Assembly: GCA_903944345.1 (NCBI GenBank)
Contig: CAJARJ010000018.1
Location: 45,933 to 109,932 of the forward strand
Length of the DNA: 64,000 nt
Source: Candidatus Omnitrophota bacterium
Lineage (GTDB): Bacteria; Omnitrophota; Gorgyraeia; Zapsychrales; Fredricksoniimonadaceae
Direction: 5' to 3'
The notes beneath the pieces were generated by a model, which did no database searches, had not been told where the DNA came from, and saw only the letters and a program-made list of their open reading frames with translations. The position numbers and the translations under genes were made by a program. Every line of letters begins with the position of its first letter. Position 1 is the first letter of the stretch. Positions 1 to 64,000 of this stretch are shown here, one piece after another.

Positions 1-461
1 CAACCAGCCTCTTCGGCAATCTGATGAAACTTCTTGGCATTCTGCGGGATACAACTTACAACGGCAGGAACTTTATGCTTCTTGATTTCTTCAATACGCT
101 TGGCAATCAGACTTTCCTTGACCGGCTTAGTGTAAAGACTCTGAATAAGCTTAGTGGCCTCATCCGGTGCCGATTCAGCAATCTGATCAAGAATTTCGTC
201 AGGATTTTCGTAGCGAGTCTGGACGCCATCCAGATTGATGGAAGCAATTCCGCCCATTTTCCCCATCTCGACGGCAAAACGAACATTGACAACCCCGTCC
301 ATAGAGGCCGCCAGAACGGGAATATCAAACTTCATTTTCCCGATCGACCAGGAAACATCCACTTCATTGGGATTAATGGTTTTATCCCCAGGGACAAGGG
401 CCACCTCATCAAAACCATAACAACGGCGTGCCCTGCGGTTGATGCCAATCCAATCGGCCAT
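1..461 (-). CDS. IMP dehydrogenase/GMP reductase family protein, N-terminal part (continues past the window edge)
   Basis: Reverse-strand translation from the ATG at 461 reads MADWIGINRRARRCYGFDEVALVPGDKTINPNEVDVSWSIGKMKFDIPVLAASMDGVV..., i.e. the FDEVALVP and AASMDG motifs of the IMPDH family. The listed + strand ORF 24..509 is its antisense shadow. Confidence 0.6.
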   Translation of the reverse strand, partial: MADWIGINRRARRCYGFDEVALVPGDKTINPNEVDVSWSIGKMKFDIPVLAASMDGVVNVRFAVEMGKMGGIASINLDGVQTRYENPDEILDQIAESAPDEATKLIQSLYTKPVKESLIAKRIEEIKKHKVPAVVSCIPQNAKKFHQIAEEAG

Positions 462-569
462 ATACGCAACCTCCAATATATCAATAAGTTACAACAAAAT
501 TACGCTTGAAGTCCGGGAATAGATAGATAAACACGTTTCTATATCATATTAAAACAGGCCAAAAAGTCA

Positions 570-615
570 ACAGGAAAGAAAATCCCCCGGAAAAGAGTTG
601 CTTCTTTCCCGGGGG
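570..615 (-). terminator. Rho-independent terminator downstream of groEL
   Basis: GC-rich inverted repeat TCCCCCGG(583-590)...CCGGGGGA(608-615), followed on the minus strand by TTTTCTTTCC, 30 nt after the groEL stop. Confidence 0.5.
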
Positions 616-645
616 ATCAACTTAATGAAGACTGCCAGGCTCTGA

Positions 646-2310
<1,665 letters not shown>

Positions 2311-2360
2311 TTAGATTGTTTGCCCGGAGATACAGACCTGTCCGCACCCCCGGTTAACTC

Positions 2361-2651
2361 TTACTTGACGATCGCCAGAATTTCCTCTTCACGAATAATC
2401 AGGACAGGATTACCTTCCTTGTCCTTGATCTCTGTTCCGCTGTACTTGCCGTAAAGCACAACATCGCCGACCTTGACTTCCAGCGGCTGAAGCTGACCGT
2501 TGTCAGATATTTTGCCTTTGCCGACAGCAAGGATTTTACCTTCCTGAGGCTTCTCTTTTGCTGTGTCGGGAAGAACAATTCCGCCCTTGGTTACTTCTTC
2601 AGCATTAAGGGGCTGAACCACGACCCTGTCCGCTAATGGTTGAAGTTGCAC
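2361..2651 (-). CDS. groES: Co-chaperonin GroES (10 kDa); GTG start
   Basis: 96 aa sitting 62 nt upstream of groEL. Typical GroES sequence ([10 protein letters not shown]...GKILAVGKG...[14 protein letters not shown]). AGGAGG lies 7 nt upstream of the GTG. Confidence 0.95.
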
Positions 2652-2700
2652 TGAACACCTCCTGTTTAATTTTGTTGAACGAATATTCTTAAACTTGCTT

Positions 2701-2727
2701 TTAGCAGTTATCTACCTAGAGTGCTAA
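2701..2727 (-). promoter_or_regulatory. CIRCE operator (HrcA binding site) of groESL
   Basis: TTAGCAGTT-ATCTACCTA-GAGTGCTAA is a perfect 9-N9-9 match to the CIRCE consensus TTAGCACTC-N9-GAGTGCTAA. It lies just downstream of a minus-strand sigma70-like promoter (-35 TTGACA, rc of 2747-2752; -10 TATTTT, rc of 2726-2731). Confidence 0.85.
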
Positions 2728-2811
2728 AATAGCCCAAAAAAATCTTTTGTCAAGACAAAATTTTGGGAATTTTGCGGAAGAACAGAAAACAGCGACGGAA
2801 GGGAAAAACCG

Positions 2812-3315
2812 TTATTCGAGAATTTCGCTGTATTTCCTGAGCAGTCCATGTTCAACAGCACGAACATTTCCGTCGGCGCCAATATAATAAAGTGCTGGCA
2901 CACCGTAAACCAGATACTGCTCGGAGACGCTACCCTCTACATCCAGCAGAATAGTATAATCCGGGCGCTGAGCGGAGAAAAATTTTTCAACCCGGTCTTT
3001 CTGTTCTCCAATATCAATCAAAATAACCTCAATGCCTTCTTTGGAAAACTGCTCTTTGCTGGTTTGTATAGCAACCATCTGTTCGCGGCAATGCGGGCAC
3101 CAGGTCGCCCAAAAAAACAGAATAGCCTTTTTACCCTTGATCTGCTCAAGCAAGGAAACGTTCTCCCCCTGAAGTGATGTCAAAGTAAAGTCCGCAGCCG
3201 GCCGGCCAACCAAAGGGTGATCAAATGGCCCCTGGGCACGCACACACCCGGCTCCCGGAAGCAGAAAAGAAAAAAACAGCAACAACCCTAGCCACGCTCT
3301 CAAGGAAATTTTCAT
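2812..3315 (-). CDS. TlpA/ResA-family periplasmic thiol:disulfide oxidoreductase (redoxin)
   Basis: WATWCPHC thioredoxin-fold active site. Start refined to the Met at 3315 (MKISLRAWLGLLLFFSFLLPGAGC signal peptide); this removes the overlap with ccdA. The ORF track extends to 3441. Confidence 0.75.
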   Translation of the reverse strand: MKISLRAWLGLLLFFSFLLPGAGCVRAQGPFDHPLVGRPAADFTLTSLQGENVSLLEQIKGKKAILFFWATWCPHCREQMVAIQTSKEQFSKEGIEVILIDIGEQKDRVEKFFSAQRPDYTILLDVEGSVSEQYLVYGVPALYYIGADGNVRAVEHGLLRKYSEILE

Positions 3316-3350
3316 AAGAACCCTTTCTATAAACCCGGGTTGAACCCCGG

Positions 3351-4028
3351 TCAAAAGAATAATTGTCCCGCTCGCAAGAAGAACCATTCTGCCAGACCCA
3401 GCAACAAAAATGCCAGCCATTTCCTGACTCGAACCATCCAAAGTCCGGACTTGGGCAGACTGGCCAGAAAGCCGCTGAATGTTCCGGCCAGAAGAAGCGA
3501 TGCTCCCATCCCGAGCGCAAAAACAAACAACAAAGAAACGCTAAAAAAGATATTCTCCCGGGAAGCCGTCAACACAAGCAAAGAACCCAGCACCGGAGCC
3601 GTACAGGGGCTCAAAATAAACCCGGAAACAAAACCCATGACAAACAAGGGCCAGAGGCCACGCCCGCGTATATCCCTGCCCCCCATAGCAAATGACGGCA
3701 AGGGCAACACATCAAACATGACCAGCGCAAAGAGCACCAGCAAATTCCCGGCGATAAATGGCGGCCAGAACGTATTCTGCAAACGACCGAACATCTGTCC
3801 GGAAATTGCGGCGAAAACAGCCAACAAACTGTAGGAACACGCCATCCCCAGCACATAAACCAAAGACAGAAAAAAACCTCTCAGCCGGGAACGGGAAACA
3901 TTGGCTCCAGCCACTATGGCGACCAGAACAGGAAGAACCGGATACACACACGGAGTAAAACTGACCAGAACCCCGGCAAAGAAAACTATCCCATAATCCA
4001 GCCATCCTCCCGTCAAAGGCATGATCAC
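3351..4028 (-). CDS. ccdA: Cytochrome c-type biogenesis protein CcdA (DsbD-like transmembrane electron transporter)
   Basis: Six-TM protein with the conserved CcdA Cys motifs (FTPCVYPVLP and SPCTAPVLG). Confidence 0.8.
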   Translation of the reverse strand: MIMPLTGGWLDYGIVFFAGVLVSFTPCVYPVLPVLVAIVAGANVSRSRLRGFFLSLVYVLGMACSYSLLAVFAAISGQMFGRLQNTFWPPFIAGNLLVLFALVMFDVLPLPSFAMGGRDIRGRGLWPLFVMGFVSGFILSPCTAPVLGSLLVLTASRENIFFSVSLLFVFALGMGASLLLAGTFSGFLASLPKSGLWMVRVRKWLAFLLLGLAEWFFLRAGQLFF

Positions 4029-4519
4029 TCCACCGCAACAATCGTCACGTCAAACCTGAGATCTTTACCTGCAAGAGGATGATTGAAATCCAGTTTGACT
4101 GTTTTATCCATTACTTCGACAATCGTACAGGGAAAACCGTTACCCTGCGGATCCTGCATTTCAAGAATAATTCCCGGTTCAGGAACCAGGTCCTGCGGCA
4201 ACCTGGAACGTTCAAACTCGCGCACCAGCTGGGGATTAATCTGACCATACCCCTCGACAGCCAGGACATCCACAGACTTTTTTTCATTAACCTTCATCCC
4301 CTCAAGCCCTTTTTCGAGACCGGGAATTAACATCCCCTGCCCCTGCGTGTATTCAAGCGGCTGCTTGCCCTCTGTTGACTCGACCACCTGACCATCGACA
4401 ATCAACGTATACTCCAGCTTGACTTTCCGATCCTTGGCAATCGAAATCTCCTGTGCCTGAAGTGACGCGGCATTTGCTCCCAAAGCCAACACCATAATAA
4501 CTGCAGCCATCATCCTCAT
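4025..4519 (-). CDS. FKBP-type peptidyl-prolyl cis-trans isomerase (SlyD/FkpA-like), secreted
   Basis: FKBP domain motifs (EYTLIVDGQVVEST, GLEKGLEGMKVNEKK) with a PPIase-IF-like insertion. Start refined to ATG 4519 (MRMMAAVIMVLALGANAASLQAQ signal peptide), preceded by a GAGGGGGAAGG RBS. Confidence 0.8.
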   Translation of the reverse strand: MRMMAAVIMVLALGANAASLQAQEISIAKDRKVKLEYTLIVDGQVVESTEGKQPLEYTQGQGMLIPGLEKGLEGMKVNEKKSVDVLAVEGYGQINPQLVREFERSRLPQDLVPEPGIILEMQDPQGNGFPCTIVEVMDKTVKLDFNHPLAGKDLRFDVTIVAVE

Positions 4520-4646
4520 GCCTTCCCCCTCGTAGTTATTATTAAAAACGCCGCCCGCCATTTTTTGCGGACAGCACTGCTTGTTTTCCAAACAAACAGC
4601 ATACCAACCCGAAACCATCACCTTGTCGCTTCCCGTCCATACCGCA

Positions 4647-6188
4647 CTACGGCGTAGCGGAAACCGCGGGCCTGACCCGATAACCCAGAATTTCCCCGCT
4701 CACATCACTAAAAAGCACCGACAAAGGCAAAGCGTTGCGCAAAGCGATCCATTCGCCGTGTTCGTTCCCGCTCGTCCCAAAAATCACCGCAACAGCTCGG
4801 CGGGAAAGAAAATCTTCCCGGACATGCTCCATTGGCGACAAATAAGAAATATCTTCTCCAGGAGAAGGGATTTTGATGGCTGATCGACCGGCAAAATAAT
4901 AAAAACGGGAAATGTCATTCGTATAGACAGGCACATTATCCGCCAGCGAACGGACTGTTTCCGCTATTCCGGTTTTAGCATTTGCGGATACACTCTTTCG
5001 GTATTGCCCTCGCAGCATATCCTTAACCAGGCTGGCTGTACGCAAAAAACCTACCGCCAGCAAAACAACCACAAACAGCGCGCTAAAACCGCGCAGTCGC
5101 TTCCCCGAACTTTTCAGCTGCTGATGATCCAGCAGAAGCGGGGCAACAATCATCAAAAGCACGCAAACCGGAAGAACTTCTTTCCAAGTGACCAGAAACT
5201 TCTCGTCCCAGAAAAGCCCAGCCGCAAACAACCCCATCAGATATAAAAGAGAAAAAACACCAAAAACCTGTCCGGCCGCAAAAAAGCGCGGATTTTCAAC
5301 TCTGATCAACTCAATAGCCCGGGGACGCAGAAACATATACCCCAAAAAGGCAAGAAAAACTCCCAAAACAACCCAACGCAACGGCCAGGGCACAAACGCC
5401 GGCAGCAAATAAACCGAAAGGGCGTCGGGAATATTCGCCAGCTTATCCAGTGACAACGGATACACGGACATCTGCCTGCCTGCAATACCTCCGTCTATTA
5501 AACAGCAACGGACAAACCAGAAAAACGGGAGCAGAGAAGATACCATAAAATAAAGCAAGCCGTAATAAAATTTCTCCCGTCTCAAGCCAAGCACCAGCAA
5601 AGCGGAAAAAATCAGTAAAACACCGGCATAAGAGGTCAACGCCGCCAAAGCGGCCAAAGCGGCCGCTGCCAGAAGATGCCACGTCGTTCTTGTCGAACAA
5701 TACGACGTTAGCATCCACAAAGAAGACAGCGTAAAAGCCAGAAACAGCGGCTGGGCAAGAATGCTCATGTGAGCTTCAGCCATACAAACCGAAAGTAGTG
5801 CCAAAAGCCCCGTAAGCAATGCCGAACGACGACGTCCAGTCAGATAAAAAGCCGCCATTGTCATCAAAAAAACATTCCCGGCCCATAGCAAAGCGTTAAA
5901 GCGCAAACCCCAGGTCGGAAAATCCATACCAAAAAAATTTCCGAACGAAAGAAAAAACGGATACAAAGGAGGTTGCGCCGTCATCCCCTCCAGACTGCCC
6001 GCAGAGGAAAAAAGGGAAAACCCATGCCCGCGAACAAGATTCCTGGCCACCTGAAGATAATCCAGCGAAACCTCGGCAAGGCCAGGCCCCGAAGTCGATC
6101 CGGCAACCAAGGCGACAATAAACGCCGTAAAAGCAATCCAGGCCGCCATCCAGATTGAACGATTACCTTCATTCTTCATATTTTTCAT
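4647..6188 (-). CDS. Polytopic membrane glycosyltransferase, GT39/GT83 (ArnT/PMT-like) family
   Basis: 513 aa with about 11 predicted TM helices. N-terminal DYLQVARNLVRGHGFS-type motif and periplasmic loop are typical of ArnT/PMT-like undecaprenyl- or dolichyl-phosphate-sugar transferases. Family assignment is by resemblance only. Confidence 0.5.
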   Translation of the reverse strand: MKNMKNEGNRSIWMAAWIAFTAFIVALVAGSTSGPGLAEVSLDYLQVARNLVRGHGFSLFSSAGSLEGMTAQPPLYPFFLSFGNFFGMDFPTWGLRFNALLWAGNVFLMTMAAFYLTGRRRSALLTGLLALLSVCMAEAHMSILAQPLFLAFTLSSLWMLTSYCSTRTTWHLLAAAALAALAALTSYAGVLLIFSALLVLGLRREKFYYGLLYFMVSSLLPFFWFVRCCLIDGGIAGRQMSVYPLSLDKLANIPDALSVYLLPAFVPWPLRWVVLGVFLAFLGYMFLRPRAIELIRVENPRFFAAGQVFGVFSLLYLMGLFAAGLFWDEKFLVTWKEVLPVCVLLMIVAPLLLDHQQLKSSGKRLRGFSALFVVVLLAVGFLRTASLVKDMLRGQYRKSVSANAKTGIAETVRSLADNVPVYTNDISRFYYFAGRSAIKIPSPGEDISYLSPMEHVREDFLSRRAVAVIFGTSGNEHGEWIALRNALPLSVLFSDVSGEILGYRVRPAVSATP

Positions 6189-7413
6189 AAGCCACCGCCA
6201 TCAAAAGGTTAATCAATTCCTCGTTAAGCTTCCTCATATTGTACTGCCGCTCAATAATTTCCCTGGCCTGCGCAGCCACCGTCTGGGCCAGCGCAGGATT
6301 CTGCCAGACCAAACGCAGTCCATCGCGCAACGCCAGAGGATCTGACGAATTGACAAGAAAACCGGTTTTGCGATCTTCCACCAGCTCACGGATCCCTCCG
6401 CTGCGGGTCGTCACAACAGGAACTCCACTGGCCATGGCTTCCATCAAAACAACAGGAATGCCATCCTCATCGTCATTGAGCGACAACAGCCCAGGGGCCA
6501 GGAATAAATCCGCATCTTTCAGATAACGATGGATAGATCCTGAATCCTGCCAACCGGCAAAACGCACACAATCAAGAATCTTTTCACGACCGGCCAACAC
6601 TCTTAACTGATCACGCAAAGGACCATCTCCAATAATGGTATACTCGCAAACGATTCCGTCACGAACAAGTTTTCCTACCGCCTCCAAAGCACAGGCAATT
6701 CCTTTTTTTTCTACCAGACAGGCAACCGATAAAATTCGCAATGGCACCGTACCAAAACGTTTACGTGTTGCGCCTCCAAAACAGGAAAGATCAACACCAG
6801 CCCGATGGACTCGAATTTTCTTCGCAGGACAGCCAGACTCCAGAAGCCGCTCCTCGGAAAAACGACTTGCCGGCAAAAAAAGGCTCACCCGCGAAAAAAT
6901 TTTGGAGGAAACCTTTAGAACCTTGCCGTCCCCCCCTAAGGGAATATCATCACCACGCAAGGCTGATACCAACCGCCCGGTTATAGCCCCGATTTCCTTC
7001 ATCTGAATAACAGTCAACATATCCTGCCAGGAATGACAATAGACAATATCATGATCCCTGATCGCAAGAAACGACTGCATCCGAAAAAAAAGACGCAAAG
7101 ATAAAGCTTCCTGCCCGTAACGCCGGATATTCAACGACCTGAGAGCTGGAACAGGCGCTTGCAGCAATGTTACCAAAAAAAGAACCAGAAAACGCAAAAT
7201 CCGCGCTAACCAGAATTTCGGCATCTCGTTAAAGAAACGGACATGCGAAAGCAACCCGGAACGAATGACATCCTCATGTACAATCAGATCAGAGGATCGC
7301 GCACCGGCATAAATTCTTAAATAATGCCCTTGATCCAGCAAACCAGTAATTTGATTCAGAATAAATGTTTCCGATAAGGATGGAAACGTTCCGACAACAA
7401 AACAAATCTTCAT
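6169..7413 (-). CDS. Glycosyltransferase family 4 (GT-B fold)
   Basis: C-terminal EAMASGVPVVTTRSGGIRELVED motif (the GT4 E-X7-E region). Start refined to ATG 7413 (MKICFVVGTFP...). Confidence 0.8.
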   Translation of the reverse strand: MKICFVVGTFPSLSETFILNQITGLLDQGHYLRIYAGARSSDLIVHEDVIRSGLLSHVRFFNEMPKFWLARILRFLVLFLVTLLQAPVPALRSLNIRRYGQEALSLRLFFRMQSFLAIRDHDIVYCHSWQDMLTVIQMKEIGAITGRLVSALRGDDIPLGGDGKVLKVSSKIFSRVSLFLPASRFSEERLLESGCPAKKIRVHRAGVDLSCFGGATRKRFGTVPLRILSVACLVEKKGIACALEAVGKLVRDGIVCEYTIIGDGPLRDQLRVLAGREKILDCVRFAGWQDSGSIHRYLKDADLFLAPGLLSLNDDEDGIPVVLMEAMASGVPVVTTRSGGIRELVEDRKTGFLVNSSDPLALRDGLRLVWQNPALAQTVAAQAREIIERQYNMRKLNEELINLLMAVAYEKYEE

Positions 7414-7462
7414 ATTTTTTGCGACCCGCTGTTGGCACCCAACCTTGTGAGGAGACAGCAAT

Positions 7463-8431
7463 CTATTTTGAAACAACCCCCTCACAGGCTCTAAGCCGCT
7501 CTGCTGTTTCATTCTTCAAAGCAGCAATAATACTCTCATATTGCTTCTTCAAAGCCGCAGATTTGCGCTCAGCCCGGATGGATGACTTGACTGCCAATCG
7601 CATAACCCCTTGAGCTTCAGCAACTTTATTCCGAGCAGATTCTTCGATGTCCCTGATTCTTGGCGGTCTTGGATCGTTGACGACTTTCTTTTGGCTTACG
7701 GTAAGCTTTTGATTTGTTTGTTTGAGTTCCTGCGTTAAAGTCGCCAGCCGGTCTTCCAAGGGCTTGGAGGCAGCGCGAACCTTTTCATTAACCAATGTCT
7801 GCTCCGCATTCAACCGTGCTTGTAAATCCAGCACTTTCTTGTCGTAACCCTCCCGCTCCCTGGCCAGGCGTTGATCGCAACGCGAAGACGCGCCACGCGA
7901 TTCTTCAGTAAGCCTCGCCAAAGCCTTCTGCAAAGCTTCCTTCTCTTCACGAAACTTCTTGAACTCAAGCTGTAACTGCCCGCTTTCCCTGCGCACGGCC
8001 TCAAGGCGAGACTCTTTTTGTTCCAGCATCAAAGTCTGCACTTCTGTTTTACGAGTATAATCAGCCAGTTTACGCTGCCAGAGAATGTTGTTCTGTGAAA
8101 GAGACTGCTCCGATTCCTGGCGCTGCGAAGCAAGAGCTTTTTGCAAATCCGCGACCTTTAGCTGCAAATGCAGCTTTTCCTGTGAAAGAGCCTGTTCACG
8201 CGCAAGAGCTTGCTCTTTCTCGACCAATAAAGCCTTCATCTCCAAATCCTTGTCGGCAATCTGAACCTGGACTTTCCTGAATTCTTCCTGCAAAAAAAAC
8301 AACTCATCCTGCAAAAGAAATTCGGCATCCCCGGAAGCATAAACCATTCCGGAAGACCCCGCTATCAGGCCGACAGAAAGAACCAGTCTTAACAAAAAGC
8401 AGCCATTTTTCATATATTTCTTCTGATACAC
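7463..8431 (-). CDS. Secreted coiled-coil protein of unknown function
   Basis: Signal peptide (LLRLVLSVGLIAGSSGMVYASG), followed by about 280 aa of Q/E/L/K/R-rich heptad-like sequence. Confidence 0.5.
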   Translation of the reverse strand: MYQKKYMKNGCFLLRLVLSVGLIAGSSGMVYASGDAEFLLQDELFFLQEEFRKVQVQIADKDLEMKALLVEKEQALAREQALSQEKLHLQLKVADLQKALASQRQESEQSLSQNNILWQRKLADYTRKTEVQTLMLEQKESRLEAVRRESGQLQLEFKKFREEKEALQKALARLTEESRGASSRCDQRLAREREGYDKKVLDLQARLNAEQTLVNEKVRAASKPLEDRLATLTQELKQTNQKLTVSQKKVVNDPRPPRIRDIEESARNKVAEAQGVMRLAVKSSIRAERKSAALKKQYESIIAALKNETAERLRACEGVVSK

Positions 8432-8524
8432 AGCAAACTTGTCTACCCCGGGTTTGCTTCATGATACCGCTTGTAACGACGCGAGGCAACGTGAAACTGA
8501 TATAATAATTAACCCTAATCTGCT

Positions 8525-9502
8525 TCAGGGTGCCAAAAAGAAAGCATCAGTTCCCCGGGAAAGAACCGGGGTTGTCGCCAGGAGAACCAGCTGCAACCGA
8601 GCCCAACGATCCTGCGGATGCACAGCGATGCGCTCACGCAAGGTTTGTGCCGCCCGTTCACTGCGCTCCTGATAAAGCCCATTGGGGATATCGGCTTTTT
8701 TGTCCCAACCATAATAAAATCCCTGATACAATAAGCGCCAAAAGACAAATATTTCAACCAGCAACGGTGAATAGACACCCTCTTCAATAAATGTCCCGAG
8801 CCAATCAATACATTCCCGCTCGATTTCACGAGTACTGGAGCCTCCCCGGTCTTTGAGAACAGAACGCACAAGGCGCAAAAGCACGCTACCCCGCCAGTCC
8901 AGACCTTGCGAACTGCCCAGCAACTCCTTCAGCACAACGCACGACTCCTCGTACTTCTTTTCTTCCAAAAGAGCAGCTCCTTTAAGAAATTCCACCCGCG
9001 GCCGACCTTCGGGAAACAGCCGCAACTCCTCGTCCCAGGGATCAATGTTGTTCTCCTGACGAAAGAAAGACTCCCCGGTTGTCAAGGCATCCAGCACCTT
9101 CTCCCGGAGCGCTGTCCTCTTTATTTGCAAGAGCCCCTCGTAAACTCCCATATGCTCCGGAAATCCTTCACGAAACTTACGCGTATAAGCGGCCAGAGCT
9201 TCAATGTAAACAATAAGATCCCGGCGAATTCCGGCGAATTCATCCGTAAGATGAAGGCTCGCCGCCTCTGCCCTGATATGGCCAAGCTGTCCGAGCGCTT
9301 TCTGCGTTTCATCCTCCCAGAAGCCCGTGGAGCCTTGACGATAACGTGCGAACCTTTCCATATCCGTCCGCACAGCTTCTATCCGATTGACATAAAAACA
9401 CAGCGTGATCAAAGGATTTTCCGGCTCTGCCTGATTCACAGCGAAAGCAGATAAAGGGAAAACACACAATGCGATAAAGAAAAAGGAAATAAAACGCATC
9501 AT
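8525..9502 (-). CDS. Hypothetical secreted protein
   Basis: 325 aa with an N-terminal signal peptide (MMRFISFFFIALCVFPLSAFA). No recognisable catalytic motifs. Confidence 0.45.
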   Translation of the reverse strand: MMRFISFFFIALCVFPLSAFAVNQAEPENPLITLCFYVNRIEAVRTDMERFARYRQGSTGFWEDETQKALGQLGHIRAEAASLHLTDEFAGIRRDLIVYIEALAAYTRKFREGFPEHMGVYEGLLQIKRTALREKVLDALTTGESFFRQENNIDPWDEELRLFPEGRPRVEFLKGAALLEEKKYEESCVVLKELLGSSQGLDWRGSVLLRLVRSVLKDRGGSSTREIERECIDWLGTFIEEGVYSPLLVEIFVFWRLLYQGFYYGWDKKADIPNGLYQERSERAAQTLRERIAVHPQDRWARLQLVLLATTPVLSRGTDAFFLAP

Positions 9503-10059
9503 ATTCCAAGATGTTCAATTAAAACCCGAATCCCAAGCCCCAGCAGAATAAGACCGCCCAGAAACTCGGCCTGACGTCCCAAGCGGCAGGAACACCATTG
9601 ACCAATAAAAACGCCGGTGAATGCCACCCAAAACGTCACCGCCCCGATCACCGCAACCGCCACCCACAGCGGATAATCCATAAAAACCAGGCTAATCCCG
9701 GCTGCGAAAGCATCGACGGAAGTCGCCAGCGATAAAACCAGAAGCCTGCGGCGAGTCATGGGTTCGTTACGGCCATCGCAATCTTTTTCGAACGATTCAT
9801 AAAGCATTTTTGCCCCAACCAAAGCCAGAAGAGAAAAAACAATCCAGTGGTCATACGCTTCAATCAAATCCCGGCAAGTGTCAGCAAGAAGTCCACCGGC
9901 CAGCGGCATCATCATCTGAAAGAAAGCGAAACTGGCACCAATTCTCAAGGCATGTCCAACCCGACCGGAACGCAAGGAACTTCCGGCTCCCACAGATACG
10001 GCCAAAGTGTCCATTGATAAACCCAAGGCTACCAAAACAAGCATCCACAAAGAAATCAC
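9499..10059 (-). CDS. mntP: Manganese efflux pump MntP family
   Basis: 186-aa six-TM protein with MntP/DUF204 repeat motifs (LGLSMDTLAVSVGAG ... SLATSVDAFAAGISL). Confidence 0.8.
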   Translation of the reverse strand: MISLWMLVLVALGLSMDTLAVSVGAGSSLRSGRVGHALRIGASFAFFQMMMPLAGGLLADTCRDLIEAYDHWIVFSLLALVGAKMLYESFEKDCDGRNEPMTRRRLLVLSLATSVDAFAAGISLVFMDYPLWVAVAVIGAVTFWVAFTGVFIGQWCSCRLGRQAEFLGGLILLGLGIRVLIEHLGI

Positions 10060-10169
10060 AATTCCCCTTCCGCGATCAAAGTTTTTATACCAAACAATAC
10101 CGTATCAAGCAGAAAGGGGAACGGTTTTATCCATTCCCCTTTCTGTGCAGGCTGTCAACAACAACAGTC

Positions 10170-10412
10170 TTACATATCCATACGACGGGACGGCTTGGTG
10201 TCAGCCGGCGGGTTCAGACGGACAACATTCACGGCTTTAGGTCCGCGAGTATCTTCCTGAACCTCGAACTCCACCTCTTCTCCGTCAACAAGGTACTTAT
10301 ATCCGTCACCGGTGATACCGCTGTAATGGACATAAACGTCCTTACCGTCGGTCATCGTCACGAAACCATACCCCTTTTTCCTGTCGAACCACTTGACTTT
10401 ACCTGTTTGCAT
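10170..10412 (-). CDS. Cold-shock domain protein (CspA family) with a short C-terminal extension
   Basis: MQTGKVKWFDRKKGYGFVT...DVYVHYSGI carries the RNP1/RNP2 cold-shock motifs. Start taken at ATG 10412. Confidence 0.85.
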   Translation of the reverse strand: MQTGKVKWFDRKKGYGFVTMTDGKDVYVHYSGITGDGYKYLVDGEEVEFEVQEDTRGPKAVNVVRLNPPADTKPSRRMDM

Positions 10413-10497
10413 ATGCTTCTCTTTCTTTGATACGTTGATACGGTCCTGCAACCTCTGCCTATCAGAGGATCGATCCGGTGTTATTCACGCAAAGCAT

Positions 10498-10854
10498 TTA
10501 TTCAGCTGCCTCAGCCGCGACAGGGACTTCGGTTCCTTTTTCTTCCTTAACTAAGGTAGAAATCGAACGCTTGCCATCCTTCTCGACGTAATCAATGACA
10601 ATATCATCATTAACAGCCAGATCGGTCAGCGCATTAATATTGCCGAACTCGGTCTCGGCAGTAACGGCATACACAACATTGACATCCGCATCATTGGCAA
10701 AATCGTATTCCTTGATCGTAACCTGGCCCTCTGCGATAGCCACAACTGTACCAAAAGAAAACTTGTCGTTGTCATCTTCCTGAGCACGGGATATATTAAC
10801 ATTGACCAGCACAAAACTCAAAAACAAAAACATAACTGCCATCAATTTCCTCAT
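10498..10854 (-). CDS. Small acidic secreted protein of unknown function
   Basis: Signal peptide (MRKLMAVMFLFLSFVLVNVNISRAQE) followed by a D/E-rich 95-aa domain. An alternative start at 10881 is possible. Confidence 0.45.
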   Translation of the reverse strand: MRKLMAVMFLFLSFVLVNVNISRAQEDDNDKFSFGTVVAIAEGQVTIKEYDFANDADVNVVYAVTAETEFGNINALTDLAVNDDIVIDYVEKDGKRSISTLVKEEKGTEVPVAAEAAE

Positions 10855-10972
10855 AACACACCCTTTCTTGAGGGGAAACATGATTGTTTCTCGCCCCTTG
10901 TTGTTTAACAAATTCATGACTTACTGCTTTGAATTATATCATTACAGGGATGAAAGCAAGATGAAAGAAAAA

Positions 10973-12493
10973 TTAAATCTTCTTAACCTGTCCGGCCAGG
11001 GGCAGCTCGACCGTAAAAACCGAACCGCCTTTCCCCCGGCTTTCCGCTTTAATATCTCCACCGTGACCACGGGCAATAGCCAGGGCAATACTTAACCCTA
11101 GGCCATTACCCGGATCCTCACAAGAATCCGGCCTGTCCCGGCGAAAGAATCGGTCGAACACCCTGGGAAGGATATCGGCAGCAATCCCGCAACCCGTGTC
11201 GCAGACCTGGGCATACAACCGTTCATCCCGTTGAACAGCAGAAAGAACGACCGCACCTCCCGCATCAGTAAAACGAACCGCGTTATGGATCAGATTGAAA
11301 AAAAGTCTGCGTAAATGCAGCCTGTCGGCCGAAACCAGCAAGGCACCCTCGGGCAAATGCAACGTGATCTCAATACCTTTCTCCTCGCCAAGAATGCTGG
11401 CCTGACCAGAAATCTCACGAAAGAAAGCACAAAAGTCAAACACTTCCCGCCTGAAAATATCCGGATGATAATCAAGCCTGGCCAAAAGCAGAAGATCCTC
11501 CACCGTCTTGAGCATACGCTTTGTTTCTTCAAGATTGACCTCAATGACCCTGCGGTATTCCTGCGGGGAGCGCTCCTTGCGCAAAGCCAGCTCGGATTCA
11601 CCACGCATGATCGCCAGTGGCGTACGCAGCTCGTGTGCCACCTGGGAACTAAACTCCTCAATATGCCGAAAAGACTTCTCCAGTCGCCCGATCATTTCGT
11701 TAAACGCCGCCACCAGCCGCCGCATCTCCTCGTTATTCCGGGGCGGAGCCAGACGCTCCCCCAGTTTACGATGACTAATACGTTCCGCCGCTCCGGTAAC
11801 GTCCAATACCGGCTGCAACATCTGCCCGGCGAAAAAACGACCAAGCAGAAACATAAACACAAAGACAAACGGAATACTGAGCAGGATAACCCACAAACGT
11901 GTCCGCAAAATCTGGACAACCGGACGCTGGGAGGTGGCAATCTGCAAAAACCGCAACTGTCCTGCAACCACAAAAGGCACAGAAATACCCCGCAACACCC
12001 GCTTCTTGTAATAAACATCGGCAAAAATTACCCCATCAGTCCGGCCAGAAGTTGGCAGTTTCCGCGCCAGCACAAGAAGCAAATCAGTAGACAACCTCCG
12101 GCTGCGCCCACGAACCTGCCCATCTTTCGTTGTCAGAAAAAGCAGGTCTTCCTGCATGTTCAATTTTCCAAAATACTGAGTCCAATAGAAATCCAGTTTA
12201 GCCAGCAGCTCAAGTCTAACATCTATGTCCTCGGGAAAATTAATCCGGTTAAATACGTAATCCACAACCCTGGGGGAGTCGCCAACAGCCCGGGCGTAAA
12301 GATCAATAACCTTCTGGGTGACCCTTGCCTTGTTTCGAAGCTCGCGATCCAGCTCCTCGTACAGACTTCTGGAAAGCCCCCAGTACAGAAAAAAAGCGTA
12401 CAACAACAGAACAAGGCCCAGAATAAGGGAGAAAAGGATGCTGATTCGGGAACGAAAGGAACTGATTCTCATGCCGGATTCGCAGGCAAGCAA
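10973..12493 (-). CDS. Two-component sensor histidine kinase (periplasmic sensor, HAMP, HisKA, HATPase_c)
   Basis: Two TM segments flank a periplasmic domain. H-box SSQVAHELRTPL; N, G1 and G2 boxes (NLIHNAVRF, DTGCGI, GNGLGLSIA). Confidence 0.85.
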   Translation of the reverse strand: MLACESGMRISSFRSRISILFSLILGLVLLLYAFFLYWGLSRSLYEELDRELRNKARVTQKVIDLYARAVGDSPRVVDYVFNRINFPEDIDVRLELLAKLDFYWTQYFGKLNMQEDLLFLTTKDGQVRGRSRRLSTDLLLVLARKLPTSGRTDGVIFADVYYKKRVLRGISVPFVVAGQLRFLQIATSQRPVVQILRTRLWVILLSIPFVFVFMFLLGRFFAGQMLQPVLDVTGAAERISHRKLGERLAPPRNNEEMRRLVAAFNEMIGRLEKSFRHIEEFSSQVAHELRTPLAIMRGESELALRKERSPQEYRRVIEVNLEETKRMLKTVEDLLLLARLDYHPDIFRREVFDFCAFFREISGQASILGEEKGIEITLHLPEGALLVSADRLHLRRLFFNLIHNAVRFTDAGGAVVLSAVQRDERLYAQVCDTGCGIAADILPRVFDRFFRRDRPDSCEDPGNGLGLSIALAIARGHGGDIKAESRGKGGSVFTVELPLAGQVKKI

Positions 12494-13146
12494 TAGCCGC
12501 GTCCGCGCACAGTGTGGATCAGCGAGGGGGTTTCATCAATATCGATCTTGTCGCGCAAATGCTTGATGTGCACATCAATCACATTGGTAAAGCTGTCGAA
12601 ATCTTCATTCCAGACCTGCTCGGAAATCATGGTACGGGTCACAACTTCATCTGCGTGCAGCATCAGGAACTCAAGCAAAGCGTATTCTTTGGCACTGAGC
12701 GTTATTTCTTTACCGGAGCGAAAGACCCTGCGCGACAGCTGGTTAAGCTCAAGGTTCTGCACACGTAAAACATTGGAAGCCGAACCGGAAGAGCGCCGCA
12801 GCAACGAACGAACCCTGGCCAGGAATTCATCGAAAGAAAAAGGCTTGGTCATGTAATCGTCGGCGCCGGAATCAAGGCCCGAAACCTTGTCAGCCACCGC
12901 GTCCCGGGCCGTCAGCATAAGGATCGGAGTGCGCACTGCTTTCCTGCGCAGTTCGCGACAGATAGAAATACCGTCACGCTCCGGCAGCATGATATCAAGC
13001 ACAATCAGGTTGTAAGGGTTTGTTTCCGCAAGAAACAGCCCTTGTTCGCCGTCAAACGCCAGATCCACCGCAAAGTTTTCCTCTTTTAACCCGCGCTGGA
13101 TAAAACTGGCGATTTTTTTCTCGTCCTCAATCACGAGAATTCGCAT
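12469..13146 (-). CDS. OmpR-family response regulator (REC + winged-helix)
   Basis: MRILVIEDE...LDIMLP receiver-domain motifs plus a C-terminal trans_reg_C domain (RVQNLELNQLSRRVFRSGKEITLSAKEYALLEFL). Overlaps the kinase gene by 25 nt. Confidence 0.9.
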   Translation of the reverse strand: MRILVIEDEKKIASFIQRGLKEENFAVDLAFDGEQGLFLAETNPYNLIVLDIMLPERDGISICRELRRKAVRTPILMLTARDAVADKVSGLDSGADDYMTKPFSFDEFLARVRSLLRRSSGSASNVLRVQNLELNQLSRRVFRSGKEITLSAKEYALLEFLMLHADEVVTRTMISEQVWNEDFDSFTNVIDVHIKHLRDKIDIDETPSLIHTVRGRGYCLPANPA

Positions 13147-13151
13147 ACAAT

Positions 13152-13769
13152 CTAACCTGTGAAAGCGGCCAGTGCTGTTTCAATCTGCACTCTTGCAGCA
13201 GAAAGAATTTCTGCTTCTTTCTCGGGGTAACGGTTTATGCCGGCAGCTGAAACGACGGCGGTCCGGTAACCCATAAATTCAAAAAGCTGCTTGCTCAGAC
13301 TCGAACTGTGATCAAGAGCGGACAAGTCACCTTCATAGGCTCCACCGCTGCTGGACACAATCAGCGCCTTGCGTGCCTTCATCAGTCCGGCATACCCTCC
13401 CTGAGAGATATCCCAGGTCTCACCTTTCTGCATGACAGAATCAAACCAGGCCTTGACCACCGCCGGCTGGGAGAAATTATACATAGGATACGCCAGAACC
13501 ACAATATCCGCACCCTTGAGTTGTGCGGTCATACGATCCATCTTTTTTAAATACTCCTGTTCGCGGGCATCCAGTTTCTGGCCAACATAATTTCTGTTAT
13601 AGTAGGCTGCGAGTCTTTCCGGCATAAGAAGATCCGGAACATCTTTGACCAGATCAAGCAAATCAACAACAACACCTTTCGACTTCAAAAGTCTCGCGGA
13701 ATAATCCGCGAGCTGCTTGGTACGGGAACGTTCCTGACGCGGACAATAAATAACAACCAAAGCTTTCAT
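13152..13769 (-). CDS. azoR: FMN-dependent NADH-azoreductase (AzoR/AcpD family, flavodoxin-like fold)
   Basis: MKALVVIYCPRQERS...VLAYPMYNFSQPAVVKAWFD matches the AzoR family. Start refined to ATG 13769, with an AAGGAGG RBS. Confidence 0.7.
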   Translation of the reverse strand: MKALVVIYCPRQERSRTKQLADYSARLLKSKGVVVDLLDLVKDVPDLLMPERLAAYYNRNYVGQKLDAREQEYLKKMDRMTAQLKGADIVVLAYPMYNFSQPAVVKAWFDSVMQKGETWDISQGGYAGLMKARKALIVSSSGGAYEGDLSALDHSSSLSKQLFEFMGYRTAVVSAAGINRYPEKEAEILSAARVQIETALAAFTG

Positions 13770-14443
13770 TGGGCCTCCTTGTATAAAGAAACTATTTCCG
13801 ACCACTCCTCCTCGGAATATTCGGGCTTGTCCGCAAAAAAACCATAATCGAGAATCTTGCCTTCCAGAGTTCCGCGACGAAACAGGCACCTTTCTCCAGA
13901 GCCAAGCATTTGCACGATTTCGCGAGCATCCTCTACACCCAGAATCGGCTTTAACGCGGTTGTTCGAAACTGATGCTCAACCCCCGAACGTTTAAGAAGC
14001 TCGATTGACGCCAGCGGCCTTGCTATGTCGCTCATAACACCAATAGCCTTACAATAATATTGCGGGGACGATTTGACATCCATGGCAACAAAATCAAGCA
14101 AACCCCGCTCCAGCAATCCTCGCAAAACCTCCGGAGATGAGCCATTAGTGTCGAGTTTGATCAGAAAACCCATAGACTTGACACGCTCAAGAAAAGAGCC
14201 AAGCCCGGCATGGAGGGTAGGTTCACCGCCAGTCACAACCACTCCCTGCAACTGTCCTCGACGCTTCTCCAGAAAGGAAAAAACATCCTGCGGAGCCAGA
14301 GAAGATTCAAAAAGTTCCGGCAAAACCAGTTCAGGATTATGGCAAAAGGGACAGCGGTAGTTACACCCTTGGGTGAAAACGACCGCTGCCACCTTTCCCG
14401 GATAATCAATTAATGAGAACTTGAGCAGGCCTCCGATGAGCAT
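13766..14443 (-). CDS. nrdG: Anaerobic ribonucleoside-triphosphate reductase activating protein (radical SAM)
   Basis: MLIGGLLKFSLIDYPGKVAAVVFTQGCNYRCPFCHNPELV is the canonical NrdG N-terminus and CX3CX2C motif. Start chosen at ATG 14443 (the ORF track extends to 14602); it overlaps the nrdD 3' end by 34 nt. Confidence 0.75.
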   Translation of the reverse strand: MLIGGLLKFSLIDYPGKVAAVVFTQGCNYRCPFCHNPELVLPELFESSLAPQDVFSFLEKRRGQLQGVVVTGGEPTLHAGLGSFLERVKSMGFLIKLDTNGSSPEVLRGLLERGLLDFVAMDVKSSPQYYCKAIGVMSDIARPLASIELLKRSGVEHQFRTTALKPILGVEDAREIVQMLGSGERCLFRRGTLEGKILDYGFFADKPEYSEEEWSEIVSLYKEAQ

Positions 14444-16539
14444 ACCTGATACGTCTTCCTTTGCGTAAATTCGGACTTTTTTCCCTTGTTCCACTGACTG
14501 ACCGGACGCAGATAACCGACAATGCGGGAATAAACCTCGCACTCGTTCTGGCATTTCGGACAATGCGCATGCTCGCCAACGATATAGCCGCAGGTCGGAC
14601 ACACACTGAAAGTCGGAGAGATCGTAAAATAAGGCAGACTGTACTTTGTGCAGACTGTTTTAACGAACGACTTGACCGCTTCGGTATTATCAATCCGCTC
14701 TCCGACGAAAACATGAATAACTGTCCCCCCGGTGTAGCGCGTCTGCAGGCTGTCCTGATGATCCAGCAACTCGAAAATATCATCCGTATGATGCACCGGA
14801 AGATGGGTTGAATTGGAATAAAAAGGATCCCCTCCGGCCGCTTCGCGGACGCAATCGCGTTTGAGATCCGGATAAAGATCCTTGTCCATGCGGGCCAGAC
14901 GATAAGACACCCCTTCGGCAGGCGTCGCTTCCAGATTGTAATTGCTTCCGGTCTCCTGCTGGAAGCGTACCAGAACCTTGCGCATGAAATCCAGCACATC
15001 CTCGGCAAACTTTTTACCGCGAGGAGTGGAAATGTTTTCGCCCAGGAAATTCAGGCAGCATTCGTTCATGCCCACCAGTCCGATTGTGGAAAAATGATTC
15101 TTCCAGTACTGCTCGAAACGCGATTTGACGCTGCGCAGGTAATACTTCATGTAAGGATAAAGATTGTCGTCGGTAAACTGCTCCAGAACCTTGCGCTTGA
15201 TCTCCATGCTCTCCTTGGCCAGAACCATCATGTGTTCCAGGCTGGCATAGAAAGTCTCTTCGTTCTTGCAGACATGGCCCAGACGGGGCATGTTGATTGT
15301 GACCACCCCGATAGATCCGGTCAAAGGGGACGCGCCAAACAGGCCGCCGCCGCGCATGTTAAGCTCACGATTATCAATTCGCAGACGACAACACATACTG
15401 CGAGCGTCCTCGGGACTCATGTCAGAATTGATATAGTTGGCAAAATATGGAATACCATACTTGCCGGCCATATCCCACAAAGGAGTCAGCTGCGGATTAT
15501 CCCAGTCAAAATCCTTGGTCACATTGTAGGTCGGAATCGGAAAAGTGAAAACGCGCCCCTTGGCATCCCCTTCGATCATGACTTCCAGAAAGGCCTTGTT
15601 AAACATGTCCATCTCGGCCTGGAACTCGCCGTAAACCTGATCCTGAACTTCTCCACCTACAATGACCCCCTTGTCCTTGTAATAGGAAGGAACCCGAACA
15701 TCCAGAGTCACATTAGTAAAAGGCGTCTGGAACCCAACCCGGGTCGGGACATTAACATTAAAAAGAAATTCCTGCAAAGCCTGACGGACATCCCTATAAG
15801 TCAGGCCGTCGTAACGGATAAAAGGGGCGAGCAAGGTATCAAAATTGGAGAACGCCTGGGCTCCGGCCGCTTCGCCCTGAAGCGTATAGAAAAAGTTAAC
15901 CACCTGTCCCAGCGCCGAGCGAAAATGCTTGGCCGGACGGCTTTCAGATTTGCCGGAAGCGCCTTTGAATCCCTGCATCAAAAGATCATACAAATCCCAG
16001 CCGACACAGTACACGCTGATGCTGTTAAGATCGTGAATATGAAAATCCCCGTTATGGTGGGCATCGCGAATCTCGGCCGGATAAATCTTGTTTAGCCAAT
16101 AGTCTTTGGAAATCTCGGAAGAAATATAATGATTGAGCCCCTGCAGGGAATACGCCATGTTGGAGTTTTCGTTAACTTTCCAGTCGCGGCGGGAAAGATA
16201 CTCATCAACAATACTTACATTAAAACGACCGGCAATCTCGCGCATGCGTGCATGCTGATCACGGTAAATAATGTAGGATTTGGCTGCCTTGCGATAGGGA
16301 GATGTCAACAGGACTTCTTCGACGATATCCTGTATCCCCTCGACCGTCGGCAGTCCGGTTGGATACGACTGCAAGGCAAGGTTAAGCACCCGGATTGTCA
16401 GCTTCTGGGCGGCTTCCTCGCCAAACTCTCCCGAAGCCTGGCCGGCTTTAAGAATAGCCCGGGCGATCTTGCCCGTTTCAAAAGCGACTTCAATTCCGTT
16501 GCGTTTGACAATCCGGTTAAAAATTTGCGTGGTGTGCAC
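14410..16539 (-). CDS. nrdD: Anaerobic ribonucleoside-triphosphate reductase, class III
   Basis: 709 aa with an N-terminal ATP-cone, a C-terminal glycyl-radical motif (SRIVGYLRPV) and the Zn-ribbon CPTCG...CPKC. Confidence 0.9.
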   Translation of the reverse strand: MHTTQIFNRIVKRNGIEVAFETGKIARAILKAGQASGEFGEEAAQKLTIRVLNLALQSYPTGLPTVEGIQDIVEEVLLTSPYRKAAKSYIIYRDQHARMREIAGRFNVSIVDEYLSRRDWKVNENSNMAYSLQGLNHYISSEISKDYWLNKIYPAEIRDAHHNGDFHIHDLNSISVYCVGWDLYDLLMQGFKGASGKSESRPAKHFRSALGQVVNFFYTLQGEAAGAQAFSNFDTLLAPFIRYDGLTYRDVRQALQEFLFNVNVPTRVGFQTPFTNVTLDVRVPSYYKDKGVIVGGEVQDQVYGEFQAEMDMFNKAFLEVMIEGDAKGRVFTFPIPTYNVTKDFDWDNPQLTPLWDMAGKYGIPYFANYINSDMSPEDARSMCCRLRIDNRELNMRGGGLFGASPLTGSIGVVTINMPRLGHVCKNEETFYASLEHMMVLAKESMEIKRKVLEQFTDDNLYPYMKYYLRSVKSRFEQYWKNHFSTIGLVGMNECCLNFLGENISTPRGKKFAEDVLDFMRKVLVRFQQETGSNYNLEATPAEGVSYRLARMDKDLYPDLKRDCVREAAGGDPFYSNSTHLPVHHTDDIFELLDHQDSLQTRYTGGTVIHVFVGERIDNTEAVKSFVKTVCTKYSLPYFTISPTFSVCPTCGYIVGEHAHCPKCQNECEVYSRIVGYLRPVSQWNKGKKSEFTQRKTYQVCSSEACSSSH

Positions 16540-16571
16540 TTTCCCTCCCTGTAGTTTGGGGTGTTAAACAA

Positions 16572-17357
16572 TCACTGCCGATACTGCCCATGACGTTTGC
16601 GCGTCGCCGCGTCGTCAAAAGGTTCGTACCGTCTTTTTTCTTCTTCATAAACCGACAAAACTTTCAGCCCCGAAAAAGCCCGCTTGATCAAAAACATCTG
16701 ACCTTCATCCAGCGGCTTGACCGGACTAGGCCGCAATGGCGTATTAAGCTGAACCTCATCCGGGGCAATCCGGCGCGCCATCCGGGCTATTTCTGCCGCA
16801 GAATCCTTGTTCGCTTCGGTCATCATGATCTGCAGGGCCATCCGGCCCTTGAATGTTTTTCTGAAATCCACCAAACCGGCCACTATTTTCTCAAGAGTGA
16901 TTCCGGGACAGGGAACATTGACAGCCTCAAAGGTTTTCTGATCCGCAGCTTCCAGCTTGAAAAGAACAAAATCTGCCTCTGCCAGGTCTAACCTGACCGC
17001 CGCATCCTGAATGGTGGACGAATTGGTGATAACTGCGGTCTTGAACGCAAAGCCGCTATGCACCGCCCGGATCATGGCGCCCAGATTGGCCGCAAGAGTC
17101 GGCTCACCATTACCGGAAAAAGTCACATAGTCAATACAAACATCTGCAGGCAGACCTTTAAGTTCGGATACTATATCCTCAACAGATACAAATACTTTGC
17201 GCTCAACACCAAAAGAATTGGCCGCGCCAAGCTGACAATACGAGCAGGCGAAATTACAATATTTACGCTCTGTATTAAGTGGATCAACCCCAAGAGACAT
17301 GCCCAGCCGCCAGGAATAAACCGGACCATAAATATACTTAAAGGCTGAAGCTGTCAT
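16572..17357 (-). CDS. Radical SAM protein of unknown function, first gene of the nrd operon
   Basis: CNFACSYCQLG (CX3CX2C) follows a YGPVYSWRLGMSLGVDP N-terminal motif. Sits 32 nt upstream of nrdD on the same strand. Confidence 0.65.
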   Translation of the reverse strand: MTASAFKYIYGPVYSWRLGMSLGVDPLNTERKYCNFACSYCQLGAANSFGVERKVFVSVEDIVSELKGLPADVCIDYVTFSGNGEPTLAANLGAMIRAVHSGFAFKTAVITNSSTIQDAAVRLDLAEADFVLFKLEAADQKTFEAVNVPCPGITLEKIVAGLVDFRKTFKGRMALQIMMTEANKDSAAEIARMARRIAPDEVQLNTPLRPSPVKPLDEGQMFLIKRAFSGLKVLSVYEEEKRRYEPFDDAATRKRHGQYRQ

Positions 17358-17431
17358 TTAAAACCTGTGTAATTGCAAGAGATGCAGCAAGAAATGTTGA
17401 AACGTCAAATCATGAACCTGGATTTTGATAA

Positions 17432-17479
17432 AAACTATATGTTGTTGCGGTCGCGCCTTTGCAACACAATATATAGTAT
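17432..17479 (-). promoter_or_regulatory. Tandem NrdR boxes (operator of the radical-SAM-nrdD-nrdG operon)
   Basis: ACACAATATATAGTAT (17464-17479) matches the NrdR box consensus acaCwAtATaTwGtgt at 15/16 positions. AAACTATATGTTGTTG (17432-17447) matches at 12/16. Box centres are 32 bp apart, the typical NrdR spacing. Located about 75-120 nt upstream of the radical SAM start. Confidence 0.55.
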
Positions 17480-17555
17480 AATCGCTGGAGATATTGTCAA
17501 TCTCTTTTCCTGAATTTATCCCGATTTTCAACAAACAAATTCGCAAAATCCCGGG

Positions 17556-18947
17556 CTATGGCCCGATTGCGGTTCCTCGCCGGGAGATATCACGAAAAAC
17601 GGATTGAGCCCACTGTTTGGCAATAGCATGATCAACCAGCAAAGGACAATATCCCGCACGCGCCAGCCTGAGGGGGTCATGGATGTCGACGGGCGATAAA
17701 TTTCCCAATTCCGGTAGCCATTTTTTAATATATTTTACCTCCGGGTCAAAACGGGTCTGTTGCAGCCAGGGATTAAAAATACGAAAGTACGGCTGATGAT
17801 CGCAGCCGGTCGAGGCCGCCCACTGCCAGTTACCATTATTAAGTGCAGGATCGTAATCGAGCAGCCGGGAGGCAAAATAACGCTCCCCCTTGCGCCAGTC
17901 AACGTGCAAATCTTTAACCAGAAAAGAGGCTGTGACCATGCGGCAGCGATTATGCATAAAACCGGTCGTATTAAGCTCCCTCATCCCGGCATCAACCAGA
18001 GGAAATCCAGTGCGCCCCTCGCACCAGGCTAAAAAGAAATCTTCCCTGTTCTCCCAGCGAATCGCGTCGTATTCAGGATAAAAAGCCCCTGTGAACACAT
18101 GCGGGAAATGCCAGGCAATATGAGTAAAAAAATCCCGCCAATAAAGCTGACGAATAAGCGGATGATCGTCACCTAATACGCGGGATATCGCCGCATGTGC
18201 TTCGCGCACAGAAAGCGTTCCGAATTTAAGGTGAGCCGAAAGACCACTGGTCGCGGCGAGCGCCGGGATATCCCGCCGGGAAGCGTAATCCTTCAGGTGC
18301 TCAAAATTTTTCAGAATCTTTATGACCTGAGCTCGACCGCCCAAGAAGGCCAGCCGCGGATTGTGTATCTCCCTGAGCTGACCCTCTTTATAACTATGAC
18401 GACTCGGGCACACCCCCCCTAAAAGAGTTCTTGCAGGAAAGCTTTCCGCCGGTAAAGGCGCAGCCTGGCTCAAAGCCTTGCGGTAAAACGGCGTAAAGAC
18501 TGTATACGGCCCACCGGCATCTCTGATCACCGATCCCGGCGGGAAAAGCAGAGTGTCATGCATTTGCTCACAGGTGCACCCGCACTCGGTGAGCCGTTGA
18601 CGCATGACAGCATCCCTGCGACAACTGAAAGGGGTATAATCCTGGTTCCAGAAAACCGCTTCTATTTTGTGTTCAGCGACAAGATCGGGTACGACATCCT
18701 CGGCCAGCCCGTAATAGAAATTAAGTCGGCCGCCTTTGTCAGCCAGGCTCCGCTCAAGATCGGCCAGGGATTGCCGCAGAAACTCGAAGGCATTGGGACT
18801 GAAATAATCGTGCGGTTCGCATTGCCTGGGATCAAAAATAAAAGCCGTAATGACCTGTCGCGAAACTTTCATGGCCCTGATCAAGGCCGTATTGTCGTCC
18901 AGGCGCAGGTCGCGGCGAAAGATAAAAAGAGAGCGAGCGTAAGCCAT
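17556..18947 (-). CDS. phrB: Deoxyribodipyrimidine photo-lyase (cryptochrome/photolyase family)
   Basis: FIFRRDLRLDDNTAL N-terminus, WRDFF motif, and FAD-binding region TGFPLVDAGMREL...NRCRMVTASFL...DYDPALNNGNWQW. Confidence 0.85.
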   Translation of the reverse strand: MAYARSLFIFRRDLRLDDNTALIRAMKVSRQVITAFIFDPRQCEPHDYFSPNAFEFLRQSLADLERSLADKGGRLNFYYGLAEDVVPDLVAEHKIEAVFWNQDYTPFSCRRDAVMRQRLTECGCTCEQMHDTLLFPPGSVIRDAGGPYTVFTPFYRKALSQAAPLPAESFPARTLLGGVCPSRHSYKEGQLREIHNPRLAFLGGRAQVIKILKNFEHLKDYASRRDIPALAATSGLSAHLKFGTLSVREAHAAISRVLGDDHPLIRQLYWRDFFTHIAWHFPHVFTGAFYPEYDAIRWENREDFFLAWCEGRTGFPLVDAGMRELNTTGFMHNRCRMVTASFLVKDLHVDWRKGERYFASRLLDYDPALNNGNWQWAASTGCDHQPYFRIFNPWLQQTRFDPEVKYIKKWLPELGNLSPVDIHDPLRLARAGYCPLLVDHAIAKQWAQSVFRDISRRGTAIGP

Positions 18948-18954
18948 GTCCGGA

Positions 18955-19992
18955 CTAAAGCCACCTTCTCTTGCGGAAATAGACGAGCATCCCCGCCGCC
19001 ACCGCCGACATCAACCCCAGTGCCCAGATGTAGCCAAAAGGCCAAAGCAATTCGGGCATGTTAAAAGGCGAAGCATGCGGGTTGAAATTCATTCCATAGA
19101 CTCCGGCAATAAAGGTCAGTGGCATAAAAATCGTGGCAATAATCGTGAGCACCTTCATAACCTCGTTGGTACGATAACTTACGGTAGAAAGATATATCTC
19201 CAGCATGCCCGAGGCGGTATCACGCAGCACCTCGATTTTGTCTGCCGCCTGGATAACATTATTATACAAATCTCGAAAATACACCTCCGTCGCCGGACGG
19301 ACGAGGACGGATTCACCCCGGGCCAGGGAATGCACGGCCTCGCGCAAAGGCCATACCGAACGGCGCAGGGTCAGAAAATCTTTCTTGAGGCGGCTCATCC
19401 GCTTGAGCAATCCCGGATCCGTCTTTTGAAAAAGCAGAGTATCCATGGCCTGTAAATCTTCACCGATCACATCAATTACGTCAAAATAACGCTCAACCAG
19501 CGCAGCCAAAAGAGCATGCAACAGATAATCTGCCCCCGCCTCGCGCAAACGCGCGTAGCCCGAACGCAGCCGCCGGCGGACCGGATCAAAGACATCTCCT
19601 TCCCTGCCTTCCTGGAAAGTGATCAGAAAATTATTACCCAATATAAAACTAACCTGCTCCTCCTGCAGACGGCTCTCTTTCCGGTCACGGGAAAGCATGC
19701 GGGCCAGCACAAAAACATGGCTGCCGTACTCAACCATGCGGGGGCGCTGATGCGCCTGGGTGATATCTTCCAGCATCAGGTGATGAACACCGTAAGCCTC
19801 TTCCAGACGGGCAAGAACATCGGGACAATCCAGCCCCTCCACATTGATCCAGGTGACTGTGGGCTTGTCGCGATAGGGGACACACTCCTCGACATCTTTG
19901 ACATCATGTTCACGCAAGGAGCTACCGTCATAATCCATAACGGTAATGCGAACAGGAGAGGCGGTTGTTTTTCGGGGTGGATGCGCGTTCAT
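18955..19992 (-). CDS. corA: Magnesium/cobalt transporter CorA
   Basis: Cytoplasmic domain plus two C-terminal TM helices with the YGMNF signature (AGVYGMNFNPHASPFNMPEL). Confidence 0.85.
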   Translation of the reverse strand: MNAHPPRKTTASPVRITVMDYDGSSLREHDVKDVEECVPYRDKPTVTWINVEGLDCPDVLARLEEAYGVHHLMLEDITQAHQRPRMVEYGSHVFVLARMLSRDRKESRLQEEQVSFILGNNFLITFQEGREGDVFDPVRRRLRSGYARLREAGADYLLHALLAALVERYFDVIDVIGEDLQAMDTLLFQKTDPGLLKRMSRLKKDFLTLRRSVWPLREAVHSLARGESVLVRPATEVYFRDLYNNVIQAADKIEVLRDTASGMLEIYLSTVSYRTNEVMKVLTIIATIFMPLTFIAGVYGMNFNPHASPFNMPELLWPFGYIWALGLMSAVAAGMLVYFRKRRWL

Positions 19993-20041
19993 GATGATTT
20001 GACTATAGCATTCCTGAACTCGTGGTCAAGCAAGGAAATGA

Positions 20042-20569
20042 CTAAGGATTTGTATGTCGATTGGAAGCAGCCGGGTCAAAACGCAACGCCGCTGAATTGA
20101 TGCAGAAACGGCGGCCTTCTGGAGCCGGGCCGTCTTCAAAAACATGCCCCAGGTGCCCGCCGCAAACCAGGCAATAGGCTTCCGTCCGGTGCATGCCGTG
20201 CGAGCGGTCTTCCCGCAACCCTATACTGCCTTCCGGTGCCGGGCGAAGGAAACTCGGCCACCCCGTACCGGAATCAAACTTGTCCTGCGACAAAAAGAGT
20301 GCCGTGCCGCAGGCCGCACAACGATAGACTCCGGGCTGGTGATGATCGGCATACACGCCGCTGAATGGCCGTTCCGTACCCCTTTCCCTCAGGACGCGGT
20401 ATTCCTCGGAAGAAAGCAGTTTCTTCCACTCATCCTCGGAACGCGACGCCGTCGGCCCCTTGGGCAAAGGACAAATTGCGTTTTGCACCACCCGGCTCTG
20501 TCCTGTCTTCATATCAGCACACCCCGCATAAAACAGCGTAACTATAACCAAAACAAAAACGGCATACAA
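20042..20569 (-). CDS. msrB: Peptide-methionine (R)-S-oxide reductase MsrB, probable lipoprotein
   Basis: HLGHVFEDGP and RRFCINSAALRF MsrB motifs with the two CxxC Zn-site pairs. N-terminal lipobox-like LFYAGCAD. Confidence 0.8.
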   Translation of the reverse strand: MYAVFVLVIVTLFYAGCADMKTGQSRVVQNAICPLPKGPTASRSEDEWKKLLSSEEYRVLRERGTERPFSGVYADHHQPGVYRCAACGTALFLSQDKFDSGTGWPSFLRPAPEGSIGLREDRSHGMHRTEAYCLVCGGHLGHVFEDGPAPEGRRFCINSAALRFDPAASNRHTNP

Positions 20570-20578
20570 TGCCCCCCA

Positions 20579-21589
20579 TCAGGAAGCGGAAGCCCCTCTG
20601 CCGACACTCTTCAGGCTGTGTCCGGCATCCTGGGCTATCGAGCGCCCCAGCGAAGCCACCATCCCGGAAATACACAAAGCACAATCTGCGGGCTTGTCCT
20701 GGATACATATTTTGCCCGGATAAAGCTGATAATGCTCCCGATAACGCGTCGGAGTGACATTCGGCATAAGAACATTGGCCCCGCAACGCAAAGCCCGCTG
20801 GCGACCCTGCTTGTCAATGGACCCCATGGCCGTCGTTGCCGGAATATGTGTGTTACGCGTGACCAGACGAATCAAGGCCACAGCTCTGAGTGTCATGTCC
20901 AGCGTACCACTGACCGCCCCCTCCAACGGAGTCTGGGGATTGGGAATAAACGGCCCGATCCCGATCATATCAAGATCCAGAATTTTCATCAACATAATGT
21001 CGTCGGCAATCATCTCCGGAGTCTGACCGGGCAACCCCACCATAATACCCGATCCAACCTGAAAGCCCAGTTCCTTGAGCCAGAGCAGACATTGCATCCG
21101 CTCGTCAAACGAAGAGTCTGGCTTCAGCTCGGCAAACAACCGGCTTGAGGAAGTTTCGAAACGCAACAGATACCGGTCGGCTCCCGCCGCCTTGAGGCTG
21201 GCGTATTCCTCGCGAGTTTTCTCACCAATCGAAAGGGTAATGGCCACCTTGAGCTCACGCTTTATGCGCTCCAACAGGCGACAAACATCTGCCACCGGAT
21301 AAGCGGAACTCTCTCCTGACTGCAGCACCAGGCTTTTATACCCGAGTCGCGCGGCATTGGCCGCAGTTTCGTAAATCTCGTCGATACTCATACTGTAACG
21401 TTCAACAGCACGGTTGCTGCGCCGCAATCCGCAATAAAAACAGTCTCTGCCGCAAACATTGGAGAATTCAATAAGGCCGCGCAAATGCACAGCATCCCCT
21501 ACCTGCTCGCGCCGGACACGATCAGCCTCGGCAAAAATATCCTGCACATCAGGCCTCGTCAGGCCGTCTACAATCTGTGCGTAGGTCAT
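20579..21589 (-). CDS. hydE: [FeFe]-hydrogenase maturase HydE (radical SAM, BioB-like)
   Basis: LRGLIEFSNVCGRDCFYCGLRRSN CX3CX2C motif and BioB-like fold, located in the hydG/hydF/hnd context. Confidence 0.8.
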   Translation of the reverse strand: MTYAQIVDGLTRPDVQDIFAEADRVRREQVGDAVHLRGLIEFSNVCGRDCFYCGLRRSNRAVERYSMSIDEIYETAANAARLGYKSLVLQSGESSAYPVADVCRLLERIKRELKVAITLSIGEKTREEYASLKAAGADRYLLRFETSSSRLFAELKPDSSFDERMQCLLWLKELGFQVGSGIMVGLPGQTPEMIADDIMLMKILDLDMIGIGPFIPNPQTPLEGAVSGTLDMTLRAVALIRLVTRNTHIPATTAMGSIDKQGRQRALRCGANVLMPNVTPTRYREHYQLYPGKICIQDKPADCALCISGMVASLGRSIAQDAGHSLKSVGRGASAS

Positions 21590-21594
21590 AGGCT

Positions 21595-21888
21595 TCAGGC
21601 ATCCCCCTTCCCCGCGTGTTTCTCGAATAGTTCCCGGATTTGCTCCCGGTCGATGTCTGATCCATTACCAGGATAGAACAACAAAGCCCACTCCGGGCTA
21701 AGAATAACTCTTTGCGGAGCATCAAACGATTCTTCCAGCGGCAAACGCCCCGCGGCATAAGACCAGCGCTGACCGGCAATACGCACCAGGTGCACCGGCC
21801 CGCCGGTCTCGGACTCAAGCATTGACTCCAATTGCTCAAAAGCCTGCATCATGTTGACATTCACATAACCTCCCTCGCCATCCGGCAT
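21595..21888 (-). CDS. Hypothetical 97-aa protein between hydG and hydE (uncertain)
   Basis: Non-overlapping ORF that exactly fills the hydG-hydE gap (ends 6 nt before the hydE start) with protein-like composition. No convincing RBS and no recognisable motif. Confidence 0.3.
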   Translation of the reverse strand: MPDGEGGYVNVNMMQAFEQLESMLESETGGPVHLVRIAGQRWSYAAGRLPLEESFDAPQRVILSPEWALLFYPGNGSDIDREQIRELFEKHAGKGDA

Positions 21889-21925
21889 TTTAATACCGGG
21901 GCGTATCCATTTGCATGCCCTTCGC

Positions 21926-23494
21926 TTACAAGTAAAGATCCCGCTCCCCTGTCTTGATTCTGCGGTGATAATCCATAAAAATATCCAGTGCCTTGGGATT
22001 CTTTTCCTTGATCTGGGCTATCTCTTTGTCGATCAAAGGCTCTCCGGCCTTACGGGCTTCTTCGCTGCCAAAATCATCCAGCCATTCCTGAAAAGTCAGT
22101 ACGGCGTTAAGTTTACAAAACTTTCCTTCGGTGCCGCTGCGCAAAAGATCCATAATACATTTTCCGGTGCGCCCGCAGCGATAGCCCGCCGTACAAAAAG
22201 AAGTAATATGCCCCATCCGGGCCAAATCACGGATAAGCTCATCCAGCGATCGGGTATCTCCAAGAATAAACTGCTGGCGGTCTTCCTTCTGAACTGTCAC
22301 CGCGTCCGTCGTCCCGCCGGAATAGGAACCGATCGCAATACGGCTTGAGGCGTCCATCTGGGTAATACCCATGCGAACGGCCTCATCACGGATATCGGCT
22401 CGTTCGCGGGCGGTAATGATCATGCCGGTATAAGGAACCGCCAGACGGATAATCAGCATGATTTTCTTGAAATCCTCGTCATTCACCAGATAAGGCCAGT
22501 CTGCGGGTATCGCAGAATTCAAGGCAGGCACCAGCCGAGGGAAAGAAATCGTATGGGCCCCGATACCCAGACGTTTTTCCAGCTCCTGGGTGTGATACAC
22601 CAGCGACATGAGTTCAAATCGCCAGTCGTAAAGACCGAAAAGCACTCCGATCCCGACATCATCGATCCCCGCCTCCAGAGCTCGATGCATGCAATACAGT
22701 CGCCAGTTATAATTGCCCTTGAGAGTCCCGGCAGGATGCATGCGCGCGTATGTTTCCTTATGGTAAGTTTCCTGGAACACCTGATAAGTTCCGATACCAG
22801 CTTCATTGATGCGGCGCAAGTCTTCCACACAGAACGGCGGCGCATTGACGTTAACCCGACGGATAGACCCGTGTCCATTCCGTGTCTTGACCCGGACGGA
22901 ATAAATTGTTTTCAGGCTCTCGATAATATAGTCCACATCATTCTTCGGGTGCTCCCCGTAAACCACAATCAGGCGTTTGTGACCGATCTCGCCAGCCAAA
23001 ACAGAGATTTCCCGGCGTATTTCATCAGGTGAAAGCACCTTGCGCTGCGCGTCGCAATTGTCGTTATTAAACCCGCAATAGGAACAGCGGTTCACGCAAT
23101 AATTTCCCAGATAGAACGGGGCAAAGGTCACGATCCGGTTATCGTAGATCTTGAGTTTGATCCTGAGAGCGGTATCCCGCATTTCTTCCAGCATCCCGGG
23201 ATCACGGACATTGATCAGAACCGCAACCTGCTCGGGAGACAGATCCTTGATTGCCATCGATTGAGCCAGGATTTCCCTGACCTGACGGGGATCCGGCTCT
23301 TTGGGCGCCTCCGCCAACTGGCGCTCGATCAGAACATCGTCAATGAAATCGCGTCCGTGATCCATATATTTGACAATCTCGTCATTCTTGATCCGGCGGC
23401 TCATCCAGGATGAGGTATTTGTCTCTTCCGTCAACATAGCTGTTCTCCTTTTCGGGAATCCGTATGGATCATCCCTTGTTAAGCTCTTGCTCAA
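21926..23494 (-). CDS. hydG: [FeFe]-hydrogenase maturase HydG (radical SAM tyrosine lyase, ThiH-like)
   Basis: NYCVNRCSYCGFN radical SAM motif plus a C-terminal auxiliary-cluster domain (SFCTAGYRCGRTGKC). 522 aa. Confidence 0.85.
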   Translation of the reverse strand: MSKSLTRDDPYGFPKRRTAMLTEETNTSSWMSRRIKNDEIVKYMDHGRDFIDDVLIERQLAEAPKEPDPRQVREILAQSMAIKDLSPEQVAVLINVRDPGMLEEMRDTALRIKLKIYDNRIVTFAPFYLGNYCVNRCSYCGFNNDNCDAQRKVLSPDEIRREISVLAGEIGHKRLIVVYGEHPKNDVDYIIESLKTIYSVRVKTRNGHGSIRRVNVNAPPFCVEDLRRINEAGIGTYQVFQETYHKETYARMHPAGTLKGNYNWRLYCMHRALEAGIDDVGIGVLFGLYDWRFELMSLVYHTQELEKRLGIGAHTISFPRLVPALNSAIPADWPYLVNDEDFKKIMLIIRLAVPYTGMIITARERADIRDEAVRMGITQMDASSRIAIGSYSGGTTDAVTVQKEDRQQFILGDTRSLDELIRDLARMGHITSFCTAGYRCGRTGKCIMDLLRSGTEGKFCKLNAVLTFQEWLDDFGSEEARKAGEPLIDKEIAQIKEKNPKALDIFMDYHRRIKTGERDLYL

Positions 23495-24716
23495 AAGCTT
23501 CCAGTGCCGCCGGAAATGGCGACAAAGCTCTCCTTAAAACTCCCTGCACCAGAGAAATTGCAACGCCGTAATTCGTTACCGGAACGCCCATCCCCCTGGC
23601 CTGCTGCAAACGAAAAAGTGTTTCGCCCCGCGTCAACATGCATGAACCGCAATGAATCACCAGCTTGTACCTGGCCAGATCCTGCGGATAATCCCGCCCG
23701 GCACAATGTTCGACCACAAGATCCCCTCCGACATGCTGACGCAGCCAGCGCGGAATCTTGACCCGTCCGATATCATCCTCAAGGGCATGATGCGAACAGC
23801 TTTCGGCCACCAGAACCCGGTCGCCGGGAACAAGCTTGTCAATCGCGGCCGCCCCGCGCGCCAGCTCAACCAGATCTCCCTTGAAGCGGGCAAAAAGAAC
23901 CGAGAACGTAGTGCACTTGACCTCCCGGGGCGTATCGGCGACAGTTTTCATAACCACCTGCGAATCGCAAACCACCAGATCAGGCGGGCGGCGTAAATTA
24001 GCCAGGCAAGCGGCATACTCGCGATCCTTGACCACAACAGCAACCGCGTCATTATCCAGTAAATCCCGGATGGCCTGGACCTGCGGCACAATAAGCCGGC
24101 CCTTGGGGGCTTCCAGGTCAATAGGAACCACCAGCACTACCGTTCCTCCCGCCGGAACCAGATCACCCAGCAATGAAAGCGGCTGGAGAAAATCCTGCGG
24201 ACAAACCTCCAGCAAATATGCTTTTAAACGATTTAACCAGACCTCTCTGTTTTCCCTGCGAATGCTCGACACCTCCACAACCCTCGGGGTCAAACCAGCA
24301 AGCCTGGCCATAAAAGCAGGCGAGGCAGGAGCAATATCCGTCTTGTTCACGATGACAATAAACGGCTTTTTCTTTTCCTGCAAAACGGCCAGCAACTCGT
24401 CCTCTGACGCACCCCACACCTCAGGCTCGACAACCACAAGCGAGATATCCGCACGGTTCATGGCCCTTCGGGCCCGCTCAATACGCCGATCGGCCAGCTC
24501 CGACACATCATCCAGTCCCGCCGTATCCAGAAAGACCACCGGCCCCAGAGGCGGCAGTTCCATGGTCTTTTCGACCACATCCGTGGTTGTGCCCGGAACG
24601 GGGGAGGTAATAGAAACATCCTGTCCGGCCAGCATATTAAGAAAACTGGACTTGCCGACATTCGCCCGGCCAAAAATGCCGATCTGTAAACGTAATGACT
24701 TAGGTTGCGCCTGCAT
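23469..24716 (-). CDS. hydF: [FeFe]-hydrogenase maturation GTPase HydF
   Basis: N-terminal GTPase (GIFGRANVGKSSFLN, DTAG, NKTD) and a C-terminal HydF cluster-binding domain (CxH...HC). Confidence 0.85.
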   Translation of the reverse strand: MQAQPKSLRLQIGIFGRANVGKSSFLNMLAGQDVSITSPVPGTTTDVVEKTMELPPLGPVVFLDTAGLDDVSELADRRIERARRAMNRADISLVVVEPEVWGASEDELLAVLQEKKKPFIVIVNKTDIAPASPAFMARLAGLTPRVVEVSSIRRENREVWLNRLKAYLLEVCPQDFLQPLSLLGDLVPAGGTVVLVVPIDLEAPKGRLIVPQVQAIRDLLDNDAVAVVVKDREYAACLANLRRPPDLVVCDSQVVMKTVADTPREVKCTTFSVLFARFKGDLVELARGAAAIDKLVPGDRVLVAESCSHHALEDDIGRVKIPRWLRQHVGGDLVVEHCAGRDYPQDLARYKLVIHCGSCMLTRGETLFRLQQARGMGVPVTNYGVAISLVQGVLRRALSPFPAALEAFEQELNKG

Positions 24717-24719
24717 TTT

Positions 24720-25340
24720 TTATTCTCCCTGATTACGGAAACCGGACAAATTGTTCCGGAACAGAAATCTGAAAACCATATACGACAAAGGCACGATCAC
24801 CGCCCAGGACAACAGAACGCTCGTTAGAAAATAACGCAAATACCCGCCGCCGGGATCATCCGCATCACAAGGAAAGAAGACGCAATTGACATTCTTGAAA
24901 GCCGGGGTCAGCAGAAACGTTCCGACCATAAGAACCGCCCCGCAGGCAACCGCCCAGACAAGCGAGCGGCGGTCAAAGCCAAGGCGTGTAACTCCCCAAA
25001 AGGAAACCGGAATAACAAAAGTATGAATCACCGCCGACCCCCAGTAAATCAGCGGGCCGCAAGGCTCCAGCATGGCAGTACGCCCCATCCCCCGTCCAAA
25101 AAATTCCAGCACAAAATCCAGGGCCCACAATGACTGGGCTGGAACCGAAAGAACCAGACAAACACTCAAAAACAAGGCCGAACGCCGGAACAATGCATAC
25201 GCGAGCAACAGCGTTATCAAGGGACAAAACCAGAAAACCTCCGTCCAATCCCCCCAGTTGGCAAAAATATCCATAATAACCAGAAATACGCTCAAGGCGG
25301 CCAGCCGCCGGAAAGATATGCCGGAAGAACGCTTTCTCAC
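24720..25340 (-). CDS. Polytopic membrane protein of unknown function (hyd cluster)
   Basis: 206 aa with 5-6 hydrophobic helices. Translationally coupled: 4-nt overlap with the aspartase-like gene and a 3-nt gap to hydF. Confidence 0.45.
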   Translation of the reverse strand: MRKRSSGISFRRLAALSVFLVIMDIFANWGDWTEVFWFCPLITLLLAYALFRRSALFLSVCLVLSVPAQSLWALDFVLEFFGRGMGRTAMLEPCGPLIYWGSAVIHTFVIPVSFWGVTRLGFDRRSLVWAVACGAVLMVGTFLLTPAFKNVNCVFFPCDADDPGGGYLRYFLTSVLLSWAVIVPLSYMVFRFLFRNNLSGFRNQGE

Positions 25341-26713
25341 TTTTTATACCCCAGAGCTGTCAGATTATGGGGAGCGAGCACCTTGTCAACCAGCTCACCG
25401 CCCAGACGTTCCGTCAGAAAAACCCTTAAATCCGCGCGCCCGCAGGAATCAAACTCTTTTAACAGATCCCTGGCTTTCTCGTAACCGATAGCCGGAACAA
25501 ACGCGGTTACAATCATCCGGCTCCGGTCGAAATATTCCCGGCACCCGGAAGCATTGGCCTCTATCTGATCCACATGACGGGCAAGAATACGGCTGGCATT
25601 GATCAAAAGCTCCAGTGAATCAAGCAGAGCCCCCGCCAGAAGCGGAAGAAATTCATTGATCTGGAAACTCCCCCGCGAAGCGCTTTCGGTAACAAGAAAG
25701 TCATTGGCCATGACCTGCAGTCCGGCCTGGATAACCGCCTCGGGAATGACCGGATTAACCTTACCCGGCATGATCGAGGAACCGGCCTGCAAAGCCGCAA
25801 GGCGCAACTCCCCCAAATAATTAAGGTGGCGCAAATCATTGCCTATTTTGACCAGATTGGATGCCAGCGCCTTGAGAATTCCGGACACTTCGACAAAAAC
25901 ATCTGCGTTAGCCGTTTCTCCGGCGGGAAGCTCTCCGCGCGACAAGCCAAACCCGGTCAGGGCACGCAATTTCTCGATAACCAGAAAAATATATTCACGC
26001 GGAGCACCCAGTCCGGTTCCGATAGCCGTCCCCCCAAGATTGACAACCCGAAGACGTTCCTCGCATTTGAACGTACGCCAGCGGTCTCTGGCAAACGCTT
26101 CTGCCCAGACCGCACATTCCAGCCCGAGTGTCATGGGCACGGCATCCTGCAACTCAGTCCTTCCAATCTTGACAATCGAAGCAAACTCATTTTCCTTGCG
26201 CTGGAATGCCCCCTGCAAAAGAGCGACCGACTCGCTCAACAGTCTTAACTGTCCAATGGCCGCAACCTTGAGCGCTGTCGGATAAACATCGTTCGTTGAC
26301 TGATGCAGATTGACATGTTCCAAAGGATGAATCCTGTCGTAAGCCCCGCGAGAAAAGCCAGAGAGCTCCAGTGCGCGGTTGGCCAGAACTTCGTTCATAT
26401 TCATATTCGTCGATGTGCCTGCGCCTCCCTGCAAAAGGTCAACCGGAAACTGATCGGCAAGCGCCCCTTCAGCCACTTCCCGGCAGGCGCCAACAATCAC
26501 CCCGGCCTTATCTGCAGGCAGAAAGCCCAGATCAGCATTAGCCTCGGCACAGGCCTGCTTGACCTGGGCCATTGCCATAATAAGCACCCGCGGCACCTTG
26601 CGGGCAGAAAGCGGAAAGTTCTCCAGCGCGCGCAGGGTATGAATTCCCCAATACACTTGCGCGGGGACATCCCGCTCTCCCAGCGAATCTTTTTCACGAC
26701 GAACAGAATCCAT
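25337..26713 (-). CDS. aspA: Aspartate ammonia-lyase (fumarate lyase superfamily) embedded in the hyd cluster
   Basis: GSSIMPGKVNP fumarate-lyase signature. N-terminus MDSVRREKDSLGERDVPAQVYWGIHTLRALENF resembles AspA. Confidence 0.75.
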   Translation of the reverse strand: MDSVRREKDSLGERDVPAQVYWGIHTLRALENFPLSARKVPRVLIMAMAQVKQACAEANADLGFLPADKAGVIVGACREVAEGALADQFPVDLLQGGAGTSTNMNMNEVLANRALELSGFSRGAYDRIHPLEHVNLHQSTNDVYPTALKVAAIGQLRLLSESVALLQGAFQRKENEFASIVKIGRTELQDAVPMTLGLECAVWAEAFARDRWRTFKCEERLRVVNLGGTAIGTGLGAPREYIFLVIEKLRALTGFGLSRGELPAGETANADVFVEVSGILKALASNLVKIGNDLRHLNYLGELRLAALQAGSSIMPGKVNPVIPEAVIQAGLQVMANDFLVTESASRGSFQINEFLPLLAGALLDSLELLINASRILARHVDQIEANASGCREYFDRSRMIVTAFVPAIGYEKARDLLKEFDSCGRADLRVFLTERLGGELVDKVLAPHNLTALGYKK

Positions 26714-26716
26714 CTC

Positions 26717-26965
26717 CTACTCCTTAGCCAACGCCGAACGGACCGTGACACTGTCCACCGCGCCCAATTTTCCGGTGAGAGCACCAAGCTGATCGGAAGT
26801 CATATCAACCGTCAGGGTGATCACCCAGCACTGGCGGTCACGATAAGGAAGTCCGACTCGGGCAATAATATCTTCGCCATAATCCATCAGGATACGGTTG
26901 ACGACCTGAGCCGACTTCTTGCGGTCTTCAATAATAATTCCAACAAAACCCAGCCGCTTGCTCAT
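26717..26965 (-). CDS. Putative iron-only hydrogenase system regulator (TM1266-like small ACT/NikR-C-like protein)
   Basis: 82 aa, VGIIIEDRKKSAQVVNRILMDYGEDIIARVGLPY...VITLTVDMTSDQLGALTGKLGAVDSV. Strong AAGGAGG RBS. Positioned between hndD and the aspA/hydF genes. Confidence 0.55.
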   Translation of the reverse strand: MSKRLGFVGIIIEDRKKSAQVVNRILMDYGEDIIARVGLPYRDRQCWVITLTVDMTSDQLGALTGKLGAVDSVTVRSALAKE

Positions 26966-26980
26966 TCATTCCTCCTTGTT

Positions 26981-27017
26981 AATAAAAAAACCCGTCCCGG
27001 CACAAAGCCGGGACGGG
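26981..27017 (-). terminator. Rho-independent terminator of the hndABCD operon
   Basis: CCCGTCCCGGC-acaaa-GCCGGGACGGG is a perfect 11-bp stem, followed on the minus strand by TTTTTTTT. Confidence 0.7.
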
Positions 27018-27096
27018 AATAATTGATCGCTCCCAATCCCTGACTTCAGGAACTTGCGTTCCCTGGCTGCGGGTTTTTGAAAACTATACCAGATCG

Positions 27097-28857
27097 TTAC
27101 TTGTTATACAAGGGCCGTGATACATACGTTGTGTGCAAAAGCTCATGCGCCTTATGACTCAACGGCTTCTCCAGAAAATCCTTGTACAACTGCTGTACAT
27201 ACGGATTGTGATGCGAACAACGCACCGTCATAGCCGAATCTTCGTCATAAAGCCCCTTGGCGCGCTGCTGACGGATTTCATCGGTCACCATGTAAGGCTG
27301 TCCGCCGCCGCCCACACACCCGCCGGGGCAAGCCATAACTTCAATAAAGTGATACGGCACAGGCTGTTTCTTCTCGATCGCCTCGCGCACCTTGTTCATG
27401 ACATGCTTGACATTGGCCAGGCCATGCGCCACCGCAATCTTGACCTCGGTTCCCTTGATATTGACCGTCGTCTCCTTGACCCCCTCCAAACCGCGCACAG
27501 CGTAGAAATTAACATCCGCCAGATCTTCTCCGGTCACATTAAAGTAAGCCGTACGCAGAGCCGCTTCCATAACACCTCCGGTTGCGCCGAAAATTGTTCC
27601 GGCACCGGCATAATCACCCAGAATCGAATCCGCCTCTTCATCGGGCAAAGAGTTAAAATCGATGCCGGCGTGTTTGAGCATACGGATCAATTCGCGGGTG
27701 GTCAAAGATATATCCACATCCTGGTATCCGGAAGCGAACATATCCTTTGTGCGGCCAATCTCATACTTCTTGGCGGTACAAGGCATGACCGAAACAACAA
27801 CTATTTTGGAAGGATCTATATTCTGCTTGCCGGCATAGTAGGTCTTGGCCAGAACGCCAACCATTTCGTGAGGGCTCTTGGCAGAAGAAAAATGCTGGAT
27901 CATGTCGCCATAATACTTTTCAAGATAATCCACCCAGGCCGGACAGCAACTGGTAATAAGAGGCAATGCCCCCTTGCCATGGGCAAAGCGCTCCACAAAT
28001 TCGCCGGCTTCTTCAAGAATGGTCAAATCCGCACCGAAGTTGGTATCAAAAACCGCCTTGAACCCCAGGCGACGGAAGGCAGCATAAAGCTTTCTGGTCA
28101 GATTTGTTCCGACCGGATAACCAAAACCCTCCCCGACCGCCACACGAACCGCAGGCGCGACCTGAACCACCACAACCTTCTCCGGGTCCTGCAATGCATC
28201 CCATACCTTGCGGGTATCATCATGCTCAAAAATCGCACCTGTCGGACAATGCGCCGAGCACTGCCCGCAACGCACACAGGGAGAATCCGCCAGCTTGATG
28301 TCGCCGGCAGGAGCCATGCGCGTATTAAAACCGCGATCCATGAAAGAAAGAGCCCAAACATCCTGTACGTTCTGGCAAGCATCAATACAACGCCCGCACT
28401 TGATACATTTTTTGGGTTCCAGAATAAGGGTTCCGGTCGACTTGTCTGCCGGAATTTCCGGGACAATACGCTCAAAACGATCTTCACGAATACCAAATTC
28501 GGCGGCCAGTTTCTGCAATTCGCAATCATTGTTGCGTCCACAAATCAGGCAGTCCGTAGGGTGATTGGATAAAATCAGCTCCAGAACAGTCAGACGGGTC
28601 TGGACGATCTCGGAATCATGAGTGGTGACTTCCATCTTGTCTTCCAGGGGCGTACAACAGGCCCGCAGGAGTTTACGATTCCCCTTGACCTTGACAATGC
28701 AGATGCCACAGCCCGCCGAAGCAGTCAAATCGGGATGCTTGCATAAGGTCGGAATCTTGACCTGCACCAGCTTGGCGGCTTCCAGGATGGTTGTTCCATA
28801 AGCAACTTCCACCGGCTTGCCGTTAATGAGCGCTTTAACCATAGTAACGGTAGACAT
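27097..28857 (-). CDS. hndD: [FeFe] hydrogenase catalytic subunit (HndD/HydA; NuoG-like N-terminus + H-cluster domain)
   Basis: N-terminal 2Fe-2S and 4Fe-4S Cys motifs. H-cluster signatures TSCCPAWV, MPCTAKKYE and EVMACPGGCVGGGGQP. Start refined to 28857 (MSTVTMVKALINGKPVEV). Confidence 0.9.
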   Translation of the reverse strand: MSTVTMVKALINGKPVEVAYGTTILEAAKLVQVKIPTLCKHPDLTASAGCGICIVKVKGNRKLLRACCTPLEDKMEVTTHDSEIVQTRLTVLELILSNHPTDCLICGRNNDCELQKLAAEFGIREDRFERIVPEIPADKSTGTLILEPKKCIKCGRCIDACQNVQDVWALSFMDRGFNTRMAPAGDIKLADSPCVRCGQCSAHCPTGAIFEHDDTRKVWDALQDPEKVVVVQVAPAVRVAVGEGFGYPVGTNLTRKLYAAFRRLGFKAVFDTNFGADLTILEEAGEFVERFAHGKGALPLITSCCPAWVDYLEKYYGDMIQHFSSAKSPHEMVGVLAKTYYAGKQNIDPSKIVVVSVMPCTAKKYEIGRTKDMFASGYQDVDISLTTRELIRMLKHAGIDFNSLPDEEADSILGDYAGAGTIFGATGGVMEAALRTAYFNVTGEDLADVNFYAVRGLEGVKETTVNIKGTEVKIAVAHGLANVKHVMNKVREAIEKKQPVPYHFIEVMACPGGCVGGGGQPYMVTDEIRQQRAKGLYDEDSAMTVRCSHHNPYVQQLYKDFLEKPLSHKAHELLHTTYVSRPLYNK

Positions 28858-28870
28858 GAATAGCTCCTTG

Positions 28871-30604
28871 TTATTGACGAGAAACTGCAGTGAACTTGCA
28901 AACGTCAAAGCACTGCCCGCAGCTGATACACTTTACGGCATCGATCGTATACTTGTCCTGCCGGCTTCCGGAAATCGCATCCGCCGGGCAAACCCGGGCG
29001 CACATGCCACAGCCGGTGCATTTCTCCCGGGTGATCCGGTAAGAAACCAGGCTGGAACACTTGCCCGCAGGGCACTTGTGATCGATAACGTGCGCGCGAT
29101 ATTCGGACATGAAATACTTCAACGTCGACAAAACAGGATTGGGAGCTGTCTGCCCCAACCCGCACAAGGATGCTTTCTGCATGGCCTGGGCGATCTGTGA
29201 AAGACGGGCGAGATCCTCTTCCTCCGCCTTGCCGTGAGAAATCTTTTTAAGAATAGCCAGCATCTGGGTGCCTCCCACGCGGCAAGGAGCGCATTTCCCG
29301 CAAGACTCATCCACACAGAAGCCAAGATAAAACTTGGAAATATCCACCGCGCAATCGTTCTCGTCGAGTACAATCATGCCGCCGGAGCCCATGATAGACC
29401 CCAGTTTCTGGAGGCTTTCATAGCCCACCGGCGTGTCAAAAAACTGTTCAGGAATAACGCCGCCAGAAGGCCCCCCGGTTTGTATGGCCTTGATGGCGCG
29501 ATTGTCCAGAACCCCGCCGCCGATCTCGAACACGATGTCCCTTAAAGAAATGCCCATCGGAACCTCAACCAGGCCGGAATTGCGTACCTTGCCGGTCAGC
29601 GCGAAAACCTTGGTCCCGGTCGAACCCTCTACCCCGATCTTTCCGAAAGCTTCCCCGCCCTTGCAAAGAATATAGGAAACATTCGCCAGAGTCTCGACGT
29701 TGTTGATAACCGTCGGATTGCCCCACAATCCCTTGACCGAGGGAAAAGGCGGACGCGGACGCGGATAACCCCGTAAACCCTCGACGGAAGCAATAAGGGC
29801 CGTTTCTTCTCCGCACACAAAAGCGCCGGCTCCCAGACGGATTTCAATGTCAAAACTGAAAGAAGAGCCGAGGATATTTTTCCCCAGCAGTCCCCTGGAA
29901 TAACAAATATCAATCCCCTTCTGGATGCGCTCGACAGCCAGAGGATATTCGGCACGAATGTAGAAAAAACCCTTGGTGGCACCGATCGCAATCGCCCCGA
30001 TCATCATGCCTTCGATAACAGAATGCGGATCCCCTTCAAGAACCGAACGGTCCATGTATGCCCCGGGGTCGCCTTCGTCACCGTTACAGATGATGTATTT
30101 CTCGTTCCCCTGGACACCCCGGGTGATGTTCCACTTCATCCAGGTCGGGAAGCCCGCGCCACCACGTCCGCGTAAACCCGACTTCTTCATTTCCTCAACA
30201 ACTTTCTCCGGCCCCAATTCAAGCGCCCGGGCCAGCCCCTGATAGCCGTCATGGGCTATGTAATCTTCAAGGCTCTCCGGATCTATAACACCGCAATTGC
30301 GCAAAACAATTCGCATTTGACCAACGGAACCCTCACGGGCGATACCAGCGACTTGCTCGCCCTTAAGCAGGGTTTTCTCAATAATCTCGGGAATATGCTT
30401 CTGTTCAAGATTGACGTAAGTAAACCCTTCCGGCAAAACCTTGAGCGCTATCCCGCGGTTGTAAACCCCGATATCCGCCGCCATAAGCGTCTGAACTTCA
30501 GAGGACAACCCGCGATCACGCAGCTGACTGTTTAAGGACACCAGAAATTCCCGGGTCTCTTTCTTCAATTTTCCGTTTGTGTCCTGAATAAGAACTCTTT
30601 TCAT
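28871..30604 (-). CDS. hndC: NAD(P)-binding flavoprotein subunit of the hydrogenase (HndC/HydB, NuoF-like with extra Fe-S domains)
   Basis: GLRGRGGAGFPTWMKW FMN/NADH site, NuoF 4Fe-4S motif, and C-terminal 2x[4Fe-4S] ferredoxin CxxCxxCxxxCP motifs. Confidence 0.9.
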   Translation of the reverse strand: MKRVLIQDTNGKLKKETREFLVSLNSQLRDRGLSSEVQTLMAADIGVYNRGIALKVLPEGFTYVNLEQKHIPEIIEKTLLKGEQVAGIAREGSVGQMRIVLRNCGVIDPESLEDYIAHDGYQGLARALELGPEKVVEEMKKSGLRGRGGAGFPTWMKWNITRGVQGNEKYIICNGDEGDPGAYMDRSVLEGDPHSVIEGMMIGAIAIGATKGFFYIRAEYPLAVERIQKGIDICYSRGLLGKNILGSSFSFDIEIRLGAGAFVCGEETALIASVEGLRGYPRPRPPFPSVKGLWGNPTVINNVETLANVSYILCKGGEAFGKIGVEGSTGTKVFALTGKVRNSGLVEVPMGISLRDIVFEIGGGVLDNRAIKAIQTGGPSGGVIPEQFFDTPVGYESLQKLGSIMGSGGMIVLDENDCAVDISKFYLGFCVDESCGKCAPCRVGGTQMLAILKKISHGKAEEEDLARLSQIAQAMQKASLCGLGQTAPNPVLSTLKYFMSEYRAHVIDHKCPAGKCSSLVSYRITREKCTGCGMCARVCPADAISGSRQDKYTIDAVKCISCGQCFDVCKFTAVSRQ

Positions 30605-30659
30605 GCCCTTGTCCCCTGGTTGTGATTAAAGGTGCCACCTCGCGGATGTTCCGCGGGTT

Positions 30660-31001
30660 TCAGATCTCGTAAATATGCCCTTCGACCAGTCTTTTCTGAC
30701 ACACATGCTCGTCCATGATCTTGTGCGCGACATCCTTGTTGACCTTGCCGTAAATCACTCTGGGCGCACCCTCAACACTGACTTCAACCAGCGGTTCGGC
30801 AGAACACAACCCCAAACATCCGCATTTCTTGACCTGAAGTTCCAGCCCACGGGCCTTGACCTCGCCGGAGAGGACTTCAAGCACTTCCTTGGCGCCGGCC
30901 GCAATCCCGCAGGTAGAATACCCCACGCGGATCCAGTTCTTCGGCTGGCCAGCCAACGTCTTGTTCTTGATCGCCAAAAGGTCTTCTTTCGTCATCGCCA
31001 T
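30660..31001 (-). CDS. hndB: Small thioredoxin-like [2Fe-2S] ferredoxin subunit (HndB-like)
   Basis: 113 aa with Cys at STCGIAAGA and KKCGCLGLCSAEP, the Trx-like 2Fe-2S ferredoxin pattern. Confidence 0.7.
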   Translation of the reverse strand: MAMTKEDLLAIKNKTLAGQPKNWIRVGYSTCGIAAGAKEVLEVLSGEVKARGLELQVKKCGCLGLCSAEPLVEVSVEGAPRVIYGKVNKDVAHKIMDEHVCQKRLVEGHIYEI

Positions 31002-31010
31002 GCCGCCCCC

Positions 31011-31496
31011 TTATCCGTTCTTGACGGAGTCTTTGGAATATTCCGCAATAATATCCATCACATCACTGCGCTTGACCGCGCTGTAAACCTTGTCGCCGAC
31101 GGTAATGACCGGAGCGAGGCCGCAGCAACCCAGGCAGCGGACAATCTGCAAATGGAAGAAGCCATCTTTGGTTGTCTGCCCTTCCTCGACATGCAAAATC
31201 CCGCGGATTTCATCAATAAGCGCTGGCGCTCCCTTAAGATAGCAAGCCGTCCCCAGGCACACCGAGATATTAAACTTGCCCGGGGGCTGAAGCTTGAAAT
31301 AATTATAAAAAGTAAGAACTTCGTAGATACGCGCCAGGGGCGCATCCATCTGCCGGGACACTTCCAGCGCCGCTTCACGGGGCACATAACCGTAACGGTC
31401 CTGAATGTCATGAAGAATCGTAATAAGATTCCCCCGCCTGTCCTTCCATCTGTCTACGACGGACTTGACATCTGCACTGAGCGTCTCGATGATCAT
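31011..31496 (-). CDS. hndA: NuoE-like [2Fe-2S] subunit of the hydrogenase (HndA/HydC)
   Basis: CLGTACYLKGAP...RCLGCCGLAPV NuoE 2Fe-2S motifs. Start refined to ATG 31496 (MIIETLSADV...), which has an AGGAGA RBS. The ORF track extends to 31661. Confidence 0.8.
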   Translation of the reverse strand: MIIETLSADVKSVVDRWKDRRGNLITILHDIQDRYGYVPREAALEVSRQMDAPLARIYEVLTFYNYFKLQPPGKFNISVCLGTACYLKGAPALIDEIRGILHVEEGQTTKDGFFHLQIVRCLGCCGLAPVITVGDKVYSAVKRSDVMDIIAEYSKDSVKNG

Positions 31497-31690
31497 ACAC
31501 GTCTCCTGTGTTTGTTTGAAAAGCCGGATCGGCGCGCACGGCTGTCTTGCCTGATGAGGAAACTGCCGGAAATATTTTCTGATTATAAAGATGATCGAAT
31601 GCGCTGGCAAGGGAATTGTTCTCATTCCGCTGTCACTCCGAAAGCAAGAAAAACATAACACATGCGAATGCGTTTTGATAAGATAAGATC

Positions 31691-33112
31691 ATGTTTTTCC
31701 GCATCTGCACTTTAATGCTCACCGGTCTGCTCATATACAGGATCATTCTACCTGTACCCTCCGCCGACCTTCCCCTGACGGGCGAAGCGAACACGGTCGT
31801 TTTCCAGGCCGACGGCTATGGCGGCCCGATCAGGATGCAAATGGTGCTGACCAATACAGGGAGCATCCAGCAGCTGCAAGTCCTCACCCACCAGGAAACA
31901 GCCGCTTTTGTCACACAACTGGATACTTTTCTGGCACAGTTCAGACAGAAAACCGGAATCGACGACCAGGAACCGGGCAGGGAGATTGATGTCATGACCG
32001 GGGCGACCGTCACCAGCCGCGCGATCACCCAGGCCGTTGCAGCAACCTTGCATCAACAGCCCGCCCGTAAAGACCCCCTTCCCCTTCTGCCATTGCTCCT
32101 GTCCGCAACACTCGGTCTGTCCGCACTGGCCGCATTGCTTCTTGGCAACCGGATTCTTCGCGGCCTGGTTCTACTCTCTGCTCTGTTTCTCTTCGGCCTG
32201 GCCCACCGCAGCATATTCTCCATTCTACAGATAGCCGGAATACAAACGGGACATGCACCTGCTCTTTTTGCTGCCCCCTGGTGGTGGATTTCCTTTGTCC
32301 TGGCACTCGTGCCTGCGCTGATCCTGGGGCGGCTTTACTGTTCTTCCTTATGCCCTTTTGCTGCCATTCAGGAGCTCCTGGCCAAAATCCAGAGAATACC
32401 CAGAAAACAGTTTACACCTGCTGCAGAGACCGACCGCAGAGCAAGAAAAATCAAATACCTGGTCCTGCTTGCTTTACTAACGCTGACTCTTGTTCTGGGC
32501 CATCTCTCAGTTGCCGATATCGAGCCCTACATCACATTTTTCACAGGCCGGGGCACATGGCCTGTCTGGAGCCTGCTAATTCTGGTGCTTGCGGCAGGAA
32601 CGTTCTTTTTTCGTTTCTGGTGCCGATATCTTTGTCCGGCAGGCGCTTTCATAGGTCTGGTCGCCCGTTTTGCCCGCTGGAAAATACAGTCGACTCCGGC
32701 CTGCACCGGCTGCCATGTCTGCCTTGCCGCCTGCCCGGTTAACGCGCTGGAAGCTGAAGGTTCTTTTGTCCAGGCAGAAACGGCCGAATGTATTCTGTGC
32801 GGGCATTGTCTAAAAATCTGCCCGCAGAAATGCCTACACCTCACGGCAACTCAAGCCAGACCGGCTTCAGGAACCCAAAAGCAGCGTAGGGCTGTTCCCT
32901 CCCCAGTCGCCCCTGAACAAACCTGGCTCTTGCCTGTTTTTCTGCTTCTCTCCGTGCTTCTGCTAACGCTTGGCGTGATGTACAATATTTACCAGTCCAC
33001 ATCAACAGCGGCCACAGCCGAATCCGCGACTCCGGATAAAAGCGAACACCTGAAGAAAGAATTGCTGGATATGGGATTAACCCTGCATCCAGCGAAATAC
33101 TGGAAACCATGA
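31691..33112 (+). CDS. FMN-binding domain-containing membrane polyferredoxin (NosR/NapH-like)
   Basis: N-terminal FMN_bind motif (DVMTGATVTSRAITQAV), about 6 TM helices with cytoplasmic CSSLCPF / CRYLCPAG motifs, and a C-terminal 2x4Fe-4S (CTGCHVCLAACP, CILCGHCLKICP). Confidence 0.6.
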   Translation: MFFRICTLMLTGLLIYRIILPVPSADLPLTGEANTVVFQADGYGGPIRMQMVLTNTGSIQQLQVLTHQETAAFVTQLDTFLAQFRQKTGIDDQEPGREIDVMTGATVTSRAITQAVAATLHQQPARKDPLPLLPLLLSATLGLSALAALLLGNRILRGLVLLSALFLFGLAHRSIFSILQIAGIQTGHAPALFAAPWWWISFVLALVPALILGRLYCSSLCPFAAIQELLAKIQRIPRKQFTPAAETDRRARKIKYLVLLALLTLTLVLGHLSVADIEPYITFFTGRGTWPVWSLLILVLAAGTFFFRFWCRYLCPAGAFIGLVARFARWKIQSTPACTGCHVCLAACPVNALEAEGSFVQAETAECILCGHCLKICPQKCLHLTATQARPASGTQKQRRAVPSPVAPEQTWLLPVFLLLSVLLLTLGVMYNIYQSTSTAATAESATPDKSEHLKKELLDMGLTLHPAKYWKP

Positions 33113-34080
33113 AGACAGTCGAATGCCTGCTTTGTCCACGCCACTGCCGCCTGCCCGAGGGCGGTCGAGGTGACTGCCTGGTTCGCACCAATGTCGGCGG
33201 CAAGCTCTATTCCCTGGTTTACGCAAAACCATGCTCAGTGCATGTAGATCCTGTTGAGAAAAAGCCTTTCTTCCATGTCCTGCCCGGATCCTCGGCTTTT
33301 TCGCTGGCCACTGCCGGCTGCAATCTGCACTGCCTGTTCTGCCAGAACTGGCAGATCTCGCAAAGCCAGCCGGAAAAAACACAGAACATTGACCTGCCAC
33401 CCCAGGCTGCAGTCGACAATGCCCTGCGCCATAACTGCCGCAGCATCGCTTATACCTATTCAGATCCGGTCATTTTCTATGAATACACCCTGGACACCGC
33501 GCGACTGGCCCAGAACGCCGGACTGCTGAACCTGCTGGTTACGGCAGCCTACATCGAGCAGGCACCTTTAGCCGAACTCTGCACGGTCACCCAAGCCGCG
33601 AATGTCGACCTTAAAGGAATCACCGAAGCCTTCTATAAAAAAATGTGCCGGGCCTCCCTGCGCCCCGTTCTGGATGCTCTTGTAACTATGAAGAAACTCG
33701 GAGTCTGGCTGGAAGTTACCAATCTGGTCATCCCGACGTGCAATGACAGTGACGAAGATTTGCGCACGCTGGCGCGCTGGATAAAAAATAATTGCGGGGC
33801 GGATACTCCGCTGCATTTTTCCCGATTCTGGCCCATGCATCAACTGATGCATCTGCCGCCCACTCCGGAAGAAACCCTGACCCGGGCCAGACAAATTGCC
33901 CAAAGCGAGGGGCTGCACTTTGTGTACACCGGGAACATTGCCGGACACCCCGGGGAGAACACCTTCTGCCCTGTATGCAAAAAAGAACTCGTACAGCGTA
34001 AAAGATACACCTTAGGAGAGATTCACCTTGCTTCGGGGGCCTGCGCGTTCTGCGGGCACCGCATCCCCGGCATCTGGTGA
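33109..34080 (+). CDS. AmmeMemoRadiSam-system-type radical SAM enzyme (PFL-activase-related)
   Basis: N-terminal CLLCPRHCRL Cys cluster, then ATAGCNLHCLFCQNW (CX3CX2C), with the conserved architecture of the AmrS family. No AMMECR1 or MEMO1 gene is adjacent. Confidence 0.7.
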   Translation: MKTVECLLCPRHCRLPEGGRGDCLVRTNVGGKLYSLVYAKPCSVHVDPVEKKPFFHVLPGSSAFSLATAGCNLHCLFCQNWQISQSQPEKTQNIDLPPQAAVDNALRHNCRSIAYTYSDPVIFYEYTLDTARLAQNAGLLNLLVTAAYIEQAPLAELCTVTQAANVDLKGITEAFYKKMCRASLRPVLDALVTMKKLGVWLEVTNLVIPTCNDSDEDLRTLARWIKNNCGADTPLHFSRFWPMHQLMHLPPTPEETLTRARQIAQSEGLHFVYTGNIAGHPGENTFCPVCKKELVQRKRYTLGEIHLASGACAFCGHRIPGIW

Positions 34081-34189
34081 CAGAAAGGACTCATGACACG
34101 TCGCAACTTTATAAAGACTTTACTGTTAATCAGCATTGGCTGGGTTCTTCGGCTGCGGCGACCTGCTGAAGACTTTTCGGCAGACTTGC

Positions 34190-36331
34190 TCAAGGAAGCG
34201 CTTTTTTACCGCAACACCAACGATCTTGCCGGATAAAGGCCGTCATAAGCCCCAATTGCAGTAACGCACAAAACACCAGCGTGTCCGAACTCCCCCACAA
34301 AGGAACAAGCACAACCCCTCCCAAAACAAGCCCCAAAACCGATCCAAGAACATCTGCGGCATACAATTTTCCCGGCACAGCTCTCGAAGAAACCGCGACA
34401 GCAAATTGCCCCCCGCTGACAGCCCCTGCGCAAAACGAAAGAAGAAAAAGCCCGGACAGCGAAAACCAGCCAGCTCCGCAAACCGCCAGAAACGGCAAAA
34501 CAGCCGCTCCCGTAAACGACACCGCTGAAGCCAAGGCCAACATCTTCCACGACACCAGACTTTTTCGGTTCTCCGCCAGCCAGGCACCGGCACAAACACC
34601 TGCCAGAAAAACAGCCGTTATCAACCCGAACCAGGAATAGACATACCCGAACAATGCCTGAAAGAGAATCAACACCGACGACTTGATAATCATCAGTTGA
34701 AAACCCCCGGCTGTTGCCGTTACCAAGGGAAGTCTGAACCCGGACTTCAATCCGGGAAAAAATACAAAAAGAACCAGACACCACAACAGCAGCAAACCGT
34801 GCTCGGCCATCTGCATAAAGCGGGCAAACAAAGAATTAAAATGTGTCGACCAGAAAGACAACGAAGAGGCAAAAAGTACAGGACGAAGATCCTGATTAAT
34901 TTCTCCGGGGACAGCAAGCATTCGCTCCAATCCCCCCAGACGCAGACGGTCAAAACGCTCATCCCAGTATCCAGGCTTGACCCAGGATGTTTCAAGACCA
35001 CGCTCCCGCAGCCTTCTTTCAAGTACCCGAGGATCCAGGCTAACAGTTCCAGGCGAGCGCACCCCCAGAAACAAGGTTCTAGCCCCCGGAAGGAATCTGA
35101 CTTCTGGAAAAACCGCCTTCAAAGTGGCAAACAAAGACCGCAGAACTCGACGGCATTCCTCATTGATATAGTTTTCGGCTGAAGTCATGGTCAAGGCCAA
35201 AACTCCCCCCTCAGCCAGAGCCAGAGCGGCCTCTTCAAAGAATTCCCTGGTGTAGAAACGATTCTGCAAAAGCGTTAAAGGATCACCGGCATCCACAATA
35301 ATCACATCATACAATCCCCGGACTCGCTTCAGGTAAGCCCGGCCGTCCGTACGGAAGACCCGGAGACGAGGATTTTGTAAAACTTGCCTAACCAAAGGCA
35401 TTTCACGGGCCAGCAAAGCCACAGTTTGAATATCCATCTCGGTACAGTCAACAGCCATACCTGGATGCTTTAACGCTTCCCGTTCTCTTCCCGCCGCCAG
35501 CGTCCCGCCAAGAATAAGCAGCCGTTTTGGATCGGGATGAGCAAGCAAAGCATAATGCACGATCTCTTCCGCAGAGGCCGCATCTCCTGCCGAAGCAGAA
35601 AACCGGCCATCTTCAAAGAAACTCAAACTGCCATTACGCTCCAAAAGAAGGCTGCGACCATAAACCGTGTCTTTTTCTGCAACGATTCTAAAGCCTTTCC
35701 AGGAAGCTGCTCGAATAATAAAAGCTGTTTTTTCTCCAAGGCCAGCCAGAAAAAAGAACAACATCGCACCGCCAAGCGCAATTTTAAAAACCAGGACTCC
35801 CTCGCCTTTAAAATAAATAATCAAAGCAGGAAGACAGACCAATACCACAATATCCCAGCTGCGCATAAAGGGAAAGAAAAGAAACGTCGCCCCCACTCCG
35901 GCAAGAAAAAAACCCAGCGCTTCCTGCGCATACAAAGACATGACGCGCCCTTTAGCCTCTCTGGTCAAGGCTGAGAAAATTGCACCAAAAACAATGCTGG
36001 CGGGCAATACCAAAAAGAACGCAACCAAAACACTGATCAGTGGATCCGGGATCTGTCCAGGCACAAGCCCAAGACCCAAACGCACTGCAGAGGCCGCCAG
36101 CGCTATCAGCGGCGCCAGAACAGACACCAGCCCAAAAAGCAATGAAGCGGAACTTTTTAACCAGATACTGCCGCAAGCTATCCCCGCCATCCAGCCAGCA
36201 AGGCACAGCATATACACCAACTCATTGCCGCCGAAAGCGGCCATAAGTTCCCGCAAAACAAACAGCTGCAACAGGCATGAACAAAACCCCAGACAGAAAG
36301 CTTGTATCAACATCGCAGGGATCCTCATCAA
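34190..36331 (-). CDS. Spermidine-synthase-like (PABS domain) protein fused between N- and C-terminal polytopic membrane domains
   Basis: 713 aa. Central domain has an aminopropyltransferase-like fold (RLLILGGTLAAG..., VIIVDAGDPLTLLQNRFYTREFF). The Gly-rich dcSAM motif is degenerate (no GGGDG Asp). Confidence 0.55.
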   Translation of the reverse strand: MMRIPAMLIQAFCLGFCSCLLQLFVLRELMAAFGGNELVYMLCLAGWMAGIACGSIWLKSSASLLFGLVSVLAPLIALAASAVRLGLGLVPGQIPDPLISVLVAFFLVLPASIVFGAIFSALTREAKGRVMSLYAQEALGFFLAGVGATFLFFPFMRSWDIVVLVCLPALIIYFKGEGVLVFKIALGGAMLFFFLAGLGEKTAFIIRAASWKGFRIVAEKDTVYGRSLLLERNGSLSFFEDGRFSASAGDAASAEEIVHYALLAHPDPKRLLILGGTLAAGREREALKHPGMAVDCTEMDIQTVALLAREMPLVRQVLQNPRLRVFRTDGRAYLKRVRGLYDVIIVDAGDPLTLLQNRFYTREFFEEAALALAEGGVLALTMTSAENYINEECRRVLRSLFATLKAVFPEVRFLPGARTLFLGVRSPGTVSLDPRVLERRLRERGLETSWVKPGYWDERFDRLRLGGLERMLAVPGEINQDLRPVLFASSLSFWSTHFNSLFARFMQMAEHGLLLLWCLVLFVFFPGLKSGFRLPLVTATAGGFQLMIIKSSVLILFQALFGYVYSWFGLITAVFLAGVCAGAWLAENRKSLVSWKMLALASAVSFTGAAVLPFLAVCGAGWFSLSGLFLLSFCAGAVSGGQFAVAVSSRAVPGKLYAADVLGSVLGLVLGGVVLVPLWGSSDTLVFCALLQLGLMTAFIRQDRWCCGKKALP

Positions 36332-36349
36332 TAGCGGTCAAACACATCC

Positions 36350-36389
36350 GTAAAAACAAAGAGCGCAGGCTATAAATCTGCCTGCGCTC
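36350..36389 (-). terminator. Rho-independent terminator downstream of the TM-helix protein gene
   Basis: GAGCGCAGGC-tataaatct-GCCTGCGCTC is a perfect 10-bp stem, followed on the minus strand by TTTGTTTTT. Confidence 0.55.
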
Positions 36390-36411
36390 TTTAAACAAAT
36401 CATTCTAAGGT

Positions 36412-37092
36412 TTACTTGCCAATATTCTGCTTATTATAAAAATCCCAAAGAATCTTGGCGGCCAGATCTTTACCACCCAAACCAAAAGCAAGCCCCAGCG
36501 CAAGACAAAAAGCCGCAAAAAAGATCTGAAACGTCGTGCTGACAAAAAATGTAGAAATTCTCAACTGCTCAAATGTCATGACCGTTGTAAACAACAGAAT
36601 CGCTATCTTGGCAATCGAACCCAGCAACTCGGCACGCGAAACGTCAATATTTGAAGCTGCAGCCTTGATAATACTGTAAATAAGATTGGCAAAAAACATA
36701 CCGATCAAAGCCACAAAAACCGCGGCAATAACATTCGGAATAAACCCGGTGACTCTTTCCAGAAGGTGCGCCGCGACAACCAGCCCCATCGAATCAACCA
36801 CGACAGTAAACACCAGCAGCATCATCGCCCAATACACGAGGCCAGCCAGCAAAGAAGACGCCGAGAGCATCACTCCGCCCTTGGTGAGCATTGCAGAAAA
36901 CCCGATCTTGTCGGAAAAAGAATTAAACTTGACCTGATCAAGTAGTTTCTGTGCAAAACCGCTGAAAACTTTGGCAATAATCCAACCGAAAAGAAGGATC
37001 AGAAGCGCGCCAAATAGCTGGGGAACAAAAGCCCCAAGTTTGTTGAGCATCGTTACAATCGGCTCGATAAAAAGAATATCAATCCCCGCCAT
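36412..37092 (-). CDS. Small polytopic membrane protein (conserved TM-helix repeat, MscS-N-terminal-like)
   Basis: 226 aa made of about 5 hydrophobic helices with internal repeats. No catalytic motif. Confidence 0.4.
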   Translation of the reverse strand: MAGIDILFIEPIVTMLNKLGAFVPQLFGALLILLFGWIIAKVFSGFAQKLLDQVKFNSFSDKIGFSAMLTKGGVMLSASSLLAGLVYWAMMLLVFTVVVDSMGLVVAAHLLERVTGFIPNVIAAVFVALIGMFFANLIYSIIKAAASNIDVSRAELLGSIAKIAILLFTTVMTFEQLRISTFFVSTTFQIFFAAFCLALGLAFGLGGKDLAAKILWDFYNKQNIGK

Positions 37093-37249
37093 ATTTTCTC
37101 CTTTATTTAGAATTTTTCAACGCAAGTTGATTACACTCTACATGAATTTGTAAGTTATGAAAATAATTTTTCATCTTTTTTAACTCGTTATCCTATAGAC
37201 AGATCGAGTCAAAATTATACCCGCAGAAGGCCCCGGCAGGCCGGAGCCA

Positions 37250-39079
37250 TCAATAGGGTGTCTTGAGTCGCCACCATTCGGAGAAGTCCGGAAGTAGCGG
37301 TCGAAAAATGGAGTTAACCAGCCGCGAATTTTTCCGTGCAATCAACTGGTTACCAGCAAGCAGTGCCGCCCTGACCCGGGAGGAGTTGACAATATCCGGC
37401 GTAACACCCTGACCATAAAACATATCCGGGGTACCTGCACCTTGCGCACGAGCCAGAATGAAACCGGAAGAAAGATTCTGCAAAAAATCCCGCAACATTT
37501 CCCTGGCAACGGCCTCGCCGCCTCTGATCTGCATAGAACTTGTTTGTCCGGTCAACATGTTGGTGTCGGTCCGGGTTATGATATCAACACCCGTGTAAAG
37601 TTTTCGAAACAATGCCAGCGCCCGGGGATTATCATCCTCAAGCGCGGAAAAGAATGGCCGAATATCCCCAAAACCGGCAGCAAACAAGGTGTTATAGAGA
37701 ATATCCCATGTCCGAGTATCTTTGCCTGGCTCCTCCTGCCGGGGGATCTGCTCAAGCCCGGGAACATCCATAACCAGAAAGCCTTCGGCCGAAAGCCGCG
37801 CCCGCGCCATGGCATAAAACTCACGCGAATAAAGGCGGCTAAGGTTGTAATCGCTTGGAGCCGGAAAATCCAGATAAATGGCATCAAAGAACTCGCGTGA
37901 CTGGCGTACATAATAAAAAGCATCGTCAATAACCACCTGCACCCGGGGATCCTCAAAAGCCCCTTGGGTCAAAGAGCCCGGCCCGGAAGCGGAACGGAAC
38001 AAGTCAACCACCTTCCTGTCGATCTCAACTAAAATGATCTTGCGGACGGAAGAATACTTGAGCAATTCCCGAATCAGAAGGCCGTCACCGCCCCCCAGAA
38101 CAAGAACAGACTCCGGAACACGAACCGAGATTGCCATAGGAACATGCGCAAAGAATTCATGGTAAAATTTCTCAACATCAGAAAGAAACTGAAAATCATG
38201 CCCAAGATACAAAGCTAACCCGTGCGGACGAACCTTCCTGCCAGCTTTGCCGTTACTATAAATATCCAGCAAGTCATCCGGATAACCGGCGGCCGAGCGA
38301 ATACTCACCAAATCAATAGACTGATACGGACTGCGAACCCGCTGCACTTGCGCCAGAAAGGCACTCTCATCAGGAAGGGCATAAAAGCGGCGCAAGAAAT
38401 ACTGTTCAAATCTTCCGGCGCCGGCAAGCGTCAAAAAAATCAGAATCGCTGCCAGAGCAGACCAAAGTAGCTGCCCCGCCCCCCTGACCGGTTTGACCCA
38501 CCACAAAACAACGGCAGCCATAAGATTAACGACAGCAATTAATCCGGCAATCTGCAATAACCCGAACCTAGGCAACAAAAACAGCGGGAAAATCAATCCT
38601 GCGGACAGCGAGCCCAGATAATCCATGCCCAGAACCCGAACCAGAAGATTTCTGCCAGGAACCGCCTCCACAGCCATATCCAGAAGAAGAGGCAATTCGA
38701 TCCCCGCCAAAAAACCGACGGCAGACGAAAGCACAAGCGCGCTGAAAAAAAACAGGACGTCCGCAGCAATAACCTGATCCCCGGACAAAAAGGACAAAGC
38801 GCCCGACTGGGCTGCATGCAGAAGAAGAACAGATCCTCCTCCCACCAGGCTCAAAACAATTTCCACCCGAAATAGCCTGAGTTCCAGCGGAGCGTTTTTG
38901 AAAAATCTTCCGCCTGACCAGGCCCCTGCCCCCATGCTCCCGACAAAAACCCCCACCGCCAGACTCACCCAAACCAGCTGGTTAGCCGTAAAAACCGCAA
39001 CCGTCTGGGCAAGCACCAGCTCATAAACAAGCGCACACGCCGCCAGGACAAACGACAAAAGATATATAACAAACATCAT
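37250..39079 (-). CDS. Membrane-fused spermidine-synthase-like aminopropyltransferase (N-terminal about 7-TM domain + PABS domain + C-terminal soluble domain)
   Basis: VLVLGGGDGLLIRELLKY (dcSAM-binding GGGDG), VEID, and IYLDFPAPSDYNLSRLYSREFY (the DSSDP-equivalent). Translationally coupled to speH (ATGA overlap). Confidence 0.65.
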   Translation of the reverse strand: MMFVIYLLSFVLAACALVYELVLAQTVAVFTANQLVWVSLAVGVFVGSMGAGAWSGGRFFKNAPLELRLFRVEIVLSLVGGGSVLLLHAAQSGALSFLSGDQVIAADVLFFFSALVLSSAVGFLAGIELPLLLDMAVEAVPGRNLLVRVLGMDYLGSLSAGLIFPLFLLPRFGLLQIAGLIAVVNLMAAVVLWWVKPVRGAGQLLWSALAAILIFLTLAGAGRFEQYFLRRFYALPDESAFLAQVQRVRSPYQSIDLVSIRSAAGYPDDLLDIYSNGKAGRKVRPHGLALYLGHDFQFLSDVEKFYHEFFAHVPMAISVRVPESVLVLGGGDGLLIRELLKYSSVRKIILVEIDRKVVDLFRSASGPGSLTQGAFEDPRVQVVIDDAFYYVRQSREFFDAIYLDFPAPSDYNLSRLYSREFYAMARARLSAEGFLVMDVPGLEQIPRQEEPGKDTRTWDILYNTLFAAGFGDIRPFFSALEDDNPRALALFRKLYTGVDIITRTDTNMLTGQTSSMQIRGGEAVAREMLRDFLQNLSSGFILARAQGAGTPDMFYGQGVTPDIVNSSRVRAALLAGNQLIARKNSRLVNSIFRPLLPDFSEWWRLKTPY

Positions 39080-39435
39080 TCGTCAAAGCCCCTGGACATC
39101 ACACTAACCTCTGCTTTACGGGCCAAAAGCCCCTGCTTAAGAAAATCAATCGCCCTCTCGGGAAACATGGTTCCGCAGGTCAAAACATCAAAAGCCGCAT
39201 AACCGTCCTGGGGCCATGTATGAATAGAGAAATGTGATTCAGCAATAAAAATCATCGCACTGACACCCTGCGGCTCAAACTGATGGAAATGGGATCCAAG
39301 AATAGTGGCGCCGCTGTCACGGGCGGCCTGCAGAAAAAGAGGACGCAAAACTTCAACCCTGGCCAGGGGCTCCGGATCACAACCGGTAAACTCGACAAGA
39401 TAGTGTCTGCCAAATTCATGTTTTCTGGATTTCAT
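39076..39435 (-). CDS. speH: S-adenosylmethionine decarboxylase proenzyme, class 1b (SpeH)
   Basis: 119 aa with the FIAESHFSIHTWPQDGYAAFDVLTCG self-processing site (ES/H). Confidence 0.8.
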   Translation of the reverse strand: MKSRKHEFGRHYLVEFTGCDPEPLARVEVLRPLFLQAARDSGATILGSHFHQFEPQGVSAMIFIAESHFSIHTWPQDGYAAFDVLTCGTMFPERAIDFLKQGLLARKAEVSVMSRGFDE

Positions 39436-40244
39436 AACGCCTCTTCATGAAGATATAAACGAACACAGACCTCCTGGATTCGCCCGGACCAAGCCAGCCC
39501 GGCCAACGTCAGAAGCAGCAGCAGTGCCGCGCCACGCAAATACACTCTCGCCTTAACCCCGAACTCAGGTCGCCAAACCAGAACCAGAAAAAGCGCCCCC
39601 GCCGCATTGCACGTTGCGACCGCCATCAGAGAAGGCACAAGTCCGGATAAAGGATAAAGACAGAAAACATATAACAAAGTTCCGGCAAAAGCCCCGAGAT
39701 AATCAAAAGCGATCAGCCGGTTACGATCGGACTTTAAATCACTTGCGCCCAATGCAAGAAGCAGCGGCAACTCAAACCCGGTCAGAAAACCAATCAAAAC
39801 AACAAGCATGTGCGCCCAAAACAAAAGAAATCCGGATGGAAAATTCAACGCATCCAGAAGAAAAAGACCCGGAACAGCCGAAACACCAAACAAAATCAGC
39901 AATGTTTCAACCTTAAACAGAAGCCGCCAGGGTCTTTTGACAACATAACGTTCAGCCGCAAAAGCCCCTACACCCATAAAACACATATAGAGACCGATTG
40001 TCACGCTGTAACGCAGAACGGTATTGGCAAAAAACGCGGAAAGAACCTGGGCCAGCAACAACTCGTAAGCCATACTGCATAACGCCAGAACAAACTTGAG
40101 AAAAAGCAATGGCCGGAGCCGTCCTGCGGTTAAACCTGCAGAATCGACTCCGGCCTTATATGGCGTCTGCCGGAAAATCAAGCTTTCTCCTGAATCACCC
40201 GCATCAGCTGCCGGGCCGCTTCTTCCGGACCCTTTCTCTCCCAA
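39432..40244 (-). CDS. Polytopic membrane protein paralogous to the N-terminal TM domain of the SpeE-like fusions
   Basis: YELLLAQVLSAFFANTVLRYSVTIGLYMCFMGVGAF parallels the 609-aa protein's YELVLAQTVAVFTANQLVWVSLAVGVFVGSMGAGAW. 4-nt overlap with speH. Confidence 0.5.
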   Translation of the reverse strand: MGEKGSGRSGPAADAGDSGESLIFRQTPYKAGVDSAGLTAGRLRPLLFLKFVLALCSMAYELLLAQVLSAFFANTVLRYSVTIGLYMCFMGVGAFAAERYVVKRPWRLLFKVETLLILFGVSAVPGLFLLDALNFPSGFLLFWAHMLVVLIGFLTGFELPLLLALGASDLKSDRNRLIAFDYLGAFAGTLLYVFCLYPLSGLVPSLMAVATCNAAGALFLVLVWRPEFGVKARVYLRGAALLLLLTLAGLAWSGRIQEVCVRLYLHEEAL

Positions 40245-41926
40245 CCGGCCAGTCCCAGACGAGTACGCATCTGACCGACATAAACTCCCTGCCTGAAGAA
40301 GTGCTCAAAATAATCTTTCGCCAAAGGATCGTGCAAATGCTTGTACTGGGCAGGACCAAAAACATTGGAGAAATAAGAATGCACCAGCCCCGTCGCCGTA
40401 GTTGTGCCCTTGCTCATGGCGGTGCCTTCACGAAAAACGTTAAGCGCAGCCTCCGGTGTCTTGAAGCGCTCGACAATCGGATGATCGTCATCAGTGGCAT
40501 CATAATTATTTGCATAAAAAACAAAATCAATCTTCTCACCCTTGATAACCTGCTGATACGAGGTAACCGGAATAATGATCCTGGCATTCACCTGATTGGC
40601 CGACATGATAATCGCACGGTCAATCTGGCCGAGCGCATATCCAGGCTGCAAATCGTCGAGGCGCAGAAACGCCCCGATCTCGGTGCCGTAACCCAGCACC
40701 CGCCCGTCGGGGGCAAGCTGGATCGAACCCATGTCATCCGCAACAATAATCAGATCCTGGATATGATCCTCACCCAGTCCGCGCAAAGCCTCAAGCGTTT
40801 CAGACTTTCCGGCACCGGTATCTCCGATAAAAAGCAACGTACGGTCGATATCCCCTTTCAGAATAATCCGTACCAGCGCGCCATGAAAGGGCATAATCCC
40901 GCGCTTCATCATGATAACGTTATGCAGGGTCAGGACCATCTTTTTGACATATCCGAAATAACCGAACTCGGGACGAAACGGAACCGCACCAACAAGGAGA
41001 TTATTCTTTTCGTCATCAAAGAAAACCTGTTCACAGTTAAAGCGTGCCAGGCTCTCGGGAGGAACTCCGTAGGCATACACACCATCCGGTTGACGCTCCA
41101 GATCCTCGTCTCCGGCAATCTCGAAAAGATTGCATAAAGAATGACCCAGCTCGGCAAAACGGTTATGAAAATAAACCATAATCAGCAGCTCTCCGACTTT
41201 GGCCGGATAACAAAGCCAGTCGTTAGAGTCGAAGCTCAGCCCCTTGATCGGGCTCTCATTAACCCTCTCGGCACGACCAGTCCGCTTGTTCATCGGTGGC
41301 GTCAGAATGAGCGGAGGGTACAAGAGCATCTGCCGGATCATGGGCACATTGTTCAATTCGGCATACTCCTGCGGCAGCTTAACCTCCCTGGGTACCGATA
41401 TGGTGGACACCTCGGCTCCCGCCGCAACCTGACGATAAATACGAGGGTGCTGTCCGGTTACATTCTCCTGGATGTCCCGATACATCTGACGAATAAGATT
41501 AGTCAACTGACCAATCGTCTCGTTAAATGTGCGATACGGGCGCTTGTCCCAGTTCTTGTCCTGCCCGCCGGAAATGATAAAACGGTCAAAACTGCGCCAA
41601 AAATTGTAAATACTTTCGATCAACTCATTAAACAATGTGGGATCCTGCAGAAAGACATCCGATCCTTTCACAATATTAGGAACCAGACTGGCCGGCATCT
41701 TGGTCAGATACTTGATAGTCTGGATAAGCCGGTCGATATCTCCTGTGTCGGCATCTTTCTTGCCGAAGACCTGCATCAGAATAGAACGACGTTTGGCCAG
41801 TTTGCCAACGGCAGCAGTTACAATTCCCTTGAAAAGCTCGCTATCGATAATCTCTTCTTCGGTCTCACAAATCCTGTTCTGGATACGCAGAATAATTTTC
41901 GTATCGTATATGTCATAAGACTGCAT
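40178..41926 (-). CDS. Uncharacterised 582-aa protein with an HPr kinase/phosphorylase-like P-loop domain
   Basis: HGALVRIILKGDIDRTLLFIGDTGAGKSETLEALRGLGEDHIQDLIIVADD (aa about 348-398) closely mirrors the HprK/P Walker-A region (GDSGVGKSETALELI..GH.LVADD). The N-terminal about 330 aa are unassigned. Confidence 0.6.
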   Translation of the reverse strand: MQSYDIYDTKIILRIQNRICETEEEIIDSELFKGIVTAAVGKLAKRRSILMQVFGKKDADTGDIDRLIQTIKYLTKMPASLVPNIVKGSDVFLQDPTLFNELIESIYNFWRSFDRFIISGGQDKNWDKRPYRTFNETIGQLTNLIRQMYRDIQENVTGQHPRIYRQVAAGAEVSTISVPREVKLPQEYAELNNVPMIRQMLLYPPLILTPPMNKRTGRAERVNESPIKGLSFDSNDWLCYPAKVGELLIMVYFHNRFAELGHSLCNLFEIAGDEDLERQPDGVYAYGVPPESLARFNCEQVFFDDEKNNLLVGAVPFRPEFGYFGYVKKMVLTLHNVIMMKRGIMPFHGALVRIILKGDIDRTLLFIGDTGAGKSETLEALRGLGEDHIQDLIIVADDMGSIQLAPDGRVLGYGTEIGAFLRLDDLQPGYALGQIDRAIIMSANQVNARIIIPVTSYQQVIKGEKIDFVFYANNYDATDDDHPIVERFKTPEAALNVFREGTAMSKGTTTATGLVHSYFSNVFGPAQYKHLHDPLAKDYFEHFFRQGVYVGQMRTRLGLAGWERKGPEEAARQLMRVIQEKA

Positions 41927-41950
41927 TTAACACCTTCCTCCTGTTGTTTT

Positions 41951-42607
41951 TCAGTGCGCAAACTTCTTGTGAAGCCATATTCTGTCAACGGCCCGCTTGA
42001 ATGCCATATTGATCGGGAGCATTTCCCGCGATAAATCCGGATCAATACTGCTCAATCTCAAAACATAATCGGACATAAAAACGGGCTTATCCTCAGTGCC
42101 TTCCGGCTTCTGAATGCCCGGCGCTGCCAACGGCAAAATTTTATCCTTTAGAACAGAACAGGACGCCAGCCGAAAATGTCCATGCCGGTCCCGATTTCCG
42201 GAAAAACCGAACAGCCGGCAAATCAGCGGACGCGAAGCATACTGCAAACACTTGCCTTGCCCCGAGGACCCTGCCTCAGGAAAAAAGAAAATGCACCGTC
42301 CCTGAAAATCCTGCTTGTCGGCTTTTTCGTAAAAGCCCTCGGCCTGCCGAAGACGATCAAGCTGCGATGCCAAAGGAAGCAGCTCAAGCTCGGAAGCCTG
42401 AACATGCGGATTCTGACAGCAAACCCCGCAACCCACAGGACAGGAAAAGGCCAAACTGCGCCTGAACGCTCCCGTATCCCGGTCTACGTCAAGAAACAAA
42501 TACTGCACCGCAATAATCTTGCGGCGCAAAACATCCCCATGGGAAGTTCTGTATCGCTCCAACAACAAAAGGCAACGCTTTTTCCAGCGGGCTAAAGTTG
42601 TTTGCAT
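41951..42607 (-). CDS. YkgJ/UPF0153 family Cys-cluster (putative Zn/Fe-S binding) protein
   Basis: CPVGCGVCCQNPHV (CxxCxxCC), plus a second Cys cluster. Ends 25 nt before the HprK-like gene. Confidence 0.7.
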   Translation of the reverse strand: MQTTLARWKKRCLLLLERYRTSHGDVLRRKIIAVQYLFLDVDRDTGAFRRSLAFSCPVGCGVCCQNPHVQASELELLPLASQLDRLRQAEGFYEKADKQDFQGRCIFFFPEAGSSGQGKCLQYASRPLICRLFGFSGNRDRHGHFRLASCSVLKDKILPLAAPGIQKPEGTEDKPVFMSDYVLRLSSIDPDLSREMLPINMAFKRAVDRIWLHKKFAH

Positions 42608-42734
42608 AACTCCCCCTCTGCTTCGTCTCTCGTCTTATCTTAGCAATTATACGGTACGCCGCAAGAATAATCTGGAATCCACCCGGGGAAACTCAGCGGA
42701 ACCACAGACATCGACGAGAAAGCAACCCGACAGG

Positions 42735-44510
42735 CTAACGGACGGCCCCGGGATTATTTAATGTATTACGGACTTCCCGCTCAAACTCAAAAGGCGAAAG
42801 CCGGCGGGCCTCACGATAGAAATCCAGGGATTTATCTCTTTGCCCCATAACAGCATAAATCTGTCCCAGACTGAAATAATTAATGTAATTAAGCGGTGAA
42901 CGGCGAACCGCCTCCTCAAACGAAGCGGCACTTCCCGCAAGAAAATCTGCCCGGCCATTTTCCTTCCAGGAATTCGCAAGTACAATACCCGCTGCAGCCG
43001 GATAAACACAGGACCAGGGGTTCAGGCGGGAAGCCTGAACAAAAAGATGTCCGGCCCTGGCCAAATCACCTCCTGCTCGCGCGACCTTGCCTTCCATATA
43101 CAAAAAGAAAGAAACCGACAAACAAACACTCAGGAACAATAAAACCCCCGCCAAAACTCCGGCAAAAACAAAGAACAAGCGCTGCCAACCTTTTGTCCAC
43201 AATCTTCCGGATGAGGGACGACTCATAGCTGCCAGAGCCGCCAGCATGGCCCAGCCATGCCAGGCAATATTGGGTTTAATAAAAGTGAAGCTAAAAAAAT
43301 TATCAATCAGAAATGCCGTCAACCCCCAAATCAGCCCGACAACAAGCCAGGCATCCGCGCCATCCCTGTAAAGCGCTAATGCCCGACGAGATGCAGCAAT
43401 AAACGCAGCTACCAAAGCCAATATGCCGACAAGGCCCAAAACCCCTGTTTCCACCAGCCATTGCAAATAGGTATTATGCACGAAAGCTGTTAGCGCCTCC
43501 TGCGAAGTCACCAGATGGCGCGAAGCCATGCCAAACGCGCCAAAGCCGCATCCTCGCAATGGATGCTCGGCAATCAGAGTCGCGGCATTCTGATAATATA
43601 AAAGGCGCGGTTGCAAGGCCGCGCCAAAATCCTTACGCGCCACAACCCAGGCAAAAGCCACCAGAAAAAGAAGTACGAAAAGAATCAACCCCGTAGTCTG
43701 GATGGAGGACAGGCTTCCTCTCATTCTCCGGTAAACAAGCGAAACCAGCAAACAGGCGGACAACAGAAAACTGCTCCAGGCCAGAAAAGAAAAAGTGGCC
43801 AGAAAGCCAGTCAGCAAAACAGCCGCGAAGCTTCCCCAGAAAATACGACGCCACCAACCTTTCGCTGCCACCGCATAAATACCACCCAGGGGAAGAAACA
43901 GCAAAAGATAACCCGCCAACGAATTAGGCCAACCCAGCAAAGAAGTGGCCCGGCGGCGAGTCAACACATAATGCAAACTGGAATTAAAATCCTGGAGCAG
44001 TGCGTCAGACGGCAGCGGCTGACGCAGAAAGAGCAAAACAAACTCCCGCACGGCAAAAGCCGCCGTCACCAAAGCACAAAGGAGCATGCCGATAACAAAA
44101 ATCCTGATACGACACGGGCTGTCCAGCAGGTCGGAAAGCATAAAGAAAAAAAACAACACCGACCCGAAAACCACCGCAGAAATAACACTCACCGAACGAT
44201 CGACGCTATAAAAAACGGATAAGACCACCGCAAAAAACAACAAAGATAATGGAAAAAAGAATCCGGAACGAACCCATACTTCCCTGCTAAAGAATTTATA
44301 AAACAGATAGCCAATAAAAAGCAGACAAGATAACCCGGCGACAATCAAATTCGAAAGTTCTTCCCGAACAAAGATTTCCGCATGCGGGAAGAACTTCCAG
44401 ATTGTCAAACGCAGAATAACCAGACTCAGGGCCGCATACAAAAAGACATCTTTCCAACCAAACAACCTTGCGGTAATGGCGGAAAGCGTTCTCTCATACT
44501 CACACTTCAT
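42735..44510 (-). CDS. O-antigen ligase (Wzy_C/WaaL) family membrane protein with a C-terminal TPR domain
   Basis: About 10 TM helices. HNTYLQWLVETGVLGL Wzy_C motif. C-terminal about 150 aa are TPR-like. Confidence 0.7.
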   Translation of the reverse strand: MKCEYERTLSAITARLFGWKDVFLYAALSLVILRLTIWKFFPHAEIFVREELSNLIVAGLSCLLFIGYLFYKFFSREVWVRSGFFFPLSLLFFAVVLSVFYSVDRSVSVISAVVFGSVLFFFFMLSDLLDSPCRIRIFVIGMLLCALVTAAFAVREFVLLFLRQPLPSDALLQDFNSSLHYVLTRRRATSLLGWPNSLAGYLLLFLPLGGIYAVAAKGWWRRIFWGSFAAVLLTGFLATFSFLAWSSFLLSACLLVSLVYRRMRGSLSSIQTTGLILFVLLFLVAFAWVVARKDFGAALQPRLLYYQNAATLIAEHPLRGCGFGAFGMASRHLVTSQEALTAFVHNTYLQWLVETGVLGLVGILALVAAFIAASRRALALYRDGADAWLVVGLIWGLTAFLIDNFFSFTFIKPNIAWHGWAMLAALAAMSRPSSGRLWTKGWQRLFFVFAGVLAGVLLFLSVCLSVSFFLYMEGKVARAGGDLARAGHLFVQASRLNPWSCVYPAAAGIVLANSWKENGRADFLAGSAASFEEAVRRSPLNYINYFSLGQIYAVMGQRDKSLDFYREARRLSPFEFEREVRNTLNNPGAVR

Positions 44511-44802
44511 AGTCAGCCAAGCGCCGCTCCGAACGAACCGCCGTAATAAAGCCCTTGATGGCTACATGCTCAGGATGATCCTGATACTCATCTAACGCTT
44601 CACGAGAGGCAAACTCGGTATACAAAACCACATCCGCTGAACTGTCAGTCGCGCTAAAGTCCAGGCCGACTTCCAGCTTAAGCATACCGTCGATACGTCC
44701 ATTAAGCGCCTCAAGCTTTTCTTTCATCAACAAAGCGTTCGCAGCTTTATCATTGCCTAACGCGCTGTCCTTCAGTTTCCAGAATACGACATGCTTGATC
44801 AT
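44500..44802 (-). CDS. Dabb-family stress-responsive alpha/beta-barrel protein
   Basis: MIKHVVFWKLKD...EHVAIKGF is a Dabb-like about 100-aa protein. Start refined to 44802. Confidence 0.55.
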   Translation of the reverse strand: MIKHVVFWKLKDSALGNDKAANALLMKEKLEALNGRIDGMLKLEVGLDFSATDSSADVVLYTEFASREALDEYQDHPEHVAIKGFITAVRSERRLADYEV

Positions 44803-44904
44803 AAAACTATCTCCTTCTGCGGTTAACCCGTTCCTGGAACGGATACGATTCATGCGGCCATCTTACTGACCAGACCTATGATTCTAACCTCGAATCGCGG
44901 AAAA

Positions 44905-45666
44905 TCAAGTTTCACTCTGCAAGAAACTGCGAGGATCAAAAAAAGCTGACAAAACATGCTTCTTGCCGCCCAGACCGGGGATCTTGCGAATCACAAAACC
45001 GCGGTCGGTCAGACCTCGCCGGACAAAACCCGCAACAGTAAACGTTGTCAGGGTTGTCCCCTTCCGACTTAAAGCGGCTACTCCGTCAAAAACATGATCC
45101 GACCACATTTCAGGATTTTTGGAAGGAGCAAAACCGTCCAGAAGAACCACGTCCACCCCCTCCGGTGCCAATCCTGCGGTCTTAACCAGCGACAATGCCT
45201 CTTGCACATGCCGGAAAACAACTGTCAGAGTCACCCGATCCTCATCAAAAAGAAAAGACTTTATTTGTCCGGGCGAGGGAGTATATTGCGCTGCCAGCGC
45301 TGCGGCCTGCGGAGCCAGCACCGGCCAAAAAGCCAGTGCCCGTGTCAGATGCTCAACGGCCAAAGGATAAAGTTCCACTGAAATAAAATGTAACCGCCAG
45401 GAACGGGGAGCTGTCTCCCGCCACAACTGCCAGACACTACAAAAATCCAGCCCGGTCCCGAAACCTGTTTCCAGAATCGTAAAAGTTCCTCCCTCCGCGG
45501 AGCTCAAAGCCAGAAAACGTTCGCGCAAAGCATTGGACTGACAACACACATAAACAGATTCGTCATAACCACTTGAACGACAGAAATACTTGTCGCCAAA
45601 AGCGGTAGACTGGGGCATCCCCTGCTCGTCCCAGACAATATCAGCAAGCGAATCGGCAAGGCTCAT
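44905..45666 (-). CDS. tRNA mnm5s2U34 biosynthesis methyltransferase domain protein (MnmC C-terminal-domain-like / MnmD)
   Basis: ILETGFGTGLDF motif and DUF752-like SAM-MTase architecture. No FAD oxidase domain. Confidence 0.6.
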   Translation of the reverse strand: MSLADSLADIVWDEQGMPQSTAFGDKYFCRSSGYDESVYVCCQSNALRERFLALSSAEGGTFTILETGFGTGLDFCSVWQLWRETAPRSWRLHFISVELYPLAVEHLTRALAFWPVLAPQAAALAAQYTPSPGQIKSFLFDEDRVTLTVVFRHVQEALSLVKTAGLAPEGVDVVLLDGFAPSKNPEMWSDHVFDGVAALSRKGTTLTTFTVAGFVRRGLTDRGFVIRKIPGLGGKKHVLSAFFDPRSFLQSET

Positions 45667-46565
45667 GGCTCTCCGTCATTTGCAACTGTCAGCGTCAGCT
45701 CCATTGCAACCGAGCCCATACTGCCACGGGTCGAATGGACTGCACCCAAAGTCACTTTGCCCATATCCAGACCCAAAGACAAAAGAGCCTCGTGAACTAC
45801 TTTAGCGCGCTCCGTTGCCAGAGACGACATGGCAGCATGATCAGCAGGGGCGCTTTCAATCAATTGGCGCCTGATTTCCGTAATAAAAGCATTCTCCTGG
45901 TACTGGCCAGGACGATTCTTGTACTTCCTGGCCAATGACCAAAGACCACGAATCCCGAAACTGCGCTGATACAACATCTGGTAAAGCTGACTTTCCGTAC
46001 GCGAAGAACCCGCCCTGAGTTGCGCATAATTTCCTGCCAACGCTTGCGCTGCCAATGCCTTCCAGTCCATATCAGGATCGAAAGCCCCTTTAATCTCAAG
46101 CTTTAAAGCAGGACGCTGTTCCATGCCCCGCACCAGAGTTGCAAGTTTTTGCCGCTCGGCATCCGTCAATACCGCCTGCCCGGGCTGAAAACGCACGTAA
46201 CCAAGCTCGTCAGTTCCACTCTCCGAACCAAGAACAGAACCCAAAAAAGCAAAAGGACTGCTCACGACCTTGAAAAAGAAATTACGGATCACCTGTCCAA
46301 CCAACGGCCAGAAACGAAATTGCGGATCACTCAAATCCCCCGTAACCGGGAGAGCCACCTTAATTTGCCCATTAGCATCCTCCAAAAGTGCCAATGCCAA
46401 ACCAAAAGGTAACCCCAGCATCTTTGCTTTGAGTCCGGCGGCCAAAGGTAAAATTCTGAACCAGCAGGCGATGATCAGCCGAAAGCTGATTGCCGGCAAT
46501 ACGATAATCCATCCGTAAATCAAACTTGCCATCATCCAGTTCCCGCCCGGTATATTTACCGACAT
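45663..46565 (-). CDS. DUF748 (AsmA-like) protein, C-terminal fragment (frameshifted gene?)
   Basis: LPFGLALALLEDANGQIKVALPVTGDLSDPQF is the conserved DUF748 core. Overlaps the upstream fragment by 194 nt in another frame. Confidence 0.5.
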   Translation of the reverse strand: MSVNIPGGNWMMASLIYGWIIVLPAISFRLIIACWFRILPLAAGLKAKMLGLPFGLALALLEDANGQIKVALPVTGDLSDPQFRFWPLVGQVIRNFFFKVVSSPFAFLGSVLGSESGTDELGYVRFQPGQAVLTDAERQKLATLVRGMEQRPALKLEIKGAFDPDMDWKALAAQALAGNYAQLRAGSSRTESQLYQMLYQRSFGIRGLWSLARKYKNRPGQYQENAFITEIRRQLIESAPADHAAMSSLATERAKVVHEALLSLGLDMGKVTLGAVHSTRGSMGSVAMELTLTVANDGEP

Positions 46566-47355
46566 ACGGCGAAAGCACCGTCAGCACGTAACTGCCCAGA
46601 ACACAGCTCATCTCCAGTTCCGGGGGCGATTGCAAAGGTTTAAGCCGGGCCTCCAGATTCACAGTGCCCCGCCCATCCAGAGTCCCTTCCACAAATACCC
46701 CGGTCCACACACCCGGATCTGTTGAGAAACCGGTCACCCGAATCAGAAGTCCACCCAGATTTGTAACAAGCCGGGGAGAAACTGTTTCATCTGTAAACCC
46801 CAAACGAGCTTCGCGGACAATCAAACTATCTACAAATACGGGGGGAAAGGATGCCTTCCGGGAAGAGGAATCTGCCGGAGTATCCACCGCGGCGGAAGCC
46901 TTCGGCGCCGGAAAGGATGCCACAAAATCCAAAAGATTAAAACGACCCTCCGCAGACAAGCGGGCATCAACCTCAAGACCGTCGAGCACAACAGACTCGA
47001 CACGTAAATTCTTTTTTAACAATGCCAGAAAACTGACATCCAGGCTGGCCGCACGTAAAAAGAACAATGGCTCCCCTTGGGTATCCCTGAGCTCAACACC
47101 ACGGACACCTATGCTGAACATATAAGGGTTCACCCAAACGGCGGACACAGCAAGCTTGCGTTTTAACAACTTGCTTCCCTGGGCTTCAACTGCCCAGCGG
47201 AGCATAAACGGCAGAACAATAAAACCGAGGATCGTATAAACACAAACAACTATCCCGAAAAACTTCAGTACCTGAACAAGGCTCCGGATCCCTGACGGAC
47301 GTGCAATTTTCTGCATAGAAATCTTCCCGAAAAACTTTTCTTTTTGCGATGACAA
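46372..47355 (-). CDS. DUF748 (AsmA-like) protein, N-terminal fragment
   Basis: N-terminal TM anchor followed by AsmA-like beta-rich repeats. The reading frame terminates inside the conserved core and continues in the 45663..46565 ORF. Confidence 0.5.
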   Translation of the reverse strand: MSSQKEKFFGKISMQKIARPSGIRSLVQVLKFFGIVVCVYTILGFIVLPFMLRWAVEAQGSKLLKRKLAVSAVWVNPYMFSIGVRGVELRDTQGEPLFFLRAASLDVSFLALLKKNLRVESVVLDGLEVDARLSAEGRFNLLDFVASFPAPKASAAVDTPADSSSRKASFPPVFVDSLIVREARLGFTDETVSPRLVTNLGGLLIRVTGFSTDPGVWTGVFVEGTLDGRGTVNLEARLKPLQSPPELEMSCVLGSYVLTVLSPYVGKYTGRELDDGKFDLRMDYRIAGNQLSADHRLLVQNFTFGRRTQSKDAGVTFWFGIGTFGGC

Positions 47356-47382
47356 CGCCGATTAACACATCTTGATATCTCA

Positions 47383-47425
47383 AATCAGAAGAAAACCGTA
47401 GACTGTTCAAACAAACAGTCTACGG
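47383..47425 (-). terminator. Rho-independent terminator downstream of the repeat-protein gene
   Basis: CCGTAGACTGTT-caaaca-AACAGTCTACGG is a perfect 12-bp stem, followed on the minus strand by TTTTCTTCTGATTT. Confidence 0.6.
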
Positions 47426-47460
47426 CTTCCTCCTCAAGCCCAGACAAAATATCCGGTTCT

Positions 47461-48171
47461 TTAGAAAGACCAGTTAACTATGGGCAGAAACTCAAACGGC
47501 TTTTTGTTGCCGTTATAATTGGCCAGACCAATCTGAAGTCCGTCCAGTGACTTGGTCACATTAATAAATCCCAGCTGGAATCCGCGCATCTCACGGGCAT
47601 AATTGACAAACCCGCCCTGAAAACCTTTCACAGCGCCGTCCGCATAATTCAGAGCACCAATGGCGGCCCCGGAAAAATAGGACTTGGAGAAATTTCCCAA
47701 ACCACTCTGTAGCCCGACAAAATCACCGCCAGCGTAATTAACCCAAGCCGCCTGCCAGCCATGAAAAAAGCCCTCTGTCCAGCCAACCATCCCGGACTGT
47801 AATCCCGTAAAGTCTCCCTCGGTTACAGCGGCAAACCCTCCCTGCCAACCGACAAAGCGACTGCCCGTACGACTAACCCAGCCCGGCTGCCAACCATAGA
47901 ACGCTCCGTCAGTCCAGTTGCCAAGACCCAGCTCAACACCGATCACATCCCCTTTGGTGCGGTTGACACCGAAGAAACTATAGCTTAAACCGGTGACATC
48001 CTGGTTAACGGTATACAAAAGGTTAAGCCGAAGGCCTTTGATCGATTCGTCAGCCGGAACCAGCTGAACCGGATTAAAAAGCGACAACTGCAAAAACTTT
48101 GCCTCCTGGGCACCTGCCGGCATCGCCGCCGCGAATACAACAACCGTTAATAAAAGTAACTTTCTGAACAT
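47461..48171 (-). CDS. Secreted protein built from degenerate Gly/Trp/Gln-rich tandem repeats
   Basis: Signal peptide MFRKLLLLTVVVFAAAMPAGAQE. Body has about 8 repeats of about 11-13 aa (GWQPGWVSRTGSRFVGWQGGF... GLQSGMVGWTEGFFHGWQAAWVNYAGGDFVGLQSG... GFQGGFVNY... GFQLGFINV). Confidence 0.5.
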   Translation of the reverse strand: MFRKLLLLTVVVFAAAMPAGAQEAKFLQLSLFNPVQLVPADESIKGLRLNLLYTVNQDVTGLSYSFFGVNRTKGDVIGVELGLGNWTDGAFYGWQPGWVSRTGSRFVGWQGGFAAVTEGDFTGLQSGMVGWTEGFFHGWQAAWVNYAGGDFVGLQSGLGNFSKSYFSGAAIGALNYADGAVKGFQGGFVNYAREMRGFQLGFINVTKSLDGLQIGLANYNGNKKPFEFLPIVNWSF

Positions 48172-48299
48172 AAGGCCTCCTTGATTAAAATCATTCACAA
48201 ACTACTCCAGTTATTATATCCTTTATACCGCCGGGAACAAGGAAAGATTTGAAAGAGATCTTTTTTTGCCGGAGATAACCTGGACTACGCGAGGAGTGA

Positions 48300-48340
48300 C
48301 CAATAAAAAGAACCCCGAACGATCAGGTTCGGGGTTCTTT
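48300..48340 (-). terminator. Rho-independent terminator downstream of the TPR-like lipoprotein gene
   Basis: GAACCCCGAAC-gatcag-GTTCGGGGTTC is a perfect 11-bp stem, flanked by an A-run (plus) and a T-run (minus). Confidence 0.55.
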
Positions 48341-48386
48341 ATTAAAAAAACTTTATCCGCAACGGCCAGAAAAAGTCAGCTGGCAG

Positions 48387-49391
48387 TTATTGTCCGTACT
48401 GCAATTCCAGCAGTTTCTGCTGAGCGCCTTCTGCCGGTCTCCAGAACCAGCCCTGGGGATCCCAGCACTGTGAAAAACCATAATTATCAACAACCTGCTG
48501 ATAGGCTTTGGCTGCTTCTGTCTTCATACCGGCCAGGCTATAGGCTTCTCCCAGAACAAACGCTCCGGTTCCGACATCATTAAGAGCCCAATATTTGTGA
48601 ATGTTCTCGGCAGGAAGCTCGGGAAAATCCTTGAGGAAAGACTGCATCTCTTTGGCACGCTCACTGTAAAGAGAATCCATCTTTCTGAAGTAACCGATAA
48701 CTTCATCCAGATTCTCTTTCGCCAACGATGCCCACATCTTGCTAACCAATTCATAGGAAGTCATGTTGCCAAAATCCAGATCCAGATTCTTCTCGATCAT
48801 GTACAAACCATCACGCGCCGCTTCCGCAGGTTTCCAGAATGTTTTGCTGCCCGGATCATAGGTCTGACCATAAGAGAATTCGTTAATGACTCTTTGATAG
48901 GCGGCCTTGGCTTTGTCCATATCTTTCGCCTTGCGATAAGCCTCGCCCTGGATAAAAAGAGAAGTCGCAACATCATTAAGTGCCCAATACGAAAAAACCT
49001 TGGCCGGATCACCTGCAGGATAGTCGTTAAGGGTAGCTTGCATTTTGGCTGCCTCAGTCGCATAGAGGTCAACACATTTTCCGGTATAAGTTTTTACCCC
49101 TGTCAAATCCTTCTGCGCCAGCGACTGCCAGGCCTTGGATGTCAGTGTATTGGACTTATAATCGCCAAAAGTGTAGACACCGGGGACTGAAGCGGGCGCC
49201 GCAGACTGGCTTGTAACCGTCGTCTGAACTTTTTGGACAGGAGGCTGAACCTGCTCGACAGGCTTACTGGCAACCTGCTGATTCTTGGGAGCGCAAGAGG
49301 TACAAACCCAGTCCCAATGCCTGCAAGCACAACCCGCCGAGGTTAAAAGAAGAACACATACACCCAACAAATTCAAATAAGAATGTTTCAT
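48387..49391 (-). CDS. Lipoprotein with two tandem TPR-like repeat modules
   Basis: Lipobox LLTSAGC. Internal duplication (YWALNDVATSLFIQGEAYRKA...AKAAYQRVINEFSYGQTYDP vs YWALNDVGTGAFVLGEAYSLA...AAKAYQQVVDNYGFSQCWDP). Confidence 0.5.
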   Translation of the reverse strand: MKHSYLNLLGVCVLLLTSAGCACRHWDWVCTSCAPKNQQVASKPVEQVQPPVQKVQTTVTSQSAAPASVPGVYTFGDYKSNTLTSKAWQSLAQKDLTGVKTYTGKCVDLYATEAAKMQATLNDYPAGDPAKVFSYWALNDVATSLFIQGEAYRKAKDMDKAKAAYQRVINEFSYGQTYDPGSKTFWKPAEAARDGLYMIEKNLDLDFGNMTSYELVSKMWASLAKENLDEVIGYFRKMDSLYSERAKEMQSFLKDFPELPAENIHKYWALNDVGTGAFVLGEAYSLAGMKTEAAKAYQQVVDNYGFSQCWDPQGWFWRPAEGAQQKLLELQYGQ

Positions 49392-49652
49392 AAGCCACCA
49401 ACTCCTGATTATTGATTACAATGTAGCTGTTATGTTTACCCGCATCAGCTCCTGCGATATAAGCCTGTTTCTACACAAACGACCCTGTAAAGTTAGCATA
49501 TAACGTCATCGAATGTCAACATTAAGAATCTTACGGTCAGATTTGACCATAACAGACAGCAAGCCGCTCATTAAAATGGCACCGCTTGCCACTAGACAGA
49601 ACAATACATCACACAACAAGCGTGAGCGCGAATCCAGACCTCCCGGGTCACG

Positions 49653-51188
49653 TCAGACCGCTCCGGCATTCCCTGTTACAATATATTCGACCGGATTGTA
49701 ACTGTCCGTGAAAACTGGACTCCCTTCCAGACTATAATCTTGCGGCGGCACCCGGGTAGCAAGCAATGCCTGAAGGCCGCCGGGGGGTTCTATGCGGAGA
49801 AAATCATCATAAGTTCCCATGCGCATACCAGCCACAATAATAATATTCTGCAAATCCCCGGGATTCTGTCGATTGGTGGCGTAAACATCAACTCGCCCGA
49901 AAACCTCAGACAGAGTTCGGGTTATGGCGCGAAAGAATCGCGCTCTGTCTCCTTCAATGGCACTAATAATATTCATCATGTAAATACCATCCGGAGTCAA
50001 TCTCTGGCGTACCAGATCAAAAAACTCTTTTGTGACCAGATGAAACGGAACATTGTGCTTGCCATGGAAAACATCTCCAAAAACAAGATCATACTGGCCG
50101 TTATCTGAACGCAAATAGCGCCGCGCATCTTCTGCAGCAATCTTCATATGCGGATAGTCCCCGGTACGAAAAAAAATCTTGCCTGCTTCGATCACCTGCG
50201 GATCAATCTCGCAGACCTCCACTTGGGCACCGGGATAAGCCCGGCTCAACGCCTGCGGCATGGTAAAAGCGCCTCCACCAAGAAAAAGTGCCCTTTGCAT
50301 CCGCGGACAATAAAGCCGACTCAATTCCCAGTACCGGTTATACACCAGCGGACTTTCGGGCGAATGCTCGAAGCGCGCCCCCGCTGTAGAATTATCCGTA
50401 TTAATTGTCGTCACAAAATCTCCATTAGCCAGTTCCGGCCCCCGGAACACAACTATGCGGTGAAAGAATGTGATCTTGTGAAAGAGAATATGCCACGGCA
50501 TTGGCGGATTTTTCCTGGCAACCCATCCTGCCAGGAGCAAGGCAAGAAATATAACCGCCACAGGCACCGCCAGGTTCAGTGGTTTTCTAAGAGCGACTCC
50601 ATAAACCGCTGCTGCCATGCACGCCAGGACAATCCCGCTTCCCAAAAAGATCGTCCACAAATCAAAACGTGGAATAAGCAGAAAGCCGGTGGCAAAAGTC
50701 CCGGCGACACTCCCCAGCATGGAAAGCGTACCCACTATCCCGGATGATATTCCAACATGCCGATCCGCGGACAATAAACTGACCAGGCGCACACAAAAAG
50801 GAGGCACCGCACCGAGAAGAAAGCCAGGCAAAGCAAAAAACATACCTGCCGCCACAGCAGGACCCCAAACAGCACTGGTTCCAGACAAAAAAAGATCAGC
50901 AGAAAGATGCAAAAAAGGAACTATCAGAACAAAAACAGCCGCCAACCCAAGAATATGCCCCAGCAAAACAGGGGTGGGCTTGCGGTCAACCAGCCATCCA
51001 CCGTAACAATAACCTGCACTCATCGCAGTCAGAATGACTCCGATCAGTCCGGTCCAGGTATAGAGACTATTGCCAAAAACAGGAGCCAGAATGCGGTTAC
51101 CCGTCAACTCAATGACCATAACAATCGCCCCAGAGAAAAAGGCAATCACAGACAATAAAAGAGCTTCCGTCCAGGCTGAACTTTTCAT
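49653..51188 (-). CDS. Membrane-fused spermidine-synthase-like protein (third paralog; N-terminal about 7-TM + PABS-like domain)
   Basis: ALFLGGGAFTMP...VEVCEID...YDLVFGDVF...HLVTKEFF is a diverged aminopropyltransferase-like domain following a polytopic TM domain. Confidence 0.55.
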   Translation of the reverse strand: MKSSAWTEALLLSVIAFFSGAIVMVIELTGNRILAPVFGNSLYTWTGLIGVILTAMSAGYCYGGWLVDRKPTPVLLGHILGLAAVFVLIVPFLHLSADLFLSGTSAVWGPAVAAGMFFALPGFLLGAVPPFCVRLVSLLSADRHVGISSGIVGTLSMLGSVAGTFATGFLLIPRFDLWTIFLGSGIVLACMAAAVYGVALRKPLNLAVPVAVIFLALLLAGWVARKNPPMPWHILFHKITFFHRIVVFRGPELANGDFVTTINTDNSTAGARFEHSPESPLVYNRYWELSRLYCPRMQRALFLGGGAFTMPQALSRAYPGAQVEVCEIDPQVIEAGKIFFRTGDYPHMKIAAEDARRYLRSDNGQYDLVFGDVFHGKHNVPFHLVTKEFFDLVRQRLTPDGIYMMNIISAIEGDRARFFRAITRTLSEVFGRVDVYATNRQNPGDLQNIIIVAGMRMGTYDDFLRIEPPGGLQALLATRVPPQDYSLEGSPVFTDSYNPVEYIVTGNAGAV

Positions 51189-51369
51189 TAAACCCCTTTG
51201 TTCAAGATTAAAACAAGCTGCCTGATTTTACCTCACATGCTCGGGCTTGACCACGCATTTCCCCGGAAATATCCCTCAAGACAACAAGTTTCAAACAAAA
51301 CTTCAACACAACGTTCTTTCATGATATTCTCGGACTTATTACTAACAACCAAATCAAAATCAAGCCGCC

Positions 51370-52806
51370 ATGCTTTTTAACTCCACACAATTTTTTCTTT
51401 TCATTCTTATTGTCTACGGACTTTACCTCATCTTGTCCCATCGTTGGCAAAACAGAATGCTCCTGGCCGCCAGTTGCATCTTTTATGGCGCATGGGATGT
51501 CCGTTTCTTGCTGCTCATGTTTATTTCCATAACCGCAGACTATCTGTGCGGCCCCCGAATCTATTACGCCAAAGACAGGCAAACCGCAAAACTCTTTCTT
51601 TCTATCGCTCTCACTGTTAATCTGGTTATCCTTCTTTTTTTCAAATACTGCAATTTTTTTGTCTCCAATCTCACTTCTCTCCTGAGCTATTGCGGCCTGA
51701 CAGTTAACCCCTACACCCTCGACATTGTGCTCCCGATCGGAATCTCCTTTTACACGTTCCAGGCCATGAGCTATTCGTTCGACCTCTACCGCAGGGAAGT
51801 CATCCCTCCCGCCAGATATCTGGACTACGCTCTTTTTGTCACCTATTTTCCTCAACTCGTAGCCGGCCCGATCATGAAAGCCAGGGATCTGCTGCCACAG
51901 GTACTCAAAGAAAGAACTGTCACTGTAGAAAAATTTAAAGAAGGGTGTTTCTGGATTCTCTGGGGCTTTTTCCAAAAAGTCTATGTTGCCGACAATCTGG
52001 CCGGAATTGTAGAACCCGTCTTTTCTGCCACCAGCCCCCGGGACGGACTGACGGTGCTGCTGGCCGTATACGCTTTCGCCTTCCAGATTTATTGTGATTT
52101 CGCCGGTTACTCGAACATTGCCAAAGGCCTGGGAAAAATCATGGGCTTTGATATTATCACCAACTTTAACTTGCCCTATTTTGCCACCAATCCTGTCGAG
52201 TTCTGGAAAAGATGGCACATCAGCCTGTCTTCCTGGCTACGCGATTATTTATATATTCCCCTGGGAGGGAACCGTCAGGGACGCCTGCGTATGTTTCGCA
52301 ACCTGGGGCTAACCATGCTGATCGGGGGGTTGTGGCACGGAGCGTCGTGGACCTTTGTTTTATGGGGAGCCTACCAGGGGGCGCTGCTGATTGCCTACCG
52401 CGCCGGAGAACCGCTCTGGCATAAATTCCGTTCACTAACCGGAAGACTCTCCCTGCCTTCAGGCCTGCTTTATGCAGCCAAGCTGTTTTTCTTTTTCCAC
52501 CTGATCTGCCTGGGTTGGCTCGTGTTCCGGGCTCAATCCTTTGAACAAATTTTTGTTATGCTAAGAAGTATTCTAACCGGATTTCTGCCTGTCAATCAAC
52601 AAGCTGCATGGCAAACAGCCGCAGCCATTTTGCAGTTTACGTGGTTCCTGGTGCTTATCGAAATCATGCAGTATCATCTTGATGACCTGAAATTCATTCT
52701 GCGGCAAAGCCCTCTGGTCAAGGCAGGCTTTAGTTACATATGTTTTCTCCTGCTCATTTTCTACGGAGCAGAAGGAACCCGGCAATTTATTTATTTTCAG
52801 TTCTAG
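51370..52806 (+). CDS. MBOAT-family membrane-bound O-acyltransferase (AlgI/DltB-like)
   Basis: 478 aa, about 10 TM helices, with the MBOAT conserved His region ([23 protein letters not shown]...GGLWHGASW). Confidence 0.85.
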   Translation: [478 protein letters not shown]

Positions 52807-52812
52807 AAAACC

Positions 52813-53757
52813 ATGAAGAACCTCGCCAAATCCTTTCTGATCTATGTTTTCCCGATCCTGCTTCTGGTGCTCTGGATTGAAACGGGGTTGCTTGCGGTCC
52901 GAAACAGCTATTCCCAAAAAAAAATCCTTCTTGAGCAGCATCTGGCGGAACATGAAGTCCTCATCCTGGGCAACTCTCTGCCCTGGCACGGAATCAACCC
53001 GGGCCTGATCAGTGCCCGGGCATTCAATCTCTCTATGGTCAGCCAGTCTCTTTTCTACGATCTGCAGTTTATTGCCCGGTATACCCCGCGAATGCCCGCG
53101 CTCAAGGCAGTGGTTCTTTGTGTAGATTATACGTCTCTTGAAGACGATATAAACCTCTCTCCCGAGTACTGGCGGAGCTTCTTTTACGAACGTTTCTTCG
53201 GATTTCCACTGGAGTCCGAAAAGTTCGCCTGGGACATCATGCGCTTTAGTTTAATCAAGCTTTATGGCGGCGACGAAACACTTCGCCTGGCCAGAAATCT
53301 TTTCCGGGACCATCTTGACTATGAGCAGCTGGAAAACGGCTTCGCCCCCAGGATCAATCCGGGATATCTCACCAATGAATCCGAGGCCCGCAAACGCGTA
53401 AACTTCCTGCACACCTGCATGAACTCGTCTGCTATCCCACGCAACAGCGCCCACCTCCGGGAGATCATAAGGCTGCTGCGCGCCAAAGGAGTCATTCCCG
53501 TGTTAGTTTCATTGCCGGTCTCTTCGGGGTATACCCTTGCGCTCGATCAGAAGAAACTTCAAAAGATGCAGGAAACCATTCAAACAATTGCCACCGAATC
53601 AGGAATTAGCTATCACAATTACATGTTCGATCAACGCTTTGCTACAGAAGACTTTTTTGATGCAGACCACCTGGCGGTGAATGGCGCCATACACTTTACC
53701 AATATCCTGAATCTGGAAGTCATTAAACCCCTGCTGAAGACAACTAACCCGGATTAG
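52813..53757 (+). CDS. DltD/AlgJ-like periplasmic partner of the MBOAT acyltransferase (SGNH-like)
   Basis: N-terminal TM anchor. Immediately downstream of the MBOAT gene (6-nt gap). Size and position match DltD/AlgJ/AlgX-type partners. Confidence 0.55.
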   Translation: MKNLAKSFLIYVFPILLLVLWIETGLLAVRNSYSQKKILLEQHLAEHEVLILGNSLPWHGINPGLISARAFNLSMVSQSLFYDLQFIARYTPRMPALKAVVLCVDYTSLEDDINLSPEYWRSFFYERFFGFPLESEKFAWDIMRFSLIKLYGGDETLRLARNLFRDHLDYEQLENGFAPRINPGYLTNESEARKRVNFLHTCMNSSAIPRNSAHLREIIRLLRAKGVIPVLVSLPVSSGYTLALDQKKLQKMQETIQTIATESGISYHNYMFDQRFATEDFFDADHLAVNGAIHFTNILNLEVIKPLLKTTNPD

Positions 53758-53945
53758 ATCCCTTCTCCTTCCTGCACCATCCAGATATCATCAAACCGAC
53801 TCTTCTTCGAAATTTCAATCTGAACTATCTTCGAATTATGAACAGTGATCATCACTGTCCCGAAATTTAATCCATGAATAGACTCGCTTATATCTTTAAT
53901 AATCGCATCATTAATAATATTTCTGCCTGGTTGCTGAATGCTCAT
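53754..53945 (-). CDS. Small DUF2292 (YezD-like) protein
   Basis: GTVMITVHNSKIVQIEISKKSRF resembles the DUF2292 core (...IQDGRVVQIEKTEK.R). Start taken at ATG 53945 (MSIQQPG). A sigma70-like promoter sits upstream (-35 TTGACA, rc of 54099-54104; -10 TATATT, rc of 54077-54082). Confidence 0.4.
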   Translation of the reverse strand: MSIQQPGRNIINDAIIKDISESIHGLNFGTVMITVHNSKIVQIEISKKSRFDDIWMVQEGEGI

Positions 53946-54232
53946 TTCTCTACCCTCCTTTGGGGATTTTTTCCACAAACTTGACCGATCTTCAAACAAC
54001 CCTGTCGCCTTAATGCCACCAAGGATACCGTAAGGCCACAAACCTAAAACGCTATTAACTCTATCGAGTTAGTAGGAATATAGCATGCGAATAAAAACTG
54101 TCAAGAAGATTATATCCAGCCTTCTTGGAAACTTGCACAACCGACACAAACCTGCCCCCTCTTTTGAAGGGGCAGGACAAGCATTCAGCTTGTAATAATA
54201 TCTTCTCTGTTTAAAGGTAACCATCCGAAGTC

Positions 54233-54931
54233 TTAAAGATACAAGCCTGTCCGCCGGATAAATTCGCCTCCCAGCGCCTGCACAAGATCCTGACGAAACT
54301 TGCCAAGAATTTCATCCCGCGCTCCATAATTAAACGAAGGATATCCACCGGAAGCCGACTGGTCGGCACTGACAAAAAAAATAACACTGCCAGAATCCGC
54401 ATCAACCAGGGCCCCTACAGCTTTGCCGTCAGCAAAAACCGTATTACTATCAATCAAGAACCCGCCAATAATAGTCAGATCCAGAATCTGCAGCGCATTA
54501 TTCTTCTGACCAATATCGGCTGATCCCCCAAAAAGAAACACGTAGTCTGCCCCTTGGCTTCTGGCCAGAGATAGCATGCTGGCGACCTTCTTCTGCACAT
54601 AAGCCTCAATATCACTGCGCTTGTCCGCGCCCGATACTTGCAAGCCTGCAGCCGGTAAAGGAATTAAATCTGTAATCGGCAAATCTGACTCTCTGATAGC
54701 ACGCAGCATGGCCGGATGCGGCGACTGCTCACCCACCTGAACAACCGCAAGCCGAAAAGGTTCTTTAAGACGCGTAAGCCTGGGGGACGCTGCCTGATTT
54801 GATAAACCGTATATGAGATTTGAATAATTATTCTCTCCTTGTTCCCGCAGAGACAAACCTGTCGTTTCACAGCCGGCCAATCCAAAAGAAACCAGAACCA
54901 ATCCAACCAAAACAAGCGCCTTGATCTGCAT
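54233..54931 (-). CDS. Lipoprotein of unknown function
   Basis: Lipobox SFGLAGC. 232 aa with no enzymatic motifs. Weak resemblance to LpoB-type folds (ADYVFLFGGSAD). Confidence 0.45.
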   Translation of the reverse strand: MQIKALVLVGLVLVSFGLAGCETTGLSLREQGENNYSNLIYGLSNQAASPRLTRLKEPFRLAVVQVGEQSPHPAMLRAIRESDLPITDLIPLPAAGLQVSGADKRSDIEAYVQKKVASMLSLARSQGADYVFLFGGSADIGQKNNALQILDLTIIGGFLIDSNTVFADGKAVGALVDADSGSVIFFVSADQSASGGYPSFNYGARDEILGKFRQDLVQALGGEFIRRTGLYL

Positions 54932-54943
54932 ACCCGTCTCCCT

Positions 54944-55033
54944 TGCTTTATAGTTGATATGTCAACTATATGGTTAAAAAAAATGCGCCCCGATCTATTT
55001 CAAGAATAGCAGCATTTAGTTGATAAGTCAACC
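54944..55033. promoter_or_regulatory. Two copies of a palindromic operator-like motif upstream of the lipoprotein gene
   Basis: TAGTTGATATGTCAACTA (54946-54963) and TAGTTGATAAGTCAACCA (55015-55032); each is an imperfect inverted repeat AGTTGA-N4-TCAACT. The second overlaps a candidate minus-strand promoter (-35 TTGACT, 17 nt, -10 TATTCT). Confidence 0.3.
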
Positions 55034-55064
55034 ATTTTTACTTCTACAGCAATTCCCAAATAGA

Positions 55065-56069
55065 CTATTCCCGCGGGTGTTTTAGAAAAAACTCCCACAT
55101 CTCATCCGTGGCTGAAATATCTTCTGTCACCTCGCCCACAATGCGCCTGTACCAGAGGGCATCAGACTCCCTTCTGCCACCCGGCCAGGTATGCCCACCT
55201 GTCTCGACGGAGCACAATGTCACCTCAGCCCCCTGGCGACAAGAATGATGGGTTCGGCACTCGACGTTTCCCCTCTGAAAAGTCACATAGGATTTCAGTT
55301 CACAGGCATTATTGGCTACCCAGCTTGACACAACTTCTTCAACTGGCATCAGATCATCCATAAGTCGAATCCTCACAGGCACCGAAACATCACTATGGCC
55401 GCCAGCAAACGATATCATTTTATCTTGCTTTCCGTGGAAATGCATAATCGGCACCGGTTTTGACGGATGACAAGCCTTCAGGATCATGGTAGTCGCCACC
55501 GGAGCCGCAGCTGCAATTCTATCACTTAATTCACAGGCAACCCGGTACGCCATTGCTCCACCATTAGATATCCCGGTCACATAAACACGATCCCGATCAA
55601 TATTGTAATTGTCCTGCAATGCATCAAGCATTTTCCGAATAAAGCCAATGTCATCCGCAAAAGACGCGTCCCGGGCATTATTTTCCCTGGGGCCAAGATT
55701 CCACTTGTTTTTAGGCGCAACAGCTCGCGGATAAACCGCTATGAACCCGGATGAATCAGCCTTATGGTTCATACCGCTAGCGAGCTGAATATCCGCAGGC
55801 GTTCCCCCTCCTCCATGAAAAACAATAACCACTGGGGCGGACCGATTCGGAGTTACTGAACGCGGGACATGAACCTGATAAGTGCGTTCCAACCGACCGT
55901 GACGAAGGGAGTGTTCAAAGTTTTCTCCGTTCTTTACTGTCGGTTTATCCAACGGGGCAGCCAAGGATGGCAAAGAAAACAGAACCAGCGAAAAACACAC
56001 AACAGCCAGACAACAAAAGAAAGAAGAAAAACCCGCTCTGTTGAAATTCTGCCTTCGCCTGTTTTTCAT
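55065..56069 (-). CDS. Secreted alpha/beta-hydrolase, PHB-depolymerase-family esterase
   Basis: VIVFHGGGGTPADIQ...YVTGISNGGAMAYRVACE (GxSxG nucleophile elbow), typical of the esterase_phb/LpqC family. Start refined to ATG 56069 (signal peptide FFCCLAVVCFSLVLFSLPSLAA). Confidence 0.65.
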   Translation of the reverse strand: MKNRRRQNFNRAGFSSFFCCLAVVCFSLVLFSLPSLAAPLDKPTVKNGENFEHSLRHGRLERTYQVHVPRSVTPNRSAPVVIVFHGGGGTPADIQLASGMNHKADSSGFIAVYPRAVAPKNKWNLGPRENNARDASFADDIGFIRKMLDALQDNYNIDRDRVYVTGISNGGAMAYRVACELSDRIAAAAPVATTMILKACHPSKPVPIMHFHGKQDKMISFAGGHSDVSVPVRIRLMDDLMPVEEVVSSWVANNACELKSYVTFQRGNVECRTHHSCRQGAEVTLCSVETGGHTWPGGRRESDALWYRRIVGEVTEDISATDEMWEFFLKHPRE

Positions 56070-56254
56070 ATTCCTCTCTTCTTGCTGCCACTGCCCCAGA
56101 CTTTCCCGGTATTGATCAGTATGTTGATTAAGGACACCGGACTGTTTATCGACATTCTTTACGTAGTGCGCAGACAAAGCTTAAACCATAGAACACGTTG
56201 CGAAAGAATATAAAGTTACCTGATAAAACTATTTTGTGTGTCCCTATTTATAGA

Positions 56255-56596
56255 TCAACCGATGGACTGCGGCCCTTCTTCACCTGTTCGTATGCGGATA
56301 CAACGCTGCAGCTCTGTCACAAAGATTTTGCCGTCACCGATCTTTCCGGTTCGCGCCCCCTTGATGATAGCGGCAATCGCGCGATCAACAAAGGGCTCAT
56401 TAACAGCAATATCCACGCGAATCTTGCGCAAAAGATTCCCTGTTTCCTTGACCCCCCGATAAAATTCGTCAACCCCCAACTGACGGCCGTGCCCCAGCGC
56501 TTCGGAAACAGTAATAAGGTTGATCTCGGCAGCATACAACTCGCGTTTGACTTCTTCCAGACGATGCGGCTGAATAATAGCAGTGACAAGTTTCAT
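56255..56596 (-). CDS. glnK: Nitrogen regulatory protein P-II (GlnK-like) with an atypical T-loop
   Basis: 113 aa. B- and C-loop motifs conserved (TGKIGDGKIFV, RIRTGEEG). T-loop reads RQLGVDEFYRGVKETGNLL, so Tyr46 is present but Tyr51 is replaced by Thr. Confidence 0.85.
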   Translation of the reverse strand: MKLVTAIIQPHRLEEVKRELYAAEINLITVSEALGHGRQLGVDEFYRGVKETGNLLRKIRVDIAVNEPFVDRAIAAIIKGARTGKIGDGKIFVTELQRCIRIRTGEEGPQSIG

Positions 56597-56610
56597 GATA
56601 TCCTCCCTTG

Positions 56611-57849
56611 TTATTCCAGCATGGTGTAAGCCCGTTCATAATGCTGGGTAATGTCCAGCCCCATGATCTCTTCTTCAGCGCTGACCCGAAGGCCAAGCCA
56701 TTTATCCACCACAACAGCAATCACAAAAGTAACTGCAGCACAATAGGCCACCGTGACCAGCGCTGCAACAAATTCTGTGCGCAAAAAAACCGGGTTGCCT
56801 GCCAGAAGCCCATCCGTTCCGGCCGCGTTAACCGAGACCGTACCAAAAATACCAGTAGCAACCATTCCCCAGAATCCGCCGATGCCATGCACTCCGAACG
56901 CGTCCAGGGAATCATCATAGCCCAGCTTCTGCTTTATGACACTGACCGCAAAAAAACTTAACCCGCCAGCCACCAGTCCGATGCAAATAGCCGCCATGGG
57001 TGCGACAAAGCCGCAGGCGGGGGTAATGGCCACCAGCCCGGCGACAACACCGGAAACCGTGCCGAACATAGTAGGTTTACCCGTCACGAGCCATTCAACC
57101 GCCGCCCAACTGCAGGCGGCAGCTGCCGCCGAAAGATTGGTGGTTACAAACGCGTTGACCGCGACACCATTGGCCGCCAGCGCGGAGCCGGCGTTAAACC
57201 CGAGCCAGCCAAACCACAAAAGCCCGCCGCCCAGAACAACAAGCGGAAGATTATGAAGTGTCGGACGGGTCAATCCCTGACGCTTGCCCAGAACGAGTGC
57301 CGTTACCAGTCCGGCTACGCCGCAATTGATCTCGACAACACAGCCACCGGCGAAATCCAGGGCTCCCAGCCCGCGCAGCCAGCCGTCCGGAGACCATACC
57401 ATATGCGCAACAGGGATATATACAGATGTCACCCACAATGCTACAAAAACCAGAAAAGAAGAAAATTTGATACGCTCGACCAGTGATCCGATCACAACAG
57501 CCGGTGTTATGACCGCAAACATCGCCTGGAAGATCATGAACGCGGCATGAGGAATCGTCGAGGAATAGTCCGGATTAGGTGCCGCACCCACTCCCCGCAG
57601 CCCAACCCACTCCAGGCTTCCGATAAAACCGTTACCATGACCAAACGCCAGCGAATAGCCATACAGCGCCCACAAAATCAGCACCATGCCCAGACAGGCA
57701 AAACACTTCATCAAAATGGAAAGGATGTTCTTGCGGCGAACCATGCCCCCGTAAAAGAAAGCCAGTGCCGGCGTCATAAGCATGACCAGACCGGCGGAGA
57801 TCATAACCCAGGCCGTGTCCCCGGCGTTAATTCCCTGTTCAGCGCCCAT
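56611..57849 (-). CDS. amtB: Ammonium transporter AmtB
   Basis: 412 aa with 11 TM helices. Amt/MEP signatures (DFAGGCVVEINCGVAGL, twin-His region). Confidence 0.9.
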   Translation of the reverse strand: MGAEQGINAGDTAWVMISAGLVMLMTPALAFFYGGMVRRKNILSILMKCFACLGMVLILWALYGYSLAFGHGNGFIGSLEWVGLRGVGAAPNPDYSSTIPHAAFMIFQAMFAVITPAVVIGSLVERIKFSSFLVFVALWVTSVYIPVAHMVWSPDGWLRGLGALDFAGGCVVEINCGVAGLVTALVLGKRQGLTRPTLHNLPLVVLGGGLLWFGWLGFNAGSALAANGVAVNAFVTTNLSAAAAACSWAAVEWLVTGKPTMFGTVSGVVAGLVAITPACGFVAPMAAICIGLVAGGLSFFAVSVIKQKLGYDDSLDAFGVHGIGGFWGMVATGIFGTVSVNAAGTDGLLAGNPVFLRTEFVAALVTVAYCAAVTFVIAVVVDKWLGLRVSAEEEIMGLDITQHYERAYTMLE

Positions 57850-58232
57850 AATCCAGATCCTCCTTCGGATGAACGATTAAAAAACAAAAAGCCCGGCCCC
57901 CCGACAGAGTCGGGGAACCAGGCGCCATTGCCCGGAATAATATACTTCAATGCATGACCTGACGGGCTACGCTGTCCGCGCAGGGCAGGTCATAATAGCT
58001 TTCGAAAAATGGAATGTCAAGACTGCCTGCCCGAAAGAAACTAACCGGATATCGAACCGAATATATACACAATCCGCCTCCCTCCAGCAAGACCTTAACC
58101 CCGTCTAATACCACATTAGGACTCTGATTTGCATACCAAAACATTATGTGCTATCTTCTGCCGTATATCACGTCTTATCTATTGGTTGCTTTGATATTGT
58201 CTCTGTCTGATATTAAGAAAACTCGAAAAACT

Positions 58233-60776
58233 ATGAAAAAACAGCTTCAACAAAGATCGTTCTCTTTCCGGATGCTCTGCGGCTGGCTCAGCCTGAATCT
58301 TGTTATCGCCGCGATCATCCCGTCCAATGCTTTTGCACAAGGGGCATACTTACCCGCTCCCGGATCCATGCTCCTGACCAGCCCGGCGTTCACCCCCGTT
58401 ATCATGCAGGGCATAAAAGTCCATGAACAAAACCCCCTTTTATTAGATTTCATAATCGATAACGGACAGACGAAGTTCCAGGCCGACAGTGCTGATTTCA
58501 GGTCTGAAGCCCAGAAAATAATCAAATATTTCCTGGCCGCGCTAACGATCAAAGAAGAAGACCTGTGGGTAAATCTGTCTCCCTACGAAAAAGACCGGAT
58601 GATTCCTGCGGAATTAGGCAAGACCGATCTGGGCCGGGACATGCTGGCGCAGGACTATGTGCTTAAGCAATTAACCGCTTCCCTTATTTATCCCGAGAAA
58701 GATCTCGGAAGAAAATTCTGGAACAAAGTGTACGCCCGGGCACAGGAACAATTCGGCACAACAGATATCCCGATAGATACTTTCAATAAAATCTGGATCG
58801 TGGCAGAGAAAGCCAAAGTCCTTGAGCGCAACAATACAGCATATATTGCAGGTGCCCGTCTGAAAGTGATGCTGGAACAAGACTATGTCGCCGAGCAGCA
58901 CAGGCACGATGCCACACCTTCCGATACCGCCCTCGAACCATCCGGCACTCCCGCCAGCAGGATCATGTCTGCGTCCACCCCGGATGAAACCGGCGCGTTT
59001 GAATTGGCCCGGGACATCATCCGTGAAATTATTGTTCCCGAAATCGAAAAAGAAGTCAACGAAGGCAAAAACTTCGCCCCCCTGCGCCAGATATTCTATT
59101 CCATGATCCTGGCAACCTGGTACAAGCTGGCACTAAAAGACGCTTTGTTAAATCAGGTTTACAGCAACCAGGGAAAGACCAGCGGCGTATCGTCAAATGA
59201 TCCAGGGGCAACAGAAAAAATTTACAACCAGTATCTGGAAGCCTTCAAAAAAGGCGTTTTCAACTATATAAAGGTTGAATCCGAAGGGGACGATAAAAAC
59301 CCTTTACCCAGGAAATACTTTTCAGGCGGCGAAGATTGGGCAATGCTGCCGCGCATCCTTGAACGAATCGAAACCGAACGCTTCTTTGGTGCAGACGACT
59401 TGAGAAGCTCCGCAGGAAGAAGCCTGGCCCTGGTCAAGACACAAGTCGCACCGCGACATGCCTATCTTGAACCAATGCCCCCAGAAAAATACACCCTTTC
59501 AGCAACAATAAATCCGATGCGGCCGGCTTACACTGGCAAAATGCTGCAAACCAACCATTCTCCGACAAACGAAAAACTCCCAAGGAACACAATAGTAATC
59601 GGCACCGGACGATCCACCAGCTACCGCCCCAGTCAATTTACCGAACAAATCTTCATTAATACCGAAGATTCAAAAAAAACGCCCGCAGCTCTTCTATACA
59701 AAAGCGCAGACGATTTCACATTGAGCACTACGGGTGCCAATGTCATTGTTATGGCTGACGCAATGCTGGGAAGACCCGATGAAGGCCCCATTCTGTTAGG
59801 CCTGCCTGTTATCGTTGCCACCACACTCACAGAAACCCTGGATCCACAACAACTTGCAGCCTTTATTCGTCAGACCAGCGACGCGAACGACGCTTTCGTT
59901 GCTTCGACCGGATCCCTGCTCACCCGATATGAATCCTTGCTGGCCTCTTATGCGGACAAATTAATGCCCGAGCATATTCACCAGCTGGCGGATTCATTGC
60001 GCCTATCTCCCGCCTTTCTGGAATCAGCAGATACTGTCAAAAAATCTCTCGGCCTTCAGTCTCTCGAGGTAGAAATTGAAGCCGGCCCCATTCTTGGAGA
60101 CATTATCGACGCATTTCTGAAAAGATCCATTATAGTCCAAACGTTAAAAAACCATAAAATCCATATCACTGCGGTCAAGGCTGCTCGCGCCGAACGCAAG
60201 GATCCTTCCCTGAAAATTCCACTGCCCACGGATGGAATTGTCAATCTCATGTTTAGCTATCGTACCAAGACCAATCTCTCTACTGATGCCAATGAACCAA
60301 TAATCCCGAGAAACATTGATTTTTCTCTTCTTGTATACCCCTCAACCAACGACATCCAACTCCCGATATACGACAAAAATATATCTATCCAATTCGAAGG
60401 ATCCCGGTTTAGTCTTTTCTATAACTATGATTCACTCATTCATTACCCCATTACGCTTGTAACCGGTGAATTGATCAACGGCACTCTCAAATTGTTCCAT
60501 CCCTCACAGGATCCTGATTCCCCTGTCGATATCCTGGTACAATATACTCCTCCGCGAACCAATCCTCCGGTTGTCCACACATCGGCCTCGACAGAGCCTG
60601 CAACCGGTGGTATCGATCTGGACGCACGGAATATGTCTCTGGATATATCCAAGGACGGTAACGGAACAGCCCTACAGATCGACCCGGCCATGCTTGCCGA
60701 ATTCCAGAAAGACAGTTTTACCGGCGTGGAGGGAATCATCCTGGAAATAACTCCGCTGTTAATTAGTGCCGATTAG
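58233..60776 (+). CDS. Large secreted protein, paralog A (shared N- and C-terminal domains of unknown function)
   Basis: Signal peptide MKKQLQQRSFSFRMLCGWLSLNLVIAAIIPSNAFA (start refined from 58146). The N-terminal about 330 aa are about 70% identical to the N-terminus of the convergent gene 60759..63926. The C-terminal GGIDLDA...ITPL tail is also shared. Confidence 0.55.
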   Translation: MKKQLQQRSFSFRMLCGWLSLNLVIAAIIPSNAFAQGAYLPAPGSMLLTSPAFTPVIMQGIKVHEQNPLLLDFIIDNGQTKFQADSADFRSEAQKIIKYFLAALTIKEEDLWVNLSPYEKDRMIPAELGKTDLGRDMLAQDYVLKQLTASLIYPEKDLGRKFWNKVYARAQEQFGTTDIPIDTFNKIWIVAEKAKVLERNNTAYIAGARLKVMLEQDYVAEQHRHDATPSDTALEPSGTPASRIMSASTPDETGAFELARDIIREIIVPEIEKEVNEGKNFAPLRQIFYSMILATWYKLALKDALLNQVYSNQGKTSGVSSNDPGATEKIYNQYLEAFKKGVFNYIKVESEGDDKNPLPRKYFSGGEDWAMLPRILERIETERFFGADDLRSSAGRSLALVKTQVAPRHAYLEPMPPEKYTLSATINPMRPAYTGKMLQTNHSPTNEKLPRNTIVIGTGRSTSYRPSQFTEQIFINTEDSKKTPAALLYKSADDFTLSTTGANVIVMADAMLGRPDEGPILLGLPVIVATTLTETLDPQQLAAFIRQTSDANDAFVASTGSLLTRYESLLASYADKLMPEHIHQLADSLRLSPAFLESADTVKKSLGLQSLEVEIEAGPILGDIIDAFLKRSIIVQTLKNHKIHITAVKAARAERKDPSLKIPLPTDGIVNLMFSYRTKTNLSTDANEPIIPRNIDFSLLVYPSTNDIQLPIYDKNISIQFEGSRFSLFYNYDSLIHYPITLVTGELINGTLKLFHPSQDPDSPVDILVQYTPPRTNPPVVHTSASTEPATGGIDLDARNMSLDISKDGNGTALQIDPAMLAEFQKDSFTGVEGIILEITPLLISAD

Positions 60777-63700
60777 GGGTGTTATTCGGAGAATAACCGG
60801 TGAAATGCCGCTGAAATTACCACTCTGTAACCGCTCCAACACCTGCTCATCAAAAGCAAACATTGCTGCATCTCCGGAAGCCGTCAACGCTCCGGAAGCA
60901 TCCAGATCGATACCACCAACATCCTGATTGGGCGCACGTTCGCTGCTGTCTGCTCCACTGTCGGCATCCTGCAAACTTTGCTCAAGTCCCAACGAGCGAA
61001 TATCCTTTATGACTGCGTCGATAGATACCGGCGCTCCAATCATCCCGCTGACCGCCCGCGCAATTGAAGGCAGATCCCCCCCATGCAAGCGGATCATCTG
61101 CGAATACATAACCCTGAAAATATTCTTGATCGCAGACAAATCAAACGCTTCACGCCAGCTCAACTGCGGATGGACTTTTTTCTCGGCAGCCACGGCCTCG
61201 GCCGCTCTTTGCAAGGATGCCTGACGCATGGCAGTTGTTTCCTCAACCGTCAAAAGATGATCGCCGTTGGTCTGATCTGTCTCATAAGATGAGACCGTTA
61301 CTCCACCGGCATTGGCCAGAGTGTCCGGAATGACATTAATCCCCTTCTGCTCAAGAATCCTTTCAGCCTCTTCCGTGATCGGCCCGTTAGCCCCCTCAAA
61401 GACCCATGGAGCAACAACAAGCTCTGCCTCCCGTGCCGTAATCGCTTCCTGAATAGCTGCAGGAACAAGAATGTCAACCCTGGCTCCGAAAACAGCATCC
61501 GCCACAGCCTGGGGACTATCCAGAGCAGCTGTCACCCCCTGTAAAAAAATCCGCCCCTGAGTCCAGGCATCACGCAACGTTCCAGCCTCCCTGATCGCCA
61601 CCAGAATATCCTGAAGCTCATTCTCGGTCCAGACACCGTCACCTTCTTTCACCAGCGTGATCCCCAAATCATTGATCACTTTAAGGCTTGCTCCTTCTTT
61701 GACCAGCCTCAAAGCAGTAAAGTAGCCGACATTCCCGAAGCCATTGACGGCTGCGGTCTTGCCTTGAAGATCTCCGATAAAGAATTTGATCACATCCACA
61801 ACACCAAATCCTGTAGCTTCGGCACGTCCGGCCACGCCGTAAACATCCGGATCCTTTCCGGTAAAAACACCCAACCAGGGAACCGGAATACTATTGTCGC
61901 GCCAAAACCTGTAGGCAACATCCAGATACGCAGTTCTGGTCGGGTCGGAATCCTCCTCGATGGATCCCAGCGCTTGATACAGATCCACATTGTATTCACG
62001 AATAATATTTGTCTCTCTTGTCAGATAGCGCAAATATTCATCCTCGTACCAACCAAGAATCTGCGAATCCGTTCTCATATCCGGAGCAGGAATATCTTTA
62101 TCGGGACCGATTGTCCCTGAACGGGCTAAAGCCCAGGCATGCGCCCTTGCGATCCTTGCCTTGTTGGCCAGCGGAAATTTCTTCCAGTCAACCTTGCCAT
62201 CCGCCCCCGCTTCATAATCCTCCAGCGTCCAGACTCTACGTCCACTGGAGTTCAGCTTTCTGGTGATCTTGCCGATAAAAATACCCCCTTTCCCGCCGCC
62301 CAGCGCCAAGCGACTGCCGGAAACTTTCAGCGTCATCCCCAGAGACAAAGCCAGAACATCTCCCTCAATCCATTTCCCTACAAAACTCCGCACTTCTTCT
62401 TCCGAAGGCTCCAGAGCAACAAACTTCTCCCACTGATCAACAAAATCCGTATCATTCATAAGATCGCTTGCAAGAACCCAACGAATGCCTCCCTTGGCCG
62501 GCCCCAGAATTGTGTTGTTTCTCACTCGCTCGAAATAGATATCAGCCTCCTGCTTCTCCCCGGACGGAGAAATCTGCGGAATCGTTGCCCATGACTTTGT
62601 TACTGTCCGTGGCTTAAGCAAAGACAGTACCAGTTGCGGATTAAGCTCCTCTTTAAAACGGTCAGATATCCCCCGAACGCGATTGCGCATTTTGGTCCAG
62701 TAAGGATTCTCCAGACGCTTAACAGCCTTCCCTGCAGATGTTAACGTAGCCGCCTCATCCTCCATTCTTCCCGAGACCGTGACCACCAGCGTCTTGCCGA
62801 CAGCATCCTTTACATCAGTCCGGGCCGCATTATCGACCGTTTCGGGAACCGGATTATCCCCGCCCGAAAAATATTTACGGGGAATCACCTCACCCATCGG
62901 GTTTATATCGTCCTTGATAAAATTAAAAACCCCCTGTCTGTAAGCGTCTACATATTTATTCCAGATTGCTTCCGGAGCTAAATCCACGCCGCTATCTTTG
63001 ACCCAGGCCCCTTCCAGTCCTCCGGTTCTGGCACGGTCGGCATAAGCCCGGGTCAACAGCGATTGACGAAGATTACGCTTGTACCAGGTTGCCAGAATAA
63101 CCGCCTGATGGATCTGACGAAGCCCGGCAAAATTCCTACCTTCGTTCACGTCTTTCTCGATCTCGGGAATAATAATATCCCTGAGCACCTGTTGGGATAT
63201 ATCGGGTGATGAGCTTTCTTGCAAAGTCAATACCCCCGCCGCACCACTGGCATATTGAGCTGCCAGATAATCTGTTTCCAGCATGACCTTAAGATGCATG
63301 TCCGTAATCAGGGCTGTCATCCGATTCCCATCCTGAGGATTCCTGTGGGCATATACAGCCGCGCGATCAGTTACAATCCAGACCTTATTCAACGTATCGA
63401 CAGGAATTTCTGTCGTGCCAAACTCGTTCTGCGCACGCTCGTACACTCTGTCCCAGAACGCTTTGCCCAGTGACTTCTCCGGAGTAATCATGGATGCAGT
63501 AAGCTGTTTAAGCACATAGTCCTGGGCCAGAAGATCGCGCCCCAGCTCGGTTCTTCCCATCTCTTCGGACAGCATCCGGTCTTTTTCATAAGGAGAAAGA
63601 TTGACCCACTGATTCTTTTCCGGAGTCGTCAGCGAAGCCAGAAAGTACCTGACCAATCTTTCGGATTCCCCGGCTATTTCTTTATCATCAGCGCTACCGG

Positions 63701-63926
63701 GCAAAAGACCGGTATGACCGGTATCTACAATAAAATCAAACAAAAGGGGGTTATCGGCATAAACAGCGACCCCCTGCAGACTCACCGGAACAAACGCCGC
63801 ACTGGGCTCGACCATTGCTCCCGGCTCCGGCAAAATCAGGTTTTGAGCCAGGACCGCATCAGGGCCAAGAACCGTGCTCAACAAAAACGCCACCAAAACA
63901 ATGACTGCATTAACCCGCTTCAACAT
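60759..63926 (-). CDS. Large secreted protein, paralog B, with an embedded Glu/Leu/Phe/Val-dehydrogenase (GDH-like) domain
   Basis: Signal peptide MLKRVNAVIVLVAFLLSTVLGPDAVLA. aa about 470-880 carry GDH motifs: GPAKGGIR, LALGGGKGG (catalytic Lys), DIPAPDMRTD, AEATGFGVV, NGFGNVGYF (Rossmann), VIPDTLANAGGVTVSSYE. N- and C-terminal domains are shared with paralog A. Confidence 0.65.
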   Translation of the reverse strand: MLKRVNAVIVLVAFLLSTVLGPDAVLAQNLILPEPGAMVEPSAAFVPVSLQGVAVYADNPLLFDFIVDTGHTGLLPGSADDKEIAGESERLVRYFLASLTTPEKNQWVNLSPYEKDRMLSEEMGRTELGRDLLAQDYVLKQLTASMITPEKSLGKAFWDRVYERAQNEFGTTEIPVDTLNKVWIVTDRAAVYAHRNPQDGNRMTALITDMHLKVMLETDYLAAQYASGAAGVLTLQESSSPDISQQVLRDIIIPEIEKDVNEGRNFAGLRQIHQAVILATWYKRNLRQSLLTRAYADRARTGGLEGAWVKDSGVDLAPEAIWNKYVDAYRQGVFNFIKDDINPMGEVIPRKYFSGGDNPVPETVDNAARTDVKDAVGKTLVVTVSGRMEDEAATLTSAGKAVKRLENPYWTKMRNRVRGISDRFKEELNPQLVLSLLKPRTVTKSWATIPQISPSGEKQEADIYFERVRNNTILGPAKGGIRWVLASDLMNDTDFVDQWEKFVALEPSEEEVRSFVGKWIEGDVLALSLGMTLKVSGSRLALGGGKGGIFIGKITRKLNSSGRRVWTLEDYEAGADGKVDWKKFPLANKARIARAHAWALARSGTIGPDKDIPAPDMRTDSQILGWYEDEYLRYLTRETNIIREYNVDLYQALGSIEEDSDPTRTAYLDVAYRFWRDNSIPVPWLGVFTGKDPDVYGVAGRAEATGFGVVDVIKFFIGDLQGKTAAVNGFGNVGYFTALRLVKEGASLKVINDLGITLVKEGDGVWTENELQDILVAIREAGTLRDAWTQGRIFLQGVTAALDSPQAVADAVFGARVDILVPAAIQEAITAREAELVVAPWVFEGANGPITEEAERILEQKGINVIPDTLANAGGVTVSSYETDQTNGDHLLTVEETTAMRQASLQRAAEAVAAEKKVHPQLSWREAFDLSAIKNIFRVMYSQMIRLHGGDLPSIARAVSGMIGAPVSIDAVIKDIRSLGLEQSLQDADSGADSSERAPNQDVGGIDLDASGALTASGDAAMFAFDEQVLERLQSGNFSGISPVILRITPLIGTN

Positions 63927-64000
63927 ACATCCCCCCCTCTATTATGAAAACCCCGCATCTCGATGGCAAAAGATGTCATTCCGAAACAAAAAAAAGAGGC

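Follow-up and report, generated by a model that had tools for sequence, protein, structure and literature searches.

The locus analysed here encodes a glutamate dehydrogenase (GDH), an enzyme of normally cytoplasmic type, behind a predicted secretion signal in a gene that shares both its ends with its neighbour, and so poses the question of the place at which such enzymes act. The two genes, called A and B, lie in a window of 64,000 nucleotides (the whole stretch of DNA that was analysed) from a contig of Candidatus Omnitrophota. Members of this phylum occur widely but have hardly been cultured, and a parasitic or predatory life on other microbes is suspected for them. Both open reading frames were confirmed at the coordinates in Table 1, as were their convergent orientation and the 18 nt overlap of their 3' ends. 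The start of A is ambiguous, with 58146 (876 aa), 58233 and 58272 (834 aa) each used in public gene calls. The preliminary description had called the proteins giant, but their sizes are only 847 and 1055 aa, and the middle region of A, put there at about 500 aa, comprises about 420 aa (residues 367-790).

Table 1. Coordinates of A, B and their parts in the window.
Feature	Position	Strand	Description
A, CDS	58233..60776	+	847 aa
A, predicted Sec signal peptide	58233..58337	+	aa 1-35, ending IIPSNAFA, followed by QG
A, N-module	58338..59330	+	aa 36-366, end PRKYFSGG; BLASTP against B
A, orphan cargo and linkers	59331..60602	+	aa 367-790
A, C-terminal tail	60603..60773	+	aa 791-847, TGGIDLDARNMSLDISKDGNGTALQIDPAMLAEFQKDSFTGVEGIILEITPLLISAD
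A/B, convergent CDS overlap	60759..60776	.	18 nt; both stop codons inside; from ORF coordinates
B, CDS	60759..63926	-	1055 aa
B, C-terminal tail	60762..60920	-	aa 1003-1055, GGIDLDAS...SPVILRITPLIGTN; 38% identity to A tail
B, cargo: two-domain glutamate dehydrogenase	60957..62606	-	aa ~441-990; three domain I insertions
B, linker, N-module to cargo	62607..62858	-	aa 357-440; family-variable region
B, N-module	62859..63845	-	aa 28-356, LILPEPGAMV to PRKYFSGG
B, predicted Sec signal peptide	63846..63926	-	aa 1-27, MLKRVNAVIVLVAFLLSTVLGPDAVLA, followed by Q; sole hydrophobic segment of B

Both proteins carry a conserved N-terminal module (N-module) directly after the signal peptide and the motif GGIDL...I.P at the extreme C-terminus. 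BLASTP aligned the N-termini over approximately 360 aa with 48% identity (E 4e-106), so that the identity of about 70% reported earlier did not hold for the whole region, while it stood for the core (72.5% over the 80 aa from WVNLSPYE). The shared tail was recovered by the same method over 53 aa at 38% identity (E 2e-06). No further copies of A or B were found in the window by tblastn, and the predicted products of ordinary cytoplasmic genes in the window, those for GroEL, IMPDH and the hydrogenase subunits, were too short to hold an N-module and a tail. The genes amtB-glnK lie near B in this genome, a linkage that was not found when three other loci with GDH fusions were inspected.

A and B belong to one phylum-wide family, within which they diverged anciently. 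A profile search with the N-module, with clusters formed at 50% identity, matched at least 8,426 clusters, 6,857 of them at E<=1e-30; nearly all belonged to Candidatus Omnitrophota, with several genes per genome, frequently clustered. The N-module was always found at residues ~1-400, in proteins with lengths of 420-4,969 aa. Species-representative genomes contained at least 584 family loci, nearly all again in Omnitrophota and several per MAG. What had been taken for two neighbouring paralogs, one of them with an unusual insert, thus has thousands of relatives across the phylum, with dozens of unrelated cargos. The order of parts is fixed: a Sec-type signal peptide, an N-module of ~330 aa that ends in PRKYFSGG, a variable cargo that ranges from ~180 aa to over 4,500 aa, and a tail of 55-75 aa with the consensus GGIDLN...FDPAM...PVIxxITP. 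Of the 159 family proteins with at least 1000 aa, 155 had this tail motif, as did all of the 14 longest members. N-module and tail, here referred to as the bracket, are inherited as one unit, since their identities correlate (Spearman 0.60, 30,355 pairs) while the cargo varies among close relatives. The short motif D-x-A-M occurred 563 times, against 24.7 expected, and was concentrated at cargo borders; in A it is found as D-W-A-M immediately C-terminal to YFSGGE.

The N-module had no match in Pfam, NCBIfam or PDB, and its predicted fold, mixed alpha/beta with long helices, is a novel one. In the full-length model of B, the tail was built as strand-helix-strand with pLDDT of 65-86, while the linker had low pLDDT at residues 357-393 and values above 90 from about residue 400. 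The shared termini were unlike any described domain family in these searches, and the same cassette recurred with dozens of other cargos across Omnitrophota. No description of the bracket was found in the literature, and N-module, C-tail and D-x-A-M were absent from the searched passages of the preprints discussed below. The bracket family is apparently undescribed, specific to Omnitrophota and greatly expanded.

The cargos are cytoplasm-type proteins, or orphan sequence as in A. They include GDH, AlaDH, PGM, transaldolase, hexokinase, PGI, PFK, PGK, iPGM, enolase, PEPCK, ICL, malate synthase and transketolase, as well as adenylate kinase, NAPRTase and UGPase. Other members carry REC, GGDEF, HATPase_c, DnaJ, radical SAM, ACP, sigma-54 AAA+, methyltransferases, TPR, ankyrin or ribosomal protein S9. 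One secretion signal and handle is placed on normally cytoplasmic enzymes which include most of glycolysis, GDH, adenylate kinase, receivers and radical SAM. With so many unrelated cargos of cytoplasmic type, numbering dozens, it is the bracket and not GDH that needs explanation, and the extracytoplasmic redox function first proposed for the GDH domain was placed at the wrong level. The middle region of A gave no Pfam match at E<=0.1 and no PDB sequence match, and was covered by one ortholog only (P0356, 84% identity); the nearest relatives of the A N-module, at 66-71% identity, have different cargos. Profiles of the N-module and the tail can be used to catalogue the cargos of each genome, to re-analyse proteomes and to design export tests with reporter fusions.

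Signal peptide features were scored by our own sequence heuristics, and a predicted Sec/SPase-I layout was found in A, B and 323 relatives, in line with the signal peptides first described for the pair. A and B each have a single strongly hydrophobic segment, which is N-terminal and followed by an A-x-A site (NAFA before QG in A, AVLA before QN in B). Among the 323 members the n-region was net positive in 96% (mean charge +2.6), the h-region had a mean KD above 1.8 in 98%, and the 25 residues past the h-region had a net charge of zero or below in 82% (mean -0.13). Residues at the cleavage site were A/G/S at -1 and A/V/S at -3, and neither a lipobox nor a Tat/twin-arginine motif was detected by the heuristics in A, B or the relatives. 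The start of the N-module, LxLPxPGxMV, lies at the predicted mature N-terminus, and 276 of 350 family proteins had no additional TM-like segment. From these features we infer that the family proteins are exported from the cytoplasm.

The reading that we tentatively prefer, with somewhat less than even confidence, is that a common export or anchoring bracket puts active enzymes outside the cytoplasm of the producer, and that A and B are modular carrier proteins. The signal peptide would direct the unfolded chain through Sec and across the cytoplasmic membrane, the bracket would be a common handle for a shared partner, which could be a transporter for a second step, the envelope of the cell or a lattice on its surface, and the D-x-A-M motifs flanking the cargo may be processing or docking sites. 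Many cytoplasm-type enzymes would end up in the periplasm, on the surface of the cell or where it touches host or prey, and metabolites and cofactors released by the host, among them NAD(P)H, ATP and sugar phosphates, would be available at these places to ultra-small, host-dependent or predatory Omnitrophota. If working enzymes do sit outside the cytoplasm, very small cells would have a novel means of exploiting a host; otherwise the logic of signal peptides fails throughout the phylum, which would change the reading of Omnitrophota genomes and of localisation predictions generally. Several observations argue against export. Nearly all cargos depend on cofactors or partners of the cytoplasm (ATP, NAD(P)H, SAM, Fe-S assembly, histidine kinases, DnaK), and it is hard to see how a radical SAM enzyme or a receiver domain could work extracytoplasmically after export through Sec. 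The presence of amtB-glnK near B fits ordinary cytoplasmic nitrogen assimilation, although the linkage is missing at the three other loci. Neither a transporter that could act as partner nor an anchor was identified for the family, and no TpsB-like gene was found at the loci inspected.

Export is supported by two preprints, in which metabolic domains, glycolytic ones among them, lie in predicted extracellular regions of giant proteins from Omnitrophota. Glycolytic domains of the Archaeovorins are predicted to be extracellular, with an error of localisation considered possible by the authors (West-Roberts et al., 2023, bioRxiv 10.1101/2023.11.21.568195), and a giant of 147 kAA with signal peptide and TM segments is described with its metabolic content on the periplasmic or extracellular face (bioRxiv 10.64898/2026.06.07.730766, 2026). 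The Archaeovorins and the "multi-enzyme metabolic cluster" giants resemble the present family in that they belong to Omnitrophota, mostly bear signal peptides or TM segments, and have metabolic domains in the part predicted to be exported; the kinds of domains recur as well (PGM/PMM, PGI, hexokinase, PPDK, REC, radical SAM, HATPase_c, GNAT, HAD and methyltransferases). The giants in these reports have at least 10,000 aa and many TM helices, HEAT repeats or dockerins, whereas A and B are ordinary-sized, with a single cargo and no TM segment past the signal peptide, and Pfam detected neither HEAT nor GT nor dockerin domains in them. At 847 and 1055 aa they were not assigned to the Archaeovorin class.

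It is unlikely, in our judgement, that the proteins stay inside and that the bracket is a cytoplasmic scaffold which builds a membrane-associated metabolon, with B as the working GDH of the cell. Such a scaffold would suit the fact that every cargo is cytoplasm-type and cofactor-dependent, the selection on the catalytic residues of GDH described below, and amtB-glnK near B in this genome; the 2026 preprint also takes many of the long Omnitrophota proteins that are TM-only to be anchored in the membrane with their domains in the cytoplasm. The charges, however, follow the positive-inside rule and indicate N-in, C-out (+2.6 in the n-region, -0.13 past the h-region). Furthermore, the conserved A-x-A stands just ahead of the conserved mature N-terminus, the second TM segment that would return the cargo inside is missing in most members, and the amtB-glnK neighbourhood is not recurrent.

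Known secretion systems share parts of the layout. TpsA proteins (FHA, CdiA) likewise have a Sec signal followed by a conserved N-proximal domain of ~250-330 aa on varied passengers, and the VENN motif that bounds the polymorphic region of CdiA is comparable to D-x-A-M. They differ in a beta-helix where the N-module is mixed alpha/beta with long helices, in adhesins or toxins where the payloads here are of housekeeping type, and in lacking the additional conserved C-tail. Assignment to two-partner secretion was rejected, as there was no Pfam TPS match (Haemagg_act) and no TpsB-like partner beside the genes. In type IX secretion, diverse cargos have in common an N-terminal Sec signal and, at the C-terminus, a conserved element, a possible second-step sorting signal, but that element is a beta-sandwich of 80-100 aa as opposed to a strand-helix-strand tail of ~55 aa, the N-module is extra, and the phylum is another one; no NCBIfam sorting domain of the TIGR04183/TIGR04131 type matched at E<=0.1. 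A type V autotransporter was rejected for want of a Pfam match and of a beta-barrel in either model. Polymorphic toxins (CdiA, Rhs, MafB) were also rejected, since the variable part is internal, has a conserved tail behind it and consists of enzymes of housekeeping type, with D-x-A-M present as a boundary motif.

A layout like that of polymorphic effectors, with a conserved handle, a short motif bounding a variable payload and clustered paralogs, could nevertheless mean that the bracket brings the enzymes inside a host or prey cell to which the nanobacterium is attached. In the cytoplasm of that cell they would find cofactors and redirect host metabolism to products that the nanobacterium takes up. 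Omnitrophota are reportedly ultra-small and host-dependent or predatory, predator RNA has been seen in dead prey cells, and ICL and malate synthase are among the cargos, yet the glyoxylate shunt is reportedly missing from 176 complete Omnitrophota genomes. We consider such injection quite unlikely: the family has no link to a translocon or an apparatus for injection, the payload is internal and not C-terminal, and ribosomal protein S9, ACP and DnaJ would be strange choices of effectors. We likewise give little credence to the broader proposal of the bracket as a dedicated delivery system, by which dozens of active enzymes of central metabolism and signalling would leave the cytoplasm of ultra-small Omnitrophota for the contact zone, the host or prey cytoplasm or an as yet unrecognised internal compartment, with D-x-A-M releasing or docking the cargos. 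Some of the metabolism of the organism would in that case take place beyond the cell proper.

The GDH domain of B is complete in both sequence and predicted fold, as first proposed, and has the motifs GPAKGGIR, GGGKGG, DIPAPD, GFGNVG and ANAGGV. PF00208 (ELFV_dehydrog, the C-terminal Rossmann NAD(P)-binding domain) matched residues 697-940 (3.3e-38, cut-off 23.4 bits), and PF02812 (ELFV_dehydrog_N) matched residues 579-631 in a piecewise manner (3e-15, 56.5 bits against a cut-off of 25.3). The best PDB sequence match was 1v9l (6.5e-36), to which Foldseek also aligned the predicted fold (E 2.7e-30); target-normalised TM-scores to solved GDHs were 0.85-0.90, and AF2 pLDDT exceeded 90 over residues ~400-990. 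At residue level, GxxKGGIR, MTLK, GGGKGG and PAPD of B align to solved GDHs. The two-domain fold and the catalytic and cofactor motifs are those of hexameric ELFV GDHs (Pyrobaculum islandicum 1v9l, Thermococcus profundus 1euz, B. subtilis RocG 3k92), from which B differs by an identity of only ~27%, a signal peptide, flanking extensions of 440 aa (N-terminal) and 65 aa (C-terminal), and three domain I insertions. The substrate-binding half is complete, and the insertions add ~105-125 residues in total. They are located in the hexamer-building half of GDH. Enlarged domain I spacings are common to all 18 GDH fusions found, and the GDH of B is by sequence placed in a distinct insertion-bearing clade, seen here only inside the bracket. 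NCBIfam scores were far under the cut-offs of the canonical GdhA/GdhB equivalogs (NF040817 156.8 against 750 bits, NF041398 151.7 against 620, NF006929 89.7 against 536), and B should therefore not be named an ordinary GdhA.

Among the 18 fusions, which share 31-60% identity, the catalytic K/K/K/D residues were kept in 16-18, and by this conservation the GDH of B is most likely still catalytic. Reuse of the exported folds as non-catalytic modules for binding or sensing of glutamate, sugar phosphates or nucleotides in the periplasm or at the surface would avoid the cofactor problem and agree with the conserved substrate-binding lysines, and the domain I insertions could alter GDH assembly. It is nonetheless highly unlikely, as the Lys of GGxKG and the Asp of PAPD were kept in all 18 fusions and the Rossmann GxGxxG and NAGGV cofactor motifs largely so, which mere binding would not need. 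Finally, truncation, or an end in what looks like the wrong frame, is seen in many of the short family entries in databases, but an origin in chimeric assemblies, gene calls with frameshifts or pseudogenes in decay is effectively refuted by recurrence in independent assemblies: 10 contigs, derived from several samples and sources, encode an identical B protein, and there are in addition a full-length ortholog at 58% identity and 16 more GDH fusions, all this with intact reading frames and both bracket ends in 155 of the 159 long members.

The two convergent genes A and B encode proteins of one layout, in which a signal peptide is followed by a module of about 330 residues (N-module), a variable cargo and a C-terminal tail starting with GGIDL or a variant of it; module and tail together are referred to as the bracket. 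The positions of the genes and of the other features discussed are collected in the table below. Both open reading frames, as well as the 18-nt overlap of their coding regions, were found as in the preliminary description. For A, in-frame alternative starts are present at 58146 (876 aa) and 58272 (834 aa), and all three versions occur among public gene calls. Each protein has a single hydrophobic segment, located at the extreme N-terminus and followed by an A-x-A site. The N-termini were 48% identical across ~360 residues (BLASTP, E 4e-106) and the final 53 residues 38% identical (E 2e-06). The N-terminal identity of about 70% claimed initially was reproduced only for the 80-residue core from WVNLSPYE (72.5%), not for the N-terminus overall. 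No third copy was found within the 64-kb window by tblastn. The N-modules of A and B share ~49% identity, whereas A reaches 66-71% with members from other genomes, in proteins of 917-1590 aa with different cargos, and B reaches 56-65%, with 56-60% to carriers of phosphoglucomutase and receiver domains. Recent tandem duplication was rejected, since each N-module is closer to members from other genomes than to its partner, and these identities argue for A and B being old paralogs.

Positions of the bracket-family genes and of the other features discussed (window coordinates, except for L001, the source-contig locus, which is in its own numbering)
Feature	Position	Strand	Remarks
A	58233..60776	+	ORF, 847 aa
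B	60759..63926	-	ORF, 1055 aa
D-x-A-M in A	59334..59345	+	aa 368-371, YFSGGEDWAM
D-x-A-M in B	60861..60872	-	aa 1019-1022, inside tail only
Third family member	L001:4487-9745	+ in L001, B's strand	1752 aa; just past right end of window, upstream of B
Fourth family member	start L001:1451	-	N-module; beyond third member
amtB	56611..57849	-	adjoins A, near GDH fusion
glnK/P-II	56255..56596	-	adjoins A, near GDH fusion
[FeFe]-hydrogenase cluster	~20579..30604	-	
NuoF-like subunit	28871..30604	-	hydrogenase cluster
HydA-like large subunit	27097..~28857	-	hydrogenase cluster
HydF	23469..24716	-	hydrogenase cluster
Radical-SAM maturase-like genes, two	21926..~23437, 20579..21589	-	hydrogenase cluster
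Spermidine-synthase-domain genes, three	within 34190..39438 and 49653..51188	-	707, 609, 511 aa; unusually long
AdoMet decarboxylase gene	~39079..39438	-	adjoins 609-aa spermidine-synthase-domain gene
NrdD, anaerobic ribonucleotide reductase	14410..16539	-	within 12469..17357

A homologue search with residues 1-364 of B gave more than 1,000 matches at 45-54% identity, mostly from Candidatus Omnitrophota MAGs where the source was named, and none of them carried a Pfam domain on the N-module region. This word-index search returned neither B itself nor any match exceeding ~1.75-fold the query length; it seems that short queries miss the long fusion members due to an apparent length filter. A profile of the N-module, searched against 1.84 billion cluster representatives, matched at least 8,426 clusters (6,857 at E<=1e-30), always at residues ~1-400 of proteins ranging from 420 to 4,969 aa. 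At least 584 loci were confirmed in species-representative genomes, nearly all Omnitrophota and with several loci per MAG. Recurrence among independent assemblies excludes an artefact. A few family-bearing bins are labelled otherwise, as Planctomycetales, Bacteroidales or Elusimicrobia (loci L012, L014, L017, L039, L054, L071 and others); such labels probably reflect misnaming or contamination of the bins and not a real spread past Omnitrophota.

The N-module terminates in a nearly invariant PRKYFSGG, and the consensus of the tail is GGIDLNxxNMxLDVxKDGKGIEMKFDPAMVAEFQRGDFSGVVPVIIxITPI. Of 159 members of at least 1000 aa, 155 had the tail, and none of the 14 longest lacked it; shorter database entries of the family are mostly truncated. 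Between PRKYFSGG and the tail lie 177 to 4,520 residues (median 822). Identities of N-module and tail are correlated (Spearman 0.60, 30,355 pairs), while close relatives differ in length and type of cargo, which argues for the two ends being one unit. No described family matched the shared ends: A and B had no match there in Pfam or NCBIfam, nor was any found in PADLOC or PHROGs, and a search of PDB sequences with the N-module profile gave nothing but a chance match to Huntingtin (E 0.008). The tail of B was predicted by AlphaFold2 as strand-helix-strand, with pLDDT 65-86. Between the ends, a short motif, D-x-A-M, is strongly enriched: in linker and cargo of 250 complete members it was observed 563 times, compared with 24.7 +/- 5.6 in shuffled sequences (~23-fold). 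Its hotspots lie 0-60 residues past PRKYFSGG and 5-25 residues ahead of GGIDL; it also occurs within the tail, as FDPAM, and in some long members it is repeated 8-12 times along the chain. The motif may serve for processing or for docking, or it may represent a degenerate repeat resembling the tail.

A search of other genomes for the cassette with other inserted domains had been suggested, and it was found there with many. The cargo inventory, combined from precomputed and new Pfam scans between the two bracket ends, includes enzymes of amino-acid metabolism (glutamate dehydrogenase (GDH), alanine dehydrogenase, PALP enzymes) and central carbon metabolism (phosphoglucomutase, transaldolase, aldose epimerase, hexokinase, PGI, PFK, PGK, iPGM, enolase, PEPCK, isocitrate lyase, malate synthase, transketolase/PDH-E1 and PPDK-type domains). 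Nucleotide and sugar-nucleotide enzymes are represented by adenylate kinase, NAPRTase and UDP-glucose pyrophosphorylase, and signalling by receiver domains, GGDEF, HATPase_c and sigma-54 AAA+. Other cargos are LpxC, histidine phosphatase, HAD, GNAT, many methyltransferases, radical SAM, ACP, DnaJ, recombinase, ribosomal protein S9, TPR and ankyrin. Many members carry a cargo with no recognisable domain, and A is one of them: its cargo had no match in Pfam or among PDB sequences, and was covered by one ortholog only, at 84% identity.

The cargo of B was initially described as an apparently intact GDH domain, and Pfam, PDB sequences, predicted fold and motif residues agree on this. ELFV_dehydrog matched residues 697-940 (3.3e-38) and ELFV_dehydrog_N matched piecewise (3e-15), while the top PDB sequence matches by phmmer were archaeal and bacterial hexameric GDHs, with 1v9l as the best (6.5e-36). 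The substrate-binding half could be aligned with RocG of B. subtilis in blocks only, because three insertions of ~32, 28 and 45 residues interrupt the domain of B. The set of GDH motifs is complete (GPAKGGIR, MTLK, GGGKGG, DIPAPD, GFGNVG and ANAGGV). The AlphaFold2 model of full-length B had a mean pLDDT of 84.4, exceeding 90 across residues ~400-990, and Foldseek aligned it with whole GDH chains (E ~1e-30, target-normalised TM-scores 0.85-0.90, ~27% identity). Among 18 GDH fusions with just 31-60% identity to B, the lysine of GxxKGGIR was kept in 16, whereas the lysines of MTLK and GGxKG and the aspartate of PAPD were each present in all 18; conservation extends, for the most part, to the Rossmann and NAGGV motifs. 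The enlarged spacings between motifs are common to all 18 fusions, which points to an old GDH clade of its own, marked by insertions and here seen solely inside the bracket. B scored far under the NCBIfam equivalog cut-offs for GDH, so the name of an ordinary GdhA does not fit.

Signal peptides were surveyed by rule-based checks in 323 members with complete N-termini. The n-region was net positive in 96% of them (mean +2.6), the h-region strongly hydrophobic in 98%, and the 25 residues past it neutral or acidic in 82%. The predicted cleavage site has A/G/S at -1 and A/V/S at -3, most commonly followed by Q; lipobox and twin-arginine motifs were essentially absent from this set. Within a few residues of the site lies a conserved LxLPxPGxMV, which the structure model assigns to the N-module at high confidence. 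In 276 of 350 proteins there was no other TM-like segment. The same N-termini were found on members with radical SAM, PFK, enolase, hexokinase, DnaJ and sigma-54 AAA+ cargos. Sequence rules could hardly give a stronger prediction than these features do, and on that basis the best-supported reading, which we hold tentatively, is that the proteins would be exported by Sec. The bracket would be a handle shared by all members, used either for anchoring or for transport in a second step, and active enzymes would end up in the periplasm, at the cell surface or where the cell is in contact with a host or prey. What speaks most against this reading is the dependence of nearly all cargos on cytoplasmic cofactors or partners, which keeps three other explanations alive. 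A cytoplasmic, membrane-tethered scaffold is unlikely, and delivery of the cargos into the cytoplasm of a host or prey is rather more doubtful. Reuse of the enzyme folds as non-catalytic binding modules is improbable; the residues retained in the GDH clade of B suggest that selection maintains catalysis there. A modular carrier family is established by the data, while the place where the cargos would work is inferred. The preliminary description is thereby confirmed in its observations, with corrections, and supported in part in its interpretation: export is probable and the GDH of B is intact, but the scale was wrong, as the pair belongs to a phylum-wide bracket family.

The layout recalls TpsA functionally, in having a signal peptide and a conserved N-proximal secretion domain. 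Its tail recalls the conserved C-terminal sorting element of T9SS cargo, and its motif-delimited variable part recalls polymorphic effectors; A and B lacked every testable defining feature of these three systems. The closest described objects are giant Omnitrophota proteins. There, TIM, PGI, FBPase, PGM/PMM, aldolase and PPDK domains were predicted to be extracellular, and an error of localisation was suspected (West-Roberts et al., 2023; 10.1101/2023.11.21.568195). "Multi-enzyme metabolic cluster" proteins with signal peptides or TM segments, reported in a 2026 preprint (10.64898/2026.06.07.730766), have the same Pfam repertoire as the bracket family. Term searches of both preprints returned no passage that describes a bracket of N-module, tail or D-x-A-M. 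Nor did searches of the literature on Omnitrophota signal peptides, fusions and protein families reveal one, and the strings WVNLSPYE, PRKYFSGG and GGIDLN did not occur in the literature searched. Omnitrophota signal-peptide proteins carrying cytoplasm-type enzymes are a known yet unexplained kind, and what is new is the sharply defined bracket in thousands of ordinary-sized proteins, apparently undescribed.

Family genes cluster: the window and the contig beyond hold four inside ~16 kb, and at 17 of 79 loci at least two lie within ~13 kb. The third member has a signal peptide, an N-module, a cargo of serine acetyltransferase (SATase_N and hexapeptide, CysE-like, 619-839) and Cys/Met-PLP (957-1275) domains, and the tail GGISLDD...IIRSITPM. 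Every GDH fusion examined had a larger gene immediately upstream on the same strand, carrying an N-module in the three GDH-fusion loci with DNA. A nitrogen-assimilation operon of GDH with amtB-glnK was considered and rejected; the pair was missing from three other GDH-fusion loci examined, so its proximity is probably coincidental.

In the remainder of the window, the [FeFe]-hydrogenase cluster is typical of a fermentative anaerobe. It also contains an aspartate ammonia-lyase-type gene, and genes of flavodoxin and ferredoxin type lie upstream. With the spermidine-synthase-domain genes and AdoMet decarboxylase, the window has an enlarged set of polyamine genes. NrdD is accompanied by radical-SAM activase-like genes and has a two-component system beside it (12469..17357, minus strand); this region has no predicted product long enough for N-module and tail. 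Scans of the window for tRNA and Rfam families gave no match. The majority of the genes lie on the minus strand and GC skew is below zero in all 2-kb bins (-0.06 to -0.22), as would fit a window that lies on a single replichore and contains no skew switch.
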